Below are positions 1 through 59,499 of a DNA stretch of 59,499 bases, one piece after another. Each line of letters starts with the position of its first letter. Positions within the stretch are counted from its first letter, which is position 1. The DNA lies in IMG/VR virus record IMGVR_UViG_2874945390_000008. One strand, given 5' to 3'. Both the position numbers and the translations under genes were made by a program. Source of the DNA: a virus. Its lineage: Duplodnaviria; Heunggongvirae; Uroviricota; Caudoviricetes. Under the pieces are notes generated by a model that saw only the letters and a program-made list of their open reading frames with translations, did no database searches and had not been told where the DNA came from.

Positions 1-30324: not shown

Positions 30325-31405
30325 TATCCACTCCCGGCATCGGCAGAGAGTTGTGGATAATTATTTCGTTATTCTCACCACCCACGCCTTTTTTGAGGTT
30401 TTCAATCTCAGTGCACAGCTTTTCGTTGCGAAGCCTCAGTCCTTCAAGCTCCAGATCATTGCGACTGTCAGTTGCACCACCAGCAGAACTTCCTTTCGTC
30501 GCCATTATCAGCTTGATAAGTTCGCGCCGGGCGGCAGCCTTATCCTCCAGCAGGATCTCAACACCAAATTTCCCGAGCTTTGCCCCTGCATATAATTGTC
30601 GCGCATCCCCATCAAGCAGAGTGGTATCAGCCATATAAAGCTGTCCCGTTCCCTCACCGCAGCACTTCGGACAATCCGGATTGGGTATGGCGTTATCAAC
30701 AAAGCCGAGGCCTCCATATTCCGGCTCGGGTTTGCCATCTCTGGAGGCCTGTGCCGCTGCCTTATCGAATTCTGCAATATCACGCCACTGGTAGAGATGA
30801 TTCTCGCCCCAGCAATAACGGCAGTTAACACGGCGAAATTGTGCCAACTGATTGGGGTCGGCCTGGACAATAGCCATCAACTGACTCACCAGTAAATCCA
30901 GGTCTGCGGTATAGCGTTTCTGATACTGATTGCGGAAGTAACTGATAGCACGATAAACCCTGGCATTTCTAAGCATACGGCTGGCGTTGCTGTTAGCTGT
31001 CGCACCTTGCCCCTCATAACCAGCCAGTCGGTATGCCTCTGTCGGCTTTTTCCCCTGAGCAACAAGCATCGCAAACTTAGCCTGCTGGTCAGAAATGCCG
31101 AATTCATCGGGGCAGAACGAAAATTCCTCCGCGTCGCCCTCATTCAGGCACGCATCGGATACTGGCTTTTTTTTCTGAGATTTTCCGTTCCGCTTTTGCG
31201 CAGTCTGCGCAGATTTTTTCTGCGCACTTTGTTGCGCAGTTTTACGCATTTCTGTCTGCGCATTTTTCGGAGGTTTTTTGATGTAACGACGGGCTGTTGC
31301 GTAATTCAGTCCCCTTGCTTCACACCATGCCACCGGAGATATACCGGAGCGGGTGTATTCAGCAATATACTCCTGCTGCAACGCCCCCCAGTCCGGTCTG
31401 CTCAT
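30314..31405 (-). CDS. Terminase small subunit
   Basis: MSRPDWGALQQEYIAEYTRSGISPVAWCEARGLNYATARRYIKK HTH-type N-terminus. Confidence 0.65.
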   Translation of the reverse strand: MSRPDWGALQQEYIAEYTRSGISPVAWCEARGLNYATARRYIKKPPKNAQTEMRKTAQQSAQKKSAQTAQKRNGKSQKKKPVSDACLNEGDAEEFSFCPDEFGISDQQAKFAMLVAQGKKPTEAYRLAGYEGQGATANSNASRMLRNARVYRAISYFRNQYQKRYTADLDLLVSQLMAIVQADPNQLAQFRRVNCRYCWGENHLYQWRDIAEFDKAAAQASRDGKPEPEYGGLGFVDNAIPNPDCPKCCGEGTGQLYMADTTLLDGDARQLYAGAKLGKFGVEILLEDKAAARRELIKLIMATKGSSAGGATDSRNDLELEGLRLRNEKLCTEIENLKKGVGGENNEIIIHNSLPMPGVDNVD

Positions 31406-31687
31406 CAGTTAGTCCTGATTTTTATCCACCCTGAGTAGTTCGCGCAGAGCAAAGGCATCCCCTTTTCTGGCAAGCTTAAACAATACCGCTCGTAACTTGG
31501 CTTCACCTTTCGCTCCGCCCTTACGGATGGACGCATAAAATCTCGCTCATACAGCCTTGCTTTATGAATAAAACGCACCCCAGCAGCCAGTGCTACTGGG
31601 GGCGGAGGTGTTGCTGGTAAAGTTAGGTATTGGATCAATGAGTGAGTCAACATAATATTAAACTCACAATTATAAATCAGCCATATA

Positions 31688-33145
31688 TTAGGAGCGCCAA
31701 AAAAAAACTGAAAACAATATAATAACAGGATAAATTTCAAGGCGACCAAGAATCATAGCTATGCACATTAAATATTTTGCAATGTCATTAAGCACTCCGA
31801 ATGACGATGCAGTAGCCCCAAAACCTAATCCCATATTATTAATACATGCAGCCACTGTTGCAAATGATGTAAGAAAATCATATCCCATACCATTTAACAC
31901 CAGTATAAAAAACACCGTGAAGAGAGTATAAAGAAAAAAGAAACTCCATACAGACCTCATGACACGATCTGTAACTATCTTCCCTCCTACATTTACACTC
32001 AACAACGCTCTGGGATGAGAAAGCTGGTTTATCTCGTGTTTGCTTTGTTTGAAAAGTATAAGAAATCGAAGTGACTTAATTCCACCACAAGTTGAACCTA
32101 CACATCCCCCAAAGAAACTTGACAACAGCAAAAACACTATCGTGTGCGTGGGCCAGTTTGCATAATCCTGCGTAGCTAAACCATTATCAGTGAGCATGGA
32201 GCTGGCAAGAAAAAACGAATGAATAAAACTTCCAGGCAAGTCATACATACCTATATGCCAGACCTGGAAAGAGGTAACAATGATCACCCCTAAGGCTATT
32301 AACAGAAAGAAACGAAGTTCAATATCTCTGATTAAAGGTTTTATCGTTTTCCTGCTAATAACAATATACCAAAGGGTGAAATTGAAAGCCGATAGCAGGG
32401 AAAAAGAACCAGCCACCAGCTCAACCAAATAGTTATTAAAATATCCGATACTCTCGCTATGAGTTGAGAAACCACCAAGCGAAACTGTGGATATCCCGTG
32501 ACAAATAGCATCAAACAAAGGCATTCCTGCAAGTCTATAACAGACAATACAAGCAATACCTAATAAAGAATAAGTTATCCAAAGTGTCCGTGACGTATCG
32601 GCCAGGCGGGGAGTAAGTTTGTCATCCTTAAATGGCCCCGGCATTTCTGACTGATAAAGCTTTGCACCACCAATACCCAATAATGGCAATACAGCAACCG
32701 CCAGAACAATAACTCCTAAACCACCTATAAAATTTAACTGTGACCGATAGTACAAATATGCCCGAGGTAATGAACTAACATCATCAATTACAGTTGCTCC
32801 TGTTGTTGTTATTCCAGAAACCCCTTCAAATAGAGCATCGATAAACGTTAAATTAAGTTCTGAGTCAATCCATAAAGGGAATGCACTAATAACAGAAAAC
32901 AAAATCCAAAACATTACAATTATAATAAACCCATCACGGGTACGTAATTGAATACCAGATTTCTTAGTTGTATACCACGCTCCGCCACCAATGCAAAAAA
33001 ATATAACGAAAGTTATAAAGAAAACGAACAGGCTTTTTTCTTTATAAAACAATGCTACAACCATTGGTGGCAACATTGAAAGACTATAGAGCCAAACCAG
33101 GAACCCACACATATGAGTAACAACTCTTACATGAGATGTATTCAT
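31688..33145 (-). CDS. trkG: TrkH/TrkG-family K+ transporter (Rac trkG-like cargo)
   Basis: MNTSHVRVVTHMCGFLVWLYSLSMLPPMVVALFYK... polytopic membrane protein; AT-rich; start at internal ATG 33145. Confidence 0.8.
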   Translation of the reverse strand: MNTSHVRVVTHMCGFLVWLYSLSMLPPMVVALFYKEKSLFVFFITFVIFFCIGGGAWYTTKKSGIQLRTRDGFIIIVMFWILFSVISAFPLWIDSELNLTFIDALFEGVSGITTTGATVIDDVSSLPRAYLYYRSQLNFIGGLGVIVLAVAVLPLLGIGGAKLYQSEMPGPFKDDKLTPRLADTSRTLWITYSLLGIACIVCYRLAGMPLFDAICHGISTVSLGGFSTHSESIGYFNNYLVELVAGSFSLLSAFNFTLWYIVISRKTIKPLIRDIELRFFLLIALGVIIVTSFQVWHIGMYDLPGSFIHSFFLASSMLTDNGLATQDYANWPTHTIVFLLLSSFFGGCVGSTCGGIKSLRFLILFKQSKHEINQLSHPRALLSVNVGGKIVTDRVMRSVWSFFFLYTLFTVFFILVLNGMGYDFLTSFATVAACINNMGLGFGATASSFGVLNDIAKYLMCIAMILGRLEIYPVIILFSVFFWRS

Positions 33146-33282
33146 ATCTAAATATTCTTTCAATTATAACCACCTTGCTGCAACATTATGATTATACTGT
33201 ATAAAATTTAACTCCTCTAAGATCTTACTTCACTGTTCCTTATGAAACAATCATCAAAATGAATCATATTGTAGTTAAGATT

Positions 33283-33747
33283 TTACTTTAAACACTGTTC
33301 GGTTATGTATTGCTGAGCACCTTCAAGTTGGGCCTGCATCATTACCAGTCGTTCCCGGAGGGTGAAATAATCCCGTTCAGCGGTGTCTGCCAGTCTGGGG
33401 GAGACTGCATTATCCACGCTGGAGGCGATGGTGGCTTCACGCACGGACGGACAGACTGCTTTGATGTGCAACCGACGACGACCAGCGGCAACATCATCAC
33501 GTAGAGCATCATTTTCAGCTTTTGCATCAGCTAACTCCTTCAGGTATTTTGCATCGAGTGCAGCAACATCACGCTGGCGTATCTGCATGTCAGTAATGAT
33601 TGCGGTCGCCTGGTTGAGTTTTTCCTTCACATTATCGCGCTGCTCTTTGTAGGTAATGGCGTTATCACGGTAATGATTAACAGCCCATGACAGGCGGACG
33701 ATGATGCAGATAACCAGAGCGGAGATAATCGCGGTGACTCTGCTCAT
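33283..33747 (-). CDS. Rz i-spanin
   Basis: [44 protein letters not shown]... Confidence 0.85.
33342..33527 (-). CDS. Rz1 o-spanin lipoprotein, embedded in Rz
   Basis: [24 protein letters not shown]... lipobox and Pro-rich tail, alternate frame within Rz. Confidence 0.8.
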
Positions 33748-34241
33748 TGCTGCCCCCACAAACAGACTTCACGCTCAATCTCACGACGGGTCATCAGCCC
33801 TTTCCATTGCTTACCGCCAGCATATGTCCAGCGACGTAGCTGGTCACATGCGCCTTTGATATCGCCCTGGTTTATTTTGCGAAGAAACGTCGATGTTCTG
33901 AAATTGCCAGCGCCCACGTTGTAAACGAACGAGTAAAGAGCGCCGCGCGTTGTTTCCGGTATATCGACTTTGATGTACGGGTTAATTTGTCTGGCGACAG
34001 TGGCAAGGTCTTTATTCAGGAGAGCTTTGCATTCTGCTTCGGTATACGTTTTACCAGGCATGATGTCTTTTCCGGTGTGTCCGTGACATACAGTCCATAC
34101 ACCAATGATATCTTTGTATGGTATGTAGCTGACACCTTCCAGACCATCGTTACCACCTGGGCCAGTGATTAACACAGATGCTATAGCAACAGCCCCGCCA
34201 CCAATAGCAACTGCAACAGCCTTGCGTAATGATGGCGACAT
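33744..34241 (-). CDS. SAR endolysin (T4-lysozyme-type)
   Basis: N-terminal Gly/Ala-rich signal-anchor [27 protein letters not shown] followed by a lysozyme-like domain. Confidence 0.8.
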
Positions 34242-34456
34242 TATTCACCTCTCGCAGCCTTACGCTTATCTTCTCTTATTTTGAAATACAGATTCGTCAG
34301 ATAAGTCAGAAGCCCCAGAAGCAGACTTCCCAGCACACCAATCGCAGCCCACTGTGATGGACTGACCTGATCCAACCACTGCAAAAACCAGTAGCCGGCA
34401 CTGCCGGCGGAGGTGCCGTAGGCAATGCCTGTTGATATTTTTTCCATCTGATACAT
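34241..34456 (-). CDS. Holin (phage 21 S-type pinholin) with dual-start motif
   Basis: [71 protein letters not shown]; track ORF extends to 34558. Confidence 0.8.
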
Positions 34457-35136
34457 ATCCCGCCCCCCCGACAGACCTGTGCTATCGGAAAGAAAAAAGG
34501 CCATCAGCAAAACTCTGATGGCCTGAATCACCTTTACCAATATTGTATGAAAAAACACGCACGTCTAATTGACAATAATTTTCATTTCCATTAAAAAAGA
34601 TCGCGTAGCATTCTTAATTCATGAGGAACTTTACCCGCCAGCAATCTGAGTAGCGAAAGCTGTTCATCCCCAATGTTTTTGCTGGCGGGTCCTTTTTTCT
34701 ACGGTCCTCCTCCCCGGAGGGGGCATTTCATTATTTTTCTAATCATTACTGGTGAGAAGGCGGAAGAAAAAGCCAGTTCTTCGCCCCTAAATAACAGCAT
34801 GATTCCAGTCCATGCAAAATCTGATTTCCAGCTCACACATACCGAGCACTGTACAAAAAACCGCCAACCAAGGCAGTTAAGAGTGTGTTCCCGGGGTTTG
34901 CTTAGAATATTTTGTAAGTTGTCCGAAGAGATATTTACAACACCAGAATGATGCATTATCAGTCCCCTGCCAGAGGTTCACTACGTAACCTGACCGACAA
35001 TGCACCATTCTGGTGCTGAAAAAAGAGCACTGGAACTGCAACAAAACAACATCACAGAACAGGAGATGGTAAGGAGTCAGACATTCCCACACAATATTGT
35101 GTCAGTGCAAATAACAACCTTCGTCTCAAATCTCGC

Positions 35137-35211
<75 letters not shown>

Positions 35212-35214
35212 ATA

Positions 35215-35290
<76 letters not shown>

Positions 35291-35292
35291 GC

Positions 35293-35369
35293 TGGCCCAC
35301 CACCGAGGACTCGAACCTCGCACCGTCAACTTAGAAGGTTGATGCTCTATCCGGATGAGCTAGTGGTGG
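35293..35369 (-). tRNA. tRNA-Arg (anticodon UCU)
   Basis: rc folds with acceptor CCACCAC/GTGGTGG, anticodon loop CTTCTAA, T-arm CGAGGTTCGAGTCCTCG, CCA end. Confidence 0.75.
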
Positions 35370-35370
35370 T

Positions 35371-35447
35371 TGGTGGCCCTTGCTGGACTTGAACCAGCGA
35401 CCTGGCGATTATGAGTCGCTCGCTCTGACCAACTGAGCTAAAGGGCC
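35371..35447 (-). tRNA. tRNA-Ile2-like (anticodon CAU; tRNA-Met not excluded by anticodon alone)
   Basis: rc = GGCCCTTTAGCTCAGTTGGTCAGAGCGAGCGACTCATAATCGCCAGGTCGCTGGTTCAAGTCCAGCAAGGGCCACCA, close to ileX as I recall it. Confidence 0.8.
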
Positions 35448-35540
35448 GGAGACAGAATAATAACCATATGTCATCACATCTGCAAACTCATCTGACCACC
35501 AGCACGTTTAACGTCCTGTGCCGTTTTTCAGGTATAAAAA

Positions 35541-35566
35541 AACCCGCATAAAGCGGGCTCTTTCAA
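35541..35566 (-). terminator. Rho-independent terminator downstream of the 185-aa gene
   Basis: Minus strand gaaagagCCCGCtttatGCGGGttttttt. Confidence 0.55.
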
Positions 35567-35654
35567 ATGTCCATGTCTGCTATTCGCCTCGCAGTACAAC
35601 TTTGCGAAGCGTACCGGAACTGAAGCAGTTTATGGCTAAAATTGCAAGAACTTT

Positions 35655-36212
35655 TTAAAGCTGCATCAGCCTTTCCACCAGTTTATCTCTGCGAACAACA
35701 AACCAACCATTGGCTCTCGCCAGTTCCAGCCATGACTCAAGGGAAATAACAATATCATCATCCCGCAACTGAATTGTGGAAACAGTGACACCGCCTTGCT
35801 GATAACAGAGAACTCGCGTGTCGTAACTTTTCTGGCATGAAACTGGCGTTGACGGCTCCTTTTGACTGAAATAGCAGTCTTCCAGTTTTTCGAACACATC
35901 CCACGCCTGATCGGTTTCGAGCATTTTTGCGTGGCGGGCTGCGCCGCGTTCTGTCCAGAGAATGAGGGAGCGGGTTTTGGGAGAGATGGGATTTTGTGAG
36001 TAGTTTAAAGCTACCCGCAATTCTTTAAGGTCATTACCAACAACTTTGAAAAAGTGTTTCCCTTCAACGAAGCGTACTTTGTTCTCATGATGATTCTGGC
36101 GAATACGCACCGGCTCAGTGCCGTAAAGCTGCGCCAAAAGTTCGGTGGTAATAACAGGAATCTGGTTATAGGTAACAGGGGAAAGGTTTTTGACAGAAAT
36201 CTGAACAGTCAT
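35655..36212 (-). CDS. Phage antirepressor-like DNA-binding protein (ORF6N-type, copy X)
   Basis: MTVQISVKNLSPVTYNQIPVITTELLAQLYGTE...SLILWTERGAARHAKMLETDQAWDVFEKLEDCYF; paralogue at 40190..40735. Confidence 0.5.
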   Translation of the reverse strand: MTVQISVKNLSPVTYNQIPVITTELLAQLYGTEPVRIRQNHHENKVRFVEGKHFFKVVGNDLKELRVALNYSQNPISPKTRSLILWTERGAARHAKMLETDQAWDVFEKLEDCYFSQKEPSTPVSCQKSYDTRVLCYQQGGVTVSTIQLRDDDIVISLESWLELARANGWFVVRRDKLVERLMQL

Positions 36213-36470
36213 AACGACCTCGCGTTTCGATGGTTTTTAACTCACCACCTGCGACGCCAATCGCTGGGTGGTGAACTGTGCAGGGTTGGCGTAACCGGTC
36301 GAAACATCCGGCGAGTCTCTCAACTCCCCCACACAGCCCACCATAAATCGCGAATGTGACTGTGCTTAGCGCATAAAAAAACCGCCAGCGCGGTTATGCA
36401 CCGTTTTGAGGTAGCCTGAGTTTAACGGACACTCCTTCCTGAAATAGAATGGCATCAGAAGGAGCTAATA

Positions 36471-36773
36471 ATGAGCAGAAAAACCCAACGTTACTCTAAA
36501 GAGTTCAAAGCCGAAGCTGTCAGAACGGTTCTTGAAAATCAACTTTCGATCAGTGAAGGCGCTTCCCGATTATCCCTTCCTGAAGGCACTTTAGGACAAT
36601 GGGTTACCGCCGCCAGAAAAGGGCTCGGTACTCCTGGTTCCCGCACGGTGGCTGAACTGGAATCTGAAATTCTGCAACTGCGTAAGGCGTTAAATGAAGC
36701 TCGCCTTGAGCGAGATATATTAAAAAAAGCAACAGCGTATTTTGCACAGGAGTCGCTGAAAAATACGCGTTAG
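36471..36773 (+). CDS. IS600 OrfA
   Basis: MSRKTQRYSKEFKAEAVRTVLENQLSISEGASRLSLPEGT...; A7 slippery run at 36722..36728. Confidence 0.88.
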   Translation: MSRKTQRYSKEFKAEAVRTVLENQLSISEGASRLSLPEGTLGQWVTAARKGLGTPGSRTVAELESEILQLRKALNEARLERDILKKATAYFAQESLKNTR

Positions 36774-36808
36774 TCGAACAATGGCGACAACAATTCCCTG
36801 TTGAAGCG

Positions 36809-37627
36809 ATGTGTCAGGTATTTGGTGTATCCAGGAGCGGTTATTACAACTGGGTACAGCATGAACCCTCAGACAGAAAACAAAGTGATGAGCGGCTAAA
36901 ACTGGAGATTAAGGTGGCACATATCCGCACTCGCGAAACATATGGAACCCGGCGGCTCCAGACGGAGCTGGCAGAGAATGGCATCATCGTTGGTCGTGAC
37001 CGACTGGCACGTCTTCGTAAGGAGCTAAGGCTACGCTGTAAGCAGAAACGCAAGTTCAGAGCGACTACGAACCCGAACCACAATCTGCCAGTTGCGCCAA
37101 ATCTGCTGAACCAGACGTTCGCTCCTACAGCACCAAATCAGGTCTGGGTGGCGGACCTGACGTATGTTGCCACACAGGAGGGATGGTTGTACCTCGCTGG
37201 CATCAAAGATGTTTATACGTGCGAAATTGTCGGCTACGCCATGGGAGAGCGCATGACAAAAGAGCTGACAGGTAAAGCCCTGTTTATGGCGCTCAGGAGC
37301 CAGCGCCCACCTGCCGGGCTAATCCACCACTCTGATCGAGGTTCACAGTACTGCGCATACGATTACCGGGTCATACAGGAGCAGTTTGGTCTGAAAACAT
37401 CAATGTCGCGTAAAGGTAACTGTTACGACAACGCTCCGATGGAAAGCTTCTGGGGAACGCTGAAAAATGAGAGCCTGAGCCACTATCGTTTTAATAACCG
37501 GGATGAAGCCATCTCAGTAATACGGGAATACATTGAGATTTTCTACAATCGTCAGCGTCGTCACTCTCGTCTGGGGAATATCTCCCCGGCAGCCTTCAGG
37601 GAAAAATATCATCAGATGGCTGCTTAA
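36809..37627 (+). CDS. IS600 OrfB (made as OrfAB by -1 frameshift; track start is the first in-frame ATG)
   Basis: DDE transposase ...WVADLTYVATQEGWLYLAGIKDVYTCEIVGYAM...; -1 frame is open from the A-run. Confidence 0.85.
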   Translation: MCQVFGVSRSGYYNWVQHEPSDRKQSDERLKLEIKVAHIRTRETYGTRRLQTELAENGIIVGRDRLARLRKELRLRCKQKRKFRATTNPNHNLPVAPNLLNQTFAPTAPNQVWVADLTYVATQEGWLYLAGIKDVYTCEIVGYAMGERMTKELTGKALFMALRSQRPPAGLIHHSDRGSQYCAYDYRVIQEQFGLKTSMSRKGNCYDNAPMESFWGTLKNESLSHYRFNNRDEAISVIREYIEIFYNRQRRHSRLGNISPAAFREKYHQMAA

Positions 37628-37674
37628 AAAAAGAACAAATGGTAGTGTCCGCTATTGCCAGTACACCTCATTTC

Positions 37675-37735
37675 GATATCCGGGACGCCAATCCCGACGC
37701 CAGATTTTGCTGGCGCGTGAGGAATATAGCCCCGG
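37675..37735. repeat. ~60-bp conserved element, copy 1
   Basis: catccgggacgccaatcccgacgccagattttgctggcgcgtgaggaatatagccccgga also at 40940..41000; contains hairpin cgccag-attttg-ctggcg. Confidence 0.7.
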
Positions 37736-37748
37736 ATAACAGATTGAG

Positions 37749-38303
37749 TCAACAGACAGTTTTTAAATCCCCGGAAGAGAATGCATCACGCATCGGCAGA
37801 TAGAGCATAAACTCTGCCATTTTCAACCACGCATCTATGCGATTACGGCACGTGGCGTAACACCACTCAGGGTGTGAATCATTCAGCAATTCAGCCATTT
37901 TTCGCTTAGTCATCCCCCTCCCTTCATATCGTTGCCGGAGGATACAAATCAATCCTGGGTGTTCTGCCAGCACTTCACTAATCACCCGATCAATGCATAA
38001 CGCCTCTGCATCAGTACAATGCACCAGCCAGCTTTTTTGCTTGCCGTTGATCATATCCCGCAAAAAAGCCTCAAGTTCAGGTTTGTCCAGACCTGCTTTT
38101 TTCATCCTCCGGAGCGCCTCGTTAATTGCCGTTTTTGTCAGCTTTTTAGAGGCCAACAACTGGTTGAACATATTCCCCGTCTTACCGCCGCCAATATACG
38201 ACCAGCGCCCCCACATGCGCAGTTTTCCCTGAATCCAGACACTTTCCAGCGTGGTGAGACGAAGGTGTTCCCCGCTTTTGCCTGTATTTGTTGGGTAAAT
38301 CAT
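37749..38303 (-). CDS. Late-gene antiterminator Q-like protein (by synteny)
   Basis: Sits between ybcO-like and the tRNA/lysis region; start at ATG 38303 (MIYPTNTGKSG) overlapping the ybcO-like stop. Confidence 0.4.
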   Translation of the reverse strand: MIYPTNTGKSGEHLRLTTLESVWIQGKLRMWGRWSYIGGGKTGNMFNQLLASKKLTKTAINEALRRMKKAGLDKPELEAFLRDMINGKQKSWLVHCTDAEALCIDRVISEVLAEHPGLICILRQRYEGRGMTKRKMAELLNDSHPEWCYATCRNRIDAWLKMAEFMLYLPMRDAFSSGDLKTVC

Positions 38304-38590
38304 AAATAACCTTCCTTTCTCCAGATTTCTTGCGTGCGAAAAACACCTTCTGCATGCATCAGGCGTAATTCTTCTTTGGTGTAATCGCTTGTTTTTACCC
38401 GCCCGTCGATTAAATCGTGGCATGAGCTACAGGCAATCGCCGCCTGCATATCGTGTGGTTTTGTCGCTGTTCCGCACGTTCCCGCCAGTCGGTAATGCGC
38501 CAGCACAGACGTTTCCGGATCGTGATTGCAGTAGCCAGGAATTCTGACGGTGCACATCTGCCCCCGCGCCGCTTTACGTAAATCCACCAT
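38300..38590 (-). CDS. YbcO-like nin-region protein
   Basis: MVDLRKAARGQMCTVRIPGYCNHDPETSVLAHYR... Cys-rich 96-aa protein. Confidence 0.6.
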   Translation of the reverse strand: MVDLRKAARGQMCTVRIPGYCNHDPETSVLAHYRLAGTCGTATKPHDMQAAIACSSCHDLIDGRVKTSDYTKEELRLMHAEGVFRTQEIWRKEGYL

Positions 38591-39189
38591 TACGCAAACT
38601 CCAGTAGCTGCGCGGCCACATTTTCGACTTCCTCCGGAGAGGAGAATTTACGGAACAGGATCCAGTTCCACAGCACATTCAGTACAGATTTATAAACCTG
38701 CTGAAACTCGGTTTCGTCCATGTTCGCAAATGCGATAGATTTTGCCCTGCACCCACGACTACCATCAGGATAAATATGCTCGGTGTAAAATCCGGCCTGA
38801 ATGGTTACCCACTCGCGGAAAGCCTCAAACGACTTTAGCAATGCCGTATCACGGGTTCTGCGTGTCGCAACTGTATTCAGATATTGCTCTGCGGCTTCGC
38901 TCAGAGCTGGCGTATGTTCCCGGCCTACTGATTCACACAGGTAATCAACGAAACCGGACACCAGTTTTCGTTCGCGAGGCGTGATCGCCCCACCGACCGG
39001 AGTCCAGTAATCGAAACCCAGTTGCAGGAGTTTGAAAAAACGCTTGTGGAATGCGTAGTTACGCACACGCTTAAAGTCTGCGTGTATCCACTCACCTATT
39101 TTGATTTGATGCAGAAAATCGCAACTCTCCGGCGTCGCCGGGAGAAGTAATCCGGAAGAGGTTTGTTTGACCAGTTGTATATGTGCCAT
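38590..39189 (-). CDS. YbcN-like nin-region protein
   Basis: MAHIQLVKQTSSGLLLPATPESCDFLHQIKIGEW...; start at ATG 39189. Confidence 0.5.
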   Translation of the reverse strand: MAHIQLVKQTSSGLLLPATPESCDFLHQIKIGEWIHADFKRVRNYAFHKRFFKLLQLGFDYWTPVGGAITPRERKLVSGFVDYLCESVGREHTPALSEAAEQYLNTVATRRTRDTALLKSFEAFREWVTIQAGFYTEHIYPDGSRGCRAKSIAFANMDETEFQQVYKSVLNVLWNWILFRKFSSPEEVENVAAQLLEFA

Positions 39190-39227
39190 CGGCTTTCTCC
39201 GGTGGCACGGTGTTACACAGCAGGAGT

Positions 39228-39515
39228 TCAATCCTGCTCAAGATTGTAGATGAGTTTATTCTTCAGCAAAAGCAGAAAACCAGCCTTAAAACCAATCTCT
39301 TTCAAAACCCGTAATGATGTGACAAATTCGTCCTCACGCAAAATAAAACCGTCCGTCAGAAGTCCATTACAAAAATAAAATAACACAGCACCGCTCTTCC
39401 TTTGTTGAGATTGCAAACATCTAATGCGGCAATGGCTGACAATCGCTCCATTCTCAACGCGCACAGCATAGAGGCCATTTTCACTAAAAATTTCACGCAA
39501 TTCTTCGATTTTCAT
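39228..39515 (-). CDS. Hypothetical phage protein
   Basis: 95-aa ORF. Confidence 0.3.
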   Translation of the reverse strand: MKIEELREIFSENGLYAVRVENGAIVSHCRIRCLQSQQRKSGAVLFYFCNGLLTDGFILREDEFVTSLRVLKEIGFKAGFLLLLKNKLIYNLEQD

Positions 39516-39644
39516 CTTCAGAATCCTTCCAGATAAATAGCTCTCCCCTGTTCGGGGTCCATCCCTCTTCTCCCTGCGCGCTACTTAAGTGAGTCGATTC
39601 TATCTGCGAAGGTGCGCGAATCAAATTCACCGGAAATAAACAAC

Positions 39645-39695
39645 AAAAAACCCGCCGAAACGCTGAGAGATCACAGCGATGGGCGGGTTAAGTGC
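39645..39695 (-). terminator. Terminator at the 3' end of the hok transcript
   Basis: Minus strand aaCCCGCC...GGCGGGtttttt. Confidence 0.5.
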
Positions 39696-39764
39696 GGGTG
39701 CGTTGAGGATGCCTGACACATCAGAGGTGGGCGGGGATGGGATCAGCTCCCCGCCCGGTCACTC

Positions 39765-39920
39765 TTACTTCCTGGATTCGTAGTCTACGAAGACAGCGAC
39801 CTCCGTCTGGCCGGTTCGGATTCGTACCTCACAGAGGTCTTTCCTCGTTACCAGTGCCGTCACTATGACGGTTAAACAGATGACGATCAGGGCGACTAAC
39901 ATCGCCTTTTGCTGCTTCAT
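39765..39920 (-). CDS. hok: Hok/Gef-family type I toxin
   Basis: MKQQKAMLVALIVICLTVIVTALVTRKDLCEVRIRTGQTEVAVFVDYESRK; track ORF has a 19-codon in-frame upstream extension. Confidence 0.85.
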   Translation of the reverse strand: MKQQKAMLVALIVICLTVIVTALVTRKDLCEVRIRTGQTEVAVFVDYESRK

Positions 39921-40149
39921 AGCCTGCTTCTCCTTGCCTTCCGGCACGTAAGAGGCTAACCTACATGTGTCTAGCATGAAATTGGCCTCAGATTAATGTT
40001 AAGCGTCTTGCAGGACGCGTAATGTTAACTGGGGCTTCTCATCTGCCTTTTGGTGTTCATGCCTGAGACAGATAGCCTCAAGCACCCGCAGCAATTCTAC
40101 TTAACTTCCCTTTCACCGCAAATCATTTTATCCCCGGTGGTAATGTTCT

Positions 40150-40175
40150 CCCGATATGGGAATTCCCATATCGGG
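40150..40175. repeat. 26-bp perfect palindrome between the copy-Y gene and the hok leader
   Basis: cccgatatgggaattcccatatcggg. Confidence 0.8.
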
Positions 40176-40189
40176 GCTAATTTAACCAG

Positions 40190-40735
40190 TTAAAGCTCCA
40201 TTAATTTTCCGGCAAGTTCATCTCGCGGCATTACCAGCCATCCGCGCGATTTAAGCAACATCAGGGCTTCTTCAACCGTCACCAGCTGACCAGGCGCATA
40301 ACTTCGGATGAAGGCAGTTTTATCATCACGGATCGCCAGGTGAATATCGATGTTCATTTTCCCCGTAGCCCGATCTTTCTCGTACTGGTTGAAGTAGCAG
40401 TCTTCCAATTTTTCGAATACTTCCCACGCCTGATCGGTTTCGAGCATTTTAGCGTGACGTGCTGCTCCGCGTTCTGTCCAGAGAATGAGGGAGCGAACGT
40501 TACGGGCAATTTTCACAGACTCGCTTAAAGATAGTCTGTGCTTCATACCTCTAAGCTCATCGCCCACTAACTTATAAAAATGCTTACCTTCAATAAAACG
40601 TTCAGCGTTTCTGGCGTGATTTTGCTGAATGCGAATCGCTTCTGTGCCGTACAACTGCGCCAAAAGTTCAGTGGTAATAACAGGTATCTGGTTATGGGCG
40701 ATCGGGGAGAGAGTTTCAACAGAGATTTGAGTGGT
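40190..40735 (-). CDS. Phage antirepressor-like DNA-binding protein (ORF6N-type, copy Y)
   Basis: MTTQISVETLSPIAHNQIPVITTELLAQLYGTE...; paralogue of 35655..36212. Confidence 0.5.
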   Translation of the reverse strand, partial: TTQISVETLSPIAHNQIPVITTELLAQLYGTEAIRIQQNHARNAERFIEGKHFYKLVGDELRGMKHRLSLSESVKIARNVRSLILWTERGAARHAKMLETDQAWEVFEKLEDCYFNQYEKDRATGKMNIDIHLAIRDDKTAFIRSYAPGQLVTVEEALMLLKSRGWLVMPRDELAGKLMEL

Positions 40736-40889
40736 CATAACGATAACTCCGTACATTTGGAAATTATCGCCACCGACGACGCCAATCGAACTGGTGGCGA
40801 ACTGTGCAGGGTTGGCGTAACCGGGTACGGAAACCGGCGAGCCTTTCGGCTCCCCCACACAGCCCGCCATAAATCGCGAATGTGACTGT

Positions 40890-40915
40890 GCAAACGATAT
40901 GAAAAAAGACGCGGA
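40890..40915 (-). terminator. Hairpin plus T-run upstream of copy Y
   Basis: Minus strand AGACGCGtccGCGTCTtttttc. Confidence 0.4.
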
Positions 40916-40939
40916 CGCGTCTCATATCGCTCCGTAAAC

Positions 40940-41000
40940 ATCCGGGACGCCAATCCCGACGCCAGATTTTGCTGGCGCGTGAGGAATATAGCCCCGGATT
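40940..41000. repeat. ~60-bp conserved element, copy 2
   Basis: Same sequence as 37675..37735. Confidence 0.7.
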
Positions 41001-41065
41001 AACGTTGTCGTCAACAGCCACTACAGGCTAAACTAACAATATTCCCCAACAACGAAGGATTTAAC

Positions 41066-41353
41066 ATGGCTCAGGTCTATTTTGATACACTGAAGTTCGT
41101 CGAAACCTTGGAAGCCGCAGGAATGCCGGCAGCTCAGGCGCGCGCTATATCTGCCGCAGTGAAAGATTCTCACGAAGCCGCAGAAGTCGCCACAAAGCGC
41201 GACCTAAATGATGTCAGAACTGAACTAAAAAACGACATTGCAGCCCTTGATGCAAAAATAGACAAACTCAGCCTGCAACTGACCGTCAGATTTGGTGGCA
41301 TGCTCGTCGTTGCTGTTGGCGCACTGACAGCCATCATCAAATTACCTCTTTAA
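41066..41353 (+). CDS. Coiled-coil membrane-anchored protein (DUF1640-like)
   Basis: MAQVYFDTLKFVETLEAAGMPAAQARAISAAVKDSHEA... with C-terminal TM segment. Confidence 0.5.
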   Translation: MAQVYFDTLKFVETLEAAGMPAAQARAISAAVKDSHEAAEVATKRDLNDVRTELKNDIAALDAKIDKLSLQLTVRFGGMLVVAVGALTAIIKLPL

Positions 41354-41461
41354 ATTACCAGCCCGTTCGGGGCTGGTTTACCTTACCCCAGCGGCAAATC
41401 GAATACACAACCAGCGCCACCGCCATTGCAATTCCTACCGTGGTGAATGCTTCAGGCCAGG

Positions 41462-41920
41462 TCATCGTAAAACATCCTCCACGCTTATCAGTCCATTTCG
41501 CTTCAGGTAATCCATCGCCTTCTCCGGTAATTTGCAGTCAGGCTTAGCTTTTTTCAGTTGACTGACCAGTCGTTTAACCCACATTGTTAATTCGCTAACC
41601 TGATTACTGGATGCTAGTAGGTTGTCGGCTTTACCCAGAATGACAGCACAGCAAGCCTCTTTGAGTACCCAGTCAACAGCGTCTTTCCATGCTCCTGTTT
41701 CGACTGGTGGATTCTCACGCTTTACCTGTTCATAAAAGCGCACGGCTTTAACCAGTCCTTCTGATGTCACCTGGACTGGCGGGGCAGTGAATAAGGCCTG
41801 AATTTCATAGTTCGGCCTGTCGTTACAATCCTCTTTTTTCGGTACATATTTCCAGTCACCAGACCACCACTTCCCCTGAAAGTCCGTAACGCCTTTTTTT
41901 TCACGTAGCGATATCGCCAT
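41462..41920 (-). CDS. Hypothetical phage protein
   Basis: 152-aa ORF. Confidence 0.4.
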   Translation of the reverse strand: MAISLREKKGVTDFQGKWWSGDWKYVPKKEDCNDRPNYEIQALFTAPPVQVTSEGLVKAVRFYEQVKRENPPVETGAWKDAVDWVLKEACCAVILGKADNLLASSNQVSELTMWVKRLVSQLKKAKPDCKLPEKAMDYLKRNGLISVEDVLR

Positions 41921-41975
41921 GCCACTGTTTTTGCTTGCCCCGCCGTTTCATGCCCTTCCTGATAATTAATCTCGC

Positions 41976-42152
41976 TCATTCATCGCCCCACTCATCACAA
42001 TATGCTTCGACCGGAGTTTTTCCTGCTTCATAATCATCACGCCATGCTTCAGCATCAGCAGCACTGCCACCACGTAACTCTGCATAGTCCATTAACAGTT
42101 CATGCCATTCTTCAAAACTGACGTTGTATTTAGTTGAACCAAAATCAGCCAT
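41976..42152 (-). CDS. Hypothetical small protein (58 aa, below track cutoff)
   Basis: MADFGSTKYNVSFEEWHELLMDYAELRGGSAADAEAWRDDYEAGKTPVEAYCDEWGDE; ATG overlaps the upstream stop. Confidence 0.35.
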   Translation of the reverse strand: MADFGSTKYNVSFEEWHELLMDYAELRGGSAADAEAWRDDYEAGKTPVEAYCDEWGDE

Positions 42153-42327
42153 TTTGTTCTTCCTCTTCGTCTTTTATTTCGTGATATGAGTAATTGCAGT
42201 AGTTAAAGAAAATATCTTTTGCTTCGTCATGTATTTCATCAGGCGTCGCATCATCATCCACTTCGAATTCATCCTCGAAATCTCCACCGGCTATTCCCGT
42301 TTCAATAATAATTTTGAACTTTCGCAT
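42145..42327 (-). CDS. Hypothetical small acidic protein
   Basis: MRKFKIIIETGIAGGDFEDEFEVDDDATPDEIHDE...; track ORF start lies inside the IS end. Confidence 0.35.
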   Translation of the reverse strand: MRKFKIIIETGIAGGDFEDEFEVDDDATPDEIHDEAKDIFFNYCNYSYHEIKDEEEEQNG

Positions 42328-42348
42328 TTCACTACCGCCCTTTCGGGC

Positions 42349-43647
42349 CTGAGGGATCCCCACAAAATTACTGCTAATAAACCAGCACCATATTTCGGTA
42401 GGTTCTGGACAGATGGTTTAGAACTGTGCTCAGTACTGTTCGTCTTAAAATAAGTGGCGAGTGTCGAAGAACATTCTTCGCTAACGTCAGATATGAGATA
42501 ACCCGCCGGGATTTAATGCTGTTAGCCTGATATTTCAGGTGTAACCCTTTATTTTCAGCGTGATAACCGAGTAACCACATTACGATAGTGCTCAACGTTG
42601 CCAGCAGACTCAGAACCAGAATTCTTCCTGTTGAACGACTTTTGCTGGCCCGAAGACCAAATCCGAAGCGCCCGTTCTTTTCATCACGAAAGTTTTGCTC
42701 TATCTGCATTCGCCGACTGTATAACTTGATGATTTCTCGCGCTCTGAAGTCATTTGTACTGCTGAAGATCAACCAGGCTTCTTTTGCTGATTTGCTCTGT
42801 TCTTTGTCTGTTTTGTTTAAACCACTCTGACCTTTCGAACGTTTCTTTTTTCGCCCTTTTGCCGATTTCTTATAGGTGTAAAAATGCCCCCGGATGCTTT
42901 TTTCCTTTCTTTAACCAGCCTTCCAGCCCCCATATATTCCGGTGTTTTACATTCAGGGCTATCCGACACTTTTAACCATCTTTCAGGCGCGTTATCGAGG
43001 CAATACTGAACGTTATTTCTGATCCGACCAATAAAATCCCAGCCCAGAGAAGTAATATGGTGAAACCATGCGCTCTGAAATCCAGCATCCGTGACAATAA
43101 TAACCCTGGCATCGGGGGCAGGGATTGAGCAAGGGAATCAAGGAAATCATGTTGTATCAATGGATTATTTTGTTTTTCAGAAGGAACAACCTTACTCAAT
43201 AACGGAATGGAACGCCCGTCACACAGAAGGCTGGCACGAAGAACATGATGCTCCTGGGAGGGATAGCCACTCCAGTCTACGGCTATTACACATAAAGATA
43301 ACTGCCGTGTCAGCATTGAAGTGATATTCCTGAAAATCATTGGAATATCGCGATGGAGCGCCTCATTACCCATGAGGCGATCAATACGTTTGCTCTTATT
43401 CTTAACTTGTGCATTACCCGGCAAAAAACGTCCGATACTGGTCAGCGTCAGAGATGCTCCGTTGATTAACGCCACTGTGGCATCCATCAGGGCATTTTGT
43501 CGGTACTGATGAAATGGTGCTAAGGCATCCCGGAAGAAATTCTGACATACTTTATGAACAGGCATAGCAGTGATCTCATTGAATTGTTGGCACAAATCAG
43601 TAGATCACATAATGCTATGTCTGTCTCGTTTTCTGGGGATTCCTCAG
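42349..43647 (-). mobile_element. IS10-like element (IS4 family), copy A, defective
   Basis: Ends CTGAGGGATCCCCACAAAA / CTGAGGAATCCCCAGAAAA; transposase frame broken by C6 to C5 (43114..43118) and A7 to A6 (42898..42903) relative to copy B. Confidence 0.8.
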
Positions 43648-43970
43648 GGCAGGGGGGCGGCGAATTGTCTCTGGTACCTGGCAAGGACTGGAACAATCAG
43701 CAGAATATCTATCACCGTTGGTTGAAAGGTGAAACGAAAGCGCAAAGGGAAAAAATTCAGAAACTGATCCCTGCGGTTCTGGCAATTCTTCCGCGTGAGC
43801 TGCGTCACCGACTCTGTATCTTCGATACCCTGGAACGCCGTGCATTACTGGCGGCGCAGGAAGCGTTGAGTACGGCAATTGATGCGCATGATGATGCTGT
43901 CCAGGCCGTTTACCGGAAAGCACATTTCAGCGGTGGTGGGTCGCCCGGCGATTCTGTCGTAGTGCATTGA
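43648..43970 (+). pseudogene. ydaT-like gene, 3' fragment
   Basis: Joins in frame with 47813..47921(-) across one copy of ggcaggggg to give MKIRHEHIESVLLALAAEKGQAWVANAITEEYLRQGGGELSLVPGKDW... Confidence 0.65.
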
Positions 43971-44047
43971 TTGAAATTAATCGTGCCGGATTGTTTTGTT
44001 CGGTATCAGTTAAATGTAACGCTGCGAGCGTTACAAGGTGAAAACAA

Positions 44048-44825
44048 ATGGCTTCAAACTGGATAAAGCTCGAGGTTATTACGCCGGATAAGCCGGAAAT
44101 ATTCAGGCTTGCTGAGATTCTGAATATTGATCCAGATGCCGCATTAGGGAAGGTTATTCGCTTCTGGGCATGGGCGGATCAACAAATGATAGACGGTAAT
44201 GCAGATTGTAACGCTCGCGGCGTTACAAAAAGTGCAATAGATCGCATCACTTTTATGTCTGGTTTTGCTGATGCGTTAATTCAGGTTGGATGGCTGGTCG
44301 AAAATGACGGTGGGCTTTCTCTACCTAACTTTGAACGTCATAACGGAAAAAGCTCTAAAAAAACGGGCGGTTACAAACGAGCGAGTAACAAAAATACGCG
44401 AACTGAAACGAAAAGGTAACGCGGCCAGCGTTACACAAACGGATCAAAAAGCGTTACCAGAGGAAGATCTAAATACTGATCTCCCCCTAAATCCCCCTCG
44501 CCAAAAACGAGCGTCTAAAAAATTCGAGCCGGAGGCTATTGAGCTGCCCGATTGGTTGCCGGAAACACTCTGGCATGAGTGGGTCCGGTTCAGACAGGCA
44601 TTGCGAAAACCGATTCGAACGGAGCAGGGCGCTAACGGGGCGATACGGGAACTGGAAAAATTCCGTCAGCAGGGTTTTACACCTGAGCAGGTGATTCGAC
44701 ACAGCATCGCCAATGAATACCAGGGCCTGTTCGCGCCGAAAGGTGTTCGGCCTGAGACGTTGCTCCGACAGGTTAACACCGTCTCGTTGCCGGACAGTGC
44801 GATCCCGCCAGGCTTCAGGGGGTAA
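44048..44825 (+). pseudogene. ydaU-like replication protein, frame broken at an A7 run
   Basis: ORFs 44048..44419 and 44286..44825 overlap in adjacent frames around ctaaaaaaacgg (about 44352). Confidence 0.45.
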
Positions 44826-44831
44826 CGGACC

Positions 44832-45578
44832 ATGAAAAATATTGCGACAGGCGGCGTTCTGGAACGCATCCGCCGACTGACCCCGCCACATGTAATCGCC
44901 CCATTCAGAACGGTAGCGGAGTGGTGCGAGTGGCAACTTGCTGAAGGCCAGAAACGTAGCGAGGAGATCAACCGCCTGAATCGCCAGTTGCGGGTGGAAA
45001 ATATTCTGAATCGCTCAGGCATCCAGCCGTTGCACCGTAAATGCTCGTTTGCGAATTACCAGGTGCAGAACGACGGCCAGCGATACGCGTTAAGCCAGGC
45101 GAAATCCATCGCCGATGAACTGATGACCGGGTGTACAAATTTTGCGTTCAGCGGAAAACCTGGTACCGGGAAGAATCACTTAGCGGCAGCTATCGGGAAT
45201 CGCCTGCTGAAAGACGGTCAGACAGTGAATGTGGTTACCGTGGCTGATGTTATGAGCGCCCTGCACGCCAGCTATGACGACGGGCAGTCAGGCGAAAAAT
45301 TTTTGCGGGAGCTGTGCGAAGTGGATCTGCTGGTTCTTGATGAAATTGGCATTCAGCGCGAGACGAAAAACGAGCAGGTGGTGCTGCACCAGATTGTTGA
45401 TCGCCGGACAGCGTCGATGCGCAGCGTGGGGATGCTGACAAACCTGAACTATGAGGTGATGAAAACATTGCTCGGCGAGCGGATTATGGATCGCATGACC
45501 ATGAACGGCGGGCGCTGGGTGAATTTTAACTGGGAGAGCTGGCGTCCGAATGTTAGCCATTCGAGGGTTGTTAAGTAG
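44832..45578 (+). CDS. DnaC-like helicase loader (Rac YdaV-like)
   Basis: Walker A GKPGTGKNHLAAAIG, Walker B LLVLDEIG; MKNIATGGVLERIRRL... Confidence 0.85.
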   Translation: MKNIATGGVLERIRRLTPPHVIAPFRTVAEWCEWQLAEGQKRSEEINRLNRQLRVENILNRSGIQPLHRKCSFANYQVQNDGQRYALSQAKSIADELMTGCTNFAFSGKPGTGKNHLAAAIGNRLLKDGQTVNVVTVADVMSALHASYDDGQSGEKFLRELCEVDLLVLDEIGIQRETKNEQVVLHQIVDRRTASMRSVGMLTNLNYEVMKTLLGERIMDRMTMNGGRWVNFNWESWRPNVSHSRVVK

Positions 45579-45592
45579 TTTCAGGAGGATTT

Positions 45593-46015
45593 ATGGCGAA
45601 ACCTTTTACTCCCGAACAGCGGGAAGAACTGAAGACGCGAATTGTGGAACTCGTGCATCAGGACGGTCGGGTCACGATTCGGCAGTTGTCAGATGAAACA
45701 GGTATCAGTCGTGCGTCTGTCGGTCGCTTATGCATGGAACTGGTCGCAAGTGGTGATGTATATAATTCTGGCTACGGCTTATTCCCGTCTGAACAGGCTC
45801 GCAAGGACTGGCAAAGCGCCCGCAAAAAACTCTCGAGAGTAAAGGTGAGGAAACCATCTGTGGTTGATCTGGATCTTATCTGGTCATTACCTGACGGAGA
45901 AATACGTCGTTACGACAGGCGTCATAATATAATTTGTACTGAGTGTCGTAAAAGCGAAGTTATGCAGCGTGTATTGGCTTTCTATCAGGGTAATTTTCAG
46001 GAGGTGGTACTGTGA
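45593..46015 (+). CDS. Putative HTH DNA-binding protein
   Basis: ...RVTIRQLSDETGISRASVGRLCMELVASGDV... HTH-like segment; 140 aa. Confidence 0.4.
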   Translation: MAKPFTPEQREELKTRIVELVHQDGRVTIRQLSDETGISRASVGRLCMELVASGDVYNSGYGLFPSEQARKDWQSARKKLSRVKVRKPSVVDLDLIWSLPDGEIRRYDRRHNIICTECRKSEVMQRVLAFYQGNFQEVVL

Positions 46016-46072
46016 GTGAAATTAGTTATCAGGCACTAATTGCCGCAGGCATTCGCATCAAAGGAGAGTGAC

Positions 46073-46429
46073 GTGGAAATAAAACCAGAAGATGAGTTAA
46101 GTAATATTGTTTTATTTCCGGTAAAAGAGGATGACCCTCGTAATCAGGTTAATTTTCTTTATGATCCATCGGAAAGACCATATTGCCATCACGCCTCTGT
46201 ACGGGTTGACGAAAAAGAGCGTCAGGTCCGCTGTAAAATCTGCGGTGCGGTTGTGGAGCCGTTTGACTGGATGCTCTCTGTGGCAAAAAGAGAAACCAGA
46301 CTGGCAGATGATGTAAGGCTATTGCGCCAGGAGGAACAGGAAAGGCGGAGAAATATAGAAAAGCTGATACAGATTGAGCGTAACGCGAAAGCGCGGATAC
46401 GCAGGGCGACAAAATCCAGAACTGAATAA
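46073..46429 (+). CDS. Zinc-ribbon / coiled-coil protein
   Basis: GTG start after AAGGAG; CHH...CKICG motif then charged coiled-coil. Confidence 0.35.
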   Translation: MEIKPEDELSNIVLFPVKEDDPRNQVNFLYDPSERPYCHHASVRVDEKERQVRCKICGAVVEPFDWMLSVAKRETRLADDVRLLRQEEQERRRNIEKLIQIERNAKARIRRATKSRTE

Positions 46430-46511
46430 TTAAATTTAGCACTGTTAAAAATTTAATCCTTAACCGGAGGGATTCCTGCACCCTCAAATCATCAGGAGGC
46501 CGCCCGAAAGG

Positions 46512-47812
46512 CTGAGGAATCCCCAGAAAACGAGACAGACATAGCATTATGTGATCTACTGATTTGTGCCAACAATTCAATGAGATCACTGCTATGCCTG
46601 TTCATAAAGTATGTCAGAATTTCTTCCGGGATGCCTTAGCACCATTTCATCAGTACCGACAAAATGCCCTGATGGATGCCACAGTGGCGTTAATCAACGG
46701 AGCATCTCTGACGCTGACCAGTATCGGACGTTTTTTGCCGGGTAATGCACAAGTTAAGAATAAGAGCAAACGTATTGATCGCCTCATGGGTAATGAGGCG
46801 CTCCATCGCGATATTCCAATGATTTTCAGGAATATCACTTCAATGCTGACACGGCAGTTATCTTTATGTGTAATAGCCGTAGACTGGAGTGGCTATCCCT
46901 CCCAGGAGCATCATGTTCTTCGTGCCAGCCTTCTGTGTGACGGGCGTTCCATTCCGTTATTGAGTAAGGTTGTTCCTTCTGAAAAACAAAATAATCCATT
47001 GATACAACATGATTTCCTTGATTCCCTTGCTCAATCCCTGCCCCCCGATGCCAGGGTTATTATTGTCACGGATGCTGGATTTCAGAGCGCATGGTTTCAC
47101 CATATTACTTCTCTGGGCTGGGATTTTATTGGTCGGATCAGAAATAACGTTCAGTATTGCCTCGATAACGCGCCTGAAAGATGGTTAAAAGTGTCGGATA
47201 GCCCTGAATGTAAAACACCGGAATATATGGGGGCTGGAAGGCTGGTTAAAGAAAGGAAAAAAAGCATCCGGGGGCATTTTTACACCTATAAGAAATCGGC
47301 AAAAGGGCGAAAAAAGAAACGTTCGAAAGGTCAGAGTGGTTTAAACAAAACAGACAAAGAACAGAGCAAATCAGCAAAAGAAGCCTGGTTGATCTTCAGC
47401 AGTACAAATGACTTCAGAGCGCGAGAAATCATCAAGTTATACAGTCGGCGAATGCAGATAGAGCAAAACTTTCGTGATGAAAAGAACGGGCGCTTCGGAT
47501 TTGGTCTTCGGGCCAGCAAAAGTCGTTCAACAGGAAGAATTCTGGTTCTGAGTCTGCTGGCAACGTTGAGCACTATCGTAATGTGGTTACTCGGTTATCA
47601 CGCTGAAAATAAAGGGTTACACCTGAAATATCAGGCTAACAGCATTAAATCCCGGCGGGTTATCTCATATCTGACGTTAGCGAAGAATGTTCTTCGACAC
47701 TCGCCACTTATTTTAAGACGAACAGTACTGAGCACAGTTCTAAACCATCTGTCCAGAACCTACCGAAATATGGTGCTGGTTTATTAGCAGTAATTTTGTG
47801 GGGATCCCTCAG
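46512..47812 (+). mobile_element. IS10-like element (IS4 family), copy B, intact
   Basis: 1301 bp; same ends as copy A; single 407-aa transposase ORF. Confidence 0.85.
46564..47787 (+). CDS. IS4-family (IS10-group) transposase
   Basis: MCQQFNEITAMPVHKVCQNFFRDALAPFHQYRQ...VTDAGFQSAW...YSRRMQIEQNFRDEK... Confidence 0.8.
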   Translation: MCQQFNEITAMPVHKVCQNFFRDALAPFHQYRQNALMDATVALINGASLTLTSIGRFLPGNAQVKNKSKRIDRLMGNEALHRDIPMIFRNITSMLTRQLSLCVIAVDWSGYPSQEHHVLRASLLCDGRSIPLLSKVVPSEKQNNPLIQHDFLDSLAQSLPPDARVIIVTDAGFQSAWFHHITSLGWDFIGRIRNNVQYCLDNAPERWLKVSDSPECKTPEYMGAGRLVKERKKSIRGHFYTYKKSAKGRKKKRSKGQSGLNKTDKEQSKSAKEAWLIFSSTNDFRAREIIKLYSRRMQIEQNFRDEKNGRFGFGLRASKSRSTGRILVLSLLATLSTIVMWLLGYHAENKGLHLKYQANSIKSRRVISYLTLAKNVLRHSPLILRRTVLSTVLNHLSRTYRNMVLVY

Positions 47813-47921
47813 CCCCCTGCCGCAGATATTCTTCAGTAATTGCGTTAGCGACCCACGCCTGCCCTTTTTCGGCTGCCAGGGCTAACAGCACTGATTCGAT
47901 GTGCTCATGCCTGATTTTCAT
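47813..47921 (-). pseudogene. ydaT-like gene, 5' fragment
   Basis: MKIRHEHIESVLLALAAEKGQAWVANAITEEYLRQG ends at the IS junction; 9-mer ccccctgcc abuts the IS. Confidence 0.6.
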
Positions 47922-48128
47922 GAATCACCTTCCTAGGTCGTTTTGCCTTACGATATTCGTCATAAACTTTGGGGTCGTACTGAAGTTCCCCGCCAGATGC
48001 CTCTTGCAGGCGCATCGCGCGACCTTCAGGAACCAGTTCCCCCCATGCAGGCTTGCCAGCCTAACTCCTGCGGCATTGGCAAGCTTTGTTTTGCTGCCAA
48101 AAAACGCTATAGCATCAATTTTCAACAT
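47905..48128 (-). pseudogene. dicC: Cro/DicC-like regulator with a 1-bp frameshift in a G-run
   Basis: MLKIDAIAFFGSKTKLANAAGVRLASLHGG then out of frame; adding one G restores ...ELVPEGRAMRLQEASGGELQYDPKVYDEYRK. Confidence 0.55.
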
Positions 48129-48204
48129 ATCGAGCTCCTTAGATTTTCCTAAGGAAACTAGATCGTAGAGAAACCTAAGTCAAGAAAAATTAGAATTCCC
48201 TAAT

Positions 48205-48612
48205 ATGAAAAACGAAACCTTCGGTGCTCGCCTCTTACATAGGCGTAAAAAATTAAAACTGTCTCAGGCCGCATTAGGTAAGCTGGTCAAAGTGGCTCAC
48301 GTAACAATTTCTCAATGGGAAAGAGATGAAACACAGCCGGCGGGGAAAAGATTATTCGCACTGAGCCAAGCGCTTCAGTGCTCACCGGCTTGGCTTCTTT
48401 TTGGGGATGAAGATAAACAACCAGGCGAACCGATCCCGGATAATCAGCCAGCCATTCTGACAGAAGATCAAAAAGAGTTACTTCAACTGTTCGACGCACT
48501 GCCTGAGTCAGAGCAAAAGGCCCTGTTGTCAGAGATGCGTGCTCGAGTTGAAAATTTCAACAAACTTTTTGAAGAACTACTCAAAGCTCGCAAAAGAAGC
48601 GCAAACAAATAA
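48205..48612 (+). CDS. dicA: DicA-like HTH repressor
   Basis: MKNETFGARLLHRRKKLKLSQAALGKLVKVAHVTISQWERDETQPAGKRLFALSQALQCSPAWLLFGDEDKQP...; divergent from the cro-like gene. Confidence 0.8.
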   Translation: MKNETFGARLLHRRKKLKLSQAALGKLVKVAHVTISQWERDETQPAGKRLFALSQALQCSPAWLLFGDEDKQPGEPIPDNQPAILTEDQKELLQLFDALPESEQKALLSEMRARVENFNKLFEELLKARKRSANK

Positions 48613-48817
48613 TCCCCTTTTTTCTCCACACCCTGTAATAAAAAGCACAAACTTTCAAACACTTGTGTTTTTTACATCAAAAAAAAACTTAGGTTTTTCT
48701 ACATAAAAATCTTGACCACCCACCTTAGGTTATTCTAAGTTTCATTCATCAAGACACCGCACGGTGTTCTCAGCAAACAGTTCCGCTACCCCGGCGTTAA
48801 GGGGAAATGGGGTCAAC

Positions 48818-48973
48818 ATGAATACTATCGATCTTGGCAACAACGAATCTCTGGTGTACGGCGTGTTCCCCAACCAGGACGGCACATTCACCGCCATGAC
48901 GTATACCAAAAGCAAAACGTTTAAAACCGAAGCTGGCGCACGTCGTTGGTTGGGAAGACATTCAGGTGAGTAA
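48818..48973 (+). CDS. ydfA: YdfA-like small protein
   Basis: MNTIDLGNNESLVYGVFPNQDGTFTAMTYTKSKTFKTEAGARRWLGRHSGE. Confidence 0.6.
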   Translation: MNTIDLGNNESLVYGVFPNQDGTFTAMTYTKSKTFKTEAGARRWLGRHSGE

Positions 48974-48974
48974 A

Positions 48975-49178
48975 ATGAACGAGACAGAATTAAAACACGT
49001 TATCGCTCTACTCCTAGAAGATGCAAAACGCCTCCAGCAACTGGAGCCAAATGCAGGCACTGGGGCGCGCATCTGGCTGGCTAAAGAAGCGCTGGAATCT
49101 GGCGATTATGATAGCGAAGAAGCCTTCTACAAAGCAGAAGGCCGTACAGGATATTCACCGGGTCTTGGCGGGGTATAA
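48975..49178 (+). CDS. YdfB-like small protein
   Basis: MNETELKHVIALLLEDAKRLQQLEPNAG...; ATG after AGGTGAG. Confidence 0.45.
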   Translation: MNETELKHVIALLLEDAKRLQQLEPNAGTGARIWLAKEALESGDYDSEEAFYKAEGRTGYSPGLGGV

Positions 49179-49363
49179 ATACCATGCGCATTGACTGAAT
49201 TCGCAAACAAAAACAGACGCGCGATACCTGGATAGTCGGTCTGCATAGTCAGATATCTGGCTGCGAATTTGATAAATATCACCGCCCTTTTCGGAAACAT
49301 AAGTTCCGTCCGGGAGTTGATTATACGAACCATCTCCATGGGGGATCGTTCTCCTGAATCCTA

Positions 49364-50516
49364 AATAGCTGCGCTTAATACCGCTACACTTTTGCCAGTC
49401 CATGTTTGCCTCCGGGGAATGGGCTGACGGTTTCCATAAAATGGCGAACTTTTTTCAACAGTTGCCACATTGAGCGGCACTGATGATTACGCGTTATTGT
49501 GTCGTGAAGTGCCTGCCATAGCCGTTCAACATGATTCACCCATGGCGAGTAAACCGGCTGATAAATGACCCTGAACTTCGGGTTCTCCTTCAGCCAGCTC
49601 TGTGTTTCCCGGCTTTTGTGGATAATGTAGTTGTCCACGATCAGCGTGATGGTTTTCGCCCGACGGTATGTCGCTTTAAGCCGCTTCAGCAGGCTGATGA
49701 ACAGCGCCGAACTTTTGCTGTTGCCGCCCACATAGCTGACTTTACCTGTCCCGCTGTGCAGCGCTCCGGCCAGATAATATTTTTCATTCTGTCCCGGCGT
49801 GACCACCCGTTTTTGCTGTCCGCGCAGTTGCCAGTCCGCACCGATTTTGGGATGAAGATGGATATCCACTTCATCTTCATAAAAGACCGGATGCTCTGCG
49901 CTGCATTCGTCCAGTGCTTTATGGATTGCTGCCATCTTTTCATCTTTATGCGGGTCACGGATACGCAGAGTTGGCGCAGCCCTTCGCCACACAATCCCCG
50001 CAGACGGCAACCAGCGGCGAACGGTTCCGGCATTTAACTGGCAACCGGTTATCTCATTGATTTTTATTGCCAGCAGTTCTGTACTCCAGCGTGAACGCTG
50101 GTAGCCAAAGTCGCCGGGAGAATGTTTTACCAGCTCACGTAACAGTGTGCAGATATGCTCAAACGGCCAGCGACGGGCACGCCCGGCAGGTAATGATTTC
50201 AGTCCCTCAACACCCGACTGCGTGAACCAGTTAATCCAGCGTCCAACAGAGGAACGGGCGCAGCAGAGCGTTCTGGCAACGTCGCTGACACGGTCGCCCC
50301 GGTGCAGCATCAGCATGGCAGTCAGTCTGCGGGCATAATTTTTATCGTGTGTTTTATGGATGGCTTTCTGCATCAGGCGTCGTTCGTCACGGGAAATTGG
50401 TGCTATGATCGGCATTGCTCAGTCCGGTTGGTGATTTGTTTTGATTTGGCGATTGATCAGATCGCACAATCCGGGCTAAGTTCCCTCAAAGTGATCTACT
50501 ATTCCGCGCAGCTATT
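49364..50516 (-). mobile_element. IS630 (1153 bp)
   Basis: Terminal inverted repeats aatagctgcgc / gcgcagctatt; TA duplication in a CTAG context (49362..49363 and 50517..50518). Confidence 0.85.
49384..50415 (-). CDS. IS630-family transposase
   Basis: 343-aa ORF MPIIAPISRDERRLMQKAIHKTHDKNYARRLTAMLMLHRGDRVSDVAR... Confidence 0.85.
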   Translation of the reverse strand: MPIIAPISRDERRLMQKAIHKTHDKNYARRLTAMLMLHRGDRVSDVARTLCCARSSVGRWINWFTQSGVEGLKSLPAGRARRWPFEHICTLLRELVKHSPGDFGYQRSRWSTELLAIKINEITGCQLNAGTVRRWLPSAGIVWRRAAPTLRIRDPHKDEKMAAIHKALDECSAEHPVFYEDEVDIHLHPKIGADWQLRGQQKRVVTPGQNEKYYLAGALHSGTGKVSYVGGNSKSSALFISLLKRLKATYRRAKTITLIVDNYIIHKSRETQSWLKENPKFRVIYQPVYSPWVNHVERLWQALHDTITRNHQCRSMWQLLKKVRHFMETVSPFPGGKHGLAKV

Positions 50517-50779
50517 TAGTGAGAGCATATATTTATGAAGCCCTTCGTAATCCTCTGGCTCAGCATTATATAGTTCTACTCTGGCGAGATACGTTGGCAT
50601 ATTCATTTCCTTACTGGTTGTGCGAGAACTTCAGTAAAGATACCACCAAAGCCCGGAGGTGGTGAAATAAAACCGGGCACAACACGAAGGCGCATTTCCG
50701 GTATCCATAAAGAGTCGGTCTTGTCTGTTAAATTTAAATGGTGGGAGTGCGCCTCCGGTTGTAAATAACGACATTGCTG

Positions 50780-50835
50780 TGTGAAGTACCAGTTGGCGGC
50801 ATCGGTTTAATTGCTGGCTGATGTCCGCCCTTTTT
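50780..50835 (+). ncRNA. dicF: DicF-like small RNA (candidate)
   Basis: ...agttGGCGGcatcggtttaattgctggctgatgtCCGCCcttttt resembles my recollection of DicF; lies downstream of dicA-ydfA-ydfB as in Qin. Confidence 0.4.
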
Positions 50836-51105
50836 AAAGTGAATTTTGTGATGCGGTGAATGCGGCTCAGCGCACGCGGAACAGTTAAAACAGTAAGGAA
50901 AATCCCTTATTCCGGCGTTAATTATTAACTGGTTAACGTCACCTGGAGGCACCAGGCACCGCATCAACAAAGTTCACTTCGGTGATGAAAGGAAAGAGAA
51001 AATGTTGAATGTAGCTATTGAAAACCAGAACGGGTGGAATTATAGTGCACCTGCACCTCATAAAACGGGTGCCGGGATTGCTACCCCGAAGTCATTCACG
51101 GCGCA

Positions 51106-51128
51106 TAACCGCGCTCAGGCGGTTTTTT
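51106..51128 (+). terminator. Hairpin plus T7 terminator upstream of the Rha-like gene
   Basis: aaccgcgctcaggcggttttttta. Confidence 0.5.
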
Positions 51129-51295
51129 TATGCGTAATGCACAGCCACATTCAAATTATGGTGGGGCGTGCGGGGCAGTCGCAAGACTGGCCGGGTTCCG
51201 TGATGACCGGTTGTAGCAACCCTGTACGTCTCACCACCCATGAGATTGCTACCTCCGGTGGTGAGTTAATCACATTCATCGCGGAGGCTGCCATC

Positions 51296-51844
51296 ATGGC
51301 TACTACCCTTTCTCACCCTTGTGTAACCGTAGAAAACGGTCGCGCTGTCACTACGTCTGTTGCGGTTGCAGAGTTCTTCCACAAACGACACGACAATGTG
51401 TTACGTGCCATCGCAAATATTGAATGCTCAGATAAATTTACTGCCCTCAATTTTGAGGCGAGCGAATACACCGACTCAACCGGGCGCAAACTCCCAATGT
51501 ACCAAATCACCAAAAACGGCTTCGTTTTCCTGGTGATGGGCTTCACTGGCAAAAAAGCCGCCGCATTCAAGGAAGCCTACATTGCTGAGTTCGACCGCAT
51601 GGAGGCCGAACTGCGCCAGAATAACACCCCACCTGCTGACAAGATGATTCCGGGTGATGGTCGCACTCTGGTTGTTCACTTCGACAAATTCGGCAATGTC
51701 GAATTCACCGAAACCGTTCCTGATGGCGCACTGGTCTGTACCCTGGAGACTTTCCGGTTTTATCTGGAAAAACAGGGATGGACTCTTGTTAACCGGGGCG
51801 CAATTAAAAATATGACTGTGGAACAATTACTTTCTTTAAAATAA
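51296..51844 (+). CDS. Rha-family phage regulatory protein
   Basis: ...TTSVAVAEFFHKRHDNVLRAIANIECSDKFTALNF...; start at ATG 51296 after GGAGG; track ORF extends upstream across the terminator. Confidence 0.65.
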   Translation: MATTLSHPCVTVENGRAVTTSVAVAEFFHKRHDNVLRAIANIECSDKFTALNFEASEYTDSTGRKLPMYQITKNGFVFLVMGFTGKKAAAFKEAYIAEFDRMEAELRQNNTPPADKMIPGDGRTLVVHFDKFGNVEFTETVPDGALVCTLETFRFYLEKQGWTLVNRGAIKNMTVEQLLSLK

Positions 51845-51860
51845 AAATGGAGCTACGGAT

Positions 51861-52142
51861 ATGAACCCTATGCTTGATTATTGTTTTACCTCTGCACCTC
51901 AGCAGACCATAACACACACCGGAATCAAAAAATTGTTATGGATAATCAAAAAAACCCTCCAGCAGAAAGGTGATCCCGATTTAATTCCCTGTGCTTATGG
52001 CCTGTGTGACAGACAAGTAAGCCCTGATAAGGCTTACTCTGCTGAACTTATTTACATGCACGGAACCATGATGAGGAAAAAGAAACGCAAATATTGTAGT
52101 GAAATCTGTGCCGAAAAAGACCAGATGGCACACGAACTTTAA
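51861..52142 (+). CDS. Hypothetical Cys-containing small protein
   Basis: 93-aa ORF with CAYGLC...YCSEIC pattern. Confidence 0.4.
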   Translation: MNPMLDYCFTSAPQQTITHTGIKKLLWIIKKTLQQKGDPDLIPCAYGLCDRQVSPDKAYSAELIYMHGTMMRKKKRKYCSEICAEKDQMAHEL

Positions 52143-52216
52143 TTAACTGACTATTCGAAACTGAATTTATGCCAGCAATGGCAGGGATTCACTCAACCTT
52201 AAAAAAGGAAACAGCA

Positions 52217-52513
52217 ATGAGTATTATTGAATGTGAAATTGAACTTGATGTTATTAACGATTCTCTCGCCGAATTTAAATGTGGGAATACATTACATAGT
52301 TTCATTCAGATTTCCCAAAAAGAAAACGTCACGGTAATTATTGATGGCTGTTACGTTCTGAGAACATTTGATTGTTGTGTATGTGCCATTAAAGAAATTG
52401 CATTACTCACAGCTCGCATTGAAGAGGCTGACAAGAAATACGGTATCAGTTATCAACGACTGAAAGAACTCTCTCATATCGCATCATCAGTTCGTTTCTT
52501 TTATGCAATCTGA
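52217..52513 (+). CDS. Hypothetical AT-rich small protein
   Basis: MSIIECEIELDVINDSLAEFKCGN...; start after AAGGAA. Confidence 0.4.
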   Translation: MSIIECEIELDVINDSLAEFKCGNTLHSFIQISQKENVTVIIDGCYVLRTFDCCVCAIKEIALLTARIEEADKKYGISYQRLKELSHIASSVRFFYAI

Positions 52514-52536
52514 ATATGAGTTGAGGTTAAAAAACA

Positions 52537-54477
52537 ATGAGCACCGATAAACAAGTTTACCCACTGTATTACGAAGCAAAAAATGACAAAGTAAGAAAAC
52601 GCCTCGGTATTAAAGGCGGTTTTTACTGGGCTGAAGCGAAAAAATTATCCATTGCCATCTCCCGTGGTGCTGTTGCGATTGACGATGCAGGCTACGATGA
52701 AGATGACTTTAAAAAACCTGTTCACGTCAATTTGCCCGTTGTTGATGACCTCCCGCCAGAAGGCGTGTTTGATACGGAATTCTGCAACCGTTACGAAAAA
52801 GGCGGGGAAGATGGCATCACAATGGTATTTATCGCATCTTCTCCCTCTGTTCAGGACAAACCAGCCAGCACTGACAATACCAACGTCAACGGCGAAGACA
52901 TGACAGAAATTGAGGAGAACATGCTCCTGCCAGTTTCCGGTCAGGAACTGCCCATTCGCTGGCTTGCTCAACACGGCAGCGAAAAACCGGTAACGCACGT
53001 TTCACGCGACGGACTCCAGGCATTACACATTGCTCGGGCTGAAGAACTACCGGCTGTTACTGCCCTGGCTGTTTCCCACAAAACCAGCCTGCTCGACCCG
53101 CTGGAAATTCGCGATCTCCACAAACTGGTTCGTGACACTGACAAAGTTTTCCCTAATCCTGGTAATTCAAGCCTGGGACTGATAACTGCTTTTTTCGAAG
53201 CATACCTGAACGCTGACTACACCGATCGAGGACTGCTGACAAAAGAGTGGATGAAGGGTAATCGTGTTTCACACATCACTCGCACGGCTTCCGGTGCTAA
53301 TGCTGGCGGCGGAAACCTCACCGATCGCGGCGAAGGTTTCGTACACGATCTGACGTCACTGGCGCGCGACGTAGCCACTGGCGTACTGGCCCGTTCAATG
53401 GATCTGGACATCTATAACCTTCATCCGGCACACGCTAAACGCATTGAGGAAATTATCGCTGAAAATAAACCGCCCTTTTCTGTTTTCCGCGACAAATTCA
53501 TCACCATGCCTGGCGGGCTGGATTATTCCCGCGCCATCGTGGTTGCGTCCGTAAAAGAAGCACCAATTGGGATCGAGGTCATCCCCGCGCACGTCACTGA
53601 ATATCTGAACAAGGTACTGACTGAAACCGATCATGCCAACCCTGATCCGGAAATCGTGGATATTGCCTGCGGTCGCTCCTCTGCCCCGATGCCGCAGCGT
53701 GTAACAGAAGAAGGAAAACAGGATGATGAAGAAAAACCGCAACCATCTTGCGCAATGGCAGATGAACAGGCAACGGCTGAAACAGTGGAACCGGATGCAA
53801 CTGAACATCATCAGGACACGCAGCCGCTGGATGCTCAGTCACAGGTAAATGCTGTTGATGCGAAATATCAGGAACTGCGGGCAGAACTCCATGAAGCCCG
53901 GAAAAACATTCCGCCCAAAAATCCTGTCGATGCAGACAAATTACTGGCTGCCTCTCGCGGAGAATTTGTTGAAGGGATTAGCGACCCGAATGATCCGAAA
54001 TGGATTCCCGGTCATCATATCTCCTCAAATGAAGTCAAAAAAACGGAAAATGAAGTGCGACAGACTGAAGATAAACAGCACCAGAACAGCGAACCGGAGG
54101 AGGGAACACCCTGCAATCAGACTGGCGAGGATAACTGCCCTGACTGTGGCGCGGTGATGGGAGACGCAACTTATCAGGAAACTTTTGACGAAAAAAAACC
54201 AGATGAAGCACAGGAAGAAGAGCCGAAGAAAACGGAAAAAGCTGATGATTTGTTACCGGAGAACGCTGGCAGCGATCAGCATAATGATAGCAATAATGAA
54301 ACTGGCGAAGATGAACTCAACTGGAAAAAACAGGTGTTGATTGCGGCGGTTTACGGTTTATGTGCGAATCCTGCGTGCATAGCCTATGCGCCTGCAATCC
54401 CTGACATCGCAATGATGATTGCCAACAAGCTTGAAAATTTTGGAGTGACCAGTGATGAGCGCTTACCCGATTTTTGA
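52537..54477 (+). CDS. Large hypothetical protein (646 aa) with acidic C-terminal region
   Basis: Uninterrupted ORF; no family recognised from memory. Confidence 0.5.
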
Positions 54478-54751
54478 TCGTATTGAAGAAATGGCATGGG
54501 CTCGCCACTACCAGCAGATCGTTCGTGAAGAAAAAGAAACGGAACTGGCGGACGACCTGGAAAAAGGTCTGCCTCAGCACCTGTTTGAATCGCTCTGCAT
54601 CGACCATTTGCAACGCCACGGTGCCAATAAACAGGCAATCAGCCACGCATTTGATGATGATGTTGAGTTTCAGGAGCGCATGGCAGAACACATCCGGTAC
54701 ATGGCTGAAACCATTGCCCACCACCAGGTTGATATTGATTTGGAGGACTAA
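54455..54751 (+). CDS. Hypothetical protein (98 aa)
   Basis: ATG overlaps the upstream gene's 3' end. Confidence 0.4.
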
Positions 54752-55566
54752 AATCTATGGCGCTTTTTCAACGAGCAATAAACACACAGGCCTATCTAAA
54801 AGCAGGAATTATGGGGTTTGCTGGCGACGGCAAAACCTACACAGCAAGCGAACTGGCTATTGGTCTGGTAATGCTTATGCGGCAACGGGGAATTGAAGCT
54901 GGTAACCGCCCGGTAATGTTTCTGGACACAGAAACAGGCTCTGACTGGGTTAAACCCCGCTTTGATGCGGAAAATATCGAATTATTTACGGCAAAAACCC
55001 GCTCGTTTGTTGATCTGCTTGAAGCCATTAATGAAGCGGAAAGCAGCGGTTCCGTAATGATCATCGACTCCATCAGTCACTTCTGGACCGGATTATGCGA
55101 CGAGTATGCCAGACGCCGAAACCGTAAACGAGGACTGGAATTTTCAGACTGGGCGTGGCTCAAACAGGAGTGGCGACGCTTTACCGATCGATTTGTTAAC
55201 AGTCAGGCGCACATTATTATGTGCGGGCGTGCAGGATATGAGTATGACTTTTTCGAAGGTGATGATGGCAAACGCCAGTTGGCAAAAACCGGTATAAAAA
55301 TGAAAGCAGAAACAGAAACCGGTTATGAACCCTCCATCCTGATCCAGATGGAGAAGCAAATGAACATAGAAACCGGTCAGGTGTGGCGCACCGCCAGAAT
55401 ACTAAAAGATCGCTCCACCCGTATTGATGGACAGGTATTTTCAAACCCAACATTTAAAAACTTTCTTCCTCATATCGAGTTTCTTAACCTGGGAGGTGAA
55501 CACCTCGGCATCGATACCTCACGGGATAACAGTGAATTATTTGCCAACGACGGTACACCGACATGG

Positions 55567-56816
55567 TGAGGTGTACTGGCAATAGCGGACACTACCATTT
55601 GTTCTTTTTTTAAGCAGCCATCTGATGATATTTTTCCCTGAAGGCTGCCGGGGAGATATTCCCCAGACGAGAGTGACGACGCTGACGATTGTAGAAAATC
55701 TCAATGTATTCCCGTATTACTGAGATGGCTTCATCCCGGTTATTAAAACGATAGTGGCTCAGGCTCTCATTTTTCAGCGTTCCCCAGAAGCTTTCCATCG
55801 GAGCGTTGTCGTAACAGTTACCTTTACGCGACATTGATGTTTTCAGACCAAACTGCTCCTGTATGACCCGGTAATCGTATGCGCAGTACTGTGAACCTCG
55901 ATCAGAGTGGTGGATTAGCCCGGCAGGTGGGCGCTGGCTCCTGAGCGCCATAAACAGGGCTTTACCTGTCAGCTCTTTTGTCATGCGCTCTCCCATGGCG
56001 TAGCCGACAATTTCGCACGTATAAACATCTTTGATGCCAGCGAGGTACAACCATCCCTCCTGTGTGGCAACATACGTCAGGTCCGCCACCCAGACCTGAT
56101 TTGGTGCTGTAGGAGCGAACGTCTGGTTCAGCAGATTTGGCGCAACTGGCAGATTGTGGTTCGGGTTCGTAGTCGCTCTGAACTTGCGTTTCTGCTTACA
56201 GCGTAGCCTTAGCTCCTTACGAAGACGTGCCAGTCGGTCACGACCAACGATGATGCCATTCTCTGCCAGCTCCGTCTGGAGCCGCCGGGTTCCATATGTT
56301 TCGCGAGTGCGGATATGTGCCACCTTAATCTCCAGTTTTAGCCGCTCATCACTTTGTTTTCTGTCTGAGGGTTCATGCTGTACCCAGTTGTAATAACCGC
56401 TCCTGGATACACCAAATACCTGACACATCGCTTCAATGGGAAATTGTTGTCGCCATTGTTCGATTAACGCGTATTTTTCAGCGACTCCTGTGCAAAATTT
56501 TAATATATCTCGCTCAAGGCGAGCTTCATTTAACGCCTTACGCAGTTGCAGAATTTCAGATTCCAGTTCAGCCACCGTGCGGGAACCAGGAGTACCGAGC
56601 CCTTTTCTGGCGGCGGTAACCCATTGTCCTAAAGTGCCTTCAGGAAGGAATAATCGGGAAGCGCCTTCACTGATCGAAAGTTGATTTTCAAGAACCGTTC
56701 TGACAGCTTCGGCTTTGAACTCTTTAGAGTAACGTTGGGTTTTTCTGCTCATTATTAGCTCCTTCTGATGCCATTCTATTTCAGGAAGGAGTGTCCGTTA
56801 AACTCAGGCTACCTCA
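55567..56816 (-). mobile_element. IS600-like copy 3 (1250-bp variant)
   Basis: Same ends; 3-bp direct repeat TGG (55564..55566 and 56817..56819). Confidence 0.88.
55610..56752 (-). CDS. IS600 OrfAB in-frame fused transposase (380 aa)
   Basis: Single ORF MSRKTQRYSKEFK...RDILKFCTGVAEKY...; the frameshift window is removed by a 14-bp deletion relative to copy 2. Confidence 0.8.
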   Translation of the reverse strand: MSRKTQRYSKEFKAEAVRTVLENQLSISEGASRLFLPEGTLGQWVTAARKGLGTPGSRTVAELESEILQLRKALNEARLERDILKFCTGVAEKYALIEQWRQQFPIEAMCQVFGVSRSGYYNWVQHEPSDRKQSDERLKLEIKVAHIRTRETYGTRRLQTELAENGIIVGRDRLARLRKELRLRCKQKRKFRATTNPNHNLPVAPNLLNQTFAPTAPNQVWVADLTYVATQEGWLYLAGIKDVYTCEIVGYAMGERMTKELTGKALFMALRSQRPPAGLIHHSDRGSQYCAYDYRVIQEQFGLKTSMSRKGNCYDNAPMESFWGTLKNESLSHYRFNNRDEAISVIREYIEIFYNRQRRHSRLGNISPAAFREKYHQMAA

Positions 56817-57146
56817 TGGCTAAAAGAAAAGCGTGCAAAAGAAATCGCACTTGATGAAATTATCGAGTTGCTCAACAAGCACCATGGGGGCACCAGTAAC
56901 GACGCCAAACGCGCAAAAGCTGATTTGCTGGAAAAAACATTCACCTCCCGCTCATGGGAAAGAATCAAAGGTATGGACTGGCCGACAATCAAAGCTGGTC
57001 GTAATGCACTATGGATTGAACTGGAAGGCGTTGAATATGCATTCCCGGATCCACAAACACAAAACGAAACGCAACAAGCAGGATACGATGAGAATATTCC
57101 GGTGTAAAACCAAGTGCATTTTGGGAAAATATTAATGGAGGTGTTC

Positions 57147-57335
57147 ATGTATAAAATTACAGCCACTATTGAAAAGGAAGGTGGTTCTCCTGCCAGCTGG
57201 ACAAGATACTCAAAGACAAAACTAACGAAATCAGAATGCGAAAAAATGCTCTCAGGGGAAAAAGAAGCAGGCGTTTCCAGAGAGCAGAAAGTAAAACTGA
57301 TAAATTTTAATTGCGAGAAACTTCAGTCCTCGTGA
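57147..57335 (+). CDS. Hypothetical small protein
   Basis: MYKITATIEKEGGSPASWTRYSK...; ATG after GGAGG. Confidence 0.35.
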   Translation: MYKITATIEKEGGSPASWTRYSKTKLTKSECEKMLSGEKEAGVSREQKVKLINFNCEKLQSS

Positions 57336-57435
57336 ATTTCATTATATCCAGATTAGAACTTCATAGCTGATTATTAAAAATCAACCACACCCGCCAGTAT
57401 TCTGTATATTTACTGGCGGTCATATCGTGAGAGGT

Positions 57436-57723
57436 ATGGCAATGAATCTTGTGACACTCAAAACGTGGGGAAAACTCAGATATCCGGATACCCCACCATC
57501 AATATCAACGCTGAGACGATGGGCAAGGAATGGAAACATTTATCCTGCACCTGAACTACACGGGAGGAGTTACAGGGTGGTTCCGGAGGCTTTCTATATC
57601 AACCCAAATAAGGTTGATACCGATATAACACACCATCAGCCTAATGGGCGACAAGGGAGAGACAGTCCGTTAATGGAGAAGTTAAAACATGCAGCGGAAA
57701 AAATACGATCCCAATTTGCCTAG
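57436..57723 (+). CDS. xis: Excisionase-like protein
   Basis: ...ISTLRRWARNGNIYPAPELHGRSYRVVPEAFYI...; immediately upstream of and overlapping int. Confidence 0.6.
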   Translation: MAMNLVTLKTWGKLRYPDTPPSISTLRRWARNGNIYPAPELHGRSYRVVPEAFYINPNKVDTDITHHQPNGRQGRDSPLMEKLKHAAEKIRSQFA

Positions 57724-58765
57724 AAACTTAACATATCGAAGGAGAGACAAAGCATATTACTGGCGCAACCCTCTGACGAAAGAAGAATTTACACTAGGTA
57801 AAATTTCAAGAAGAGATGCAGTAGCGCAGGCAATTGAAGCAAATCATTATATATACAAAAACTACTCTCCTGCTGCCCTAATTGAAAAGCTTAAAGGGGT
57901 CGACTCATTTACTATGGCAGACTGGATTGAACGTTACAAAACGATTCTTATAAGGAGAAAAGCGTCCAGAAATACTTATAAAACTCGGGTAAATCAACTG
58001 GAGACAATAAAAGAAAAATTAGGAGGGGTTTTACTGACAGAAATAACCACTCGCCATATCGCCGAGTTTCTTGATTTGTGGATTGAAGGAGGGAAAAACA
58101 CGATGGCAGGATCAATGCGTTCTGTGTTATCTGATATGTTCCGCGAAGCCATTGTTGAAGGACGTATATCTCAAAATCCAGTAACGCCAACAAGAGCACC
58201 GAAAATAGTAGTTACAAGAGAACGGCTGAAACTAAAGACATACAACTGCATCAGGGAGGCAGCAGATCAACTTCCGGCATGGTTCCCATTAGCTATGGAC
58301 TTAGCCCTTGTAACAGGACAACGTCGCGAAGACATAACGAATATGCGGTTCAGTGATATTTATGATGATCGTCTCCACATCAGGCAAATTAAGACAGGAA
58401 TGATGATTGCTATCCCCCTGTCACTCAGCCTTCCTGTCGCTGGTTTACGACTTGGTGCAGTAGTTAAACAGTGCCGCATGGTAAGTAGGGGGGATTATCT
58501 AATCAGTGCCGGGATTAGAAAAAACAGCCCTGACGGCAGCATTCACCCGGACGGCCTGACAAAGAAATTTGTCGCAGCCAGAAAATTAACAGGTATCCTG
58601 TTCAGTGAAAACCCACCAACTTTTCACGAAATCAGAAGCCTGGCTGGACGATTGTACAAAGAAATATGTGGAGAAGAATTTGCTCAGCGTCTACTTGGCC
58701 ACACATCGGAGAAGACAACAAAAATGTATCTTGATGAGAGAGAAAAAACGTACTTACTGCTCTGA
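57689..58765 (+). CDS. int: Tyrosine integrase (lambda Int-like)
   Basis: ...[10 protein letters not shown]...[15 protein letters not shown]...[17 protein letters not shown]... Confidence 0.9.
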
Positions 58766-58896
58766 TTTTAACGTAAATGGATTGTTAAATGTATTTTGGT
58801 TGTGATATAACCAAAAAAGACCGGAATACAGAAATTCGAGTAAATTTCGGGGAATTTCGGGGAAGCATTTGTAACTAATTGATTTCAAATGCAATT

Positions 58897-58999
58897 AAAA
58901 AAAGACCGAATACGATTCCTGTATTCGGTCCAGGGAAATGGCTCTTGGGAGAGAGCCGTGCGCTAAAAGTTGGCATTAATGCAGGCTTAGTTGCCTTGC
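58897..58999 (-). ncRNA. sdsR: SdsR/RyeB-like small RNA
   Basis: Minus strand GCAAGGCAACTAAGCCTGCATTAATGCC...CCCTGGACCGAATACAGGAATCGTATTCGGTCTTTTTTT as I recall SdsR; terminal hairpin plus T-run. Confidence 0.55.
58904..58929. other. Putative attR core overlapping the sdsR 3' hairpin
   Basis: Direct imperfect repeat of 376..401; tandem aatttcgggg motif at 58845..58864 between int and the core. Confidence 0.4.
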
Positions 59000-59078
59000 C
59001 CTTTAAGAATAGATGACGACGCCAGGTTTTCCAGTTTGCGTGCAAAATGGTCAATAAAAAGCGCGGTGGTCATCAGCT

Positions 59079-59120
59079 TAAATGTTAAAAACCGCCCGTT
59101 CTGGTGAAAGAACTGAGGCG
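59079..59120. terminator. Bidirectional hairpin with flanking T/A runs
   Basis: aaaaaCCGCCcgttctggtgaaagaactgaGGCGGttttttt. Confidence 0.45.
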
Positions 59121-59157
59121 GTTTTTTTATTGGAAATCAAAAGGCTATTTTAGGTAA

Positions 59158-59499: not shown

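Follow-up and report, generated by a model that had tools for sequence, protein, structure and literature searches.

The window analysed here is a 59,499-nt stretch of viral DNA (IMGVR_UViG_2874945390_000008). It contains two ORF6N antirepressor-like genes, described in the initial annotation as encoding ~180-aa proteins with conserved N-termini, and this description holds: the products have 185 and 181 aa, match Pfam ORF6N with E-values of ~2e-20 and the PHROG 'anti-repressor' group, and are identical at 96 of 186 positions overall and at 79 of 115 in the N-terminal part. We refer to the two genes with their upstream regions as cassettes X and Y (Table 1). The X protein is 52% identical over its full length to AnrP/STM2616 of the Salmonella prophage Gifsy-1. 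Cassette X lies directly downstream of a Q-like antiterminator gene, while cassette Y lies in the nin region and not after Q. The X gene is followed by a terminator-like hairpin, absent from the terminator scan's list, that lies upstream of four tRNA genes. X and Y were correctly recognized at first, but the window holds a third cassette, Z, on the opposite strand. The terminator between the conserved 60-bp element and the leader, and the breakage of a functional RNA by IS600, had likewise been missed.

Table 1 Positions of the features of cassettes X, Y and Z in the window
Cassette	Feature	Position	Strand	Evidence
X	Q-like antiterminator gene (DUF1133), directly upstream; context only	37749..38303	-	Pfam DUF1133 3.9e-108, weak Phage_antitermQ; PHROG 'anti-termination protein Q-like'
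X	Promoter-like site, TTGACT-18-TATATT	37723..37752	-	10/12 consensus matches
X	IsrK-like short RNA, 5' fragment	37671..37716	-	Rfam and motif positions
X	Hairpin CGCCAG-CAAAAT-CTGGCG	37698..37715	-	Motif position
X	a1 TTGGCGT, in hairpin loop	37685..37691	-	Motif position
X	b1, truncated, TCGAAA	37671..37676	-	Motif position
X	IS600 (IS3 family), 1264 bp	36407..37670	+	
X	IS600 orfA	36471..36773		
X	IS600 orfB	36809..37627		
X	IsrK-like RNA, 3' fragment: final base of b1 and intrinsic terminator	36375..36403	-	
X	Terminator AACCGC-GCTG-GCGGTT, then T7	36395..36380	-	Terminator scan
X	C4 antisense RNA	36264..36348	-	RF01695, 68.7 bits, E 2.7e-11; predicted fold is the family structure
X	C4 b' loop GTTTCGA	36299..36305	-	
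X	C4 a' ACGCCAA, single-stranded	36286..36292	-	
X	Target region	36218..36260	-	a2 TTGGCGT 36254..36260; b2 TCGAAAC 36224..36230; Shine-Dalgarno GAGG 36218..36221
X	ORF6N antirepressor-like gene, 185 aa	35655..36212	-	Pfam ORF6N 2e-20; PHROG 2379 'anti-repressor' 4.7e-92
X	Terminator-like hairpin after gene, CCCGC-TTTAT-GCGGG, then T7	35536..35557	-	Read from sequence
Y	Promoter-like site, TTGACG-18-TATATT	40985..41014	-	10/12 consensus matches
Y	IsrK-like short RNA, intact	40902..40978	-	Rfam isrK, 75.1 bits (threshold 50)
Y	Hairpin	40960..40977	-	
Y	a1 TTGGCGT	40947..40953	-	
Y	b1 TACGGAG	40930..40936	-	
Y	Terminator, then T run	40923..40906	-	Terminator scan
Y	C4 antisense RNA	40790..40874	-	RF01695, 77.6 bits, E 1.7e-13; fold predicted
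Y	C4 b' loop TCCGTAC	40825..40831	-	
Y	C4 a' ACGCCAA	40812..40818	-	
Y	Target region	40747..40785	-	a2 TTGGCGT 40779..40785; b2 GTACGGAG 40747..40754
Y	ORF6N antirepressor-like gene, 181 aa	40190..40735	-	Pfam ORF6N 2.2e-20; PHROG anti-repressor
Z	Whole cassette, third in window	51018..51844	+	Rfam isrK 64.8 bits, C4 79.0 bits
Z	Promoter-like site	51018..51046	+	Promoter scan
Z	IsrK-like RNA	51053..51129	+	
Z	C4	51154..51241	+	
Z	a2; b2 with Shine-Dalgarno	51246..51252; 51276..51287	+	
Z	Rha-family gene	51296..51844	+	Pfam Phage_pRha 1.5e-32

Upstream of their genes, X and Y share a ~60-bp element, identical at 58 of 58 positions and lying at the previously reported coordinates (37675..37735 and 40940..41000), and a conserved leader (36230..36360 and 40750..40880). 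The leader is 82% identical, near the 85% estimated by eye, although it spans 131 bp rather than ~180 bp. Pairwise alignment gave 86% identity for the C4 core, compared with 66% for the coding DNA overall and 72% over its first 300 nt. The non-coding parts are thus better conserved than the genes, so the proposal of a conserved leader withstands this comparison. The leader is a C4 antisense RNA (RF01695), and the 60-bp element is c4-a1b1, the upstream target motif of C4 (RF03163; 52.9 bits at 37729..37677 in X, 52.2 bits at 40991..40939 in Y), overlapping the IsrK sRNA family (RF01394). C4, c4-a1b1 and isrK are covered by matches above the curated Rfam thresholds (45, 46.7 and 50 bits) in X, Y and the third locus, and their E-values of 1e-8 to 1e-14 show that they are not due to chance.

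Each cassette follows the same order: a sigma-70-like promoter, an IsrK-like RNA (hairpin, a1, b1 and terminator), C4, a2, b2 at the Shine-Dalgarno sequence, and the ORF6N gene (in Z, the Rha-family gene). Scans of the X/Y region and of Z placed promoters and terminators where the C4 model needs them. The X promoter-like site is one of the two best in 35400..41200, and in both X and Y the Rfam isrK match begins 7 nt downstream of the promoter-like site. The promoter core TATCCGGGGCTATATTCC is conserved in X, Y, Gifsy-1, Stx phage P27 and two E. coli prophages. Direct sequence reading demonstrates that a2 and b2 of X are complementary to a' and b' of its own C4. The Y b2 site includes the Shine-Dalgarno GGAG, whereas the X b2 site stops 2 nt short of the Shine-Dalgarno sequence without covering it, which counts against the C4 explanation. 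In Z, the a and b sites are both unlike those of X and Y, and both match Z's own C4.

The annotated immI record of phage P1, from which we took the names a and b, lists the same order: a sigma-70 promoter, a hairpin, a1, b1, a terminator-like hairpin, c4, a2 and b2. There too a2 lies a few nucleotides after c4, b2 runs into the Shine-Dalgarno sequence of the first gene, a' is a single-stranded stretch 3' of hairpin 2, whose loop forms b', and P1 c4 falls in the same Rfam family as the cassette C4s. The cassettes differ from P1 in lying in a lambdoid prophage rather than a plasmid prophage, and in having an ORF6N (or Rha) protein of ~180 aa, rather than Ant1/Ant2, as the regulated product. The absence of an icd-like gene between C4 and the antirepressor gene also sets them apart from P1 and counts against the C4 explanation; b2 therefore lies at the antirepressor-type gene's own ribosome-binding site. 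Stx phages (vB_EcoS_P27, PA28) carry the same promoter, isrK/c4-a1b1 and C4 before an ORF6N-type Ant gene, between ninE and roi as in cassette Y, although their Ant proteins have an extra P22_AR_C domain and their b specificity differs (CCTTTTTC/GAAAAAGG). The CI RNA of satellite phage P4 belongs to the same Rfam clan as C4 (CL00128) and, as proposed for the C4 RNAs here, is processed from the leader of its own operon and pairs with upstream and downstream target copies (seqA/seqC). IsrK has been described as a structural homolog of P4 SeqA RNA, and P4 CI acts through premature transcription termination of replication genes (PMC4825925). The best Rfam matches of the cassettes are to C4 and not to the P4 family.

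The suggestion that the leader acts through RNA structure is supported by folding and covariation. The predicted fold matches that of the family, and two C4 stem pairs differ between X and Y in a compensatory manner. Compensatory changes affect 13 of 27 pairs across 37 loop types, and the 37 sequences include a single broken cell; these counts are not independent events, since the loci are interrelated and the pattern used to gather them fixes the hairpin-2 stem. Among 38 loop types from other phages, the C4 loop formed a mean Watson-Crick run of 7.1 nt with its cognate b1 and 8.6 nt with its cognate b2, compared with 4.0 and 4.4 nt for non-cognate sites, and matches of at least 6 nt to b2 were found in 97% of cognate but 11% of non-cognate pairs. 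Most of these b2 sites extend into GGAG or GAGG. Cognate and non-cognate pairs were separated by the loop-restricted analysis only, and not by whole-sequence duplex energies.

Together, our results suggest that X and Y are very probably self-contained P1 immI-type immunity cassettes with the antirepressor under RNA control. The explanation is an already known one, the P1 immI-type C4/antirepressor switch, of which these are ordinary copies; by analogy, a small antisense C4 RNA would block translation of the antirepressor in both modules. A constitutive-looking sigma-70 promoter would start a transcript whose first ~77 nt form the IsrK-family short RNA, with a hairpin, a1 displayed in a hairpin loop, b1 and an intrinsic terminator. 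Read-through transcripts would include the ~80-nt C4 RNA, in which a long closing stem surrounds two hairpins and which, on the P1 precedent, would be excised, followed by a2, b2 on or beside the Shine-Dalgarno sequence, and the ORF6N gene. Free C4 would pair through b' with b2 and through a' with a2, hiding the ribosome-binding site so that the putative antirepressor stays untranslated and, as in P1, perhaps permitting early transcription stop. The short upstream RNA, bearing the same two sites, may act as a competitor for C4 or bind it in cis.

The experimentally studied relative is the antQ-isrK-orf45(STnc1160)-anrP locus of Gifsy-1, which has isrK, c4-a1b1 and C4 matches in the same order and an a site (UUGGCGU) identical to that of X, although its b1 (UCACCG) is unlike those found here, and an Rfam search gave no isrJ match after the X or Y gene. 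The isrK promoter drives anrP transcription, an ~80-nt RNA (STnc1160) is processed from the read-through transcript, and the compensatory mutant pairs G28A/C162U and G31A/C159U act as base pairs (Hershko-Shalev et al. 2016, PMC4825925); in our numbering, G28 and G31 fall in a1. When short IsrK is supplied in trans, anrP translation rises more than 100-fold and the prophage is induced (PMC4825925). The authors attribute this to a change in the folding of the long transcript and to translation of orf45, a small ORF overlapping the C4 region; a trans-acting C4 repressor has no part in their account, which counts against the C4 explanation, and constitutive expression of the orf45/C4 region made IsrK toxicity stronger, not weaker (PMC4825925).

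The cassettes might accordingly work by activation only, the C4 region being mainly a translated leader ORF in a self-inhibited mRNA that an IsrK-like RNA opens in trans, with the antirepressor made by translational coupling and no free C4 repressor. SPA-tagged orf45, start- and stop-codon mutants and native gels argue for this in Gifsy-1 (PMC4825925). In 28 of 37 loop types, the frame from the AUG at the C4 5' end reaches the downstream start or continues beyond it without a stop (in frame with the gene start in 16 of these), and it runs for at least 30 codons in 92% of 78 loci, compared with 67% and 56% for the other frames. It is fused in frame to the gene in Y and Z; in Y, the upstream AUG at 40870 would give a possible 226-aa form. 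However, the frame stops 27 nt before the gene in X, whereas in Gifsy-1 the stop of orf45 and the start of anrP overlap (AUGA). Usually open in the cassettes, the frame is closed after 14 codons in P1, where mature c4 begins at the G of the AUG and processing therefore removes the start codon. Nor does this reading explain the processing of the ~80-nt RNA in Gifsy-1, or why b2 at the antirepressor's own Shine-Dalgarno sequence tracks the C4 loop in 38 types. We thus consider it somewhat unlikely that leader translation replaces a C4 repressor, and the two models can coexist.

Cassette X differs from Gifsy-1 in its interruption by IS600. The insertion had been placed correctly between the leader and the 60-bp element, but it interrupts the short upstream RNA inside one C4 target site: b1 holds the element, and the promoter, hairpin and a1 are split from the terminator, C4 and gene. 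The copy shares 99.7% identity with elements annotated 'IS3-like element IS600' and encodes HTH_Tnp_1 and rve domains (Pfam); a 3-bp TTT duplication borders it on both sides (36404..36406 and 37671..37673). The X isrK match (52.4 bits) runs into the IS600 end and is therefore chimeric. The two fragments of the RNA are contiguous in uninterrupted E. coli copies, and 2 E. coli genomes carry the empty-site junction with 100% identity and 124 with at least 95%. In X as it stands, the promoter, hairpin and a1 lead into IS600 in antisense, and the terminator, C4, a2/b2 and ORF6N gene lie 1.26 kb off with no promoter-like site of their own. Because the promoter is cut off from C4 and the gene, cassette X is probably silent or misregulated, while cassettes Y and Z look intact. 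Expression of X by read-through or from an outward IS promoter, with the loss of b1 and the terminator altering regulation rather than silencing the cassette, seems unlikely. C4, a2, b2 and the ORF6N reading frame are all intact, the lost terminator could raise read-through, and IS3-family ends can carry partial promoters. However, transcription would have to run through 1264 nt of IS600 in antisense, giving untranslated RNA in which Rho-dependent termination is likely, and the promoter scan found no minus-strand promoter-like site facing out of IS600 toward C4.

The X promoter could also be a phage late promoter (PR'-like). The short RNA would then correspond to lambda 6S RNA or StxS, and with Q transcription would pass its terminator and reach the antirepressor, tRNA and lysis genes. 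The stop codon of the Q-like gene and the -35 hexamer overlap, a terminator lies ~80 nt downstream, and the ORF6N, tRNA, holin, endolysin and Rz genes that follow are on the same strand; position and gene order are the same in Gifsy-1 (Q, c4-a1b1/isrK, C4, ORF6N gene, tRNA gene, lysis genes) and in E. coli FDAARGOS_944. Yet nin-region cassettes that lack an upstream Q (Y, P27 and a second FDAARGOS_944 prophage) have this promoter core and leader as well, and so do cassettes that follow Q genes of unrelated families (DUF1133 here, the phage 82 type in Gifsy-1), a distribution not expected of a Q-specific binding element. No pause or Q-binding element was identified, and we regard this reading as improbable. 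That the conserved DNA is an operator array for a DicA-like prophage repressor or another protein, as initially suggested, is very improbable and found no support: the P1 c4 promoter does carry a C1 operator and ATCCGGGGC, conserved between -35 and -10 in all subgroup cassettes, could bind a protein, but no C1-type operator was identified in the cassettes and no repeated operator-like half-sites were noticed in their alignments, the covariance-model matches lie far above threshold, and conservation is of the RNA type, with compensatory stems and three separate sites that co-change as antisense/target pairs.

The prophage repressor (48205..48612) has a helix-turn-helix domain only and lacks an S24 peptidase domain, which fits induction via an antirepressor. 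Against the C4 explanation, the prophage is riddled with IS elements and may no longer be transcribed. X and Y did not arise by simple local duplication but are mosaic parts drawn from the pool of lambdoid phages: the Y leader is nearly identical to a post-Q cassette of E. coli FDAARGOS_944, and a nin-region cassette in another prophage of that strain matches the X empty-site junction at 100% identity. The shared regulation once proposed for the two modules extends to the a', a1 and a2 sites and the nearly identical promoters, but not to the b site at the ribosome-binding site, which matches its own C4 loop only, b1 and b2 differing correspondingly in each cassette. Citron and Schuster reportedly concluded in 1990 that the heteroimmunity of P1 and P7 rests on changed pairing sites that give different specificities. 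With the same a pair and different b pairs, each C4 should therefore fully recognise only its own message, and X and Y look like switches of different specificity.

The two ORF6N genes of the prophage belong to cassettes of a known system, in which a C4 antisense RNA controls an antirepressor-type gene, as at immI of phage P1. Cassettes X and Y, named for the two gene modules, are the lambdoid form of this cassette, which has been studied as isrK-anrP in Gifsy-1. The whole window was scanned with Rfam at curated thresholds (45 bits for C4, RF01695; 46.7 bits for c4-a1b1, RF03163; 50 bits for isrK, RF01394), and the matches fall in X, in Y and in a third cassette, Z (51018..51844, plus strand), which carries a Rha-type gene. 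Each cassette consists of a promoter-like site, a short IsrK-like RNA with two sites (a1 and b1) and a terminator, then C4, the sites a2 and b2, the latter at the Shine-Dalgarno sequence, and the gene. Following the naming of the P1 record, the C4 segments complementary to the a and b sites are called a′ and b′.

Coordinates of the cassette features in the window
Feature	Position	Strand	Remark
ORF6N gene, X	35655..36212	-	
C4 antisense RNA (RF01695), X	36348..36264	-	68.7 bits, full model length
Frame from the C4 AUG, X	36344..36232	-	stops 27 nt before the gene
Terminator-like hairpin and T run, X	36395..36380	-	between the 60-bp element and C4
IS600 in X	36407..37670		1264 bp; TTT at 36404..36406 and 37671..37673
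isrK (RF01394), X	37716..37627	-	52.4 bits, weaker; overlaps c4-a1b1 match, runs into IS600
c4-a1b1 (RF03163), X	37729..37677	-	52.9 bits
Promoter-like site, X	37752..37723	-	TTGACT-18-TATATT
ORF6N gene, Y	40190..40735	-	
C4 antisense RNA (RF01695), Y	40874..40790	-	77.6 bits, full model length
Frame from the C4 AUG, Y	40870..40190	-	fused in frame to the gene; 226 aa
Terminator-like hairpin and T run, Y	40923..40906	-	between the 60-bp element and C4
isrK (RF01394), Y	40978..40902	-	75.1 bits; overlaps c4-a1b1 match
c4-a1b1 (RF03163), Y	40991..40939	-	52.2 bits
Promoter-like site, Y	41014..40985	-	TTGACG-18-TATATT
Frame from the C4 AUG, Z	51002..51844	+	in-frame fusion with the gene, 280 aa when counted from an earlier ATG
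isrK (RF01394), Z	51053..51129	+	64.8 bits
C4 antisense RNA (RF01695), Z	51154..51241	+	79.0 bits, full model length
Rha-family gene, Z	51296..51844	+	preceded by isrK and C4 matches

The promoter-like sites of X and Y are the two best in 35400..41200, and in both cases the Rfam isrK start follows 7 nt after the end of the site. By the Rfam matches and the site scan, promoter and terminator delimit an IsrK-family RNA of about 77 nt in Y and Z. Cassette Z has the same promoter and terminator parts as X and Y; its short-RNA terminator is nearly identical to that of X. The isrK match of X is chimeric with the end of an IS600 element, so that an intact IsrK element is absent there. At every locus examined (X, Y, Z, Gifsy-1, E. 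coli and Stx phage P27), the isrK and c4-a1b1 models overlap on the same element. Only c4-a1b1 has been placed in the C4 clan by Rfam; RF01394 and RF03163 appear to describe one RNA.

The region belongs to a lambdoid prophage with many IS elements, read here along the minus strand. Its gene order is a DUF1640-like gene (plus strand), cassette Y, hok/sok, DUF1367, YbcO, a DUF1133 Q-like gene, cassette X, four tRNA genes, holin, endolysin and Rz. The ORF6N proteins of X (185 aa) and Y (181 aa) match Pfam with E about 2e-20 each, their best PHROG matches are 'anti-repressor' families, and the X protein is 52% identical over its full length to AnrP of Gifsy-1; judged by these similarities, both are probably of antirepressor type. 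The initial annotation had described X and Y as similar modules sharing a conserved leader and a 60-bp element, and pairwise alignment bears this out, with the non-coding parts more conserved than the genes. The 60-bp element is identical at 58/58 positions (100%) and the leader as originally delimited at 82%, compared with 66% for the coding DNA (72% in its first 300 nt). Identity is 92% for promoter plus element, 86% for the C4 core and 68% from the C4 end to the ATG, and the proteins agree at 96/186 positions overall and 79/115 in the N-terminal part. A hok/sok-type toxin-antisense locus lies between Y and X (39765..40087, minus strand; Rfam sok match 40087..39915), with a Hok/Gef-like peptide inside the ORF 39765..39977; this neighbour is also present in an E. 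coli relative. The four tRNA genes (35140..35447, minus strand), between the X antirepressor gene and the lysis genes, are annotated as Ile, Arg, Thr and Gly in the E. coli relative, and a promoter-like site (35486..35457, minus strand) lies just upstream of them.

We compared the cassettes with the annotated record of phage P1. There, the C1 operator and the c4 promoters are followed by a hairpin, a1 (TTGACAG), b1 (GTTAGTGC), a terminator-like hairpin, the c4 RNA, a2 at 3 nt after c4, b2 (GTTAGTGA, continuing into the GAGG of icd), icd and ant1/ant2. Within P1 c4, b′ (CACTAAC) is the loop of the second hairpin and a′ (CTGTCAA) is the single strand after it, and this arrangement is exactly matched in X, Y and Z. 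In P1, the c4 RNA of roughly 77 nt is processed from the operon transcript by RNase P and then acts in trans, and ant expression requires translation of icd, located between c4 and ant. Unlike in P1, where icd is targeted, b2 in X, Y and Z abuts the Shine-Dalgarno sequence of the ORF6N or Rha gene itself, and the stretch from b2 to the ORF6N or Rha start holds no ORF in any of the three cassettes.

Minimum-free-energy folds of C4 from X, Y and Z consist of a long closing stem around two hairpins. C4-like loci were collected from viral contigs with a pattern that left the loop and a′ free, and E. coli, Stx-phage and window copies were added. A consensus built from 37 loop types folds into the C4 structure, with compensatory changes in 13 of the 27 pairs and one broken cell; the hairpin-2 stem is uninformative on covariation, since it was fixed in the search pattern and is invariant by construction. 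Between X and Y, one closing-stem pair and one hairpin 1 pair each change from U-A to C-G. Of the two functions that had been suggested for the conserved leader, RNA structure proved right by folding and covariation; repressor binding found no support.

Not all pairing sites are shared between the cassettes. X and Y have the same single-stranded a′ (ACGCCAA) and the same a1 and a2 (TTGGCGT). In X, the b′ loop is GTTTCGA, b1 is TCGAAAC, split by IS600 before its last C, and b2 is TCGAAAC, 2 nt before GAGG. In Y, the loop TCCGTAC is complementary to GTACGGA(G) at b2 (GTACGGAG, containing GGAG), and b1 is TACGGAG. In Z, the a and b sites are both unlike those of X and Y and match its own C4: a′ is the single-stranded GTAGCAA, a1 and a2 are TTGCTAC, the b′ loop is CCGTGATGA, b1 is TCATTCACGG and b2 is TCATCGCGGAGG. 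The earlier suggestion that X and Y are under shared regulation therefore stands for the promoter and the a site only; elsewhere it fails, because the b sites differ.

Among the collected loci, 96 have exact a1 and a2 flanking C4, and these carry 38 different loops. Pairing was measured as the longest ungapped Watson-Crick run between the loop and either the 35 nt after a1 or the 60 nt after a2. Averaged over the 38 types, the run in the b1 region is 7.1 nt with the loop of the same locus and 4.0 nt with foreign loops; for the b2 region the corresponding values are 8.6 and 4.4 nt. Runs of at least 6 nt are found in 79% (b1) and 97% (b2) of cognate combinations and in 5% and 11% of non-cognate ones, in a sample of mutually related loci whose co-changes are thus not independent events. 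In the sampled loci, b2 mostly continues straight into GGAG or GAGG. Three separate sites co-changing across dozens of types is what an antisense/target relationship would predict. RNAduplex opens up the C4 stem, and its whole-sequence energies for every combination of C4 and target region therefore failed to tell cognate pairs from non-cognate ones. Duplexes of short segments that included internal loops also gave noisy values, and both measures were replaced by the loop-restricted Watson-Crick runs.

A studied relative is the Gifsy-1 cassette, where the order is Q, c4-a1b1/isrK, C4, the ORF6N gene (AnrP, STM2616), isrJ, a tRNA gene and the lysis genes. The Gifsy-1 Q protein (AntQ) is unrelated to the DUF1133 Q-like protein of the window, with no detectable similarity, yet the same cassette follows. 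The window gene in the Q position (37749..38303, minus strand) has a borderline Phage_antitermQ match besides DUF1133 (26.6 bits vs a cutoff of 26), and its stop codon overlaps the -35 hexamer of the X promoter.

In Gifsy-1, the isrK promoter drives anrP transcription, the long transcript stays untranslated, and its processing yields STnc1160, about 80 nt in length (PMC4825925). Supplying short IsrK in trans increases translation of anrP by a factor of more than 100, AnrP upregulates antQ and triggers prophage induction, and the mutant pairs G28A/C162U and G31A/C159U act as base pairs (PMC4825925). In our own numbering, G28 and G31 of IsrK lie inside UUGGCGU, that is, in a1, and their partners C162 and C159 would lie in the a′ stretch of C4. 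The authors of that study describe the C4 region as orf45, translated within a refolding mRNA, and name the P4 CI RNA, not P1 c4, as its analogue (PMC4825925). Since isrK and c4-a1b1 appear to be the same element, the Gifsy-1 IsrK experiments can be re-read through the P1 c4 mechanism. The antisense description and the orf45-refolding description are not exclusive, and both can hold.

The frame that starts at the AUG of the C4 5′ end corresponds to Gifsy-1 orf45, whose stop overlaps the antirepressor start. In the window cassettes it spans all of C4. Among the window cassettes and loci L001-L123, this frame has no stop codon before the downstream start in 28 of 37 loop types, 16 of them in frame, and it is open for at least 30 codons in 92% of 78 loci (other frames, 67% and 56%). 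In P1, it closes after 14 codons, and the c4 RNA is annotated as 77 nt from the G of AUG|G, a mature 5′ end that removes the AUG.

The IS600 element in X is 99.7% identical to annotated IS600 and has its length (about 1264 bp), its TGAGGT inverted-repeat ends, a 3-bp duplication, and orfA/orfB with HTH and rve domains (Pfam). With the element and one TTT copy removed, X reads ...GGATATCGAAACGGTGCATAACCGCGCTGGCGGTTTTTTT..., and this empty-site reconstruction places the insertion within b1 of X. An 88-nt query across the empty junction finds fully identical sequence (100%) in 2 complete E. coli genomes and sequence of at least 95% identity in 124; in one genome with the empty junction, the sequence precedes an Ant gene in the nin region. 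An uninterrupted E. coli allele lies near position 3,570,035 of NZ_CP065613. In X, IS600 leaves the promoter, hairpin and a1 on one side and the terminator, C4-X, a2, b2 and the gene on the other, and the cassette transcript from the X promoter now enters IS600 in antisense. The promoter scan found no promoter-like site facing out of IS600 toward C4-X, and expression of X is probably lost or disturbed. Searched exactly against a set with a single genome for each species, the IS600/b1 junction gave no match. As a naturally arisen, clean knockout of the upstream RNA, the insertion could be used as a comparison allele. Two more IS600 copies (655..1904, plus strand; 55567..56816, minus strand), each of 1250 bp and with 2 differing positions, have a common 14-bp deletion at the A-rich frameshift region that turns orfA and orfB into one 380-aa ORF; a partial IS600 end lies at 1..47.

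By sequence comparison, the cassettes are exchangeable modules rather than products of local duplication. In E. coli FDAARGOS_944, the cassette after DUF1133 has the upstream flank of X but the b specificity and leader of Y, and a second prophage of this strain has the empty-site sequence of the X short RNA in a cassette of its nin region. In Stx phages, the nin region holds yet another specificity, CCTTTTTC/GAAAAAGG. Of 5426 complete genomes, 1581 match the reconstructed X cassette, and many E. coli prophages have near-identical copies of it. After alignment of promoters from different contexts, a late promoter of the PR′/qut type with a short leader RNA ranks low as a reading of the X promoter: X does have a Q-type gene directly upstream (DUF1133, unrelated to AntQ), but Y and Z do not, the same promoter core and leader start occur in cassettes without an upstream Q, and the core with the first ~50 transcribed nt is conserved behind two unrelated Q families. 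The core, TATCCGGGGCTATATTCC, is common to the X, Y, FDAARGOS_944 and Stx-phage contexts, which speaks for a promoter that is part of the cassette and against a late promoter specific to Q. An origin of X and Y by simple duplication, tandem or segmental, was rejected, since each leader is closer to those of other prophages than to its partner.

The prophage repressor (48205..48612, plus strand; 135 aa) has an HTH domain only, with no S24 peptidase domain, which fits a prophage that relies on antirepressors for induction. A small Cro-like gene (47925..48128, minus strand) is divergent from it, and an IS630-like element (49384..50415) lies between the immunity region and cassette Z. An IS4-family element is present in two inverted copies, 42374..43595 (minus strand, disrupted) and 46564..47787 (plus strand). 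They bracket a segment, ~43600..46560, with replication-type genes on the plus strand; the other early-right and late genes are on the minus strand, and the segment looks like an IS-mediated inversion. Further curated RNA matches are the RalA antitoxin RNA (57114..57335), opposite a RalR-like ORF and adjoining xis/int; SraC/RyeA with SdsR/RyeB (58893..59037), at the prophage edge; and CssrB (1918..2100), a chromosomal sRNA of Shigella. A Shigella host is suggested by this match together with IS600 and plasmid hits to Shigella boydii.

For this window the finding itself matters little, as it is a textbook phage regulatory cassette recognized at curated thresholds. It is tempting to speculate, tentatively and with the odds somewhat against it, that the IsrK-like RNA acts as a mimic of the target and sequesters C4, giving a three-part switch of mimic, repressor and target in which co-resident cassettes are partly coupled. 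If so, the P1 c4 and Gifsy-1 IsrK work, now described in different terms, would be unified, and the family would have dozens of mutually orthogonal b specificities, with most members keeping one common a site. Cassettes X, Y and Z would then be partly coupled switches, with cross-talk between X and Y through the shared a site only, and the IS600 insertion would have deprived X of its mimic and separated its repressor and gene from their promoter. More broadly, the b′/b1/b2 triplets offer a wide natural range of RNA specificities that appear orthogonal; a small sample already holds at least 38 of them. They are possible parts for synthetic RNA switches, and they could help to forecast immunity and cross-induction among prophages in the same host, Stx phages included.

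Follow-up and report, generated by a model that had tools for sequence, protein, structure and literature searches.

The hok/sok systems are controlled post-transcriptionally, and their mechanism requires an exact 5' end of the hok mRNA, the tac element. For one member of the family, hokW-sokW, it was found experimentally that HokW is toxic, that SokW neutralises it, and that the sokW promoter is active; at the protein level, HokW is 44% identical to Hok of R1 (PMC8621323). The second group of described systems relevant here comprises the BstA loci, which carry a short DNA-based self-immunity element of a variant-specific kind; only that of prophage BTP1, aba, has been mapped (PMC8585504).

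The region at positions 39645–40175 of the window, by which we mean the whole 59,499-nucleotide stretch of phage DNA that was analysed, was compared with these systems on the basis of sequence features, homologies, predicted folds, and conservation statistics. It is very probably a hok/mok/sok cassette (type I toxin-antitoxin, hokW/hokD lineage) with no part missing, accompanied by a palindrome that lies outside the circuit and is a fragment of a bstA-like gene. The cassette is located in the nin region of a lambda-like prophage, where the gene order is anti-repressor gene, hok/sok, DUF1367, YbcO, and onwards to the late genes. Coverage of positions 30–50 kb by any complete E. coli genome does not exceed 37%; IS600, IS1A, trkG, and ydaV occur in the best-matching genomes, which points to a mosaic of degraded lambdoid prophages from Shigella or E. 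coli.

The initial annotation described a standalone hok-like toxin encoded by a Hok/Gef-family open reading frame at 39765..39920 on the minus strand. The frame itself is confirmed: its 51-aa product, a small hydrophobic protein of the HokW/HokD type, matches Pfam PF01848 HOK_GEF (E=2.6e-23, 81.8 bits against a cut-off of 22), is identical to HokW of phage 933W at 49 of 51 residues, and has RefSeq homologues named hokD or Hok/Gef family. By analogy with HokW, from which it differs at two residues, the protein is expected to be toxic. The toxin gene does not stand alone, as an in-frame mok, a Sok RNA with its promoter, tac/fbi end-pairing, and a terminator were all found. The mok reading frame (39765..39977, minus strand, 70 aa), identified from the list of open reading frames and from its match to annotated mokW of 933W, which maps to 39977..39765, is an in-frame upstream extension overlapping hok. 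Its ATG is at 39977–39975 and its own Shine-Dalgarno sequence GAGG is at 39989–39986, 8 nt upstream of the ATG; coupling of hok translation to that of mok is predicted.

Since the start of the Rfam model, the homology with hokW, and the −10 hexamer TAGAAT (40099–40094) all place the +1 at about 40087, the predicted hok leader comprises 167 nt (40087–39921) and not the ~270 bp given previously, and the palindrome, which had been taken for the upstream end of the leader, is located upstream of the hok promoter. The Rfam search, which had been proposed as a check, gave RF01794 at 39915–40087 on the minus strand with 96.3 bits (gathering score 59) and covered the model from end to end (positions 1–157 of 157), so that the leader fits a curated covariance model. 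The putative hok promoter (40094..40121, minus strand) consists of the −35 hexamer TTGCGG (40121–40116), a 16-nt spacer, the −10 hexamer named above, and 6 nt to the +1, and the block containing it is conserved with 933W, RMDEC465, and others. A consensus promoter and terminator scan of 39500–40400 returned no hok promoter, no Sok promoter, and no terminator. Its thresholds exclude −35 hexamers with 3 of 6 matches and loops of more than 8 nt, and the hok promoter falls below them because its −35 hexamer matches at 3/6 positions only; for this reason, promoters and terminator were located by homology and folding.

The predicted full-length hok mRNA of ~442 nt (39646..40087, minus strand), delimited with RF01794 and the fold, has a minimum free energy (MFE) of −186.1 kcal/mol with z = −7.6. 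In both the MFE and the centroid fold, its two ends form a long-range pairing of 12 pairs between the tac element at the 5' end (GGGUGCUUGAGG, 40076..40087, minus strand; also indicated by inverted repeats I3 and I20) and the fold-back inhibition element fbi near the 3' end (CCUCAACGCACCC, 39696..39708, minus strand), and without fbi the predicted fold of the 5' end switches to a local hairpin. The sequence CCTCAA[C/T]GCACCC is present at the equivalent position in 67 of 74 distinct related cassettes. Covariation was also sought among related cassettes, but both elements are nearly invariant in them, and the tac-fbi pairing is therefore supported by energy and homology and not by covariation.

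The hairpin terminator that had been seen after hok is indeed present at 39645..39689 on the minus strand, where alignment with RMDEC465 and folding define the stem ACCCGCC/GGCGGGU and, after it, a T-run. A 22-nt insertion (~39661–39682) enlarges the loop; it folds as a small hairpin of its own and is also found in two IMG/VR loci (L008 and L027). Because of this enlargement, the simple scan missed the terminator. The insertion could alter regulation.

Antisense control of the mok/sok type had been considered earlier from the length of the leader, although a Sok RNA could not be placed. Annotated sokW of 933W maps by alignment to the plus strand at 39969..40039, which gives a Sok RNA of 71 nt by homology, identical to SokW at 63 of 71 positions, and bears out mok/sok-type control at the level of sequence. 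The 5' tail of the RNA covers the mok AUG and Shine-Dalgarno sequence and is followed by a long hairpin; the predicted fold has −31.6 kcal/mol with z = −6.2. A search of the plus strand for a Sok promoter, which had been suggested as well, yielded a putative promoter at 39934..39962 upstream of the mapped Sok 5' end, with hexamers TTGCCT (−35, 39934–39939) and TAACCT (−10, 39957–39962) and a 17-nt spacer, in a stretch that is identical between the window and 933W in the alignment. Judged by sequence, Sok would be a cis antisense RNA that is transcribed from a promoter of its own and is complementary to the region where translation of mok starts. Compared with SokW (GGGGCUUUUCUCU), it has a weaker terminator tail (GGGGCUUCUCAUCU), which could also alter regulation.

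By homology with R1 hok/sok and the experimentally studied hokW-sokW, transcription starts and processing can be proposed as follows. A weak promoter would give rise to the ~442-nt hok mRNA, the 5' end of which (tac) would pair with the 3' end (fbi); in its full-length form, the mRNA would therefore escape both translation and Sok binding. Slow trimming from the 3' end would remove fbi and allow the 5' region to refold, after which translation of mok, and of hok together with mok, would be possible unless the short-lived Sok RNA were present. Transcribed from its own promoter on the opposite strand, Sok would pair with the stretch that contains the ribosome-binding site and start codon of mok, forming a duplex that would be destroyed; once Sok synthesis stopped, Hok would be made and would damage the inner membrane.

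The perfect 26-bp palindrome reported at 40150..40175 (CCCGATATGGGAATTCCCATATCGGG, no strand assigned) was recovered by repeat search and folding; none of 100 shuffles gave a match, and no second copy or half-site with up to 3 mismatches was found in the window. As single-stranded DNA it folds with −11.9 kcal/mol (z = −5.1) into a stem of 11–13 bp with a 4-nt loop. It lies 63–88 nt upstream of the predicted hok +1, that is, outside the transcript, and 28 nt upstream of the −35 hexamer; it is also outside the block shared with 933W and absent from the experimentally functional hokW-sokW locus (PMC8621323). The palindrome is not part of the hok/sok circuit.

According to BLAST, the palindrome belongs to a 44-nt relic of a KilA-N/BstA-family gene (40152..40195, sense on the plus strand), which is 88.6% identical over 44 nt to the interior of a KilA-N coding sequence of E. 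coli strain 7/2. The relic reads ..GAT ATG GGA ATT CCC ATA TCG GGG CTA ATT TAA.. (DMGIPISGLI*), with the palindrome as its core (DMGIPIS), and the KilA-N similarity runs 18–20 nt past the palindrome, to 40195. The strain 7/2 gene, with WP_000200358 as its type of BstA-like product, is assigned to PHROG 6287 'BstA abortive infection' over its full length (2.7e-89) and to PADLOC BstA (3.2e-21). A profile search of the 59-kb window returned no BstA/KilA-N homologue, which makes the copy an orphan of an element whose homologous copies lie within BstA-family genes elsewhere; the palindrome is common to E. coli KilA-N/BstA-like genes, IMG/VR loci, and Dhillonvirus phages. A literature search for the palindrome sequence as letters returned irrelevant matches only, and a paper on the Rac prophage regulator YdaT held no similar motif. 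Roi of phage HK022 reportedly binds a site inside its own gene (Clerget & Boccard 1996).

The upstream neighbour of the palindrome is an ORF6N-domain anti-repressor-like gene (40190..40738, minus strand, with an approximate start set from the lengths of RefSeq homologues), identified by Pfam ORF6N (3.5e-20) and PHROG 2379 anti-repressor (2.2e-80).

In the parent BstA-like gene, the palindrome occupies codons 57–66. Among 31 distinct genes collected by a protein-based search, the codon is invariant in only 7 of 149 degenerate columns with a conserved amino acid, and three of these seven lie in the arms, namely GAT, CCC, and ATA (P = 6.5e-5); in the loop, the codons vary (GGA/GGG 15:16, and ATT/ATC). 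In one homologue (L224), two pair changes alter the amino acids (M to A and I to A) but compensate each within its pair, so that a perfect 24-bp palindrome is preserved. Pair 17–28 is UA in 20 sequences, CG in 3, and unpaired in none, with modest covariation statistics, as 3–4 of 500 shuffles reach the observed value and divergent sequences are few. Across the bstA-like locus (−150 to +830), nucleotide diversity has its minimum at the palindrome and the next 20 nt, and the 5' end and upstream region of the subfamily are not conserved. Intact genes of the BstA-like family carry the palindrome as a nucleic-acid element under selection. On the sense strand, the outer helix shows variation of the G·U type, a hint that inside bstA the palindrome acts as RNA and not as DNA.

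What the orphan copy does beside hok is a separate question, for which we weighed several readings. A plausible account, although we stop short of calling it probable, is that of a neutral scar or retained remnant without a role, left where deletions or illegitimate recombination end at the palindrome, the fragment having hitch-hiked with the hok cassette through lambdoid prophages. The layout in strain 7/2, where an intact bstA-like gene lies ~350 bp from the hok cassette and divergent to it, would be a simple ancestral arrangement, and bstA flank homology exists on one side only. Orphan palindromes upstream of hok are present in ~900 of 5,426 E. coli genomes; the hok-linked variants in this set include a short variant in 725 and the window-type variant in 157, with 75 nt from the palindrome centre to the hok +1 in the window and 57 nt in the commonest variant. 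A single ~19-nt deletion could separate the window-type and short variants, in line with a scar. Broken copies also exist: a 1-nt deletion in the palindrome was found in 14 of 96 hok-linked loci, and the left arms have decayed in phages B2, Shigella phage 1b, and NJ01. Such damaged copies fit weak or no selection outside bstA.

Two observations are left unexplained by a neutral scar. The hok-linked IMG/VR sample shows a strongly diverged left flank beside a 20-bp core that is perfect in most variants, a conservation that is biased because the sample was chosen with patterns that include part of the palindrome. The other is an independent insertion in virulent Dhillonvirus: about half of the records among those listed contain a 54-nt insertion with a bare 25-nt copy of the palindrome and no flanking bstA homology, whereas the others have an empty site.

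These same bare copies, in genomes without flanking bstA homology, favour a second reading, which we consider rather unlikely: the palindrome would be an orphan anti-BstA immunity or decoy DNA site recognised by KilA-N/BstA-type abortive-infection proteins, and bstA-less prophages, like some virulent phages, would retain or acquire it and could then replicate where a resident prophage expresses the cognate BstA. It is in accordance with this reading that BstA loci carry a short DNA-based, variant-specific self-immunity element (PMC8585504), that no other stretch of the BstA-like subfamily locus is as conserved as the palindrome region, that the copy in the window is an orphan, and that the element at the hok boundary is retained across at least three different left junctions. 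The resemblance to BTP1 aba fails, however, in position, sequence, and symmetry, as aba is a 63-bp element at the start of the gene, across the start codon, with CCCGCC direct repeats and no palindrome, and the homologous codons of BTP1 bstA form no hairpin. The subfamily considered here is ~32% identical to tested BstA proteins, in the C-terminal half only; the G·U-type variation in the outer helix and the decay of orphan copies in some lineages also speak against a DNA site. Since aba elements are reported to be variant-specific, the mismatch to BTP1 aba is compatible with an analogous role. The more specific proposal, to which we give a low probability, is that the palindrome is the recognition or immunity element (an aba analogue) of a distinct KilA-N/BstA-like subfamily, bare copies of which have been captured by lambdoid prophages and Dhillonvirus as a counter-defence DNA decoy.

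A role at the RNA level is doubtful as well, if slightly more so. The palindrome would then be the 3' hairpin of the isrK-C4-anti-repressor (ORF6N) transcript, ending or stabilising it and insulating the hok promoter and 5' end from read-through. It begins 14 nt past the ORF6N stop codon on the same strand and forms a stable stem of 11–13 bp with a 4-nt loop; the Dhillonvirus copy is also directly after a gene stop; and because the mechanism depends on an exact 5' end, read-through from upstream would harm hok. Against this, the stem is not followed by a U-tract on the one strand (AGAACAUUACC) or on the other (GCUAAUUUAACC), and scanning for terminators gave nothing; a different or divergent gene lies upstream of most hok-linked copies (in E423, a kinase gene on the opposite strand); 933W hokW works without the palindrome; and the terminator annotated in the Dhillonvirus CS16 record is located elsewhere and is not the palindrome. 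The stem-loop without a U-tract, together with the unrelated upstream genes at other copies, led us to reject a canonical terminator of the ORF6N gene, and the "insulating terminator" of the initial annotation does not hold as a canonical intrinsic terminator.

An operator, also suggested there, through which a dimeric regulator would act on the hok promoter, is very improbable: perfect 26-bp dyad symmetry 28 nt upstream of the −35 would suit it, but the spacings of 75 and 57 nt do not differ by whole helical turns, neither the functional hokW locus of 933W nor many of the hokD loci have the element, its sequence is also met with within coding regions and in unrelated phages, and hok/sok control is known to be post-transcriptional. 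A recombination site, which had also been suggested, comes closest in spirit, since the palindrome marks a mosaic junction; the actual evidence is for a fragment of a BstA-like KilA-N gene.

The hok/sok part of the region is routine, being one further copy of a well-studied family; as the locus is complete, its annotation should list mok and Sok besides hok. Within a BstA-like family, no other DNA is as conserved as the palindrome, which is kept against synonymous drift and through compensatory changes and recurs bare in phages without bstA. It offers a precise candidate immunity element of 26–44 bp in a field where aba has been mapped in only one BstA variant, and if an immunity or decoy site is indeed involved, phages would be stealing the self-recognition signal of a defence system.

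In comparison with BstA and aba of prophage BTP1 (Owen et al. 2021), the parent gene belongs to the same BstA family (PHROG 6287, PADLOC BstA), and the element is likewise a short, highly conserved nucleic-acid element inside a defence gene locus. It differs in that aba lies across the start codon, carries CCCGCC direct repeats at its ends, and is non-palindromic, whereas the palindrome is at codons 57–66, is hairpin-forming, and has an immunity role as a candidate only; and unlike BstA systems, the window holds a fragment and not the gene.

With R1 hok/sok (parB) and K-12 hokA-E (hokD = relF), the cassette shares a predicted regulatory logic of tac-fbi pairing, mok-coupled translation, and a short antisense RNA, and its close homologues carry the RefSeq name hokD. 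It differs in that mok is an in-frame N-terminal extension of hok; the match to K-12 hokD begins only just upstream of the hok AUG, so that K-12 hokD is without the leader and sok. The Rfam family RF01794, named "sok antitoxin (CssrC)", matches the hok-sense strand from tac to the hok AUG, and Sok is on the opposite strand within this interval; the model therefore describes the hok mRNA leader, i.e., the Sok target, and not the antisense RNA, and an Rfam "sok" match marks the hok-sense leader.

Relative to hokW-mokW-sokW of 933W and Sp5 (Sakai), the window differs in having the upstream palindrome and bstA relic, which 933W lacks, the downstream CCCGC-TTCG-GCGGG-T-run terminator, also missing from 933W, the 22-nt terminator-loop insertion, and a shorter Sok U-tail. 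What the two loci share is the following: the DNA is ~91% identical over 443 nt to the annotated hokW/mokW/sokW locus of 933W, the kind of location is the same, namely a lambdoid prophage (933W is an Stx2 phage), and promoter, tac, Sok target, in-frame mok, hok, and fbi follow one another in the same order.

On the minus strand, sequence inspection placed the stop codon of an ORF6N-domain anti-repressor-like gene at 40192–40190 and the perfect 26-bp palindrome CCCGATATGGGAATTCCCATATCGGG (40175–40150) 14 nt past it, followed by a promoter-like region, a 167-nt leader, the hok ORF, a G+C-rich hairpin, and a terminator-type hairpin whose T-run ends at about 39645. The hok ORF (39920–39765, 51 codons) encodes a Hok/Gef protein (Pfam PF01848, E = 2.6e-23), which confirms the toxin of the initial annotation. 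Between about 40135 and 39683, the sequence is ~91% identical to hokW-mokW-sokW of the Stx phage 933W and its relatives, and Hok differs from HokW in 2 of 51 residues. The annotation of mokW, hokW, and antisense SokW in the 933W record was transferred through the alignment of the window with 933W (A1), which placed mok, an in-frame extension of hok, at 39977–39765 (−); a GAGG precedes the mok ATG by 8 nt. The putative hok promoter (−) comprises a −35 hexamer TTGCGG (40121–40116), a 16-nt spacer, and a −10 hexamer TAGAAT (40099–40094), with +1 at about 40087; a consensus promoter scan did not pick it up because the −35 hexamer is weak. In the hok/sok family, the hok promoter is weak and the sok promoter is stronger. 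Counted from this +1, the leader measures 167 nt and not the ~270 bp first described. Just downstream of the hok terminator, a sigma-70-like site (TTGATT, 16-nt spacer, TAGAAT; 39597–39624, −) precedes a 95-codon ORF of unknown function (39228–39515, PHROG 340).

The gene had been described as standalone; it belongs instead to a complete system with mok, Sok on the plus strand, and a full-model Rfam match. Sok maps through the same alignment to 39969–40039 (+), where it shares 63 of 71 nt with SokW, and is preceded by a putative antisense promoter (−35 TTGCCT 39934–39939, 17-nt spacer, −10 TAACCT 39957–39962, +) that is identical in 933W. Its predicted fold consists of a 5′ tail and a long hairpin (−31.6 kcal/mol, z = −6.2), and the region of the mok SD and AUG is fully complementary to it. 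The Rfam family RF01794 (“sok antitoxin, CssrC”) matches over its entire model at 39915–40087 with 96.3 bits (gathering score 59). It should be noted that this match lies on the hok-sense strand and extends from GGGUGCUUGAGG (tac) to the hok AUG; hence, the model describes the hok mRNA leader targeted by Sok and not Sok itself, and copying the Rfam strand into an annotation would mislabel Sok. Experimental support is available for the homologous pair HokW/SokW: HokW induction leads to growth arrest, from which SokW protects the cells when expressed under its own promoter; the protection is lost when this promoter is mutated and is partly regained with SokW supplied in trans (PMC8621323).

The predicted hok mRNA (40087 to 39646) folds with an energy of −186.1 kcal/mol (z = −7.6), and its first 12 nt (tac, 40087–40076) pair with fbi (39696–39708) in both the MFE and centroid structures. 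When the 3′ end is removed before fbi, a local hairpin is predicted at the 5′ end, which would agree qualitatively with the processing-triggered refolding of R1 hok mRNA reportedly described by the Gerdes laboratory. Among 74 distinct related cassettes, tac and fbi are nearly invariant, so covariation is not usable for this pairing. Two features could alter regulation, namely the Sok U-tail, which is shorter than in SokW of 933W, and a 22-nt insertion in the hok terminator loop (~39661–39682, −), which forms its own small hairpin. The insertion distinguishes the window from its closest E. coli relative, RMDEC465, and from most other relatives, and is identical in two IMG/VR loci (L008 and L027). 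RMDEC465 itself carries, just upstream of the palindrome, a 15-nt tandem duplication (CTTTAACTGGTTAAA) across the stop codon of the ORF6N gene (L002 ~3040–3075).

The palindrome is as perfect as initially reported: it has no second site in the window even with up to 3 mismatches, was reproduced by no shuffle, and folds as single-stranded DNA with −11.9 kcal/mol (z = −5.1). Its assignment to the upstream end of the hok leader does not hold, since it is located 63–88 nt ahead of +1, with 28 nt between it and the −35 hexamer; it also falls outside the block common to the window and 933W. Very probably, the palindrome does not belong to the hok leader but is an orphan copy of a conserved, hairpin-forming element whose native place is in BstA-like genes.

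When the palindrome and its flanks (96 nt) were used as a query, 329 of 5,426 complete E. coli genomes gave matches, which fall into three contexts: between the ORF6N stop and hok (157 genomes); within the same block beside unrelated upstream DNA, e.g., next to a divergent kinase gene in strain E423; and within a KilA-N-domain CDS, with 88.6% identity over 44 nt. In strain 7/2, this gene, on the strand opposite to hok, reads ...ELSRDMGIPISELIQSFKGG..., where the palindrome encodes DMGIPIS inside the Pfam KilA-N domain. The plus strand of the window still reads GAT ATG GGA ATT CCC ATA TCG GGG CTA ATT TAA, and similarity to the KilA-N gene runs on to 40195, which indicates that the window holds a 44-nt pseudogene fragment. 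Judged from its profile matches, the parent is a BstA-family abortive-infection gene (PHROG 6287, 2.7e-89 over the full length; PADLOC BstA, 3.2e-21; C-terminal half of the protein ~32% identical to BTP1 BstA); a profile search found no BstA-like protein encoded in the window.

Inside bstA-like genes, the palindrome is a selected element. A protein-level search of IMG/VR, free of codon-choice bias, returned 80 loci (L151–L230), which together with L005 (944–1717, −) define a ~45-nt hairpin-forming element at codons 55–69 of this KilA-N/BstA-like subfamily. In the 31 distinct genes encoding DMGIPI(S/T), the median pairwise synonymous codon difference is 54%, and the codon is invariant in only 7 of the 149 columns whose amino acid is both conserved and degenerate; GAT, CCC, and ATA of the arms make up three of these seven (hypergeometric probability 6.5e-5). 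Both loop codons vary freely (GGA/GGG 15:16; ATT/ATC). In 30 of 31 sequences, C is the last base of the codon preceding GAT, even though this codon encodes R, S, T, or A, and this C pairs with the G of TCG. The 59%-identical homologue L224 encodes DAGIPAS as GAT GCG GGA ATT CCC GCA TCG, keeping a perfect 24-bp palindrome through two compensatory, amino-acid-changing pair changes. For the inner helix, 92% of the cells are paired across 23 distinct sequences, and pair 17–28 is UA in 20, CG in 3, and unpaired in none; variation in the outer 6-bp helix (GAATTA/TAATTC) is mainly G·U-compatible on the sense strand. The observed covariation values were reached by only 3–4 of 500 shuffles, which gives the pairing modest support, considering that this test has its caveats and rests on few divergent sequences. 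The nucleotide diversity minimum of the locus (−150 to +830) falls at +183 to +204, i.e., the palindrome and the next 20 nt, and the 5′ end and upstream region show no conservation. Recognisable versions occur in the KilA-N gene of a Bacteroides phage (LoVEphage) and a BstA-like gene of a Proteus phage; at the homologous codons of BTP1 bstA, no comparable element was found.

Orphan copies are found elsewhere. In the commonest hok-linked form, present in 725 of the 5,426 E. coli genomes, most notably in EHEC, with as many as 6 copies per genome, the palindrome directly adjoins the hok upstream block. The left flank of hok-linked variants differs (ORF6N stop, paa/adfO context, kinase context), with decayed similarity to bstA remaining. 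A 1-nt deletion occurs in 14 of 96 hok-linked IMG/VR loci, a sample that cannot measure conservation because its selection patterns included part of the palindrome. Independently, about half of the listed records of Dhillonvirus, virulent siphophages, carry a 54-nt insertion just past the helicase-primase gene; it is composed of a 29-nt flank duplication and 25 nt with the palindrome and sits among ATTGGTTGCC repeats (Dhillonvirus loci L231 1470–1560, L235, L236, and L238–L246). SSL-2009a, SO-1, and HK578 have the empty site. Across ten genomes with the filled site, neither the inner stem TATGGG/CCCATA nor the right arm varies, and four forms of the 4-nt centre occur; B2, Shigella phage 1b, and NJ01 have mutations in the outer left arm.

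Within a lambdoid prophage, the locus occupies the nin-like region, with the minus-strand order isrK and C4 RNAs, ORF6N anti-repressor gene, palindrome, hok/sok, phrog_340 ORF, DUF1367, YbcO, and four tRNAs. The tRNA cluster (35140–35447, −), downstream of the nin-like genes, is positioned as in Stx-type lambdoid prophages. P1-type C4 antisense RNA occurs in three copies with isrK and/or c4-a1b1 target elements of immunity/anti-repressor modules (36264–36348, −; 37627–37729, −; 40790–40991, −; 51053–51241, +); one is inverted, which suggests several or rearranged lambdoid prophage segments. The window also contains RalA, the Rac-type antitoxin sRNA of RalR (57153–57331, −), the SraC/RyeA–SdsR/RyeB pair (58893–59037, +/−), and CssrB (1918–2100, −). 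The best E. coli matches to 30–50 kb reach at most 37% coverage and carry IS600, IS1A, trkG, and ydaV, which, with these RNAs, suggests that the window probably derives from a Shigella or E. coli chromosome whose prophages are mosaic and in part degraded.

As for what the orphan copy does, it may quite possibly be a neutral scar carried along with hok by hitch-hiking. A role as an aba-like element, for immunity or as a decoy, is rather unlikely, although strong constraint in the subfamily's locus is confined to the palindrome, and phages without a bstA-like gene have retained or captured it, which makes this role specific and testable; within the bstA locus, BstA systems carry aba, a self-immunity element that is DNA-based and variant-specific (PMC8585504). 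We also doubt that the palindrome is an RNA 3′ hairpin or insulator of an upstream transcript; no U-tract was found at it on either strand. The operator role first suggested is highly improbable, because the distance from the palindrome centre to +1 varies among related loci (75 nt in the window type vs. 57 nt in the commonest type), hokW is functional without the palindrome, and hok/sok control is post-transcriptional.

Taken together, the hok/sok part is almost certainly an already known system at a kind of location that is known as well. With respect to BstA, aba has been mapped in BTP1 only, where it is not palindromic (PMC8585504), and our search of the later literature found no further mapping; the conserved element of the BstA-like subfamily described here differs from the BTP1 aba in being a palindrome.

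Follow-up and report, generated by a model that had tools for sequence, protein, structure and literature searches.

Rac-like operon and flanking ISSfl1 copies

The window, here the whole 59,499-nt stretch of DNA analysed, belongs to the Shigella boydii chromosome CP026836.1 and carries a prophage that resembles Rac of Escherichia coli K-12 (racR-ydaS-ydaT-ydaU-ydaV-ydaW). Blocks of 84-97% identity follow one another in Rac order (recE, ydaE, ydaF, ydaT, ydaU, ydaV, trkG, ralA), the trkG, recE, ydaF and ralA/ralR regions being common to both prophages and RalA having been found by Rfam. K-12 Rac and the window are collinear in a single orientation except for a segment in the early-right operon (cro - ydaT - ydaU - ydaV - DUF977), which lies between two copies of an insertion sequence (Table 1).

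Table 1. Features of the early-right operon region, in window coordinates
Feature	Position	Strand	Details
Target duplication x, CCTTTCGGGC	42339..42348	.	Outside copy A
ISSfl1 copy A	42349..43647	-	1299 nt; transposase broken by two -1 homopolymer deletions
Likely inverted prophage replication (early-right operon) segment	43648..46511	+ now, - ancestrally	2864 bp; from L001 alignment and K-12 Rac comparison
Target duplication y, GGCAGGGGG	43648..43656	.	Reverse-complemented copy, inside, adjoining IRL end of copy A
ydaT 3' part	43648..43970	+	About codons 34-140 and stop; Pfam YdaT_toxin, E = 5e-11
ydaU-like replication-initiator gene	44048..44825	+	+1 A frameshift at 44357; in-frame 6-nt deletion at 44458
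ydaV / DnaC-like helicase-loader ATPase	44832..45578	+	Intact, 248 aa; Pfam IstB_IS21
DUF977 (ydaW-like) gene	45593..46015	+	140 aa; E = 2e-35
Last gene of the segment	46040..46429	+	Weak zinc-ribbon match
Target duplication x, reverse-complemented	46502..46511	.	Inside, adjoining IRL end of copy B
ISSfl1 copy B	46512..47812	+	1301 nt; intact 397-aa DDE transposase
Target duplication y, CCCCCTGCC	47813..47821	.	Outside copy B
ydaT 5' part	47813..47921	-	36 codons + 1 nt; now runs into IS as 45-aa ORF
cro-like first gene of early-right operon	47925..48128	-	4-nt deletion after 48050, frame lost after codon 26
cI/RacR-like repressor gene	48205..48612	+	135 aa, divergent from cro-like gene; HTH_3, Phage_CI_repr

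The first-pass annotation had placed two inverted IS10-like copies here, with coordinates and orientations that are exact, and only the name has been refined, to ISSfl1, following 99.9% identity over 1301 nt to a locus that RefSeq annotates as 'IS4-like element ISSfl1 family transposase' (NZ_CP065615.1). Copy B encodes, without a change of frame, a transposase of the IS4 family (Pfam DDE_Tnp_1, E = 2.5e-18; NCBIfam transpos_IS4_2, 359.5 bits, cutoff 152), and its translation includes the Y-(2)-R-(3)-E-(6)-K signature (YSRRMQIEQNFRDEK) described for that family (PMC2266710); a PDB sequence search with the transposase gave chance-level matches only. The terminal inverted repeats of copy B match at 17 of 20 positions, both ends reading CTGAGG.ATCCCC, and its size of 1301 bp and CT-starting ends lie within the range of the IS10 subgroup, the members of which are 1200-1350 bp long, have ends beginning with CT and generate 9-bp repeats (PMC2266710, Table 1). 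Copies A and B are 99.8% identical, the sole differences being that A lacks one nucleotide in each of two homopolymers, C6 to C5 near 43119 and A7 to A6 near 42904 (IS positions 530 and 746).

Within the segment, the 3' half of the ydaU-like gene and the ydaV-like gene are each 91% identical to their K-12 counterparts, and the 3' part of ydaT is 92% identical to K-12 ydaT at the DNA level, whereas the 5' part of the ydaU-like gene and the cro-like gene have no DNA match in K-12 Rac. The ydaU-like gene has no Pfam or NCBIfam match; three GTAACGC-N5-GCGTTAC palindromes are located at 44016, 44208 and 44416. The ydaV-like product scores 501 bits with NCBIfam PRK12377 and 301 bits with the DnaC model, the latter under its cutoff. 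For the last gene of the segment the recorded call starts at 46073 (118 aa), and the open reading frame from a TTG at 46040 gives 129 aa.

The ydaU-like and dnaC-like genes had been described as pointing away from the cro-like gene; they are instead convergent with cro-like transcription, and the replication genes are now antisense to transcription from the cI/cro control region. Scans of the cI/cro intergenic region and of the junction between the IS end and ydaT for promoters and terminators yielded no consensus matches. The cI/RacR-like gene is equal in length to that of the related sequence L001, and the cro-like gene is intact in both L001 and the related contig L010, where its product is 75 aa long. 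Unlike K-12 Rac, the window has a split ydaT, a flipped segment and two frameshifted operon genes: 4 nt are missing from the cro-like gene, and the ydaU-like gene has gained an A. Decay has reached the IS as well, the transposase of copy A having lost its frame through two deletions of 1 nt. Given the frameshifts in the cro-like and ydaU-like genes, the split of ydaT and the antisense position of the replication genes are most readily seen as neutral decay of a defunct prophage module and not as a regulatory device.

Exchanged target duplications and comparison with relatives

Two short duplications, at sites here termed x and y, adjoin the IS ends, and each is split, with one copy outside one IS and its reverse complement inside the other. 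The 10-mer and 9-mer that the first-pass annotation had reported as flank repeats are exact reverse complements at all four positions, and perfect 10-nt and 9-nt matches that both adjoin IS ends are not attributable to chance (about 4^-19); in the 59.5-kb window the 10-mer has no further occurrence and the 9-mer has one, at 14117. The repeat at x is 10 bp long, not 9 bp, and its outer copy falls within a perfect hairpin (GCCGCCC-TTTC-GGGCGGC) upstream of a DUF7167 gene. A 10-bp duplication also accompanies ISSfl1 at the puu site of E. coli FDAARGOS_943 and, in L010, at x, the length at y being 9 bp.

The breakpoint at y divides ydaT. Its two parts, of 109 nt and 323 nt, join over one copy of the 9-mer to give 423 nt with an open 140-codon frame, as had been proposed from the first reading of the locus, and the rebuilt 140-aa YdaT is 100% identical to WP_000702036.1, annotated in an IS-free relative. 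When the segment is re-inverted in silico, with both IS copies and one copy of each duplication removed, ydaT is uninterrupted and the order ydaT-ydaU-ydaV agrees with that of K-12 Rac.

Alignments with IS-free prophages give the same picture. The rebuilt sequence matches the prophage of E. coli FDAARGOS_943 as a single collinear block (98.3% over 4421 columns), whereas the window as it stands aligns to it in two oppositely oriented pieces that share precisely the 9-mer. In L001 coordinates, 43648..46511 aligns in reverse to 6182..3314 and 47813..49363 forward to 6174..7725, with a 9-bp overlap. At site x, E. coli E01 likewise gives two pieces, overlapping by 10 bp, and has a single 10-mer at its empty site; the empty site y carries a single copy of the 9-mer in both L001 and L010. 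The rebuilt empty sites are contiguous in E. coli genomes, x in 1236 of them and y in 455, the latter being those in which at least 80% of the reconstructed unflipped junction was matched. None of these 455 genomes has the present orientation at the ydaT breakpoint, nor do the two IS-free relatives that could be read through the module (FDAARGOS_943 and K-12 Rac), both of which are unflipped. The present orientation is accordingly rejected as the ancestral one, the unflipped junction being that of IS-free relatives in which ydaT is annotated as intact.

Origin of the inverted arrangement

Taken together, the sequence comparisons support an IS-mediated inversion, and we consider it likely that the 2864 bp between the two ISSfl1 copies, in the early-right operon of a Rac-like cryptic prophage, have been flipped. 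Contig L010 shows an earlier stage of the rearrangement, in which a lone ISSfl1 occupies x between direct 10-bp repeats, ydaT is whole and the segment keeps its ancestral orientation. In the route that we favour, ISSfl1 would first have entered the GC hairpin between the last gene of the replication module and the DUF7167 gene, generating the 10-bp duplication at x, a state that is still present in other strains. A second ISSfl1 would then, in this lineage, have inserted in the opposite orientation into ydaT near codons 34-36, with the 9-bp duplication at y, and homologous recombination by the host between the 1.3-kb inverted copies, presumably of the RecA type, would have flipped the intervening DNA, so that each IS ended up beside one repeat of its own and one of its partner's.

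Only one genome, CP026836.1, was seen to have the insertion at y, and exact look-ups of three junction or module proteins led exclusively to it as well. The junction sequences are identical in both orientations, so only contigs that span a whole IS can discriminate between them; searches with the junction patterns found no match in genome contigs, viral contigs (for y) or metagenome contigs. As no genome with both IS copies and the segment uninverted was found by protein look-ups or among genome, viral and metagenome contigs, we infer rather than observe that the second insertion and the flip were separate events. The ISSfl1 of L010 has neither of the frameshifts of A and differs by four SNPs, all private, and L008 and L009 agree with A at IS position 1265, the sole one of those four positions still covered. 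Comparison of A, B and the L010 copy reveals no crossover point and no separate origin of the second copy.

The exchanged flanks had been taken in the first-pass annotation as the mark of two insertions and a recombination. The pattern is as described but its specificity is not, since one-step intramolecular transposition in trans gives the same result (He et al. 2015, PMC4471558), and swapped flanks alone are therefore no proof of recombination. By that route, ISSfl1 at x would have attacked ydaT on the same molecule, and that single event, with no part played by homologous recombination, would account at once for the flip, for the additional IS copy in reverse orientation and for the inverted pair of 9-bp repeats. 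The predicted product equals the one observed, with the old and new duplications each split between the copies as reverse complements (PMC4471558), and the flank pattern is identical to that of IS26 and Tn4401, for which in trans replicative transposition has been described (PMC4471558); in addition, the single-IS ancestral state at x exists in L010, the two-IS uninverted intermediate was not found, and A and B are identical save for the two 1-nt deletions. Replicative (Shapiro-type) chemistry would however be required. IS10 and IS50 are non-replicative elements that are excised via hairpin intermediates. ISSfl1 is an IS10-like member of the IS4 family, described as moving by cut-and-paste (PMC2266710), and is no member of the replicative IS6 or Tn3 families; the known examples, IS26 and Tn4401, come from other families (PMC4471558). 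The data accommodate either course, and a second insertion followed by homologous recombination is favoured because IS4-family elements move by cut-and-paste; the one-step event is unlikely, while still deserving some weight. If it did occur, an IS10-like element of the IS4 family, a group regarded as strictly cut-and-paste, would make replicative-type products in vivo.

It is also improbable, and distinctly more so, that the inversion reflects an assembly in which the 1.3-kb inverted repeats were resolved wrongly, the true or predominant orientation being ancestral with an IS at both sites, or a culture of mixed orientation. A single assembly supports the orientation, a flip between inverted repeats can be undone by a further recombination, and the homopolymer indels, of which 4 kb contain three (two of copy A, one of ydaU), could point to long-read errors left uncorrected. 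Against this, the closed 5.1-Mb chromosome record implies reads that span the IS copies, both insertions and the split ydaT are real in the junction sequences whichever orientation holds, and a mixed population would itself amount to IS-mediated inversion. Least credible, with a negligible probability, is the arrival of the IS-flanked segment as a composite transposon. The arrangement is like that of Tn10 in that a segment of DNA lies between IS10-like elements in inverted orientation, one of which retains an intact transposase, but insertion as a unit would have left a direct repeat on the outside, where CCTTTCGGGC and CCCCCTGCC differ, and the cargo is local prophage DNA, namely the missing middle of the surrounding operon, which completes ydaT. 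The outer-flank mismatch and the alignments with relatives refute such an insertion. In principle, the two inverted copies, B with its transposase intact, could nevertheless constitute a mobilisable composite element, carrying the phage replication module by way of its outer ends.

Relation to IS-linked inversions in Shigella

IS-linked inversions are frequent in Shigella, where 103 of 114 reconstructed inversions were assigned to Shigella branches (PMC8072062), and the present locus is a clean case of a well-known type of rearrangement in these IS-rich genomes; the mechanism is not new. As in the inversions surveyed there, which involve recombination between inverted repeats, the flipped chromosomal segment lies between oppositely oriented copies of an IS that has multiplied in the genome, and the gene at the breakpoint has been pseudogenised (PMC8072062). 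The present case differs in being very small (2.9 kb), in lying within a prophage and in having kept both duplications; the survey was based on 5-kb synteny blocks, and an inversion of 2.9 kb is below its resolution (PMC8072062).

For annotation, the ydaT fragments and the chimeric ORFs of 45 aa and 117 aa should be treated as pseudogene pieces; beyond annotation the importance of the locus is small. Preservation of both target duplications allows a base-by-base history, in which the order of events (IS at x, IS at y, flip) can be reconstructed, and the locus offers a concrete picture of a cryptic Shigella prophage being taken apart as IS elements expand.

ISSfl1 copies and the inverted replication segment

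Reading of 42200..44100 and 46350..48100, with alignment of the repeats, confirmed an inverted pair of 1.3-kb elements, both ending in CTGAGG.ATCCCC and with terminal repeats that agree at 17/20 positions. Copies A and B differ solely in that A has lost 1 nt from each of two homopolymers, at IS positions 530 (C6 to C5, ~43119) and 746 (A7 to A6, ~42904), and these losses break its transposase into three ORFs. Copy B encodes an intact 397-aa transposase that is matched by Pfam DDE_Tnp_1 and by NCBIfam transpos_IS4_2 (359 bits, cutoff 152) and contains the Y-2-R-3-E-6-K motif, reading YSRRMQIEQNFRDEK. An element of Escherichia coli FDAARGOS_943 labeled in RefSeq as "IS4-like element ISSfl1 family transposase" is 99.9% identical to copy B over its full length. 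The name IS10-like used in the first-pass annotation is fair, since the element's length, its CT ends and its target duplications of roughly 9 bp match those tabulated for the IS10 subgroup (PMC2266710).

The flank repeats read directly from the window are exactly those first described, the 10-mer CCTTTCGGGC and the 9-mer GGCAGGGGG, each with its reverse complement; within the window the 10-mer has no further occurrence and the 9-mer has one, at 14117. ISSfl1 duplicated 10 bp at one target site (x), both here and in viral contig L010, and 9 bp at the other (y), within ydaT. A 10-bp ISSfl1 duplication is also found at the puuB-puuE site of FDAARGOS_943 (L003 1491..1500 and 2802..2811). The targets are GC-rich, the one at x lying within a perfect hairpin (GCCGCCC-TTTC-GGGCGGC) and the one at puu, CCCGCGCGGG, being palindromic.

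An ancestral sequence was built in silico from the left flank to 42348, the reverse complement of 43648..46501 and the right flank from 47822. This reconstruction contains an open 140-aa YdaT frame that is 100% identical to WP_000702036.1 of FDAARGOS_943 (Pfam YdaT_toxin, E = 5e-11), and places the cro-like, ydaT, ydaU-like, ydaV/DnaC-like, DUF977, 118-aa and DUF7167 genes and those onward, uninterrupted, on one strand. It aligns with the IS-free FDAARGOS_943 prophage as a single block (98.3%, 4421 columns), whereas the actual window aligns as two oppositely oriented pieces overlapping in the relative by exactly 9 bp; at the second breakpoint, the alignment with E. coli E01 falls into two pieces, with an overlap of exactly 10 bp. 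The empty sites of both genomes equal the reconstruction base for base, and short sequences spanning the rebuilt junctions match without a break in 1236 E. coli genomes at x and in 455 at y. Against K-12 Rac, the window keeps one orientation through trkG, ydaT-5′, ydaF, ydaE, recE and ralA, and only 43648..46511 is reversed. Re-inversion therefore restores both YdaT and collinearity with an IS-free relative, and none of the IS-free relatives compared has the present orientation. The first-pass observation is confirmed, and its interpretation as an IS-mediated inversion is supported.

Coordinates of features in the window
Feature	Position	Strand	Detail
IS copy A	42349..43647	minus	1299 nt
IS copy B	46512..47812	plus	1301 nt
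10-mer	42339..42348		reverse complement 46502..46511
9-mer	43648..43656		reverse complement 47813..47821
cro-like gene	47925..48128	minus	
ydaU-like gene	44048..44825	plus	
Palindromes GTAACGC-N5-GCGTTAC	44016..44034, 44208..44226, 44416..44434		within the ydaU-like gene and just upstream of it
IS600, three copies	655..1909, 36407..37671, 55563..56816		third inverted relative to the other two; 99% identity to annotated IS600 in L001 (FDAARGOS_943 prophage)
IS630-type transposase gene	49384..50415		early-left region
isrK / C4-antisense / a1b1 module	51053..51241	plus	Rfam
isrK / C4-antisense / a1b1 module	40790..40991	minus	Rfam
isrK / C4-antisense / a1b1 module	36264..36348, 37627..37729	minus	Rfam
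Other Rfam matches	57153..57331, 58893..59037, 1918..2100, 35140..35447		

Order of events and route to the inversion

Among viral contigs, the x junction was detected at three loci. L010 carries a lone 1301-nt ISSfl1 at x (6870..8170) with direct copies of the 10-mer on either side; its site y is unoccupied, its ydaT is uninterrupted and identical, and its copy of the segment has the ancestral orientation. The x insertion of L008 and L009 is cut off by IS600 at the same base, equivalent to window 42879. The x insertion is therefore older and shared. The y insertion and the flip are specific to the CP026836.1 genome, listed as Shigella boydii (PMC12817139), in which the window proteins match exactly; neither turned up elsewhere when exact protein matches were looked up or when genomes, viral contigs and metagenomes were scanned for the junctions. 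Past IS600, L008 jumps to a region equivalent to window ~55500..57540, which suggests that IS600 mediated a separate deletion or rearrangement in the same prophage, and in L010 an IS600 with a nested insert (3759..6245, equivalent to window ~45884..45894) disrupts the DUF977 gene. IS elements have struck one replication module on independent occasions in separate strains.

The observed structure is obtainable by either of two routes. A second ISSfl1 may have entered ydaT in the opposite orientation, after which the two 1.3-kb copies, in a separate second step that we infer, would have undergone homologous recombination and flipped the segment. IS10 and IS50 are non-replicative. The two-step route is probable, because cut-and-paste transposition is described for the IS4 family (PMC2266710) and because inversions, which are numerous in Shigella, typically arise there by recombination between inverted IS copies (PMC8072062). 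The copy at x could instead have transposed intramolecularly "in trans" into ydaT, a single event that would yield the inversion together with the new copy and the inverted 9-bp duplication; the pattern seen here is exactly that from which such events were inferred for IS26 and Tn4401 (PMC4471558), but the cut-and-paste description of the family tells against it, and we regard it as unlikely. Sequence markers do not distinguish the routes: the L010 copy carries only four private SNPs, and A and B differ only by the private deletions of A. The flank pattern, which the first-pass annotation treated as specific for recombination, is by itself no proof of it.

Other elements of the prophage

The stretch bounded by the inverted IS600 copies is oriented as in K-12 Rac. 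The three perfect palindromes, spaced by 192 and 208 bp, occur nowhere else in the window (0.02 expected) and are candidate binding sites, e.g., origin iterons or operators. The isrK / C4-antisense / a1b1 modules adjoin anti-repressor-like genes (Rha/ASH, ORF6N), and the third seems to be interrupted by the IS600 at 36407..37671; 35867..36365 is a paralogue of 40390..40891 (77% identity). Rfam also identifies the RalA antitoxin sRNA, a SraC/RyeA-SdsR/RyeB pair close to the window's right end, CssrB close to its left end and four clustered tRNA genes within the prophage. The SraC/SdsR locus adjoins the prophage.

Effects on ydaT and decay of the module

The 36 N-terminal codons of ydaT now run into the IS as a 45-aa ORF, and the 3′ part is joined to an IS end, in which the gene call on the record begins (117-aa product). 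The replication genes lie on the strand opposite to, and convergent with, the cro-like gene, and it follows from the geometry that they are now out of reach of sense transcription starting in the cI/cro control region. Scans for consensus promoters gave no hits and speak neither for nor against this.

The cro-like gene lacks 4 nt (ATTG) after 48050 that are present in L001 and L010; the loss shifts the frame past codon 26, giving 67 aberrant aa in place of an intact 75-aa protein. In the ydaU-like gene, whose product is intact in both relatives (260 aa), an additional A at 44357 (A6 to A7) leaves two ORFs of 123 and 179 aa, and there is an in-frame 6-nt deletion at 44458. With the two in copy A, homopolymer indels number three in 4 kb and may represent either genuine decay or long-read errors left uncorrected. 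The inversion is of a kind already known, in a genus known for it, and the module is most simply read as part of a cryptic prophage in neutral decay.

Follow-up and report, generated by a model that had tools for sequence, protein, structure and literature searches.

A DicF-like prophage hairpin is best read as part of a rare allele of the small RNA KilS

Which small RNA is encoded by a terminator-like hairpin that lies at the position of dicF in a lambdoid early-left operon? The hairpin (positions 50780-50835) is found in a 59,499-nt stretch of viral DNA, the whole of which is referred to here as the window, and a first-pass annotation made from the letters alone had taken it for a DicF-like small RNA. 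Our best reading is that it belongs to a rare allele of KilS, an sRNA of the Rac prophage, distinguished by a new loop and an altered seed and lacking the ftsZ-silencing sequences of DicF. With a probability of roughly 0.7, we take the feature for the 3′ half of a KilS-type sRNA gene in a defective Rac-like lambdoid prophage.

The hairpin and terminator string quoted in that annotation is present at 50791-50835, where agtt (50791-50794) precedes a stem base formed by GGCGG (50795-50799) and CCGCC (50825-50829) and a short tail of 5 U only. The 62 nt from 50775 to 50836 fold into a 13-bp hairpin of −23.8 kcal/mol (z = −3.61). Because none of 200 dinucleotide shuffles folded as well and a consensus scan called the hairpin with its T5 run terminator-like, the feature at 50795-50835 is real and more than a chance fold. 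In the predicted structure GGCGGCAUCGG (50795-50805) is paired with CUGAUGUCCGCC (50818-50829) around an 8-nt loop. The hairpin has its stem in common with KilS and the base of that stem also with DicF, and the loop segment GUUUAAUUGCUG is specific to the allele class of the window. No second copy of the candidate was found in the window.

The genomic position is that of dicF. As had been claimed, the operon context is the same, with homologues of DicA and YdfA encoded upstream in a lambdoid early-left operon, a terminator present and a conserved spacer following (Table 1); the 144-nt spacer hardly differs from the one between dicF and dicB in phage Tritos, in which DicF is annotated. DicF, a 53-nt antisense sRNA of the Qin dicBF operon, is a positional homologue that stands immediately upstream of the same spacer, and both loci carry a GGCGG/CCGCC-based terminator hairpin with a U-tail. 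Two blocks further upstream, GTTAAATTT and GTGCGCYTCCGGTTGT (the latter being the 5′ hairpin block), are common to the window and to the region upstream of canonical dicF, the source of the 190-nt form of DicF made by RNase III; in canonical dicF they are followed by ~110 nt that kilS lacks. As judged from sequence, dicF and kilS appear to share ancestry beyond the hairpin.

Alignment to the 58-nt DicF plus tail gave 42 identical columns out of 60 (70%). A permissive search of 851 nt (50450-51300) aligned the whole of the Rfam DicF model RF00039 to 50780-50830, where the score of 28.6 bits (E = 5e-4 for this local search) falls short of the 48 bits set for gathering; the same model scored canonical DicF of phage Tritos at 72.5 bits and the K-12 KilS hairpin at 39.1 bits, and DicF was not among the 17 RNAs detected at Rfam gathering thresholds in the whole window. 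DicF regulates ftsZ, xylR and pykA with a contribution from Hfq, using residues in its 3′ half to pair with ftsZ and residues at its 5′ end to pair with xylR and pykA (Balasubramanian 2016). The 5′ seed UUUCUGGUGACG for the latter two targets is absent from the window, where the aligned region reads UGUGUGAAGUACCAG, and the loop segment ACUCCGUG, which in the model of Balasubramanian 2016 pairs with the ftsZ Shine-Dalgarno sequence, is replaced. In an accessibility-corrected duplex scan, canonical DicF paired with ftsZ −28..−3 at −23.3 kcal/mol (−8.7 net), whereas the same scan gave no DicF-like pairing of the window hairpin with the ftsZ ribosome-binding site, its best site having a net energy of +6.8 kcal/mol. 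Plain RNAduplex comparisons of whole sRNAs with ftsZ were discarded, the long duplexes being no better than those of shuffles even for canonical DicF.

With other sequences in place of both the DicF seed and the anti-ftsZ loop, and with no comparable site returned by the scan, a DicF-style block of ftsZ translation by the window RNA is considered unlikely, and the mechanism proposed below would include no such antisense action. The hairpin could still be a functional if divergent DicF that represses ftsZ translation and causes filamentation when expressed, a reading consistent with the full-length RF00039 match, the shared locus and spacer, and a short GGUUU in the loop that, on a reading of the sequence, could pair with AAACU at the ftsZ start region. 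The score under the gathering threshold, the missing xylR/pykA seed, the replaced Shine-Dalgarno-pairing segment and the gap in net pairing energy speak against it, however, and make it very improbable. The proposed resemblance to DicF thus held for the locus, the hairpin base, the T-run and the spacer, but not for the Rfam threshold, the 5′ seed or the ftsZ loop; identity with DicF was rejected on the score and the two missing parts, and by its sequence the hairpin is classed as a weak relative of DicF and not a member.

The nearest known relative on sequence comparison, missed by the first-pass annotation, appears to be KilS of the K-12 Rac prophage. KilS is a 98-nt sRNA from the kilR 5′ UTR of the Rac prophage of E. 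coli K-12 that was recovered by Hfq RIL-seq and verified by northern blot, with an independent promoter inferred from global TSS data (Bar et al., 2021, PMC8175672). It had three RIL-seq interactions, without validated regulation, and yncL was listed as its partner. A literature search by the name KilS turned up only this study, which makes no mention of DicF (Bar et al., 2021, PMC8175672). The curated MG1655 record places the ncRNA kilS (b4833) at 1418405-1418502, between sieB and kilR in Rac, and this K-12 gene is a UGUGUGUAGU-seed allele with the loop AGUUUUUUUCUUGAAGUUCG.

Aligned to the 98-nt KilS, the window is identical in 86 of 102 columns (84%), including all of the first 43 nt, and positions 50640-50783, which begin ~100 nt upstream of the kilS 5′ end, differ very little from the promoter and 5′ part of K-12 kilS. 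The two share a Rac-type early-left operon locus, the promoter region, the 5′ hairpin, the terminator stem, the T-run and the downstream spacer. They differ in the seed, which is closely related (UGUGUGUAGU in KilS, UGUGUGAAGU in the window) but carries one U-to-A substitution and a 4-nt insertion (ACCAG context) in the window; in one A-to-G change of the terminator stem, where pairing is kept as G-U; and in the terminator loop, where GUUUAAUUGCUG replaces the KilS loop and is 7 nt shorter in the alignment. The downstream gene differs as well: kilR follows in K-12, whereas no KilR homologue was found downstream of the window RNA and an Ash/Rha ORF containing isrK and C4 matches stands there instead. 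Because the seed carries the substitution and the insertion and the loop is replaced, the targets of the window allele may differ from those of KilS or have been lost.

Table 1. Features of the predicted KilS-type RNA and its surroundings in the window.
Feature	Position	Strand	Basis or remark
DicA/CI-type repressor	48205-48612	+	61% identical to K-12 DicA
YdfA/YdaF DUF1391 protein	48818-48973	+	92% identical to YdfA
IS630-family element, 1153 bp	49364-50516	-	Junctions by comparison with L001 and L063, loci without the insertion
Extended -10 promoter-like element TGTTAAATT	50726-50734	+	Identical to K-12 Rac upstream of kilS
Predicted KilS-type small RNA, ~95 nt	50741-50835	+	5′ end by homology to K-12 kilS (b4833), 3′ end by terminator T-run
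5′ hairpin GGAG-UGCGC-CUCC	50744-50756	+	Fold and alignment; identical in K-12 KilS
Seed region UGUGUGAAGUACCAGUU	50778-50794	+	Alignments and fold; directly 5′ of terminator hairpin
Terminator hairpin GGCGGCAUCGG-loop-CUGAUGUCCGCC	50795-50829	+	Fold, terminator scan, per-allele folding
T5 run of intrinsic terminator, would-be U-tail of the RNA	50831-50835	+	Sequence and terminator scan; tail identical in K-12 KilS
Conserved structured spacer	50836-50979	+	Common to dicF-dicB, kilS-kilR and the window locus
280-aa ORF with Phage_ASH and Phage_pRha domains	51002-51844	+	At the dicB/kilR position of other prophages

Since K-12 kilS has the same promoter region and the same first 43 nt, the RNA is likely longer than the interval originally noted, which would cover only the 3′ 56 nt of the predicted transcript (Table 1). 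The predicted RNA folds into four hairpins (−31.8 kcal/mol), and its parts would run from the 5′ hairpin through an A/U-rich middle and the seed UGUGUGAAGUAC to the GC-based terminator hairpin with its U-tail. The seed region corresponds to UGUGUGUAGUCC of KilS and, by position, to the 5′ seed of DicF; in the MFE fold most of 50776-50793 is paired in a weak hairpin, so that the seed is not predicted to be fully single-stranded. A putative promoter lies 7 nt upstream of the base that matches the K-12 kilS 5′ end: TGTTAAATT, comprising TG (50726-50727) and TAAATT (50729-50734), reads as an extended -10 element that would be correctly placed for this start. A -35/-10 consensus scan did not call a promoter at this site.

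The window RNA probably has its own promoter, unlike DicF in the Qin dicBF operon, which is reported to lack an internal promoter. Across the loci compared, kilS-type loci have TGTTAAATT, with the TG of the extended -10 shape, and Qin-type dicF loci (including L002 and L009) have CGTTAAATT, with CG. This one-base difference may be why KilS has its own TSS while DicF is processed from the dicBp transcript; CG in place of TG at canonical dicF loci would fit the report of no promoter inside the Qin operon.

The transcription start, Hfq binding and targets of the window RNA are carried over by analogy with K-12. In the mechanism that we propose, the RNA would be transcribed from its own promoter, as in K-12, would bind Hfq, as K-12 KilS does, and would base-pair with host mRNAs through the seed next to the terminator, the yncL 5′ UTR being the one candidate. 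Pairing with yncL was predicted by a scan of windowed duplexes corrected for opening energies. The best KilS-yncL site joins KilS nt 38-47 (UGUGUGUAGU) to ACUAUACACA at yncL −37..−28 in 10 contiguous pairs, a run for which the rough chance probability in a comparison of 98 x 115 nt is ~0.05. The window allele keeps and extends this predicted site, with a duplex energy of −14.4 kcal/mol (−7.0 net) against the K-12 yncL sequence, used in place of that of the host. Such retention of a predicted site fits a conserved seed.

To view the locus independently of the RNA, genome and viral contig collections were surveyed with an exact 32-mer of the downstream spacer, an anchor that does not involve the RNA sequence. 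The 138 loci collected contain 51 distinct hairpin alleles. A GC-based hairpin with a T-run is always found upstream of the anchor, and all 51 alleles fold, with compensated stem changes among them (e.g., GGUGG/CCACC and GGCGGGUAUC/GAUACCCGCC) in per-allele folding. The latter was used in place of RNAalifold, which predicted no pairs on 20 hairpin alleles, differences in loop length having misaligned the 3′ arm. Around the hairpin, 5′ seeds of the DicF type UUCUGGUGAC, the UGUGUGUAGU type and the AUGUUGAUUACC type reassort with at least six types of loop and with dicB, kilR or Rha as downstream gene. By these comparisons, dicF, kilS and the window allele are versions of one locus that precedes a conserved structured spacer.

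The 62-nt window allele was found unchanged at seven further loci, among them those of Shigella flexneri SFBU1023 and E. coli ECMA0423, and alleles of its type are followed by Rha in six of eight informative loci and by kilR in one. Three different 5′ regions are found joined to a nearly constant loop, GUUU[A/C/U]AUUGCUGG. This hints that the loop of the window allele (GUUUAAUUGCUG) and its relatives are more than filler, and the loop may confer a second target specificity.

Recombinant alleles also exist (L131, L089, L104 and L021 among related loci). In some of them a KilS-type promoter and 5′ part are joined to a DicF-like anti-ftsZ loop (ACUCCGUG), and one KilS-type RNA has a Qin-type upstream block; such natural 'domain swaps' could help to map the roles of the modules.

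The spacer itself (Table 1) has invariant arms, a hypervariable core, inner hairpins and a 10-bp closing helix (UGAUGCGGUG/CACCGCAUCA). The consensus fold of 16 diverse copies contains 34 pairs, four of them with compensatory changes, and sub-threshold matches to the Rfam family STnc100 (28-38 bits against a gathering score of 47) were found in dicB, kilR and Rha contexts. The spacer forms a structured element of its own. When a 571-nt query spanning it (50440-51010) was searched, 4,734 of 5,426 E. coli genomes matched, at a median of 2 places per genome.

The variability of seed and loop can also be accommodated if the hairpin is only a terminator or attenuator of the early-left operon, placed before dicB, kilR or ant/Rha, without any trans-acting role for the RNA that it releases. 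Free variation of loop and seed with a retained stem is what termination alone would produce; the shape is that of a canonical intrinsic terminator, always followed by the conserved spacer and a gene that may do harm, and KilS has few RIL-seq partners (PMC8175672). Against this, stable RNAs are known from two alleles at this locus, DicF and KilS, the former regulatory and the latter detected by Hfq RIL-seq and northern blot. The recurrence of one loop with three 5′ regions argues against free drift, and a dedicated promoter 54 nt upstream of the hairpin would be odd for a pure attenuator. Terminator and sRNA roles are also compatible. A terminator-only function appears unlikely, and a KilS-type sRNA gene remains the preferred reading. 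The terminator may nevertheless have a second role that is plausible alongside the first: it would limit read-through into the Ash/Rha ORF, which would depend on read-through because its start lies upstream of a promoter-like site at 51018-51046 for isrK.

In another reading, a DicF or KilS gene in a dead prophage would be a decaying remnant that gathers mutations and is neither expressed nor selected. The prophage is Rac-like, with YdaE-like and RecE genes after the Ash/Rha ORF, and is defective; its replication side appears to be cut off. The statement that an IS630 element is inserted just upstream was confirmed by its junctions (Table 1) and by a transposase matching NF033545 (258.5 bits). 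The element splits a minus-strand ORF of 107 aa without a Pfam match, which is intact in L001 and in E. coli FDAARGOS_944. Since it lies outside the KilS-type promoter, ~210 bp upstream, no effect on the RNA is required. Decay would be in keeping with this split neighbour and with an IS4-family element abutting a cro-like gene, with the lack of both dicB and kilR downstream, and with the rarity of the allele. Yet the promoter, the 5′ hairpin, the stem and the T-run are all intact, and the A-to-G change in the stem keeps G-U pairing. Furthermore, the differences from KilS consist of a replaced loop block and a seed insertion rather than scattered point mutations, and the same 62 nt are unchanged in the seven other loci, from different hosts and viral contigs. 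A dead remnant is therefore a distant prospect. The IS4-family transposase gene occupies 46564-47787 and the cro-like gene 47925-48128.

In a search of 5,426 complete E. coli genomes with a 99-nt query, 1,564 matched, so that ~29% have a KilS-type copy; ~1,500 of the 5,426 matched at 80-90% identity, a range that includes the K-12 allele (84.9%). The window allele is rare, found at ≥95% identity in ~26 of the 5,426 genomes and also in Shigella flexneri. Because it occurs as exact copies in the seven other loci and at ≥95% identity in these ~26 genomes, the allele is a maintained one and not a product of strain-specific decay. Among the RefSeq E. coli records listed, no annotated feature lies under the match, the curated kilS of MG1655 excepted; in Rfam 15 no model reaches KilS or the window allele at threshold, and a full-text literature search with the sequence strings of the allele found no paper.

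Taken alone, the locus is one more unannotated prophage sRNA allele. Its interest lies in connecting DicF, the textbook division-inhibitor RNA, with KilS, a barely studied RIL-seq sRNA, as alleles of one locus in which seeds, loops and downstream toxic genes are reassorted. Should target specificity reside in the variable loop and seed, prophage content would alter host post-transcriptional regulation strain by strain. We tentatively suggest, as a possibility with the odds still against it, that the dicF/kilS position is a modular recombining sRNA cassette in which a conserved promoter and 5′ block, terminator stem and spacer frame an exchangeable seed and loop, each combination having its own set of targets in the host or in rival phages. 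DicF (ftsZ, xylR, pykA) and KilS (yncL) would then be two of at least six specificities, and the window allele an uncharacterised one that travels mainly with the Ash/Rha-isrK-C4 anti-repressor module.

Downstream of the spacer, the further claims of the first-pass annotation were borne out: no dicB was found, the next gene is the Rha-domain ORF, and the separate terminator at 51106-51128 is present and is that of an isrK match. Two Rfam matches lie within the ORF, isrK at 51053-51129 (64.8 bits) and C4 at 51154-51241 (79 bits), with the promoter-like site noted above called by the consensus scan. IsrK- and C4-type RNAs (P1/P7, Gifsy; RF01394, RF01695) are likewise prophage small RNAs with terminator hairpins, belonging to an anti-repressor control region, and the two matches stand 220-320 bp downstream of the candidate in the same direction of transcription. 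They are nevertheless unrelated to it in sequence and structure and are separate genes, one of them with the promoter-like site. In PGAP-style annotation the ORF product is named a 'Rha family' protein, but its Phage_ASH match (residues 14-104) covers the same DNA (51041-51313) as the isrK and C4 RNAs; either these RNAs lie within a coding region or the Ash protein family derives in part from translated RNA genes. Translation from an in-frame ATG at 51296 would yield a protein with the Rha domain alone.

Possible targets inside the window were also considered. Exact words complementary to the RNA numbered 23 at 10 nt (9.4 expected from shuffles), 7 at 11 nt (2.5) and 1 at 12 nt (0.55) over the 59.5 kb, counts only modestly above chance, and they were rejected as evidence for a target within the window. 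The single complementary 12-mer (5880-5891) pairs with the part common to all KilS alleles, and there were no complementary words in the downstream operon. Within the transcript 50836-51900, the best site for the sRNA pairs its GC-rich 5′ hairpin with 51477-51496 in the Rha ORF; this pairing was set aside, since shuffles equal it in 2% of cases and random pieces of the window in 7%, and the 5′ hairpin is also present in alleles without Rha.

The window contains three C4, three isrK and two c4-a1b1 target matches in Rfam (36264-36348, 37627-37729, 40790-40991 and 51053-51241), and so holds several control modules of the P1/Gifsy anti-repressor type, which presumably stem from more than one prophage. 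The copy at 51098-51269 shows 76% DNA similarity to 36237-36404 and is the only such copy with similarity to another. Other RNAs at gathering score have sites at 57153-57331, 58893-59037, 1918-2100, 39915-40087 and 35140-35447. Among the gathering-score RNAs are RalA (207 bits), which is the antitoxin to RalR, a toxin of Rac, the Shigella chromosomal sRNA CssrB and a sok antitoxin. The SraC/RyeA and SdsR/RyeB pair is found at the end of the window, where it probably marks the chromosomal flank of the prophage, and four tRNA genes, of the kind usual in lambdoid late regions, were detected at the same thresholds.

Follow-up and report, generated by a model that had tools for sequence, protein, structure and literature searches.

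A nuclease-less RecE-family gene in the mosaic early-left Rec module of a lambdoid prophage

Described Rec modules and the layout of the locus

The closest described relatives of the genes analysed here lie in the early-left regions of the Rac prophage and phage lambda. In Rac, the gene for YdaE (56 aa) lies upstream of recE, whose 866-aa product (RecE, or exonuclease VIII) consists of a folded N-region, acidic linkers and a PD-(D/E)XK domain at residues ~600-866. Linear-linear recombination works better with full-length RecE, as the recombineering literature records. What the N-terminal domain of RecE does is not known, and basic RecET recombination proceeds without it (PMC11611040, PMC11610958); nuclease-less 'RecE-2' proteins have been noted, also with unknown role (Zheng et al. 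2025, PMC12315714). Lambda gam lies between kil and bet, just upstream of the annealing-protein (SSAP) slot; in HK620, the slot after gam holds Sak4 (HkaL), a Rad51/RecA-family strand-annealing protein with an AAA_24 P-loop domain. Literature searches for functional studies of YdaE, RacC and YdfE found none.

We analysed positions 51861-54751 of a 59,499-nt stretch of Caudoviricetes DNA (IMG/VR record IMGVR_UViG_2874945390_000008; hereafter the window). A first-pass annotation had placed here an operon of four unrecognised genes of 93, 98, 646 and 98 aa, tightly spaced or overlapping, between a Rha-like regulator and an IS-disrupted ATPase. The layout is as described: the four ORFs form a single co-oriented unit on the + strand, and both flanking genes are in place (Table 1). 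The intergenic gaps are 16 nt (Rha ORF to ORF1), 74 nt (ORF1 to ORF2), 23 nt (ORF2 to the 646-aa ORF) and 5 nt (ORF4 to the ATPase gene), and the end of the 646-aa ORF overlaps ORF4 by 23 nt. The preferred start of each of the four ORFs has a GGAG, GAGG or AGGA motif 6-11 nt 5' of it, whereas the 114-aa start of ORF2 has no such motif upstream. A scan of the + strand of 51861-54751 for terminator-like sites found none. The small ORFs are AT-rich, as claimed, with GC contents of 0.41 and 0.35 compared with 0.48 for the whole window.

Table 1 Coordinates of features in the window
Feature	Position	Strand	Details
Sigma-70-like site	51018-51046		promoter-like site prediction, just 5' of isrK
Rha/antirepressor-type regulator ORF	51002..51844	+	PF09669 3.4e-32 on aa 117-201
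isrK RNA match	51053-51129		overlaps 5' third of Rha ORF; Rfam 64.8 bits, above gathering score
C4 antisense RNA match	51154-51241		overlaps 5' third of Rha ORF; Rfam 79 bits, above gathering score
ORF1	51861-52142	+	93 aa, ATG start
ORF2	52217-52513	+	98 aa; longest version, from 52169, 114 aa
646-aa ORF	52537-54477	+
Folded acidic N-region, aa 1-390	52537..53706	+	small alpha/beta domain, then helical domain
Acidic disordered linkers, aa 391-437 and 496-590	53707..54306	+	28-29% D+E and pLDDT <50 over aa 391-440 and 491-595
Conserved C-terminal tail, aa 591-646	54307..54477	+	motif L-[TS]-[YFW]-x-QQLTIAALQGLCANPA-x6-[DE][DE][IL]PxMAxxLA
ORF4	54455-54751	+	98 aa; GTG at 52 gives 99 aa
AAA_24 ATPase gene, 5' part	54757..55566	+	about 270 codons of 365 aa; PF13479 3.7e-14
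IS600 (IS3 family)	55567..56816	-	3-bp TGG duplication; junction comparison with intact locus L003
AAA_24 ATPase gene, 3' remnant	56817..57107	+	96% identical to L003 10643-11296; translation continues intact protein
DUF1187 gene, then excisionase and tyrosine integrase	57114..58765	+	PF06688, PF07825

All four ORFs are real coding sequences, because dN/dS is low in ORF1 (about 0.15), gam (ORF4; 0.10-0.14) and the 646-aa gene (about 0.1 in its folded parts), and because protein identity is kept in ORF2 (32-38% to homologues with saturated synonymous sites). The gene order is isrK/C4 with the Rha-type regulator, a YdaE-family Zn-ribbon-like gene, a phrog_2434 gene, a nuclease-less RecE-family gene, gam, an AAA_24 ATPase gene split by IS600, DUF1187, xis and int.

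The small genes and the interrupted ATPase

The description of the genes as unrecognised does not hold, since family matches were found for ORF1, the 646-aa protein and ORF4. ORF1 matches NCBIfam NF041288 (1.5e-24, aa 42-93; 85.8 bits, cut-off 35) and phrog_6751 (3e-46), and PF27493 (YdaE) is recorded in the database for an identical protein. Its C-terminal 52 residues are 59% identical to Rac YdaE, and the four-Cys pattern reported earlier is real: C44, C49, C79 and C83, arranged CxxxxC...CxxxC, are invariant among YdaE homologues. Like the Rac gene, ORF1 lies upstream of a recE-type gene; unlike Rac YdaE, it has a 40-residue N-terminal extension, also carried by a homologue from an E. coli prophage (71% full-length identity). 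These matches identify ORF1 as a member of the YdaE family.

ORF2 matches phrog_2434 (9e-39) and has homologues in only 16 clusters. It sits in the racC position, and we considered and rejected the possibility that it is RacC: the two proteins are 16% identical, with an hhalign probability of 0.1%, and the 'RacC' label lay between two BLAST pieces. An AF2 model of ORF2 from a 12-sequence alignment had a mean pLDDT of 47, too low for a fold search.

ORF4 matches PF06064 (8.1e-56; 186.8 bits, cut-off 25; positions 1-97 of the 98 in the profile), PDB entries 5MBV/2UUZ (2.5e-50) and phrog_259. It is equal in length to lambda Gam (GamS, 98 aa) and has 88% DNA identity to lambda gam; it is a lambda-type Gam and, as such, a predicted RecBCD inhibitor. 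Both genes lie just upstream of the early-left annealing-protein slot, but in place of kil and bet the neighbours of gam in the window are the RecE-family gene and the AAA_24 ATPase gene. The same gam slot precedes bet-exo in two other loci (L001 and L004).

The ATPase gene thus occupies the slot where bet sits in lambda. The best family of its product, phrog_1366 (1e-79), carries no assigned function, and a sequence search of the PDB found no relative. The protein resembles HK620 Sak4 in having an AAA_24 P-loop domain and in being encoded in the SSAP slot after gam. It differs in its weak match to the 'Sak4-like' phrog_124 (1e-8), in its size (365 aa, including a C-terminal extension), and in being split here by IS600. 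We tentatively suggest that this ATPase is the SSAP of the module.

The module in the window is damaged, with the ATPase gene split by IS600 and an IS630 upstream, and the four ORFs themselves are intact; a 365-aa copy of the ATPase gene is intact in L003. IS600 was identified from its transposase domains and from PGAP naming in relatives. Opposite the DUF1187 gene lies a match to the RalA sRNA (207 bits), and the integrase domains are those of the database record for an identical layout (L013).

Architecture of the 646-aa protein

Residues 1-591 of the 646-aa protein match the RecE/exonuclease VIII family: PF06630 (Exonuc_VIII) at 6.2e-38, phrog_607 at 2.7e-240 (profile positions 1-622 of 883), and NF007259 at 1070 bits, below its equivalog cut-off of 1269 (model positions 1-596 of 877). 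Its residues ~114-489 are about 95% identical to Rac-type RecE, the folded N-region, acidic linkers and a DPNDPKW motif are common to both proteins, and both genes lie early-left, after ydaE. However, the PD-(D/E)XK domain of Rac RecE is absent, and a 45-aa helical tail stands there. Neither a Pfam scan nor precomputed Pfam assignments matched the nuclease domain (PF12684) in the 646-aa protein, and two alignments (A1 and A2) show a tail of about 45-55 residues where it should be. The downstream genes also differ: canonical recE is followed by recT (L002, L005, L006 and L008), whereas the 646-aa gene is followed by gam and the AAA_24 ATPase gene.

The first 390 residues were modelled by AF2 with pLDDT >90, and the model had no nuclease-like match and no match among solved structures. 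The RecE N-region is acidic family-wide (median pI 5.1). The linkers border a conserved helical motif at aa 439-489 and evolve much faster than it, with dN/dS of 0.45-1.6 compared with 0.04-0.11 for aa 441-489. The linker region also holds a degenerate Cys motif (TPC...CPDCG) without the first Cys of the family CxxC...CxxC (alignment A2). The acidic, low-complexity C-terminal half reported in the first-pass annotation is therefore accurate for residues 391-440 and 491-595, but the last ~55 residues are a conserved helical tail.

These data bear on the reading given in that annotation, of an operon of unassignable accessory genes for anti-restriction, exclusion or host takeover. The early-left position of the unit fits such a role, as does the PHROG category of Gam ('moron, auxiliary metabolic gene and host takeover'), and RecBCD inhibition by Gam is host takeover in the sense proposed. 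No activity is known for ORF2, for YdaE or for the RecE N-region, and so acidic a protein as the 646-aa product could be a DNA mimic. Nevertheless, three of the four genes are confidently assigned to families, two of them to recombination-module families, the kind of homology that the first-pass annotation itself had named as refuting its reading, and a PADLOC search for defence systems found no match. Moreover, the acidic parts lie in disordered linkers that evolve fast, not in a structured mimic. We therefore consider this reading improbable; its takeover component survives in Gam, and we found no support for anti-restriction or exclusion.

The C-terminal tail is the most distinctive part of the protein. 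Relatives were located by DNA search and motif scan. In ~22 diverged representative clusters the tail forms the extreme C-terminus, and 80 viral loci carry it. When 22 representative tails were aligned with that of the window, columns A10, A11, G14, C16, N18 and P19 were invariant, and the motif is kept down to about 22% overall identity. Helices are predicted at residues 591-610, 612-616 and 624-634, modelled by AF2 with pLDDT 62-70. Profile searches of Pfam, PHROGs and the PDB matched the tail to no independent family, and a tblastn search of phages gave no match, probably owing to low-complexity masking. In the subclade of the window, the tail ends in ...DERLPDF, an ending not found in other nuclease-less relatives. 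Mimicry of the SSB tail as a family-wide mechanism was ruled out, since the ...P[DN]F ending is restricted to this one subclade.

Conservation of the tail argues strongly against the 646-aa ORF being a decayed recE pseudogene in which the recE 3' end was replaced by gam and its neighbours. RecE homology does end near residue 590, PGAP calls the gene 'incomplete; missing C-terminus' in CFSAN029787, and a few of the viral loci have frameshifted copies. However, the tail motif is C-terminal across the diverged clusters, with dN/dS of 0.16-0.23 at dS of 0.6-1.25; most of the 80 viral loci have intact ORFs of 491-824 aa; and PGAP records a 657-aa relative as intact. We regard decay as very unlikely. 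An equally poor explanation gives the hydrophobic tail a membrane role, in which it would anchor the C-terminus and so hold the protein at the membrane to act in exclusion or DNA tethering. The Kyte-Doolittle maximum of the window tail is 1.72 over 19 residues, but the median maximum for 21 diverse tails is 1.04, only two reach at least 1.6, and the motif has conserved Q, N, P and D/E; we dropped this idea on the family-wide hydrophobicity. That the protein has exodeoxyribonuclease VIII activity, as the database names 'exodeoxyribonuclease VIII' and 'RecE family exodeoxyribonuclease' would have it, is scarcely credible for a protein without any nuclease domain. We conclude that the 646-aa protein has a conserved, selected helical tail in place of a nuclease domain. 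With the nuclease domain gone and its replacement conserved and under purifying selection, the gene appears to be neither a pseudogene nor a nuclease gene.

Relatives, probable role and significance

The RecE N-region occurs with three different C-terminal modules: a PD-(D/E)XK 5'-3' exonuclease, a DnaQ-like 3'-5' exonuclease and the helical tail. These architectures were distinguished by precomputed Pfam assignments (PF12684, PF16473 and none, respectively) and were also tagged by local phmmer among 50%-identity representatives (85-sequence alignment). The representatives supplied the diversity, whereas a profile homologue search gave only near-identical Salmonella Gifsy proteins.

Among viral loci with a tail at least 74% identical to that of the window (L023-L072), gam-bet-exo lies downstream in about 43 and gam-AAA_24 in 6. 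The 29 distant tail-class viral loci have no gam, SSAP or nuclease gene downstream. The pairing of gam with the AAA_24 ATPase gene in the window contrasts with the gam-bet-exo, or lack of Rec genes, of the nuclease-less relatives already described. Shigella Stx phage 75/02 and an E. coli prophage each carry a tail-class gene followed by gam-bet-exo; the gene lies directly before gam, as here, in E. coli IGC_RcoliRes as well as in 75/02. The 682-aa 'exodeoxyribonuclease VIII' of 75/02 and the YdfE families resemble the 646-aa protein in N-region, tail motif and early-left position. Database records list YdfE_N (PF27430) and YdfE_C (PF27432) for four distant proteins (P0346, P0319, P0373 and P0322), and only PF06630 for the window protein, P0294 and P0342. 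The window N-region is far closer to Rac RecE than are the distant YdfE-type members (22-40% identity). 'RecE-2', as described by Zheng et al. (PMC12315714), likewise has a RecE-type N-region and no nuclease domain. On its RecE-type N-region without a nuclease domain and its C-terminal tail motif, we place the 646-aa protein in a nuclease-less RecE-N tail class (YdfE-like, or 'RecE-2').

ORF2 is a recurrent upstream companion of diverged tail-class genes. Of the 29 distant viral loci, 8 have a phrog_2434-type gene 5' of the tail-class gene. In L021, an ORF2 homologue (29% identical; hhalign probability 97%; phrog_2434 6.6e-20) lies upstream of a tail-class gene whose product is 25% identical to the 646-aa protein.

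Taken together, it is very probable that the locus is the recombination end of a lambda/Rac-type early-left operon, a mosaic Rec module that includes a non-catalytic, tail-class RecE relative. Upon prophage induction, the operon would be transcribed rightward, towards xis and int. By analogy with lambda Gam, Gam dimers would fill the DNA-entry site of RecBCD and so protect linear phage DNA ends, and the ATPase, where intact, might supply a strand-annealing or recombinase step. The architecture, charge and context of the 646-aa protein suggest an adaptor that is strongly acidic and non-catalytic. The folded N-region would most likely bind a protein rather than DNA, and the tail would serve for docking or oligomerisation in place of the nuclease module, with YdaE and the phrog_2434 protein as presumptive accessory proteins. 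Since the diverged tail-class operons lack SSAP, nuclease and gam, the partner is likelier to be a conserved host protein or the phrog_2434 protein than Gam or the ATPase.

A bolder proposal, which we consider rather doubtful, is that the RecE N-region is an autonomous acidic module with no solved structural relative, to which Enterobacterales lambdoid phages join three interchangeable C-terminal effectors. The tail class would then have its own function, often exercised with the phrog_2434 protein and needing no phage nuclease, annealing protein or Gam. If so, tail-class proteins possibly capture a conserved host protein of replication, repair or defence, and in the subclade of the window the ...DERLPDF ending, which resembles an SSB tail, might also draw in host enzymes that interact with SSB.

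The main yield of the analysis is a correction of annotation, in that the locus is a standard mosaic Rec module and not an orphan gene set. Annotations of Shigella and E. coli genomes already include identical proteins, the 646-aa protein among them at 100% identity, and prophages inserted at three different sites share the same 646-aa allele. Databases label the 646-aa gene 'exodeoxyribonuclease VIII' or a pseudogene, and the evidence favours neither. Of continuing interest are the roles of the RecE relative without a nuclease domain and of the small protein encoded before it. Phages naturally encode the RecE N-region joined to a conserved tail and not to a nuclease, many of them with no Rec partner; tail-class proteins are therefore a clean way to probe the function of the N-region experimentally.

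A RecE-family protein without a nuclease domain

As judged from profile matches, the 646-aa protein belongs to the RecE/exonuclease VIII family through its N-terminal part only: it matches PF06630 (6e-38), positions 1–596 of 877 of NF007259 (with a score under the equivalog cut-off) and positions 1–622 of 883 of phrog_607. In alignment, it is near-identical to Rac-type RecE over approximately residues 114–489, and continues to ~residue 590 as acidic sequence that is homologous to but diverged from Rac-type RecE; beyond this point, a 55-residue tail stands in place of the 260-residue PD-(D/E)XK nuclease domain. Given this replacement, we rejected the nuclease identity implied by database names. 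Three architectures were found among close relatives: the N-region joined to a PF12684 nuclease (866–892 aa; the canonical ExoVIII architecture), to a PF16473 DnaQ-like 3′-5′ exonuclease (~814 aa), or to the tail (646–671 aa). Zheng et al. noted 'RecE-2' proteins lacking a nuclease domain, and list DnaQ-like nucleases within lambdoid Rec modules (PMC12315714). Only 221 relatives emerged when 1.84 billion representatives were searched exhaustively, and local domain tagging at depth recovered the same three classes, with ~22 representative clusters ending in the tail.

In the tail, the motif L-[TS]-[YFW]-x-QQLTIAALQGLCANPA-x6-[DE][DE][IL]PxMAxxLA is strongly conserved. It always sits at the very C-terminus, including in proteins that are otherwise only ~22% identical, and the dN/dS of the tail is 0.16–0.23 at dS 0.6–1.25. 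Because the tail is conserved and selected, we reject the reading of the gene as a truncated pseudogene, the label given by PGAP in one genome; elsewhere, PGAP annotates a 657-aa relative as intact. We conclude that this is a RecE-family protein without a nuclease domain and with a selected tail. Features of this kind have been described before, and annotated sequences identical to those of the window exist; distant members of this tail class are covered by the newer Pfam families YdfE_N and YdfE_C.

The structure was predicted by AlphaFold2 from an 85-sequence alignment. Residues 1–390 (pLDDT mostly >90) are predicted to form a small α/β domain and then a helical domain. Two disordered acidic linkers (391–437 and 496–590) flank a short conserved helical element (439–473) and a conserved DPNDPKW motif (483–489), and the tail helices (591–634) have a pLDDT of 62–70. 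Foldseek gave no significant structural match in the PDB (best E 0.6) or BFVD (best E 0.037). The protein has a pI of 4.67, with 28–29% Asp+Glu at residues 391–440 and 491–595. The folded N-region is acidic family-wide (median pI 5.1; <6 in 54 of 57 members), which argues that it is more likely to bind protein than to bind DNA directly. A membrane-spanning tail was rejected, since hydrophobicity is generally too low across the family (median Kyte-Doolittle maximum 1.04; the window's 1.72 is an outlier). Of the CxxC...CxxC motif seen in the family, the first Cys is absent from the window protein; the motif lies in the disordered region and is missing from Gifsy- and Klebsiella-type RecE.

The extreme C-terminus (54457–54477), ...TSDERLPDF, is an acidic-hydrophobic-Pro-x-Phe sequence that looks similar to the E. 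coli SSB tail (DDDIPF). Only the E. coli/Shigella subclade ends in DE[RH][LIM]P[DN]F; Stx-phage versions end in GGDKS, and distant ones differ among themselves.

Gam and the small genes of the operon

Compared with diverged homologues, each of the four ORFs evolves as coding sequence: dN/dS is ~0.15 for ORF1, 0.10–0.14 for gam and ~0.1 across the folded parts of the 646-aa gene, and ORF2 keeps 32–38% protein identity despite saturated synonymous sites. A Shine-Dalgarno-like motif is present at every preferred start; an alternative ORF2 start at 52169 (114 aa) is without a ribosome-binding motif. Along the unit, gaps of 16, 74 and 23 nt are followed by a 23-nt overlap and then 5 nt, and the four-ORF interval contains no terminator-like hairpin on the + strand.

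ORF4 is lambda Gam: it matches PF06064 (8e-56; profile positions 1–97 of 98), phrog_259 and the solved structures 5MBV/2UUZ (2.5e-50), and its DNA is 88% identical to lambda gam. Gam is present and intact in the interval. ORF1 is a YdaE-family protein (NF041288, 85.8 bits, cut-off 35; PF27493 is recorded for an identical protein), with a 40-residue N-terminal extension and four invariant Cys. ORF2 matches phrog_2434, a family of unknown function with homologues in only 16 clusters among 5.8 billion proteins; some clusters are named "DNA breaking-rejoining protein", a name that is unsupported. Identity of ORF2 with RacC was ruled out (16% identity; hhalign probability 0.1%). Our literature search turned up no paper on the function of YdaE, RacC or YdfE.

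The four genes lie exactly where the first-pass annotation had placed them, the small ORFs are AT-rich as it described (GC 0.41 and 0.35 vs 0.48 for the window), and its four-Cys pattern corresponds to C44/C49/C79/C83 of ORF1. The observation is thus confirmed and the interpretation partly supported: the early-left operon stands, but the genes are not unrecognised. Homology to recombination proteins, named at first pass as evidence against that interpretation, was found for Gam and the RecE-family protein. We conclude that this interval represents the Rec end of an early-left operon of mosaic Rac/lambda type.

Coordinates of the four ORFs, surrounding features and DUF7740 ORFs of comparison loci
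Feature	Position	Strand	Remark
DnaC/IstB-like replication gene	44286–45578	+	
IS4-like DDE_Tnp_1 transposase	46564–47787		further left
IS630-family element	49384–50415		between immunity region and Rha module
DicF/STnc100 matches	50780–50971	+	sub-threshold; 28.6 bits (gathering score 48)/33.5 bits (gathering score 47)
Terminator-like hairpin	50798–50825		within DicF/STnc100 region
Sigma-70-like site	51018–51046		just 5′ of isrK
isrK	51053–51129	+	Rfam 64.8 bits, above gathering threshold
Terminator-like hairpin	51107–51124		at isrK end
C4 antisense RNA	51154–51241	+	Rfam 79 bits, above gathering threshold
ORF1	51861–52142	+	93 aa
ORF2	52217–52513	+	98 aa
646-aa gene	52537–54477	+	646 aa
ORF4	54455–54751	+	98 aa
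IS600	55567–56816		splits ATPase
RalA antitoxin sRNA	57153–57331	−	207 bits (gathering score 170); full-length; antisense to DUF1187 ORF
SraC/RyeA and SdsR/RyeB sRNA genes	58893–59037	+ and −	
DUF7740 ORF, L010	3025–3126		
DUF7740 ORF, L017	6817–7071		
DUF7740 ORF, L021	6919–7122		

Genomic context and prophage surroundings

Directly 3′ of gam in the window is an AAA_24 ATPase (PF13479, 3.7e-14; phrog_1366, unknown function, 1e-79; a weak match to Sak4-like phrog_124, 1e-8), followed by DUF1187, xis and int. The intact ATPase has 365 aa; IS600 splits the window copy after ~codon 270. IS600 is flanked by a 3-bp TGG duplication, and its transposase is encoded by one fused ORF of 380 aa. The identical 646-aa allele recurs beside the same neighbouring genes in prophages integrated at three sites, next to gyrA-yfaA, yebY and ttcA, and a tail-class gene lies upstream of gam-bet-exo in Shigella Stx phage 75/02 and an E. 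coli prophage.

Scanning IMG/VR for the motif yielded 80 loci. Among those whose tails are close to that of the window (74% identity or more; L023–L072), gam-bet-exo is downstream in ~43 and gam-AAA_24 in six. With distant tails, gam, SSAP or nuclease genes are downstream in 0 of 29 loci; small ORFs follow the gene immediately, and then DUF1187, xis and int, and five further contexts of distant representatives gave the same picture. In 8 of these 29 loci, the gene immediately upstream of the tail-class gene belongs to the ORF2 family. In L021, where the large protein is 25% identical to the 646-aa protein, the ORF2 homologue has 29% identity (hhalign probability 97%; phrog_2434, 6.6e-20). We therefore regard ORF2 as a recurrent companion of the tail-class family. 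In several distant lambdoid prophages, the slot after the tail-class gene, held by gam in the window, is filled by a small DUF7740 ORF, which overlaps that gene by 4–8 nt in L010 and L021; in L017 it lies one ORF further along and belongs to phrog_11217.

Upstream, at 51002–51300 (+), isrK and C4 both fall in the 280-aa 'Rha/Ash' ORF, within its 5′ third, and the region's best sigma-70-like site precedes isrK. This region resembles an isrK/C4-antirepressor module of Gifsy-1/P1 type; Met99 (51296) may be the true start of the Rha protein, and the promoter upstream of isrK could supply transcription of the four ORFs that does not depend on pL. The DicF/STnc100 matches, upstream of the Rha module, possibly represent what is left of a Qin-type dicF region. 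Three IS elements lie in the prophage early region. The DnaC/IstB-like gene is co-oriented with the early-left operon, but the replication genes are divergent from it in the intact relatives L003 and L011, which points to an inversion or other rearrangement of the prophage associated with IS elements. Since the RyeA/RyeB sRNA genes start ~130 nt beyond the integrase stop codon, with yebY farther on, we place the prophage at the bidirectional ryeA/ryeB locus. RalA is an orphan type I antitoxin: tblastn found no RalR toxin gene anywhere in the window, and ralR lies just upstream of DUF1187 in the related E. coli prophage L004.

Proposed role of the tail class

Lambda Gam blocks the RecBCD DNA-entry site and shields linear phage DNA; by analogy, the Gam described here would protect linear phage DNA by blocking DNA entry into RecBCD. 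The ATPase, in the bet slot, might tentatively serve annealing in intact copies. With low confidence, we suggest that the 646-aa protein acts as a non-catalytic acidic adaptor, that its N-region might bind a protein partner, and that its tail could take the place of the nuclease module, serving in docking or oligomerisation. Distant members function in the absence of Rec partners from the phage, which makes a conserved host protein, or else the product of ORF2, the likelier partner.

These data correct the annotation of the 646-aa gene, which encodes no nuclease and is not a pseudogene. The function of the RecE N-terminal domain has been reported as unknown, and the nuclease domain alone genetically substitutes for full-length RecE (PMC11611040). 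The tail class is now more clearly defined as a natural nuclease-free form of this enigmatic N-region.

Follow-up and report, generated by a model that had tools for sequence, protein, structure and literature searches.

A lambda-like prophage at the terminator hairpin of the small RNA gene sdsR and its probable attachment site

The stretch of DNA analysed here (the window, 59,499 nucleotides; IMG/VR virus record IMGVR_UViG_2874945390_000008, Caudoviricetes) ends in bacterial chromosome on both sides. On the right lie the small RNA gene sdsR (ryeB) and a complete yebY gene. On the left lies pphA, of which only a 5' fragment is present, as the end of an IS600 element occupies positions 1-47. 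An earlier note, made by reading the sequence alone, had described yebY-like and pphA-like flanks, had placed a prophage of about 58.5 kb between them and had proposed an alignment of both ends with E. coli K-12 and a look for the empty site in related strains. Both comparisons agreed with that description. In K-12-type genomes the pphA side (48-399) joins the sdsR-yebY side (58896-59499) directly, with a 32-bp overlap. Both flanks matched each of 5426 complete E. coli genomes. The pphA-yebY spacer was uninterrupted in 5189 of them; the int-side junction was present in 228 genomes, and so was the far junction. Judged by these junction sequences, about 4% of complete E. coli genomes carry this type of phage at sdsR, which corresponds to nearly all of the 237 interrupted sites. 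The features of the locus are collected in Table 1.

Table 1. Features of the prophage, its junctions and the flanking chromosome (positions in the window).
Feature	Position	Strand	Basis
pphA 5' fragment, ~62 codons	48..234	-	Flank comparison; IS600 end at 1-47
ryeA (sraC) promoter and 5' end, left at int-distal junction, transcription start ~331	295..367	+	ryeA +10 primer (PMC6610125) maps to 321-340
Int-distal junction core (attR in lambda nomenclature), TAAAAAGAGACCGAACACGATTCCTGTTTTCG	368..399	+	Left part = K-12 attB, right part = attP
Prophage body	400..58895	.	Colinear with PP818812.1 over ~30 kb at 77-98% identity; Pfam
Conserved ATTCAAnnAGTTA element, possible IHF site	491..503	+	Far-arm comparison
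Far-arm repeats TTTCGAG (511-517), TTTCGGG (532-538), TTTCAGG (543-549)	509..551	+	Putative arm-type sites
IS600, three full copies	655-1904, 36407-37671, 55563-56816		
ipaH, IpaH-type E3-ligase effector	2229-3944		
xis (excisionase), overlaps int start	57427..57723	+	Pfam Exc, 53 bits; excisionase annotation in NZ_CP074872
int, lambda-type heterobivalent tyrosine integrase, 358 aa, intact	57689..58765	+	Pfam and structure alignment
Pseudo-core AAAGACCGGAATAC, imperfect copy of left core half-site	58816..58829	+	Only such match in the window; 0.03 expected by chance
Three tandem repeats AAATTCGAG, AATTTCGGGG, AATTTCGGGG	58832..58862	+	Putative Int arm-type sites; positions conserved in relatives
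Int-proximal junction core (attL in lambda nomenclature), TAAAAAAAGACCGAATACGATTCCTGTATTCG	58896..58927	+	Left part = PP818812.1 attP, right part = K-12 attB
sdsR (ryeB) sRNA gene	58897..58998	-	Rfam, K-12 comparison and published 5' end mapping (PMC6610125)
Strand-exchange interval ACGATTCCTGT	58912..58922	.	attB/attP differences on either side; left-junction equivalent 384-394
Rest of ryeA: sdsR-antisense part and terminator	58923..59128	+	Rfam; published +261 to +270 mapping; GC hairpin and T-run
yebY, complete	59158..59499	-	Flank comparison with E. coli genomes

Between the flanks the gene order is that of a phage. From the left, tail fibre, baseplate, tail, head, terminase and lysis genes and a nin/Q region come first; immunity and replication genes, recE, recT, ralR, xis and int follow. 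The right end encodes a RecE-like exonuclease and a RalR/RalA toxin-antitoxin pair, and the recT open reading frame, which takes its name from annotation, matched only AAA_24 in Pfam. Aligned to the 47.5-kb GenBank phage record PP818812.1, which runs in the reverse direction, the interval is colinear all the way from the far att arm (368-650) up to int (57689-58927); exceptions are a segment at 43650-43975 that matches the other way round and a part at 35.6-41 kb where matches are duplicated. The prophage has taken at least six IS insertions. In addition to the IS600 copies an IS110-family element splits a head-region gene, and IS4-like and IS630-like elements were found as well. A trkG-like gene is part of the prophage cargo. 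The length in excess of PP818812.1 stems largely from IS insertions and cargo genes, and the IS load together with ipaH indicate a Shigella-type genome. Because of the multiple IS insertions the prophage is probably defective for growth. Yet int, xis and both att arms are intact: the IS600 closest to the core is 270 bp away, outside the outermost conserved arm element. Taken together, gene order and alignment support that 400-58895 is one prophage with int and xis beside the sdsR junction, and the bracketed single element of the earlier note was upheld.

The Int protein contains the Pfam domains Phage_integrase, Phage_int_M and Arm-DNA-bind_1 and gave a full-length alignment to the lambda Int structures 5j0n and 1z1b (E=5e-71). 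Its residues R212, K235, H313, R316, H338 and Y347 align with the catalytic residues of lambda Int, which we take to be R212, K235, H308, R311, H333 and Y342. The N-terminal arm-binding domain was recognised by PF09003 at 28.0 bits (cut-off 22). The N-terminus also matched PDB 1kjk (E=5e-4), and the alignment with lambda Int begins at residue 8. Identity is 41.5% to HK022 Int and about 39% to 434 Int and lambda-like phage integrases. A search of genome contigs with the single Int protein returned two near-identical loci only. Scanning IMG/VR with a three-sequence Int alignment yielded 429 loci encoding relatives, of which 80 were taken for comparison. In 77 of these 80 loci an sdsR core is located about 135 bp after the int stop; the remaining three end too early. 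Because the core is found at this place in 77 out of 80 loci, the integrase clade is tied to the sdsR site. In a related locus of S. flexneri SFBU1023 the translation ran into stop codons, and int may be frameshifted there.

The sdsR gene is located only 131 bp past the end of int. The SdsR_RyeB model (RF00111) of Rfam matched in full length at 58897-58996 on the minus strand with 118.1 bits, compared to a gathering score of 38; the earlier note had recognised SdsR/RyeB on this strand at 58897..58999. From ACGATTCC onward the gene is identical to that of K-12, and the identity extends to about 60 nt upstream of the sdsR 5' end. The note had let the gene end in a hairpin plus T-run. A terminator scan of 58600-59200 reported precisely this site, with a stem of 11 bp and a loop of 7 nt (GGACCGAATAC-AGGAATC-GTATTCGGTCT) followed by TTTTTTT, and no other terminator-like site in that range. 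The body of the gene and the 5' stem arm are bacterial, and the 3' stem arm and the U-tail (58897 to ~58913) are derived from the phage. In the rebuilt hairpin one G.U pair of K-12 has become an A-U pair; the folding energy of -15.8 kcal/mol is equal in the window and in K-12. The tail is changed from CUCUUUUUAUC to CUUUUUUUAAUU, by which the uninterrupted U-run grows from 5 to 7. Compared with K-12, integration has restored sdsR with a 3' stem arm and a U-tail supplied by the phage.

The window contains two copies of the att core only. The 32 bp at 368-399 and at 58896-58927 differ at three positions, and 100 shuffles of the window produced no such match. The earlier note had noticed the left copy as a 26-bp repeat with three mismatches at 376..401. 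The copy and the mismatch count were correct, but the repeat is longer (32 bp) and is located at 368-399. Its label attL followed the orientation of the window; in lambda nomenclature the junction adjoining int is attL, which makes 368-399 attR. Four sequences were compared: attB of K-12 (AAAAAGAGACCGAACACGATTCCTGTATTCGGTCC), attP of PP818812.1 (AAAAAAAGACCGAATACGATTCCTGTTTTCGTCAAC), the left junction (AAAAAGAGACCGAACACGATTCCTGTTTTCGTCAAC) and the right junction (AAAAAAAGACCGAATACGATTCCTGTATTCGGTCC). Joining the right-junction arm to the left-junction arm at the core gives the attP of PP818812.1; attP forms are also present in the IMG/VR loci L054/L103, L070 and L085. The left junction corresponds to attB through the C and reads as attP beginning with the T of TGTTTT; in the right junction the order is reversed, with attP first and attB second. 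Thus, attB, attP and the two junctions are an exact reciprocal recombinant set. Elsewhere in IMG/VR the pattern was the same. All 36 other left junctions, identified as contigs with pphA-side DNA before the ...TTTTCGTCAAC arm, carry the C...T hybrid, and all three attP forms, identified as contigs with the phage int-side arm before the ...TTTTCGTCAAC arm, carry T...T. GACCGAATACGATTCCTGTATTCGG is present in nearly all of the unique right-junction arms listed for the relatives.

The exchange is bounded by two attB/attP differences, C/T (383 / 58911) and T/A (395 / 58923). Because such differences bracket the 11 bp of ACGATTCCTGT, strand exchange is confined to this interval. It comprises the terminator loop GATTCCT (58914-58920) plus two bases on each side, and the loop is flanked by inverted stem arms of 10 bp. 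The core of a tyrosine recombinase consists of two inverted binding sites around an overlap of 6-8 bp, and integrases which target the 7-nt loops of tRNAs use the same geometry. We infer that the overlap region is this 7-nt loop, GATTCCT, but the data resolve it to 11 bp at best. The remnant at the left junction, folded to see if it might still act as a terminator, did not form a stable hairpin (-6.7 kcal/mol, z ~0).

The int-side arm carries the tandem aatttcgggg motif which the earlier note had considered as a possible integrase arm site at 58845..58864. The motif is real, but these coordinates were 2 nt too high and it belongs to a triple repeat: the exact AATTTCGGGG pair occupies 58843-58862 and is preceded by a third, similar unit. 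The repeats are spaced by 11 and 10 bp, with TTCG starting at 58835, 58846 and 58856, i.e. at -69/-58/-48 from the core start. These positions are fixed in 75 of 76 relatives with a core, at Int identities of 61-100%. Among the 76 scored loci two are shifted by 1 nt, and L017 is the exception in which the repeats were lost. The bases after TTCG vary by lineage, mostly in concert across the three repeats (GAG/GGG/GGG in the lineage of the window, in others three times AGG, three times GAC, or GAA twice plus GAT); the N-terminal segment of Int likewise differs among these repeat lineages. The pseudo-core is conserved in the relatives, and the deletion in L017 spans from pseudo-core to core.

Similar motifs are present in the far arm, at +136, +157 and +168 from the core start. 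The TTCG at +157 was kept in all five Enterobacterales relatives examined beside the window, including L005, L070 and L085 with their divergent arms. L006, the most distant relative, has no TTCG at +157 but TTCG at +137 and +145. At +116 ATTCAAnnAGTTA, which presumably resembles the IHF consensus, was found in every far arm compared except that of L006. By position and sequence, the TTCG repeats of the int-side and the far arm are probably Int arm-type sites. In lambda the arm sites P'1-P'3 are in the short int-side arm and P1/P2 in the long arm, and the layout of the two arms here mirrors this, which supports the arm-site reading. Fixed positions in relatives and the similar far-arm motifs spoke for what the earlier note had only suggested.

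Could the left core be a once-perfect direct repeat, decayed by mutation after an old and now fixed insertion, as the word degenerate in the earlier note implied? The two copies do differ at 3 of 32 positions, and the prophage has clearly existed long enough for many IS elements to accumulate. Yet all three differences are fixed attP/attB differences, each on the side where a reciprocal crossover puts it. They are thus standing differences sorted by one reciprocal crossover, and degenerate does not describe the left copy. Because the same hybrid junctions recur in other lysogens, at 36/36 left junctions and nearly all right junctions, random decay was ruled out, and we regard an origin of the left copy from a decayed repeat as extremely improbable. 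It is also very unlikely that the 58.5-kb interval is a composite of at least two elements, of which the right part alone belongs to int and sdsR. The interval is 11 kb longer than PP818812.1, roughly half of it is without a match there, and it carries several C4/isrK copies in both orientations in addition to ipaH, the trkG-like gene and many IS elements. However, apart from 43650-43975 and 35.6-41 kb the matches to PP818812.1 are colinear from the far arm to int, and the core copies number just two. The excess is mostly IS and cargo, and the early region, where matches are missing, is the part in which lambdoid phages are usually mosaic.

The TTCG repeats might have another role. They may bind Xis or a host factor or may be a functionless product of slippage. 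Lambda Xis too binds tandem direct repeats, and the exact 10-mer, with up to one mismatch allowed, is not enriched across the whole window. On the other hand, -69/-58/-48 stayed fixed down to 61% Int identity although the flanking arm diverged, and Int has a recognisable arm-binding domain. A far-arm motif at the conserved position +157 fits bridging by Int, whereas Xis sites are in one arm only. On balance we consider a role other than in Int binding unlikely.

The main reading of the locus then is that a temperate lambda-like phage used Int-mediated site-specific recombination to insert itself within the terminator hairpin of sdsR. From the sequence comparisons we give this a probability of about 90%. 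By the same comparisons, attB is the 3' end of sdsR, and attP has an imperfect 32-bp copy of it. In the proposed mechanism the stem arms of the hairpin, GACCGAAYAC and GTATTCGGTC, would serve as inverted core-type Int sites, and the GATTCCT loop between them as a 7-nt overlap in a geometry as for tRNA anticodon loops. On the int side, the N-terminal domain of Int would bind three A(A/T)TTCG-type repeats, which lie 48-69 bp from the core, and on the far side two or three further repeats of this kind at a distance of 136-168 bp. As in lambda, IHF and Xis may act as helpers.

An attachment site at the end of sdsR is already known, and the present prophage adds one more case. As reported in PMC7380047 and PMC3333887, the attachment site in Salmonella is the last 23 bp of ryeB, inside ryeA, and is an insertion hot spot (Balbontin et al. 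2008); the hot spot which the earlier note had invoked for enterobacteria is thus published for Salmonella. By these descriptions PhiW104 and other insertions at ryeA/ryeB in Salmonella enterica use the same attachment site, and there the 5' part of ryeA is replaced, too. In Salmonella phages and prophages, integrases that share about 72% identity with the Int of the window adjoin the same core. Compared with PhiW104, as far as its published description goes, the host of the window phage is E. coli or Shigella. Further, the three differences between attP and E. coli attB make the crossover interval visible in the window system. A literature search for reports of the sdsR site in E. coli or Shigella returned only the island 'Cfr111.52.RyeB'. 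This is a Citrobacter prophage, and its name shows that island catalogues employ RyeB as a label for an integration site. To the known site we add that the crossover can be placed in the terminator loop thanks to naturally occurring mismatches between attP and attB, that conserved probable arm-type sites define the attP of this integrase family, and a census of occupancy (228/5426 complete E. coli genomes and 429 related IMG/VR integrase loci).

The closest sequence counterpart discussed here, PP818812.1, is named 'Actinobacillus phage vB_Apl-pPE4'. Its Int is 96.9% identical to that of the window. In contrast to the window it is free of IS elements, ipaH and the trkG-like gene, and its immunity and replication region is different. 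The Actinobacillus label conflicts with an attP that copies the end of an enterobacterial sdsR, and its source is doubtful.

The likeness to lambda and HK022 is extensive. The integrases are 39-41.5% identical over the full length with the same three domains and catalytic residues, an Exc-family Xis is encoded upstream and overlaps int, and three tandem repeats in the short int-side arm are accompanied by more at 136-168 bp in the long arm. The target is different, however: a terminator hairpin of an sRNA as opposed to the gal-bio spacer in lambda. The motif A(A/T)TTCG also departs from the lambda arm consensus, and the window has an extra pseudo-core in the int-side arm. In its target the system resembles integrases of tRNA and tmRNA genes, whose crossover reportedly falls in a 7-nt loop between two stem arms. 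Here, too, attB is the 3' end of a gene for a small structured RNA, the crossover interval coincides with a 7-nt loop between inverted stems, and the phage brings a replacement 3' end so that the gene stays intact. Two points set it apart from tRNA targets. The hairpin is the Rho-independent terminator of a regulatory sRNA, and the sdsR locus is bidirectional, hence the partner RyeA is not restored.

On the opposite strand the SraC_RyeA model of Rfam matched at 58893-59037 (+) with 179 bits. This full-length match is no evidence of an intact ryeA because the model begins only 4 nt before the A-run, and the match covers just the portion downstream of the core. In fact, the ryeA promoter and the antisense body with its terminator are now 58.5 kb apart and do not form a single transcription unit. 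The first 53-63 nt of RyeA and its sigma70 promoter remain at the far junction. A promoter scan gave no sigma70-like candidate on the plus strand of the int-side arm that might take the place of the ryeA promoter. Transcription of ryeA interferes with sdsR, and pphA is transcribed via read-through from the sdsR promoter (Choi et al., PMC6610125). In Salmonella, lysogeny by PhiW104 is reported to lower ryeA and raise ryeB. By analogy with PhiW104 and with K-12 promoter mutants, lower RyeA and higher SdsR are expected in lysogens of the phage in the window because the ryeA promoter stays at the far junction. Going by the gene arrangement and the published read-through, integration also cuts pphA off from the sdsR promoter.

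These consequences lead to a wider but more tentative proposal. The terminator stem-loop may be an attB resembling an anticodon loop and, at the same time, lysogeny may be a heritable SdsR/RyeA/pphA switch in about 4% of E. coli and in Shigella; we hold the chances of this combination to be slightly short of even. If true, integration would remove the ryeA promoter and its interference, raise SdsR, provide it with a longer, phage-encoded U-tail and silence pphA read-through. This would be lysogenic conversion at the level of a stress sRNA. SdsR and RyeA have been described as a toxin-antitoxin-like sRNA pair, which also controls pphA. Because of this, lysogens and non-lysogens may differ in stationary-phase regulation, an effect so far shown only for Salmonella. 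In the window itself the uncoupling of pphA would be without further effect because IS600 already interrupts this gene.

The attachment region at the int end carries two sequence elements besides the core and the arm repeats. One, the pseudo-core AAAGACCGGAATAC, copies the left core half-site imperfectly; it lies 88 bp ahead of the core and immediately before the three arm repeats. It was kept in all loci encoding related integrases. In one of the IMG/VR sequences, L017, a deletion begins precisely at the pseudo-core and ends at the core, taking the arm repeats with it. The second element is an inverted repeat, TTTTGGTT-GTGATAT-AACCAAAA, mostly kept among relatives. Because no T-run follows it on its 3' side, a canonical terminator was ruled out.

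Two further IMG/VR sequences, L106 and L110, had attP forms in which a Salmonella-type int-side arm with TTCGAGG repeats was joined to an E. coli-type far arm. Judged from these mixed sites, lineages swap att arms, and both variants must be compatible with the arm-site specificity. The int gene in the window was intact, unlike that of Shigella flexneri SFBU1023 (L008, CP182556.1), which was 97% identical with four stop codons across the matched coordinates and may be a frameshifted pseudogene.

The GenBank phage record PP818812.1 (L007), labelled 'Actinobacillus phage vB_Apl-pPE4', was colinear with the E. coli/Shigella prophage in the window at 77-98% identity. Its attP (L004:1200-1260) contains a copy of the enterobacterial sdsR 3' end. 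On account of both observations the Actinobacillus host label looks doubtful; an E. coli strain is a possible origin of the phage.

The window contains four copies of IS600, one of which is truncated at the window edge and breaks pphA at about codon 63. As compared with PP818812.1, a head-region gene is split by the IS110-family element, so the prophage is probably defective. Several copies of a C4 antisense RNA/isrK/a1b1 target module were present in both orientations. They adjoin Rha/Ash and ORF6N antirepressor-like genes, and one copy lies directly beside an IS600. This arrangement suggests that immunity-antirepressor modules were duplicated or rearranged. The prophage carries an ipaH gene at its tail-fibre end, which points to a Shigella-type genome. 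The trkG-like gene, the tRNA genes, the hok/sok module and the RalR/RalA pair are further cargo or accessory elements.

Features annotated in the window and their positions
Feature	Position	Strand	Remark
IS600	1-47, 655-1904, 36407-37671, 55563-56816		
CssrB sRNA	1918-2100	-	Rfam; just upstream of ipaH, opposite strand
IpaH-type type III effector gene	2229-3944	+	LRR_TTSS plus NEL E3-ligase domains
IS110-family transposase gene	24957-26153		
trkG-like TrkH transporter gene	31688-33163		
tRNA genes	35140-35447		n = 4
C4 antisense RNA/isrK/a1b1 target modules	36264-36348, 37627-37729, 40790-40991, 51053-51241		
hok/sok module	39915-40087		
IS4-like transposase gene	46564-47787		
IS630-like transposase gene	49384-50415		
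RalR/RalA type I toxin-antitoxin pair	57153-57331		known from the rac prophage
Inverted repeat	58795-58822		just 3' of int stop codon
Pseudo-core	58816-58829
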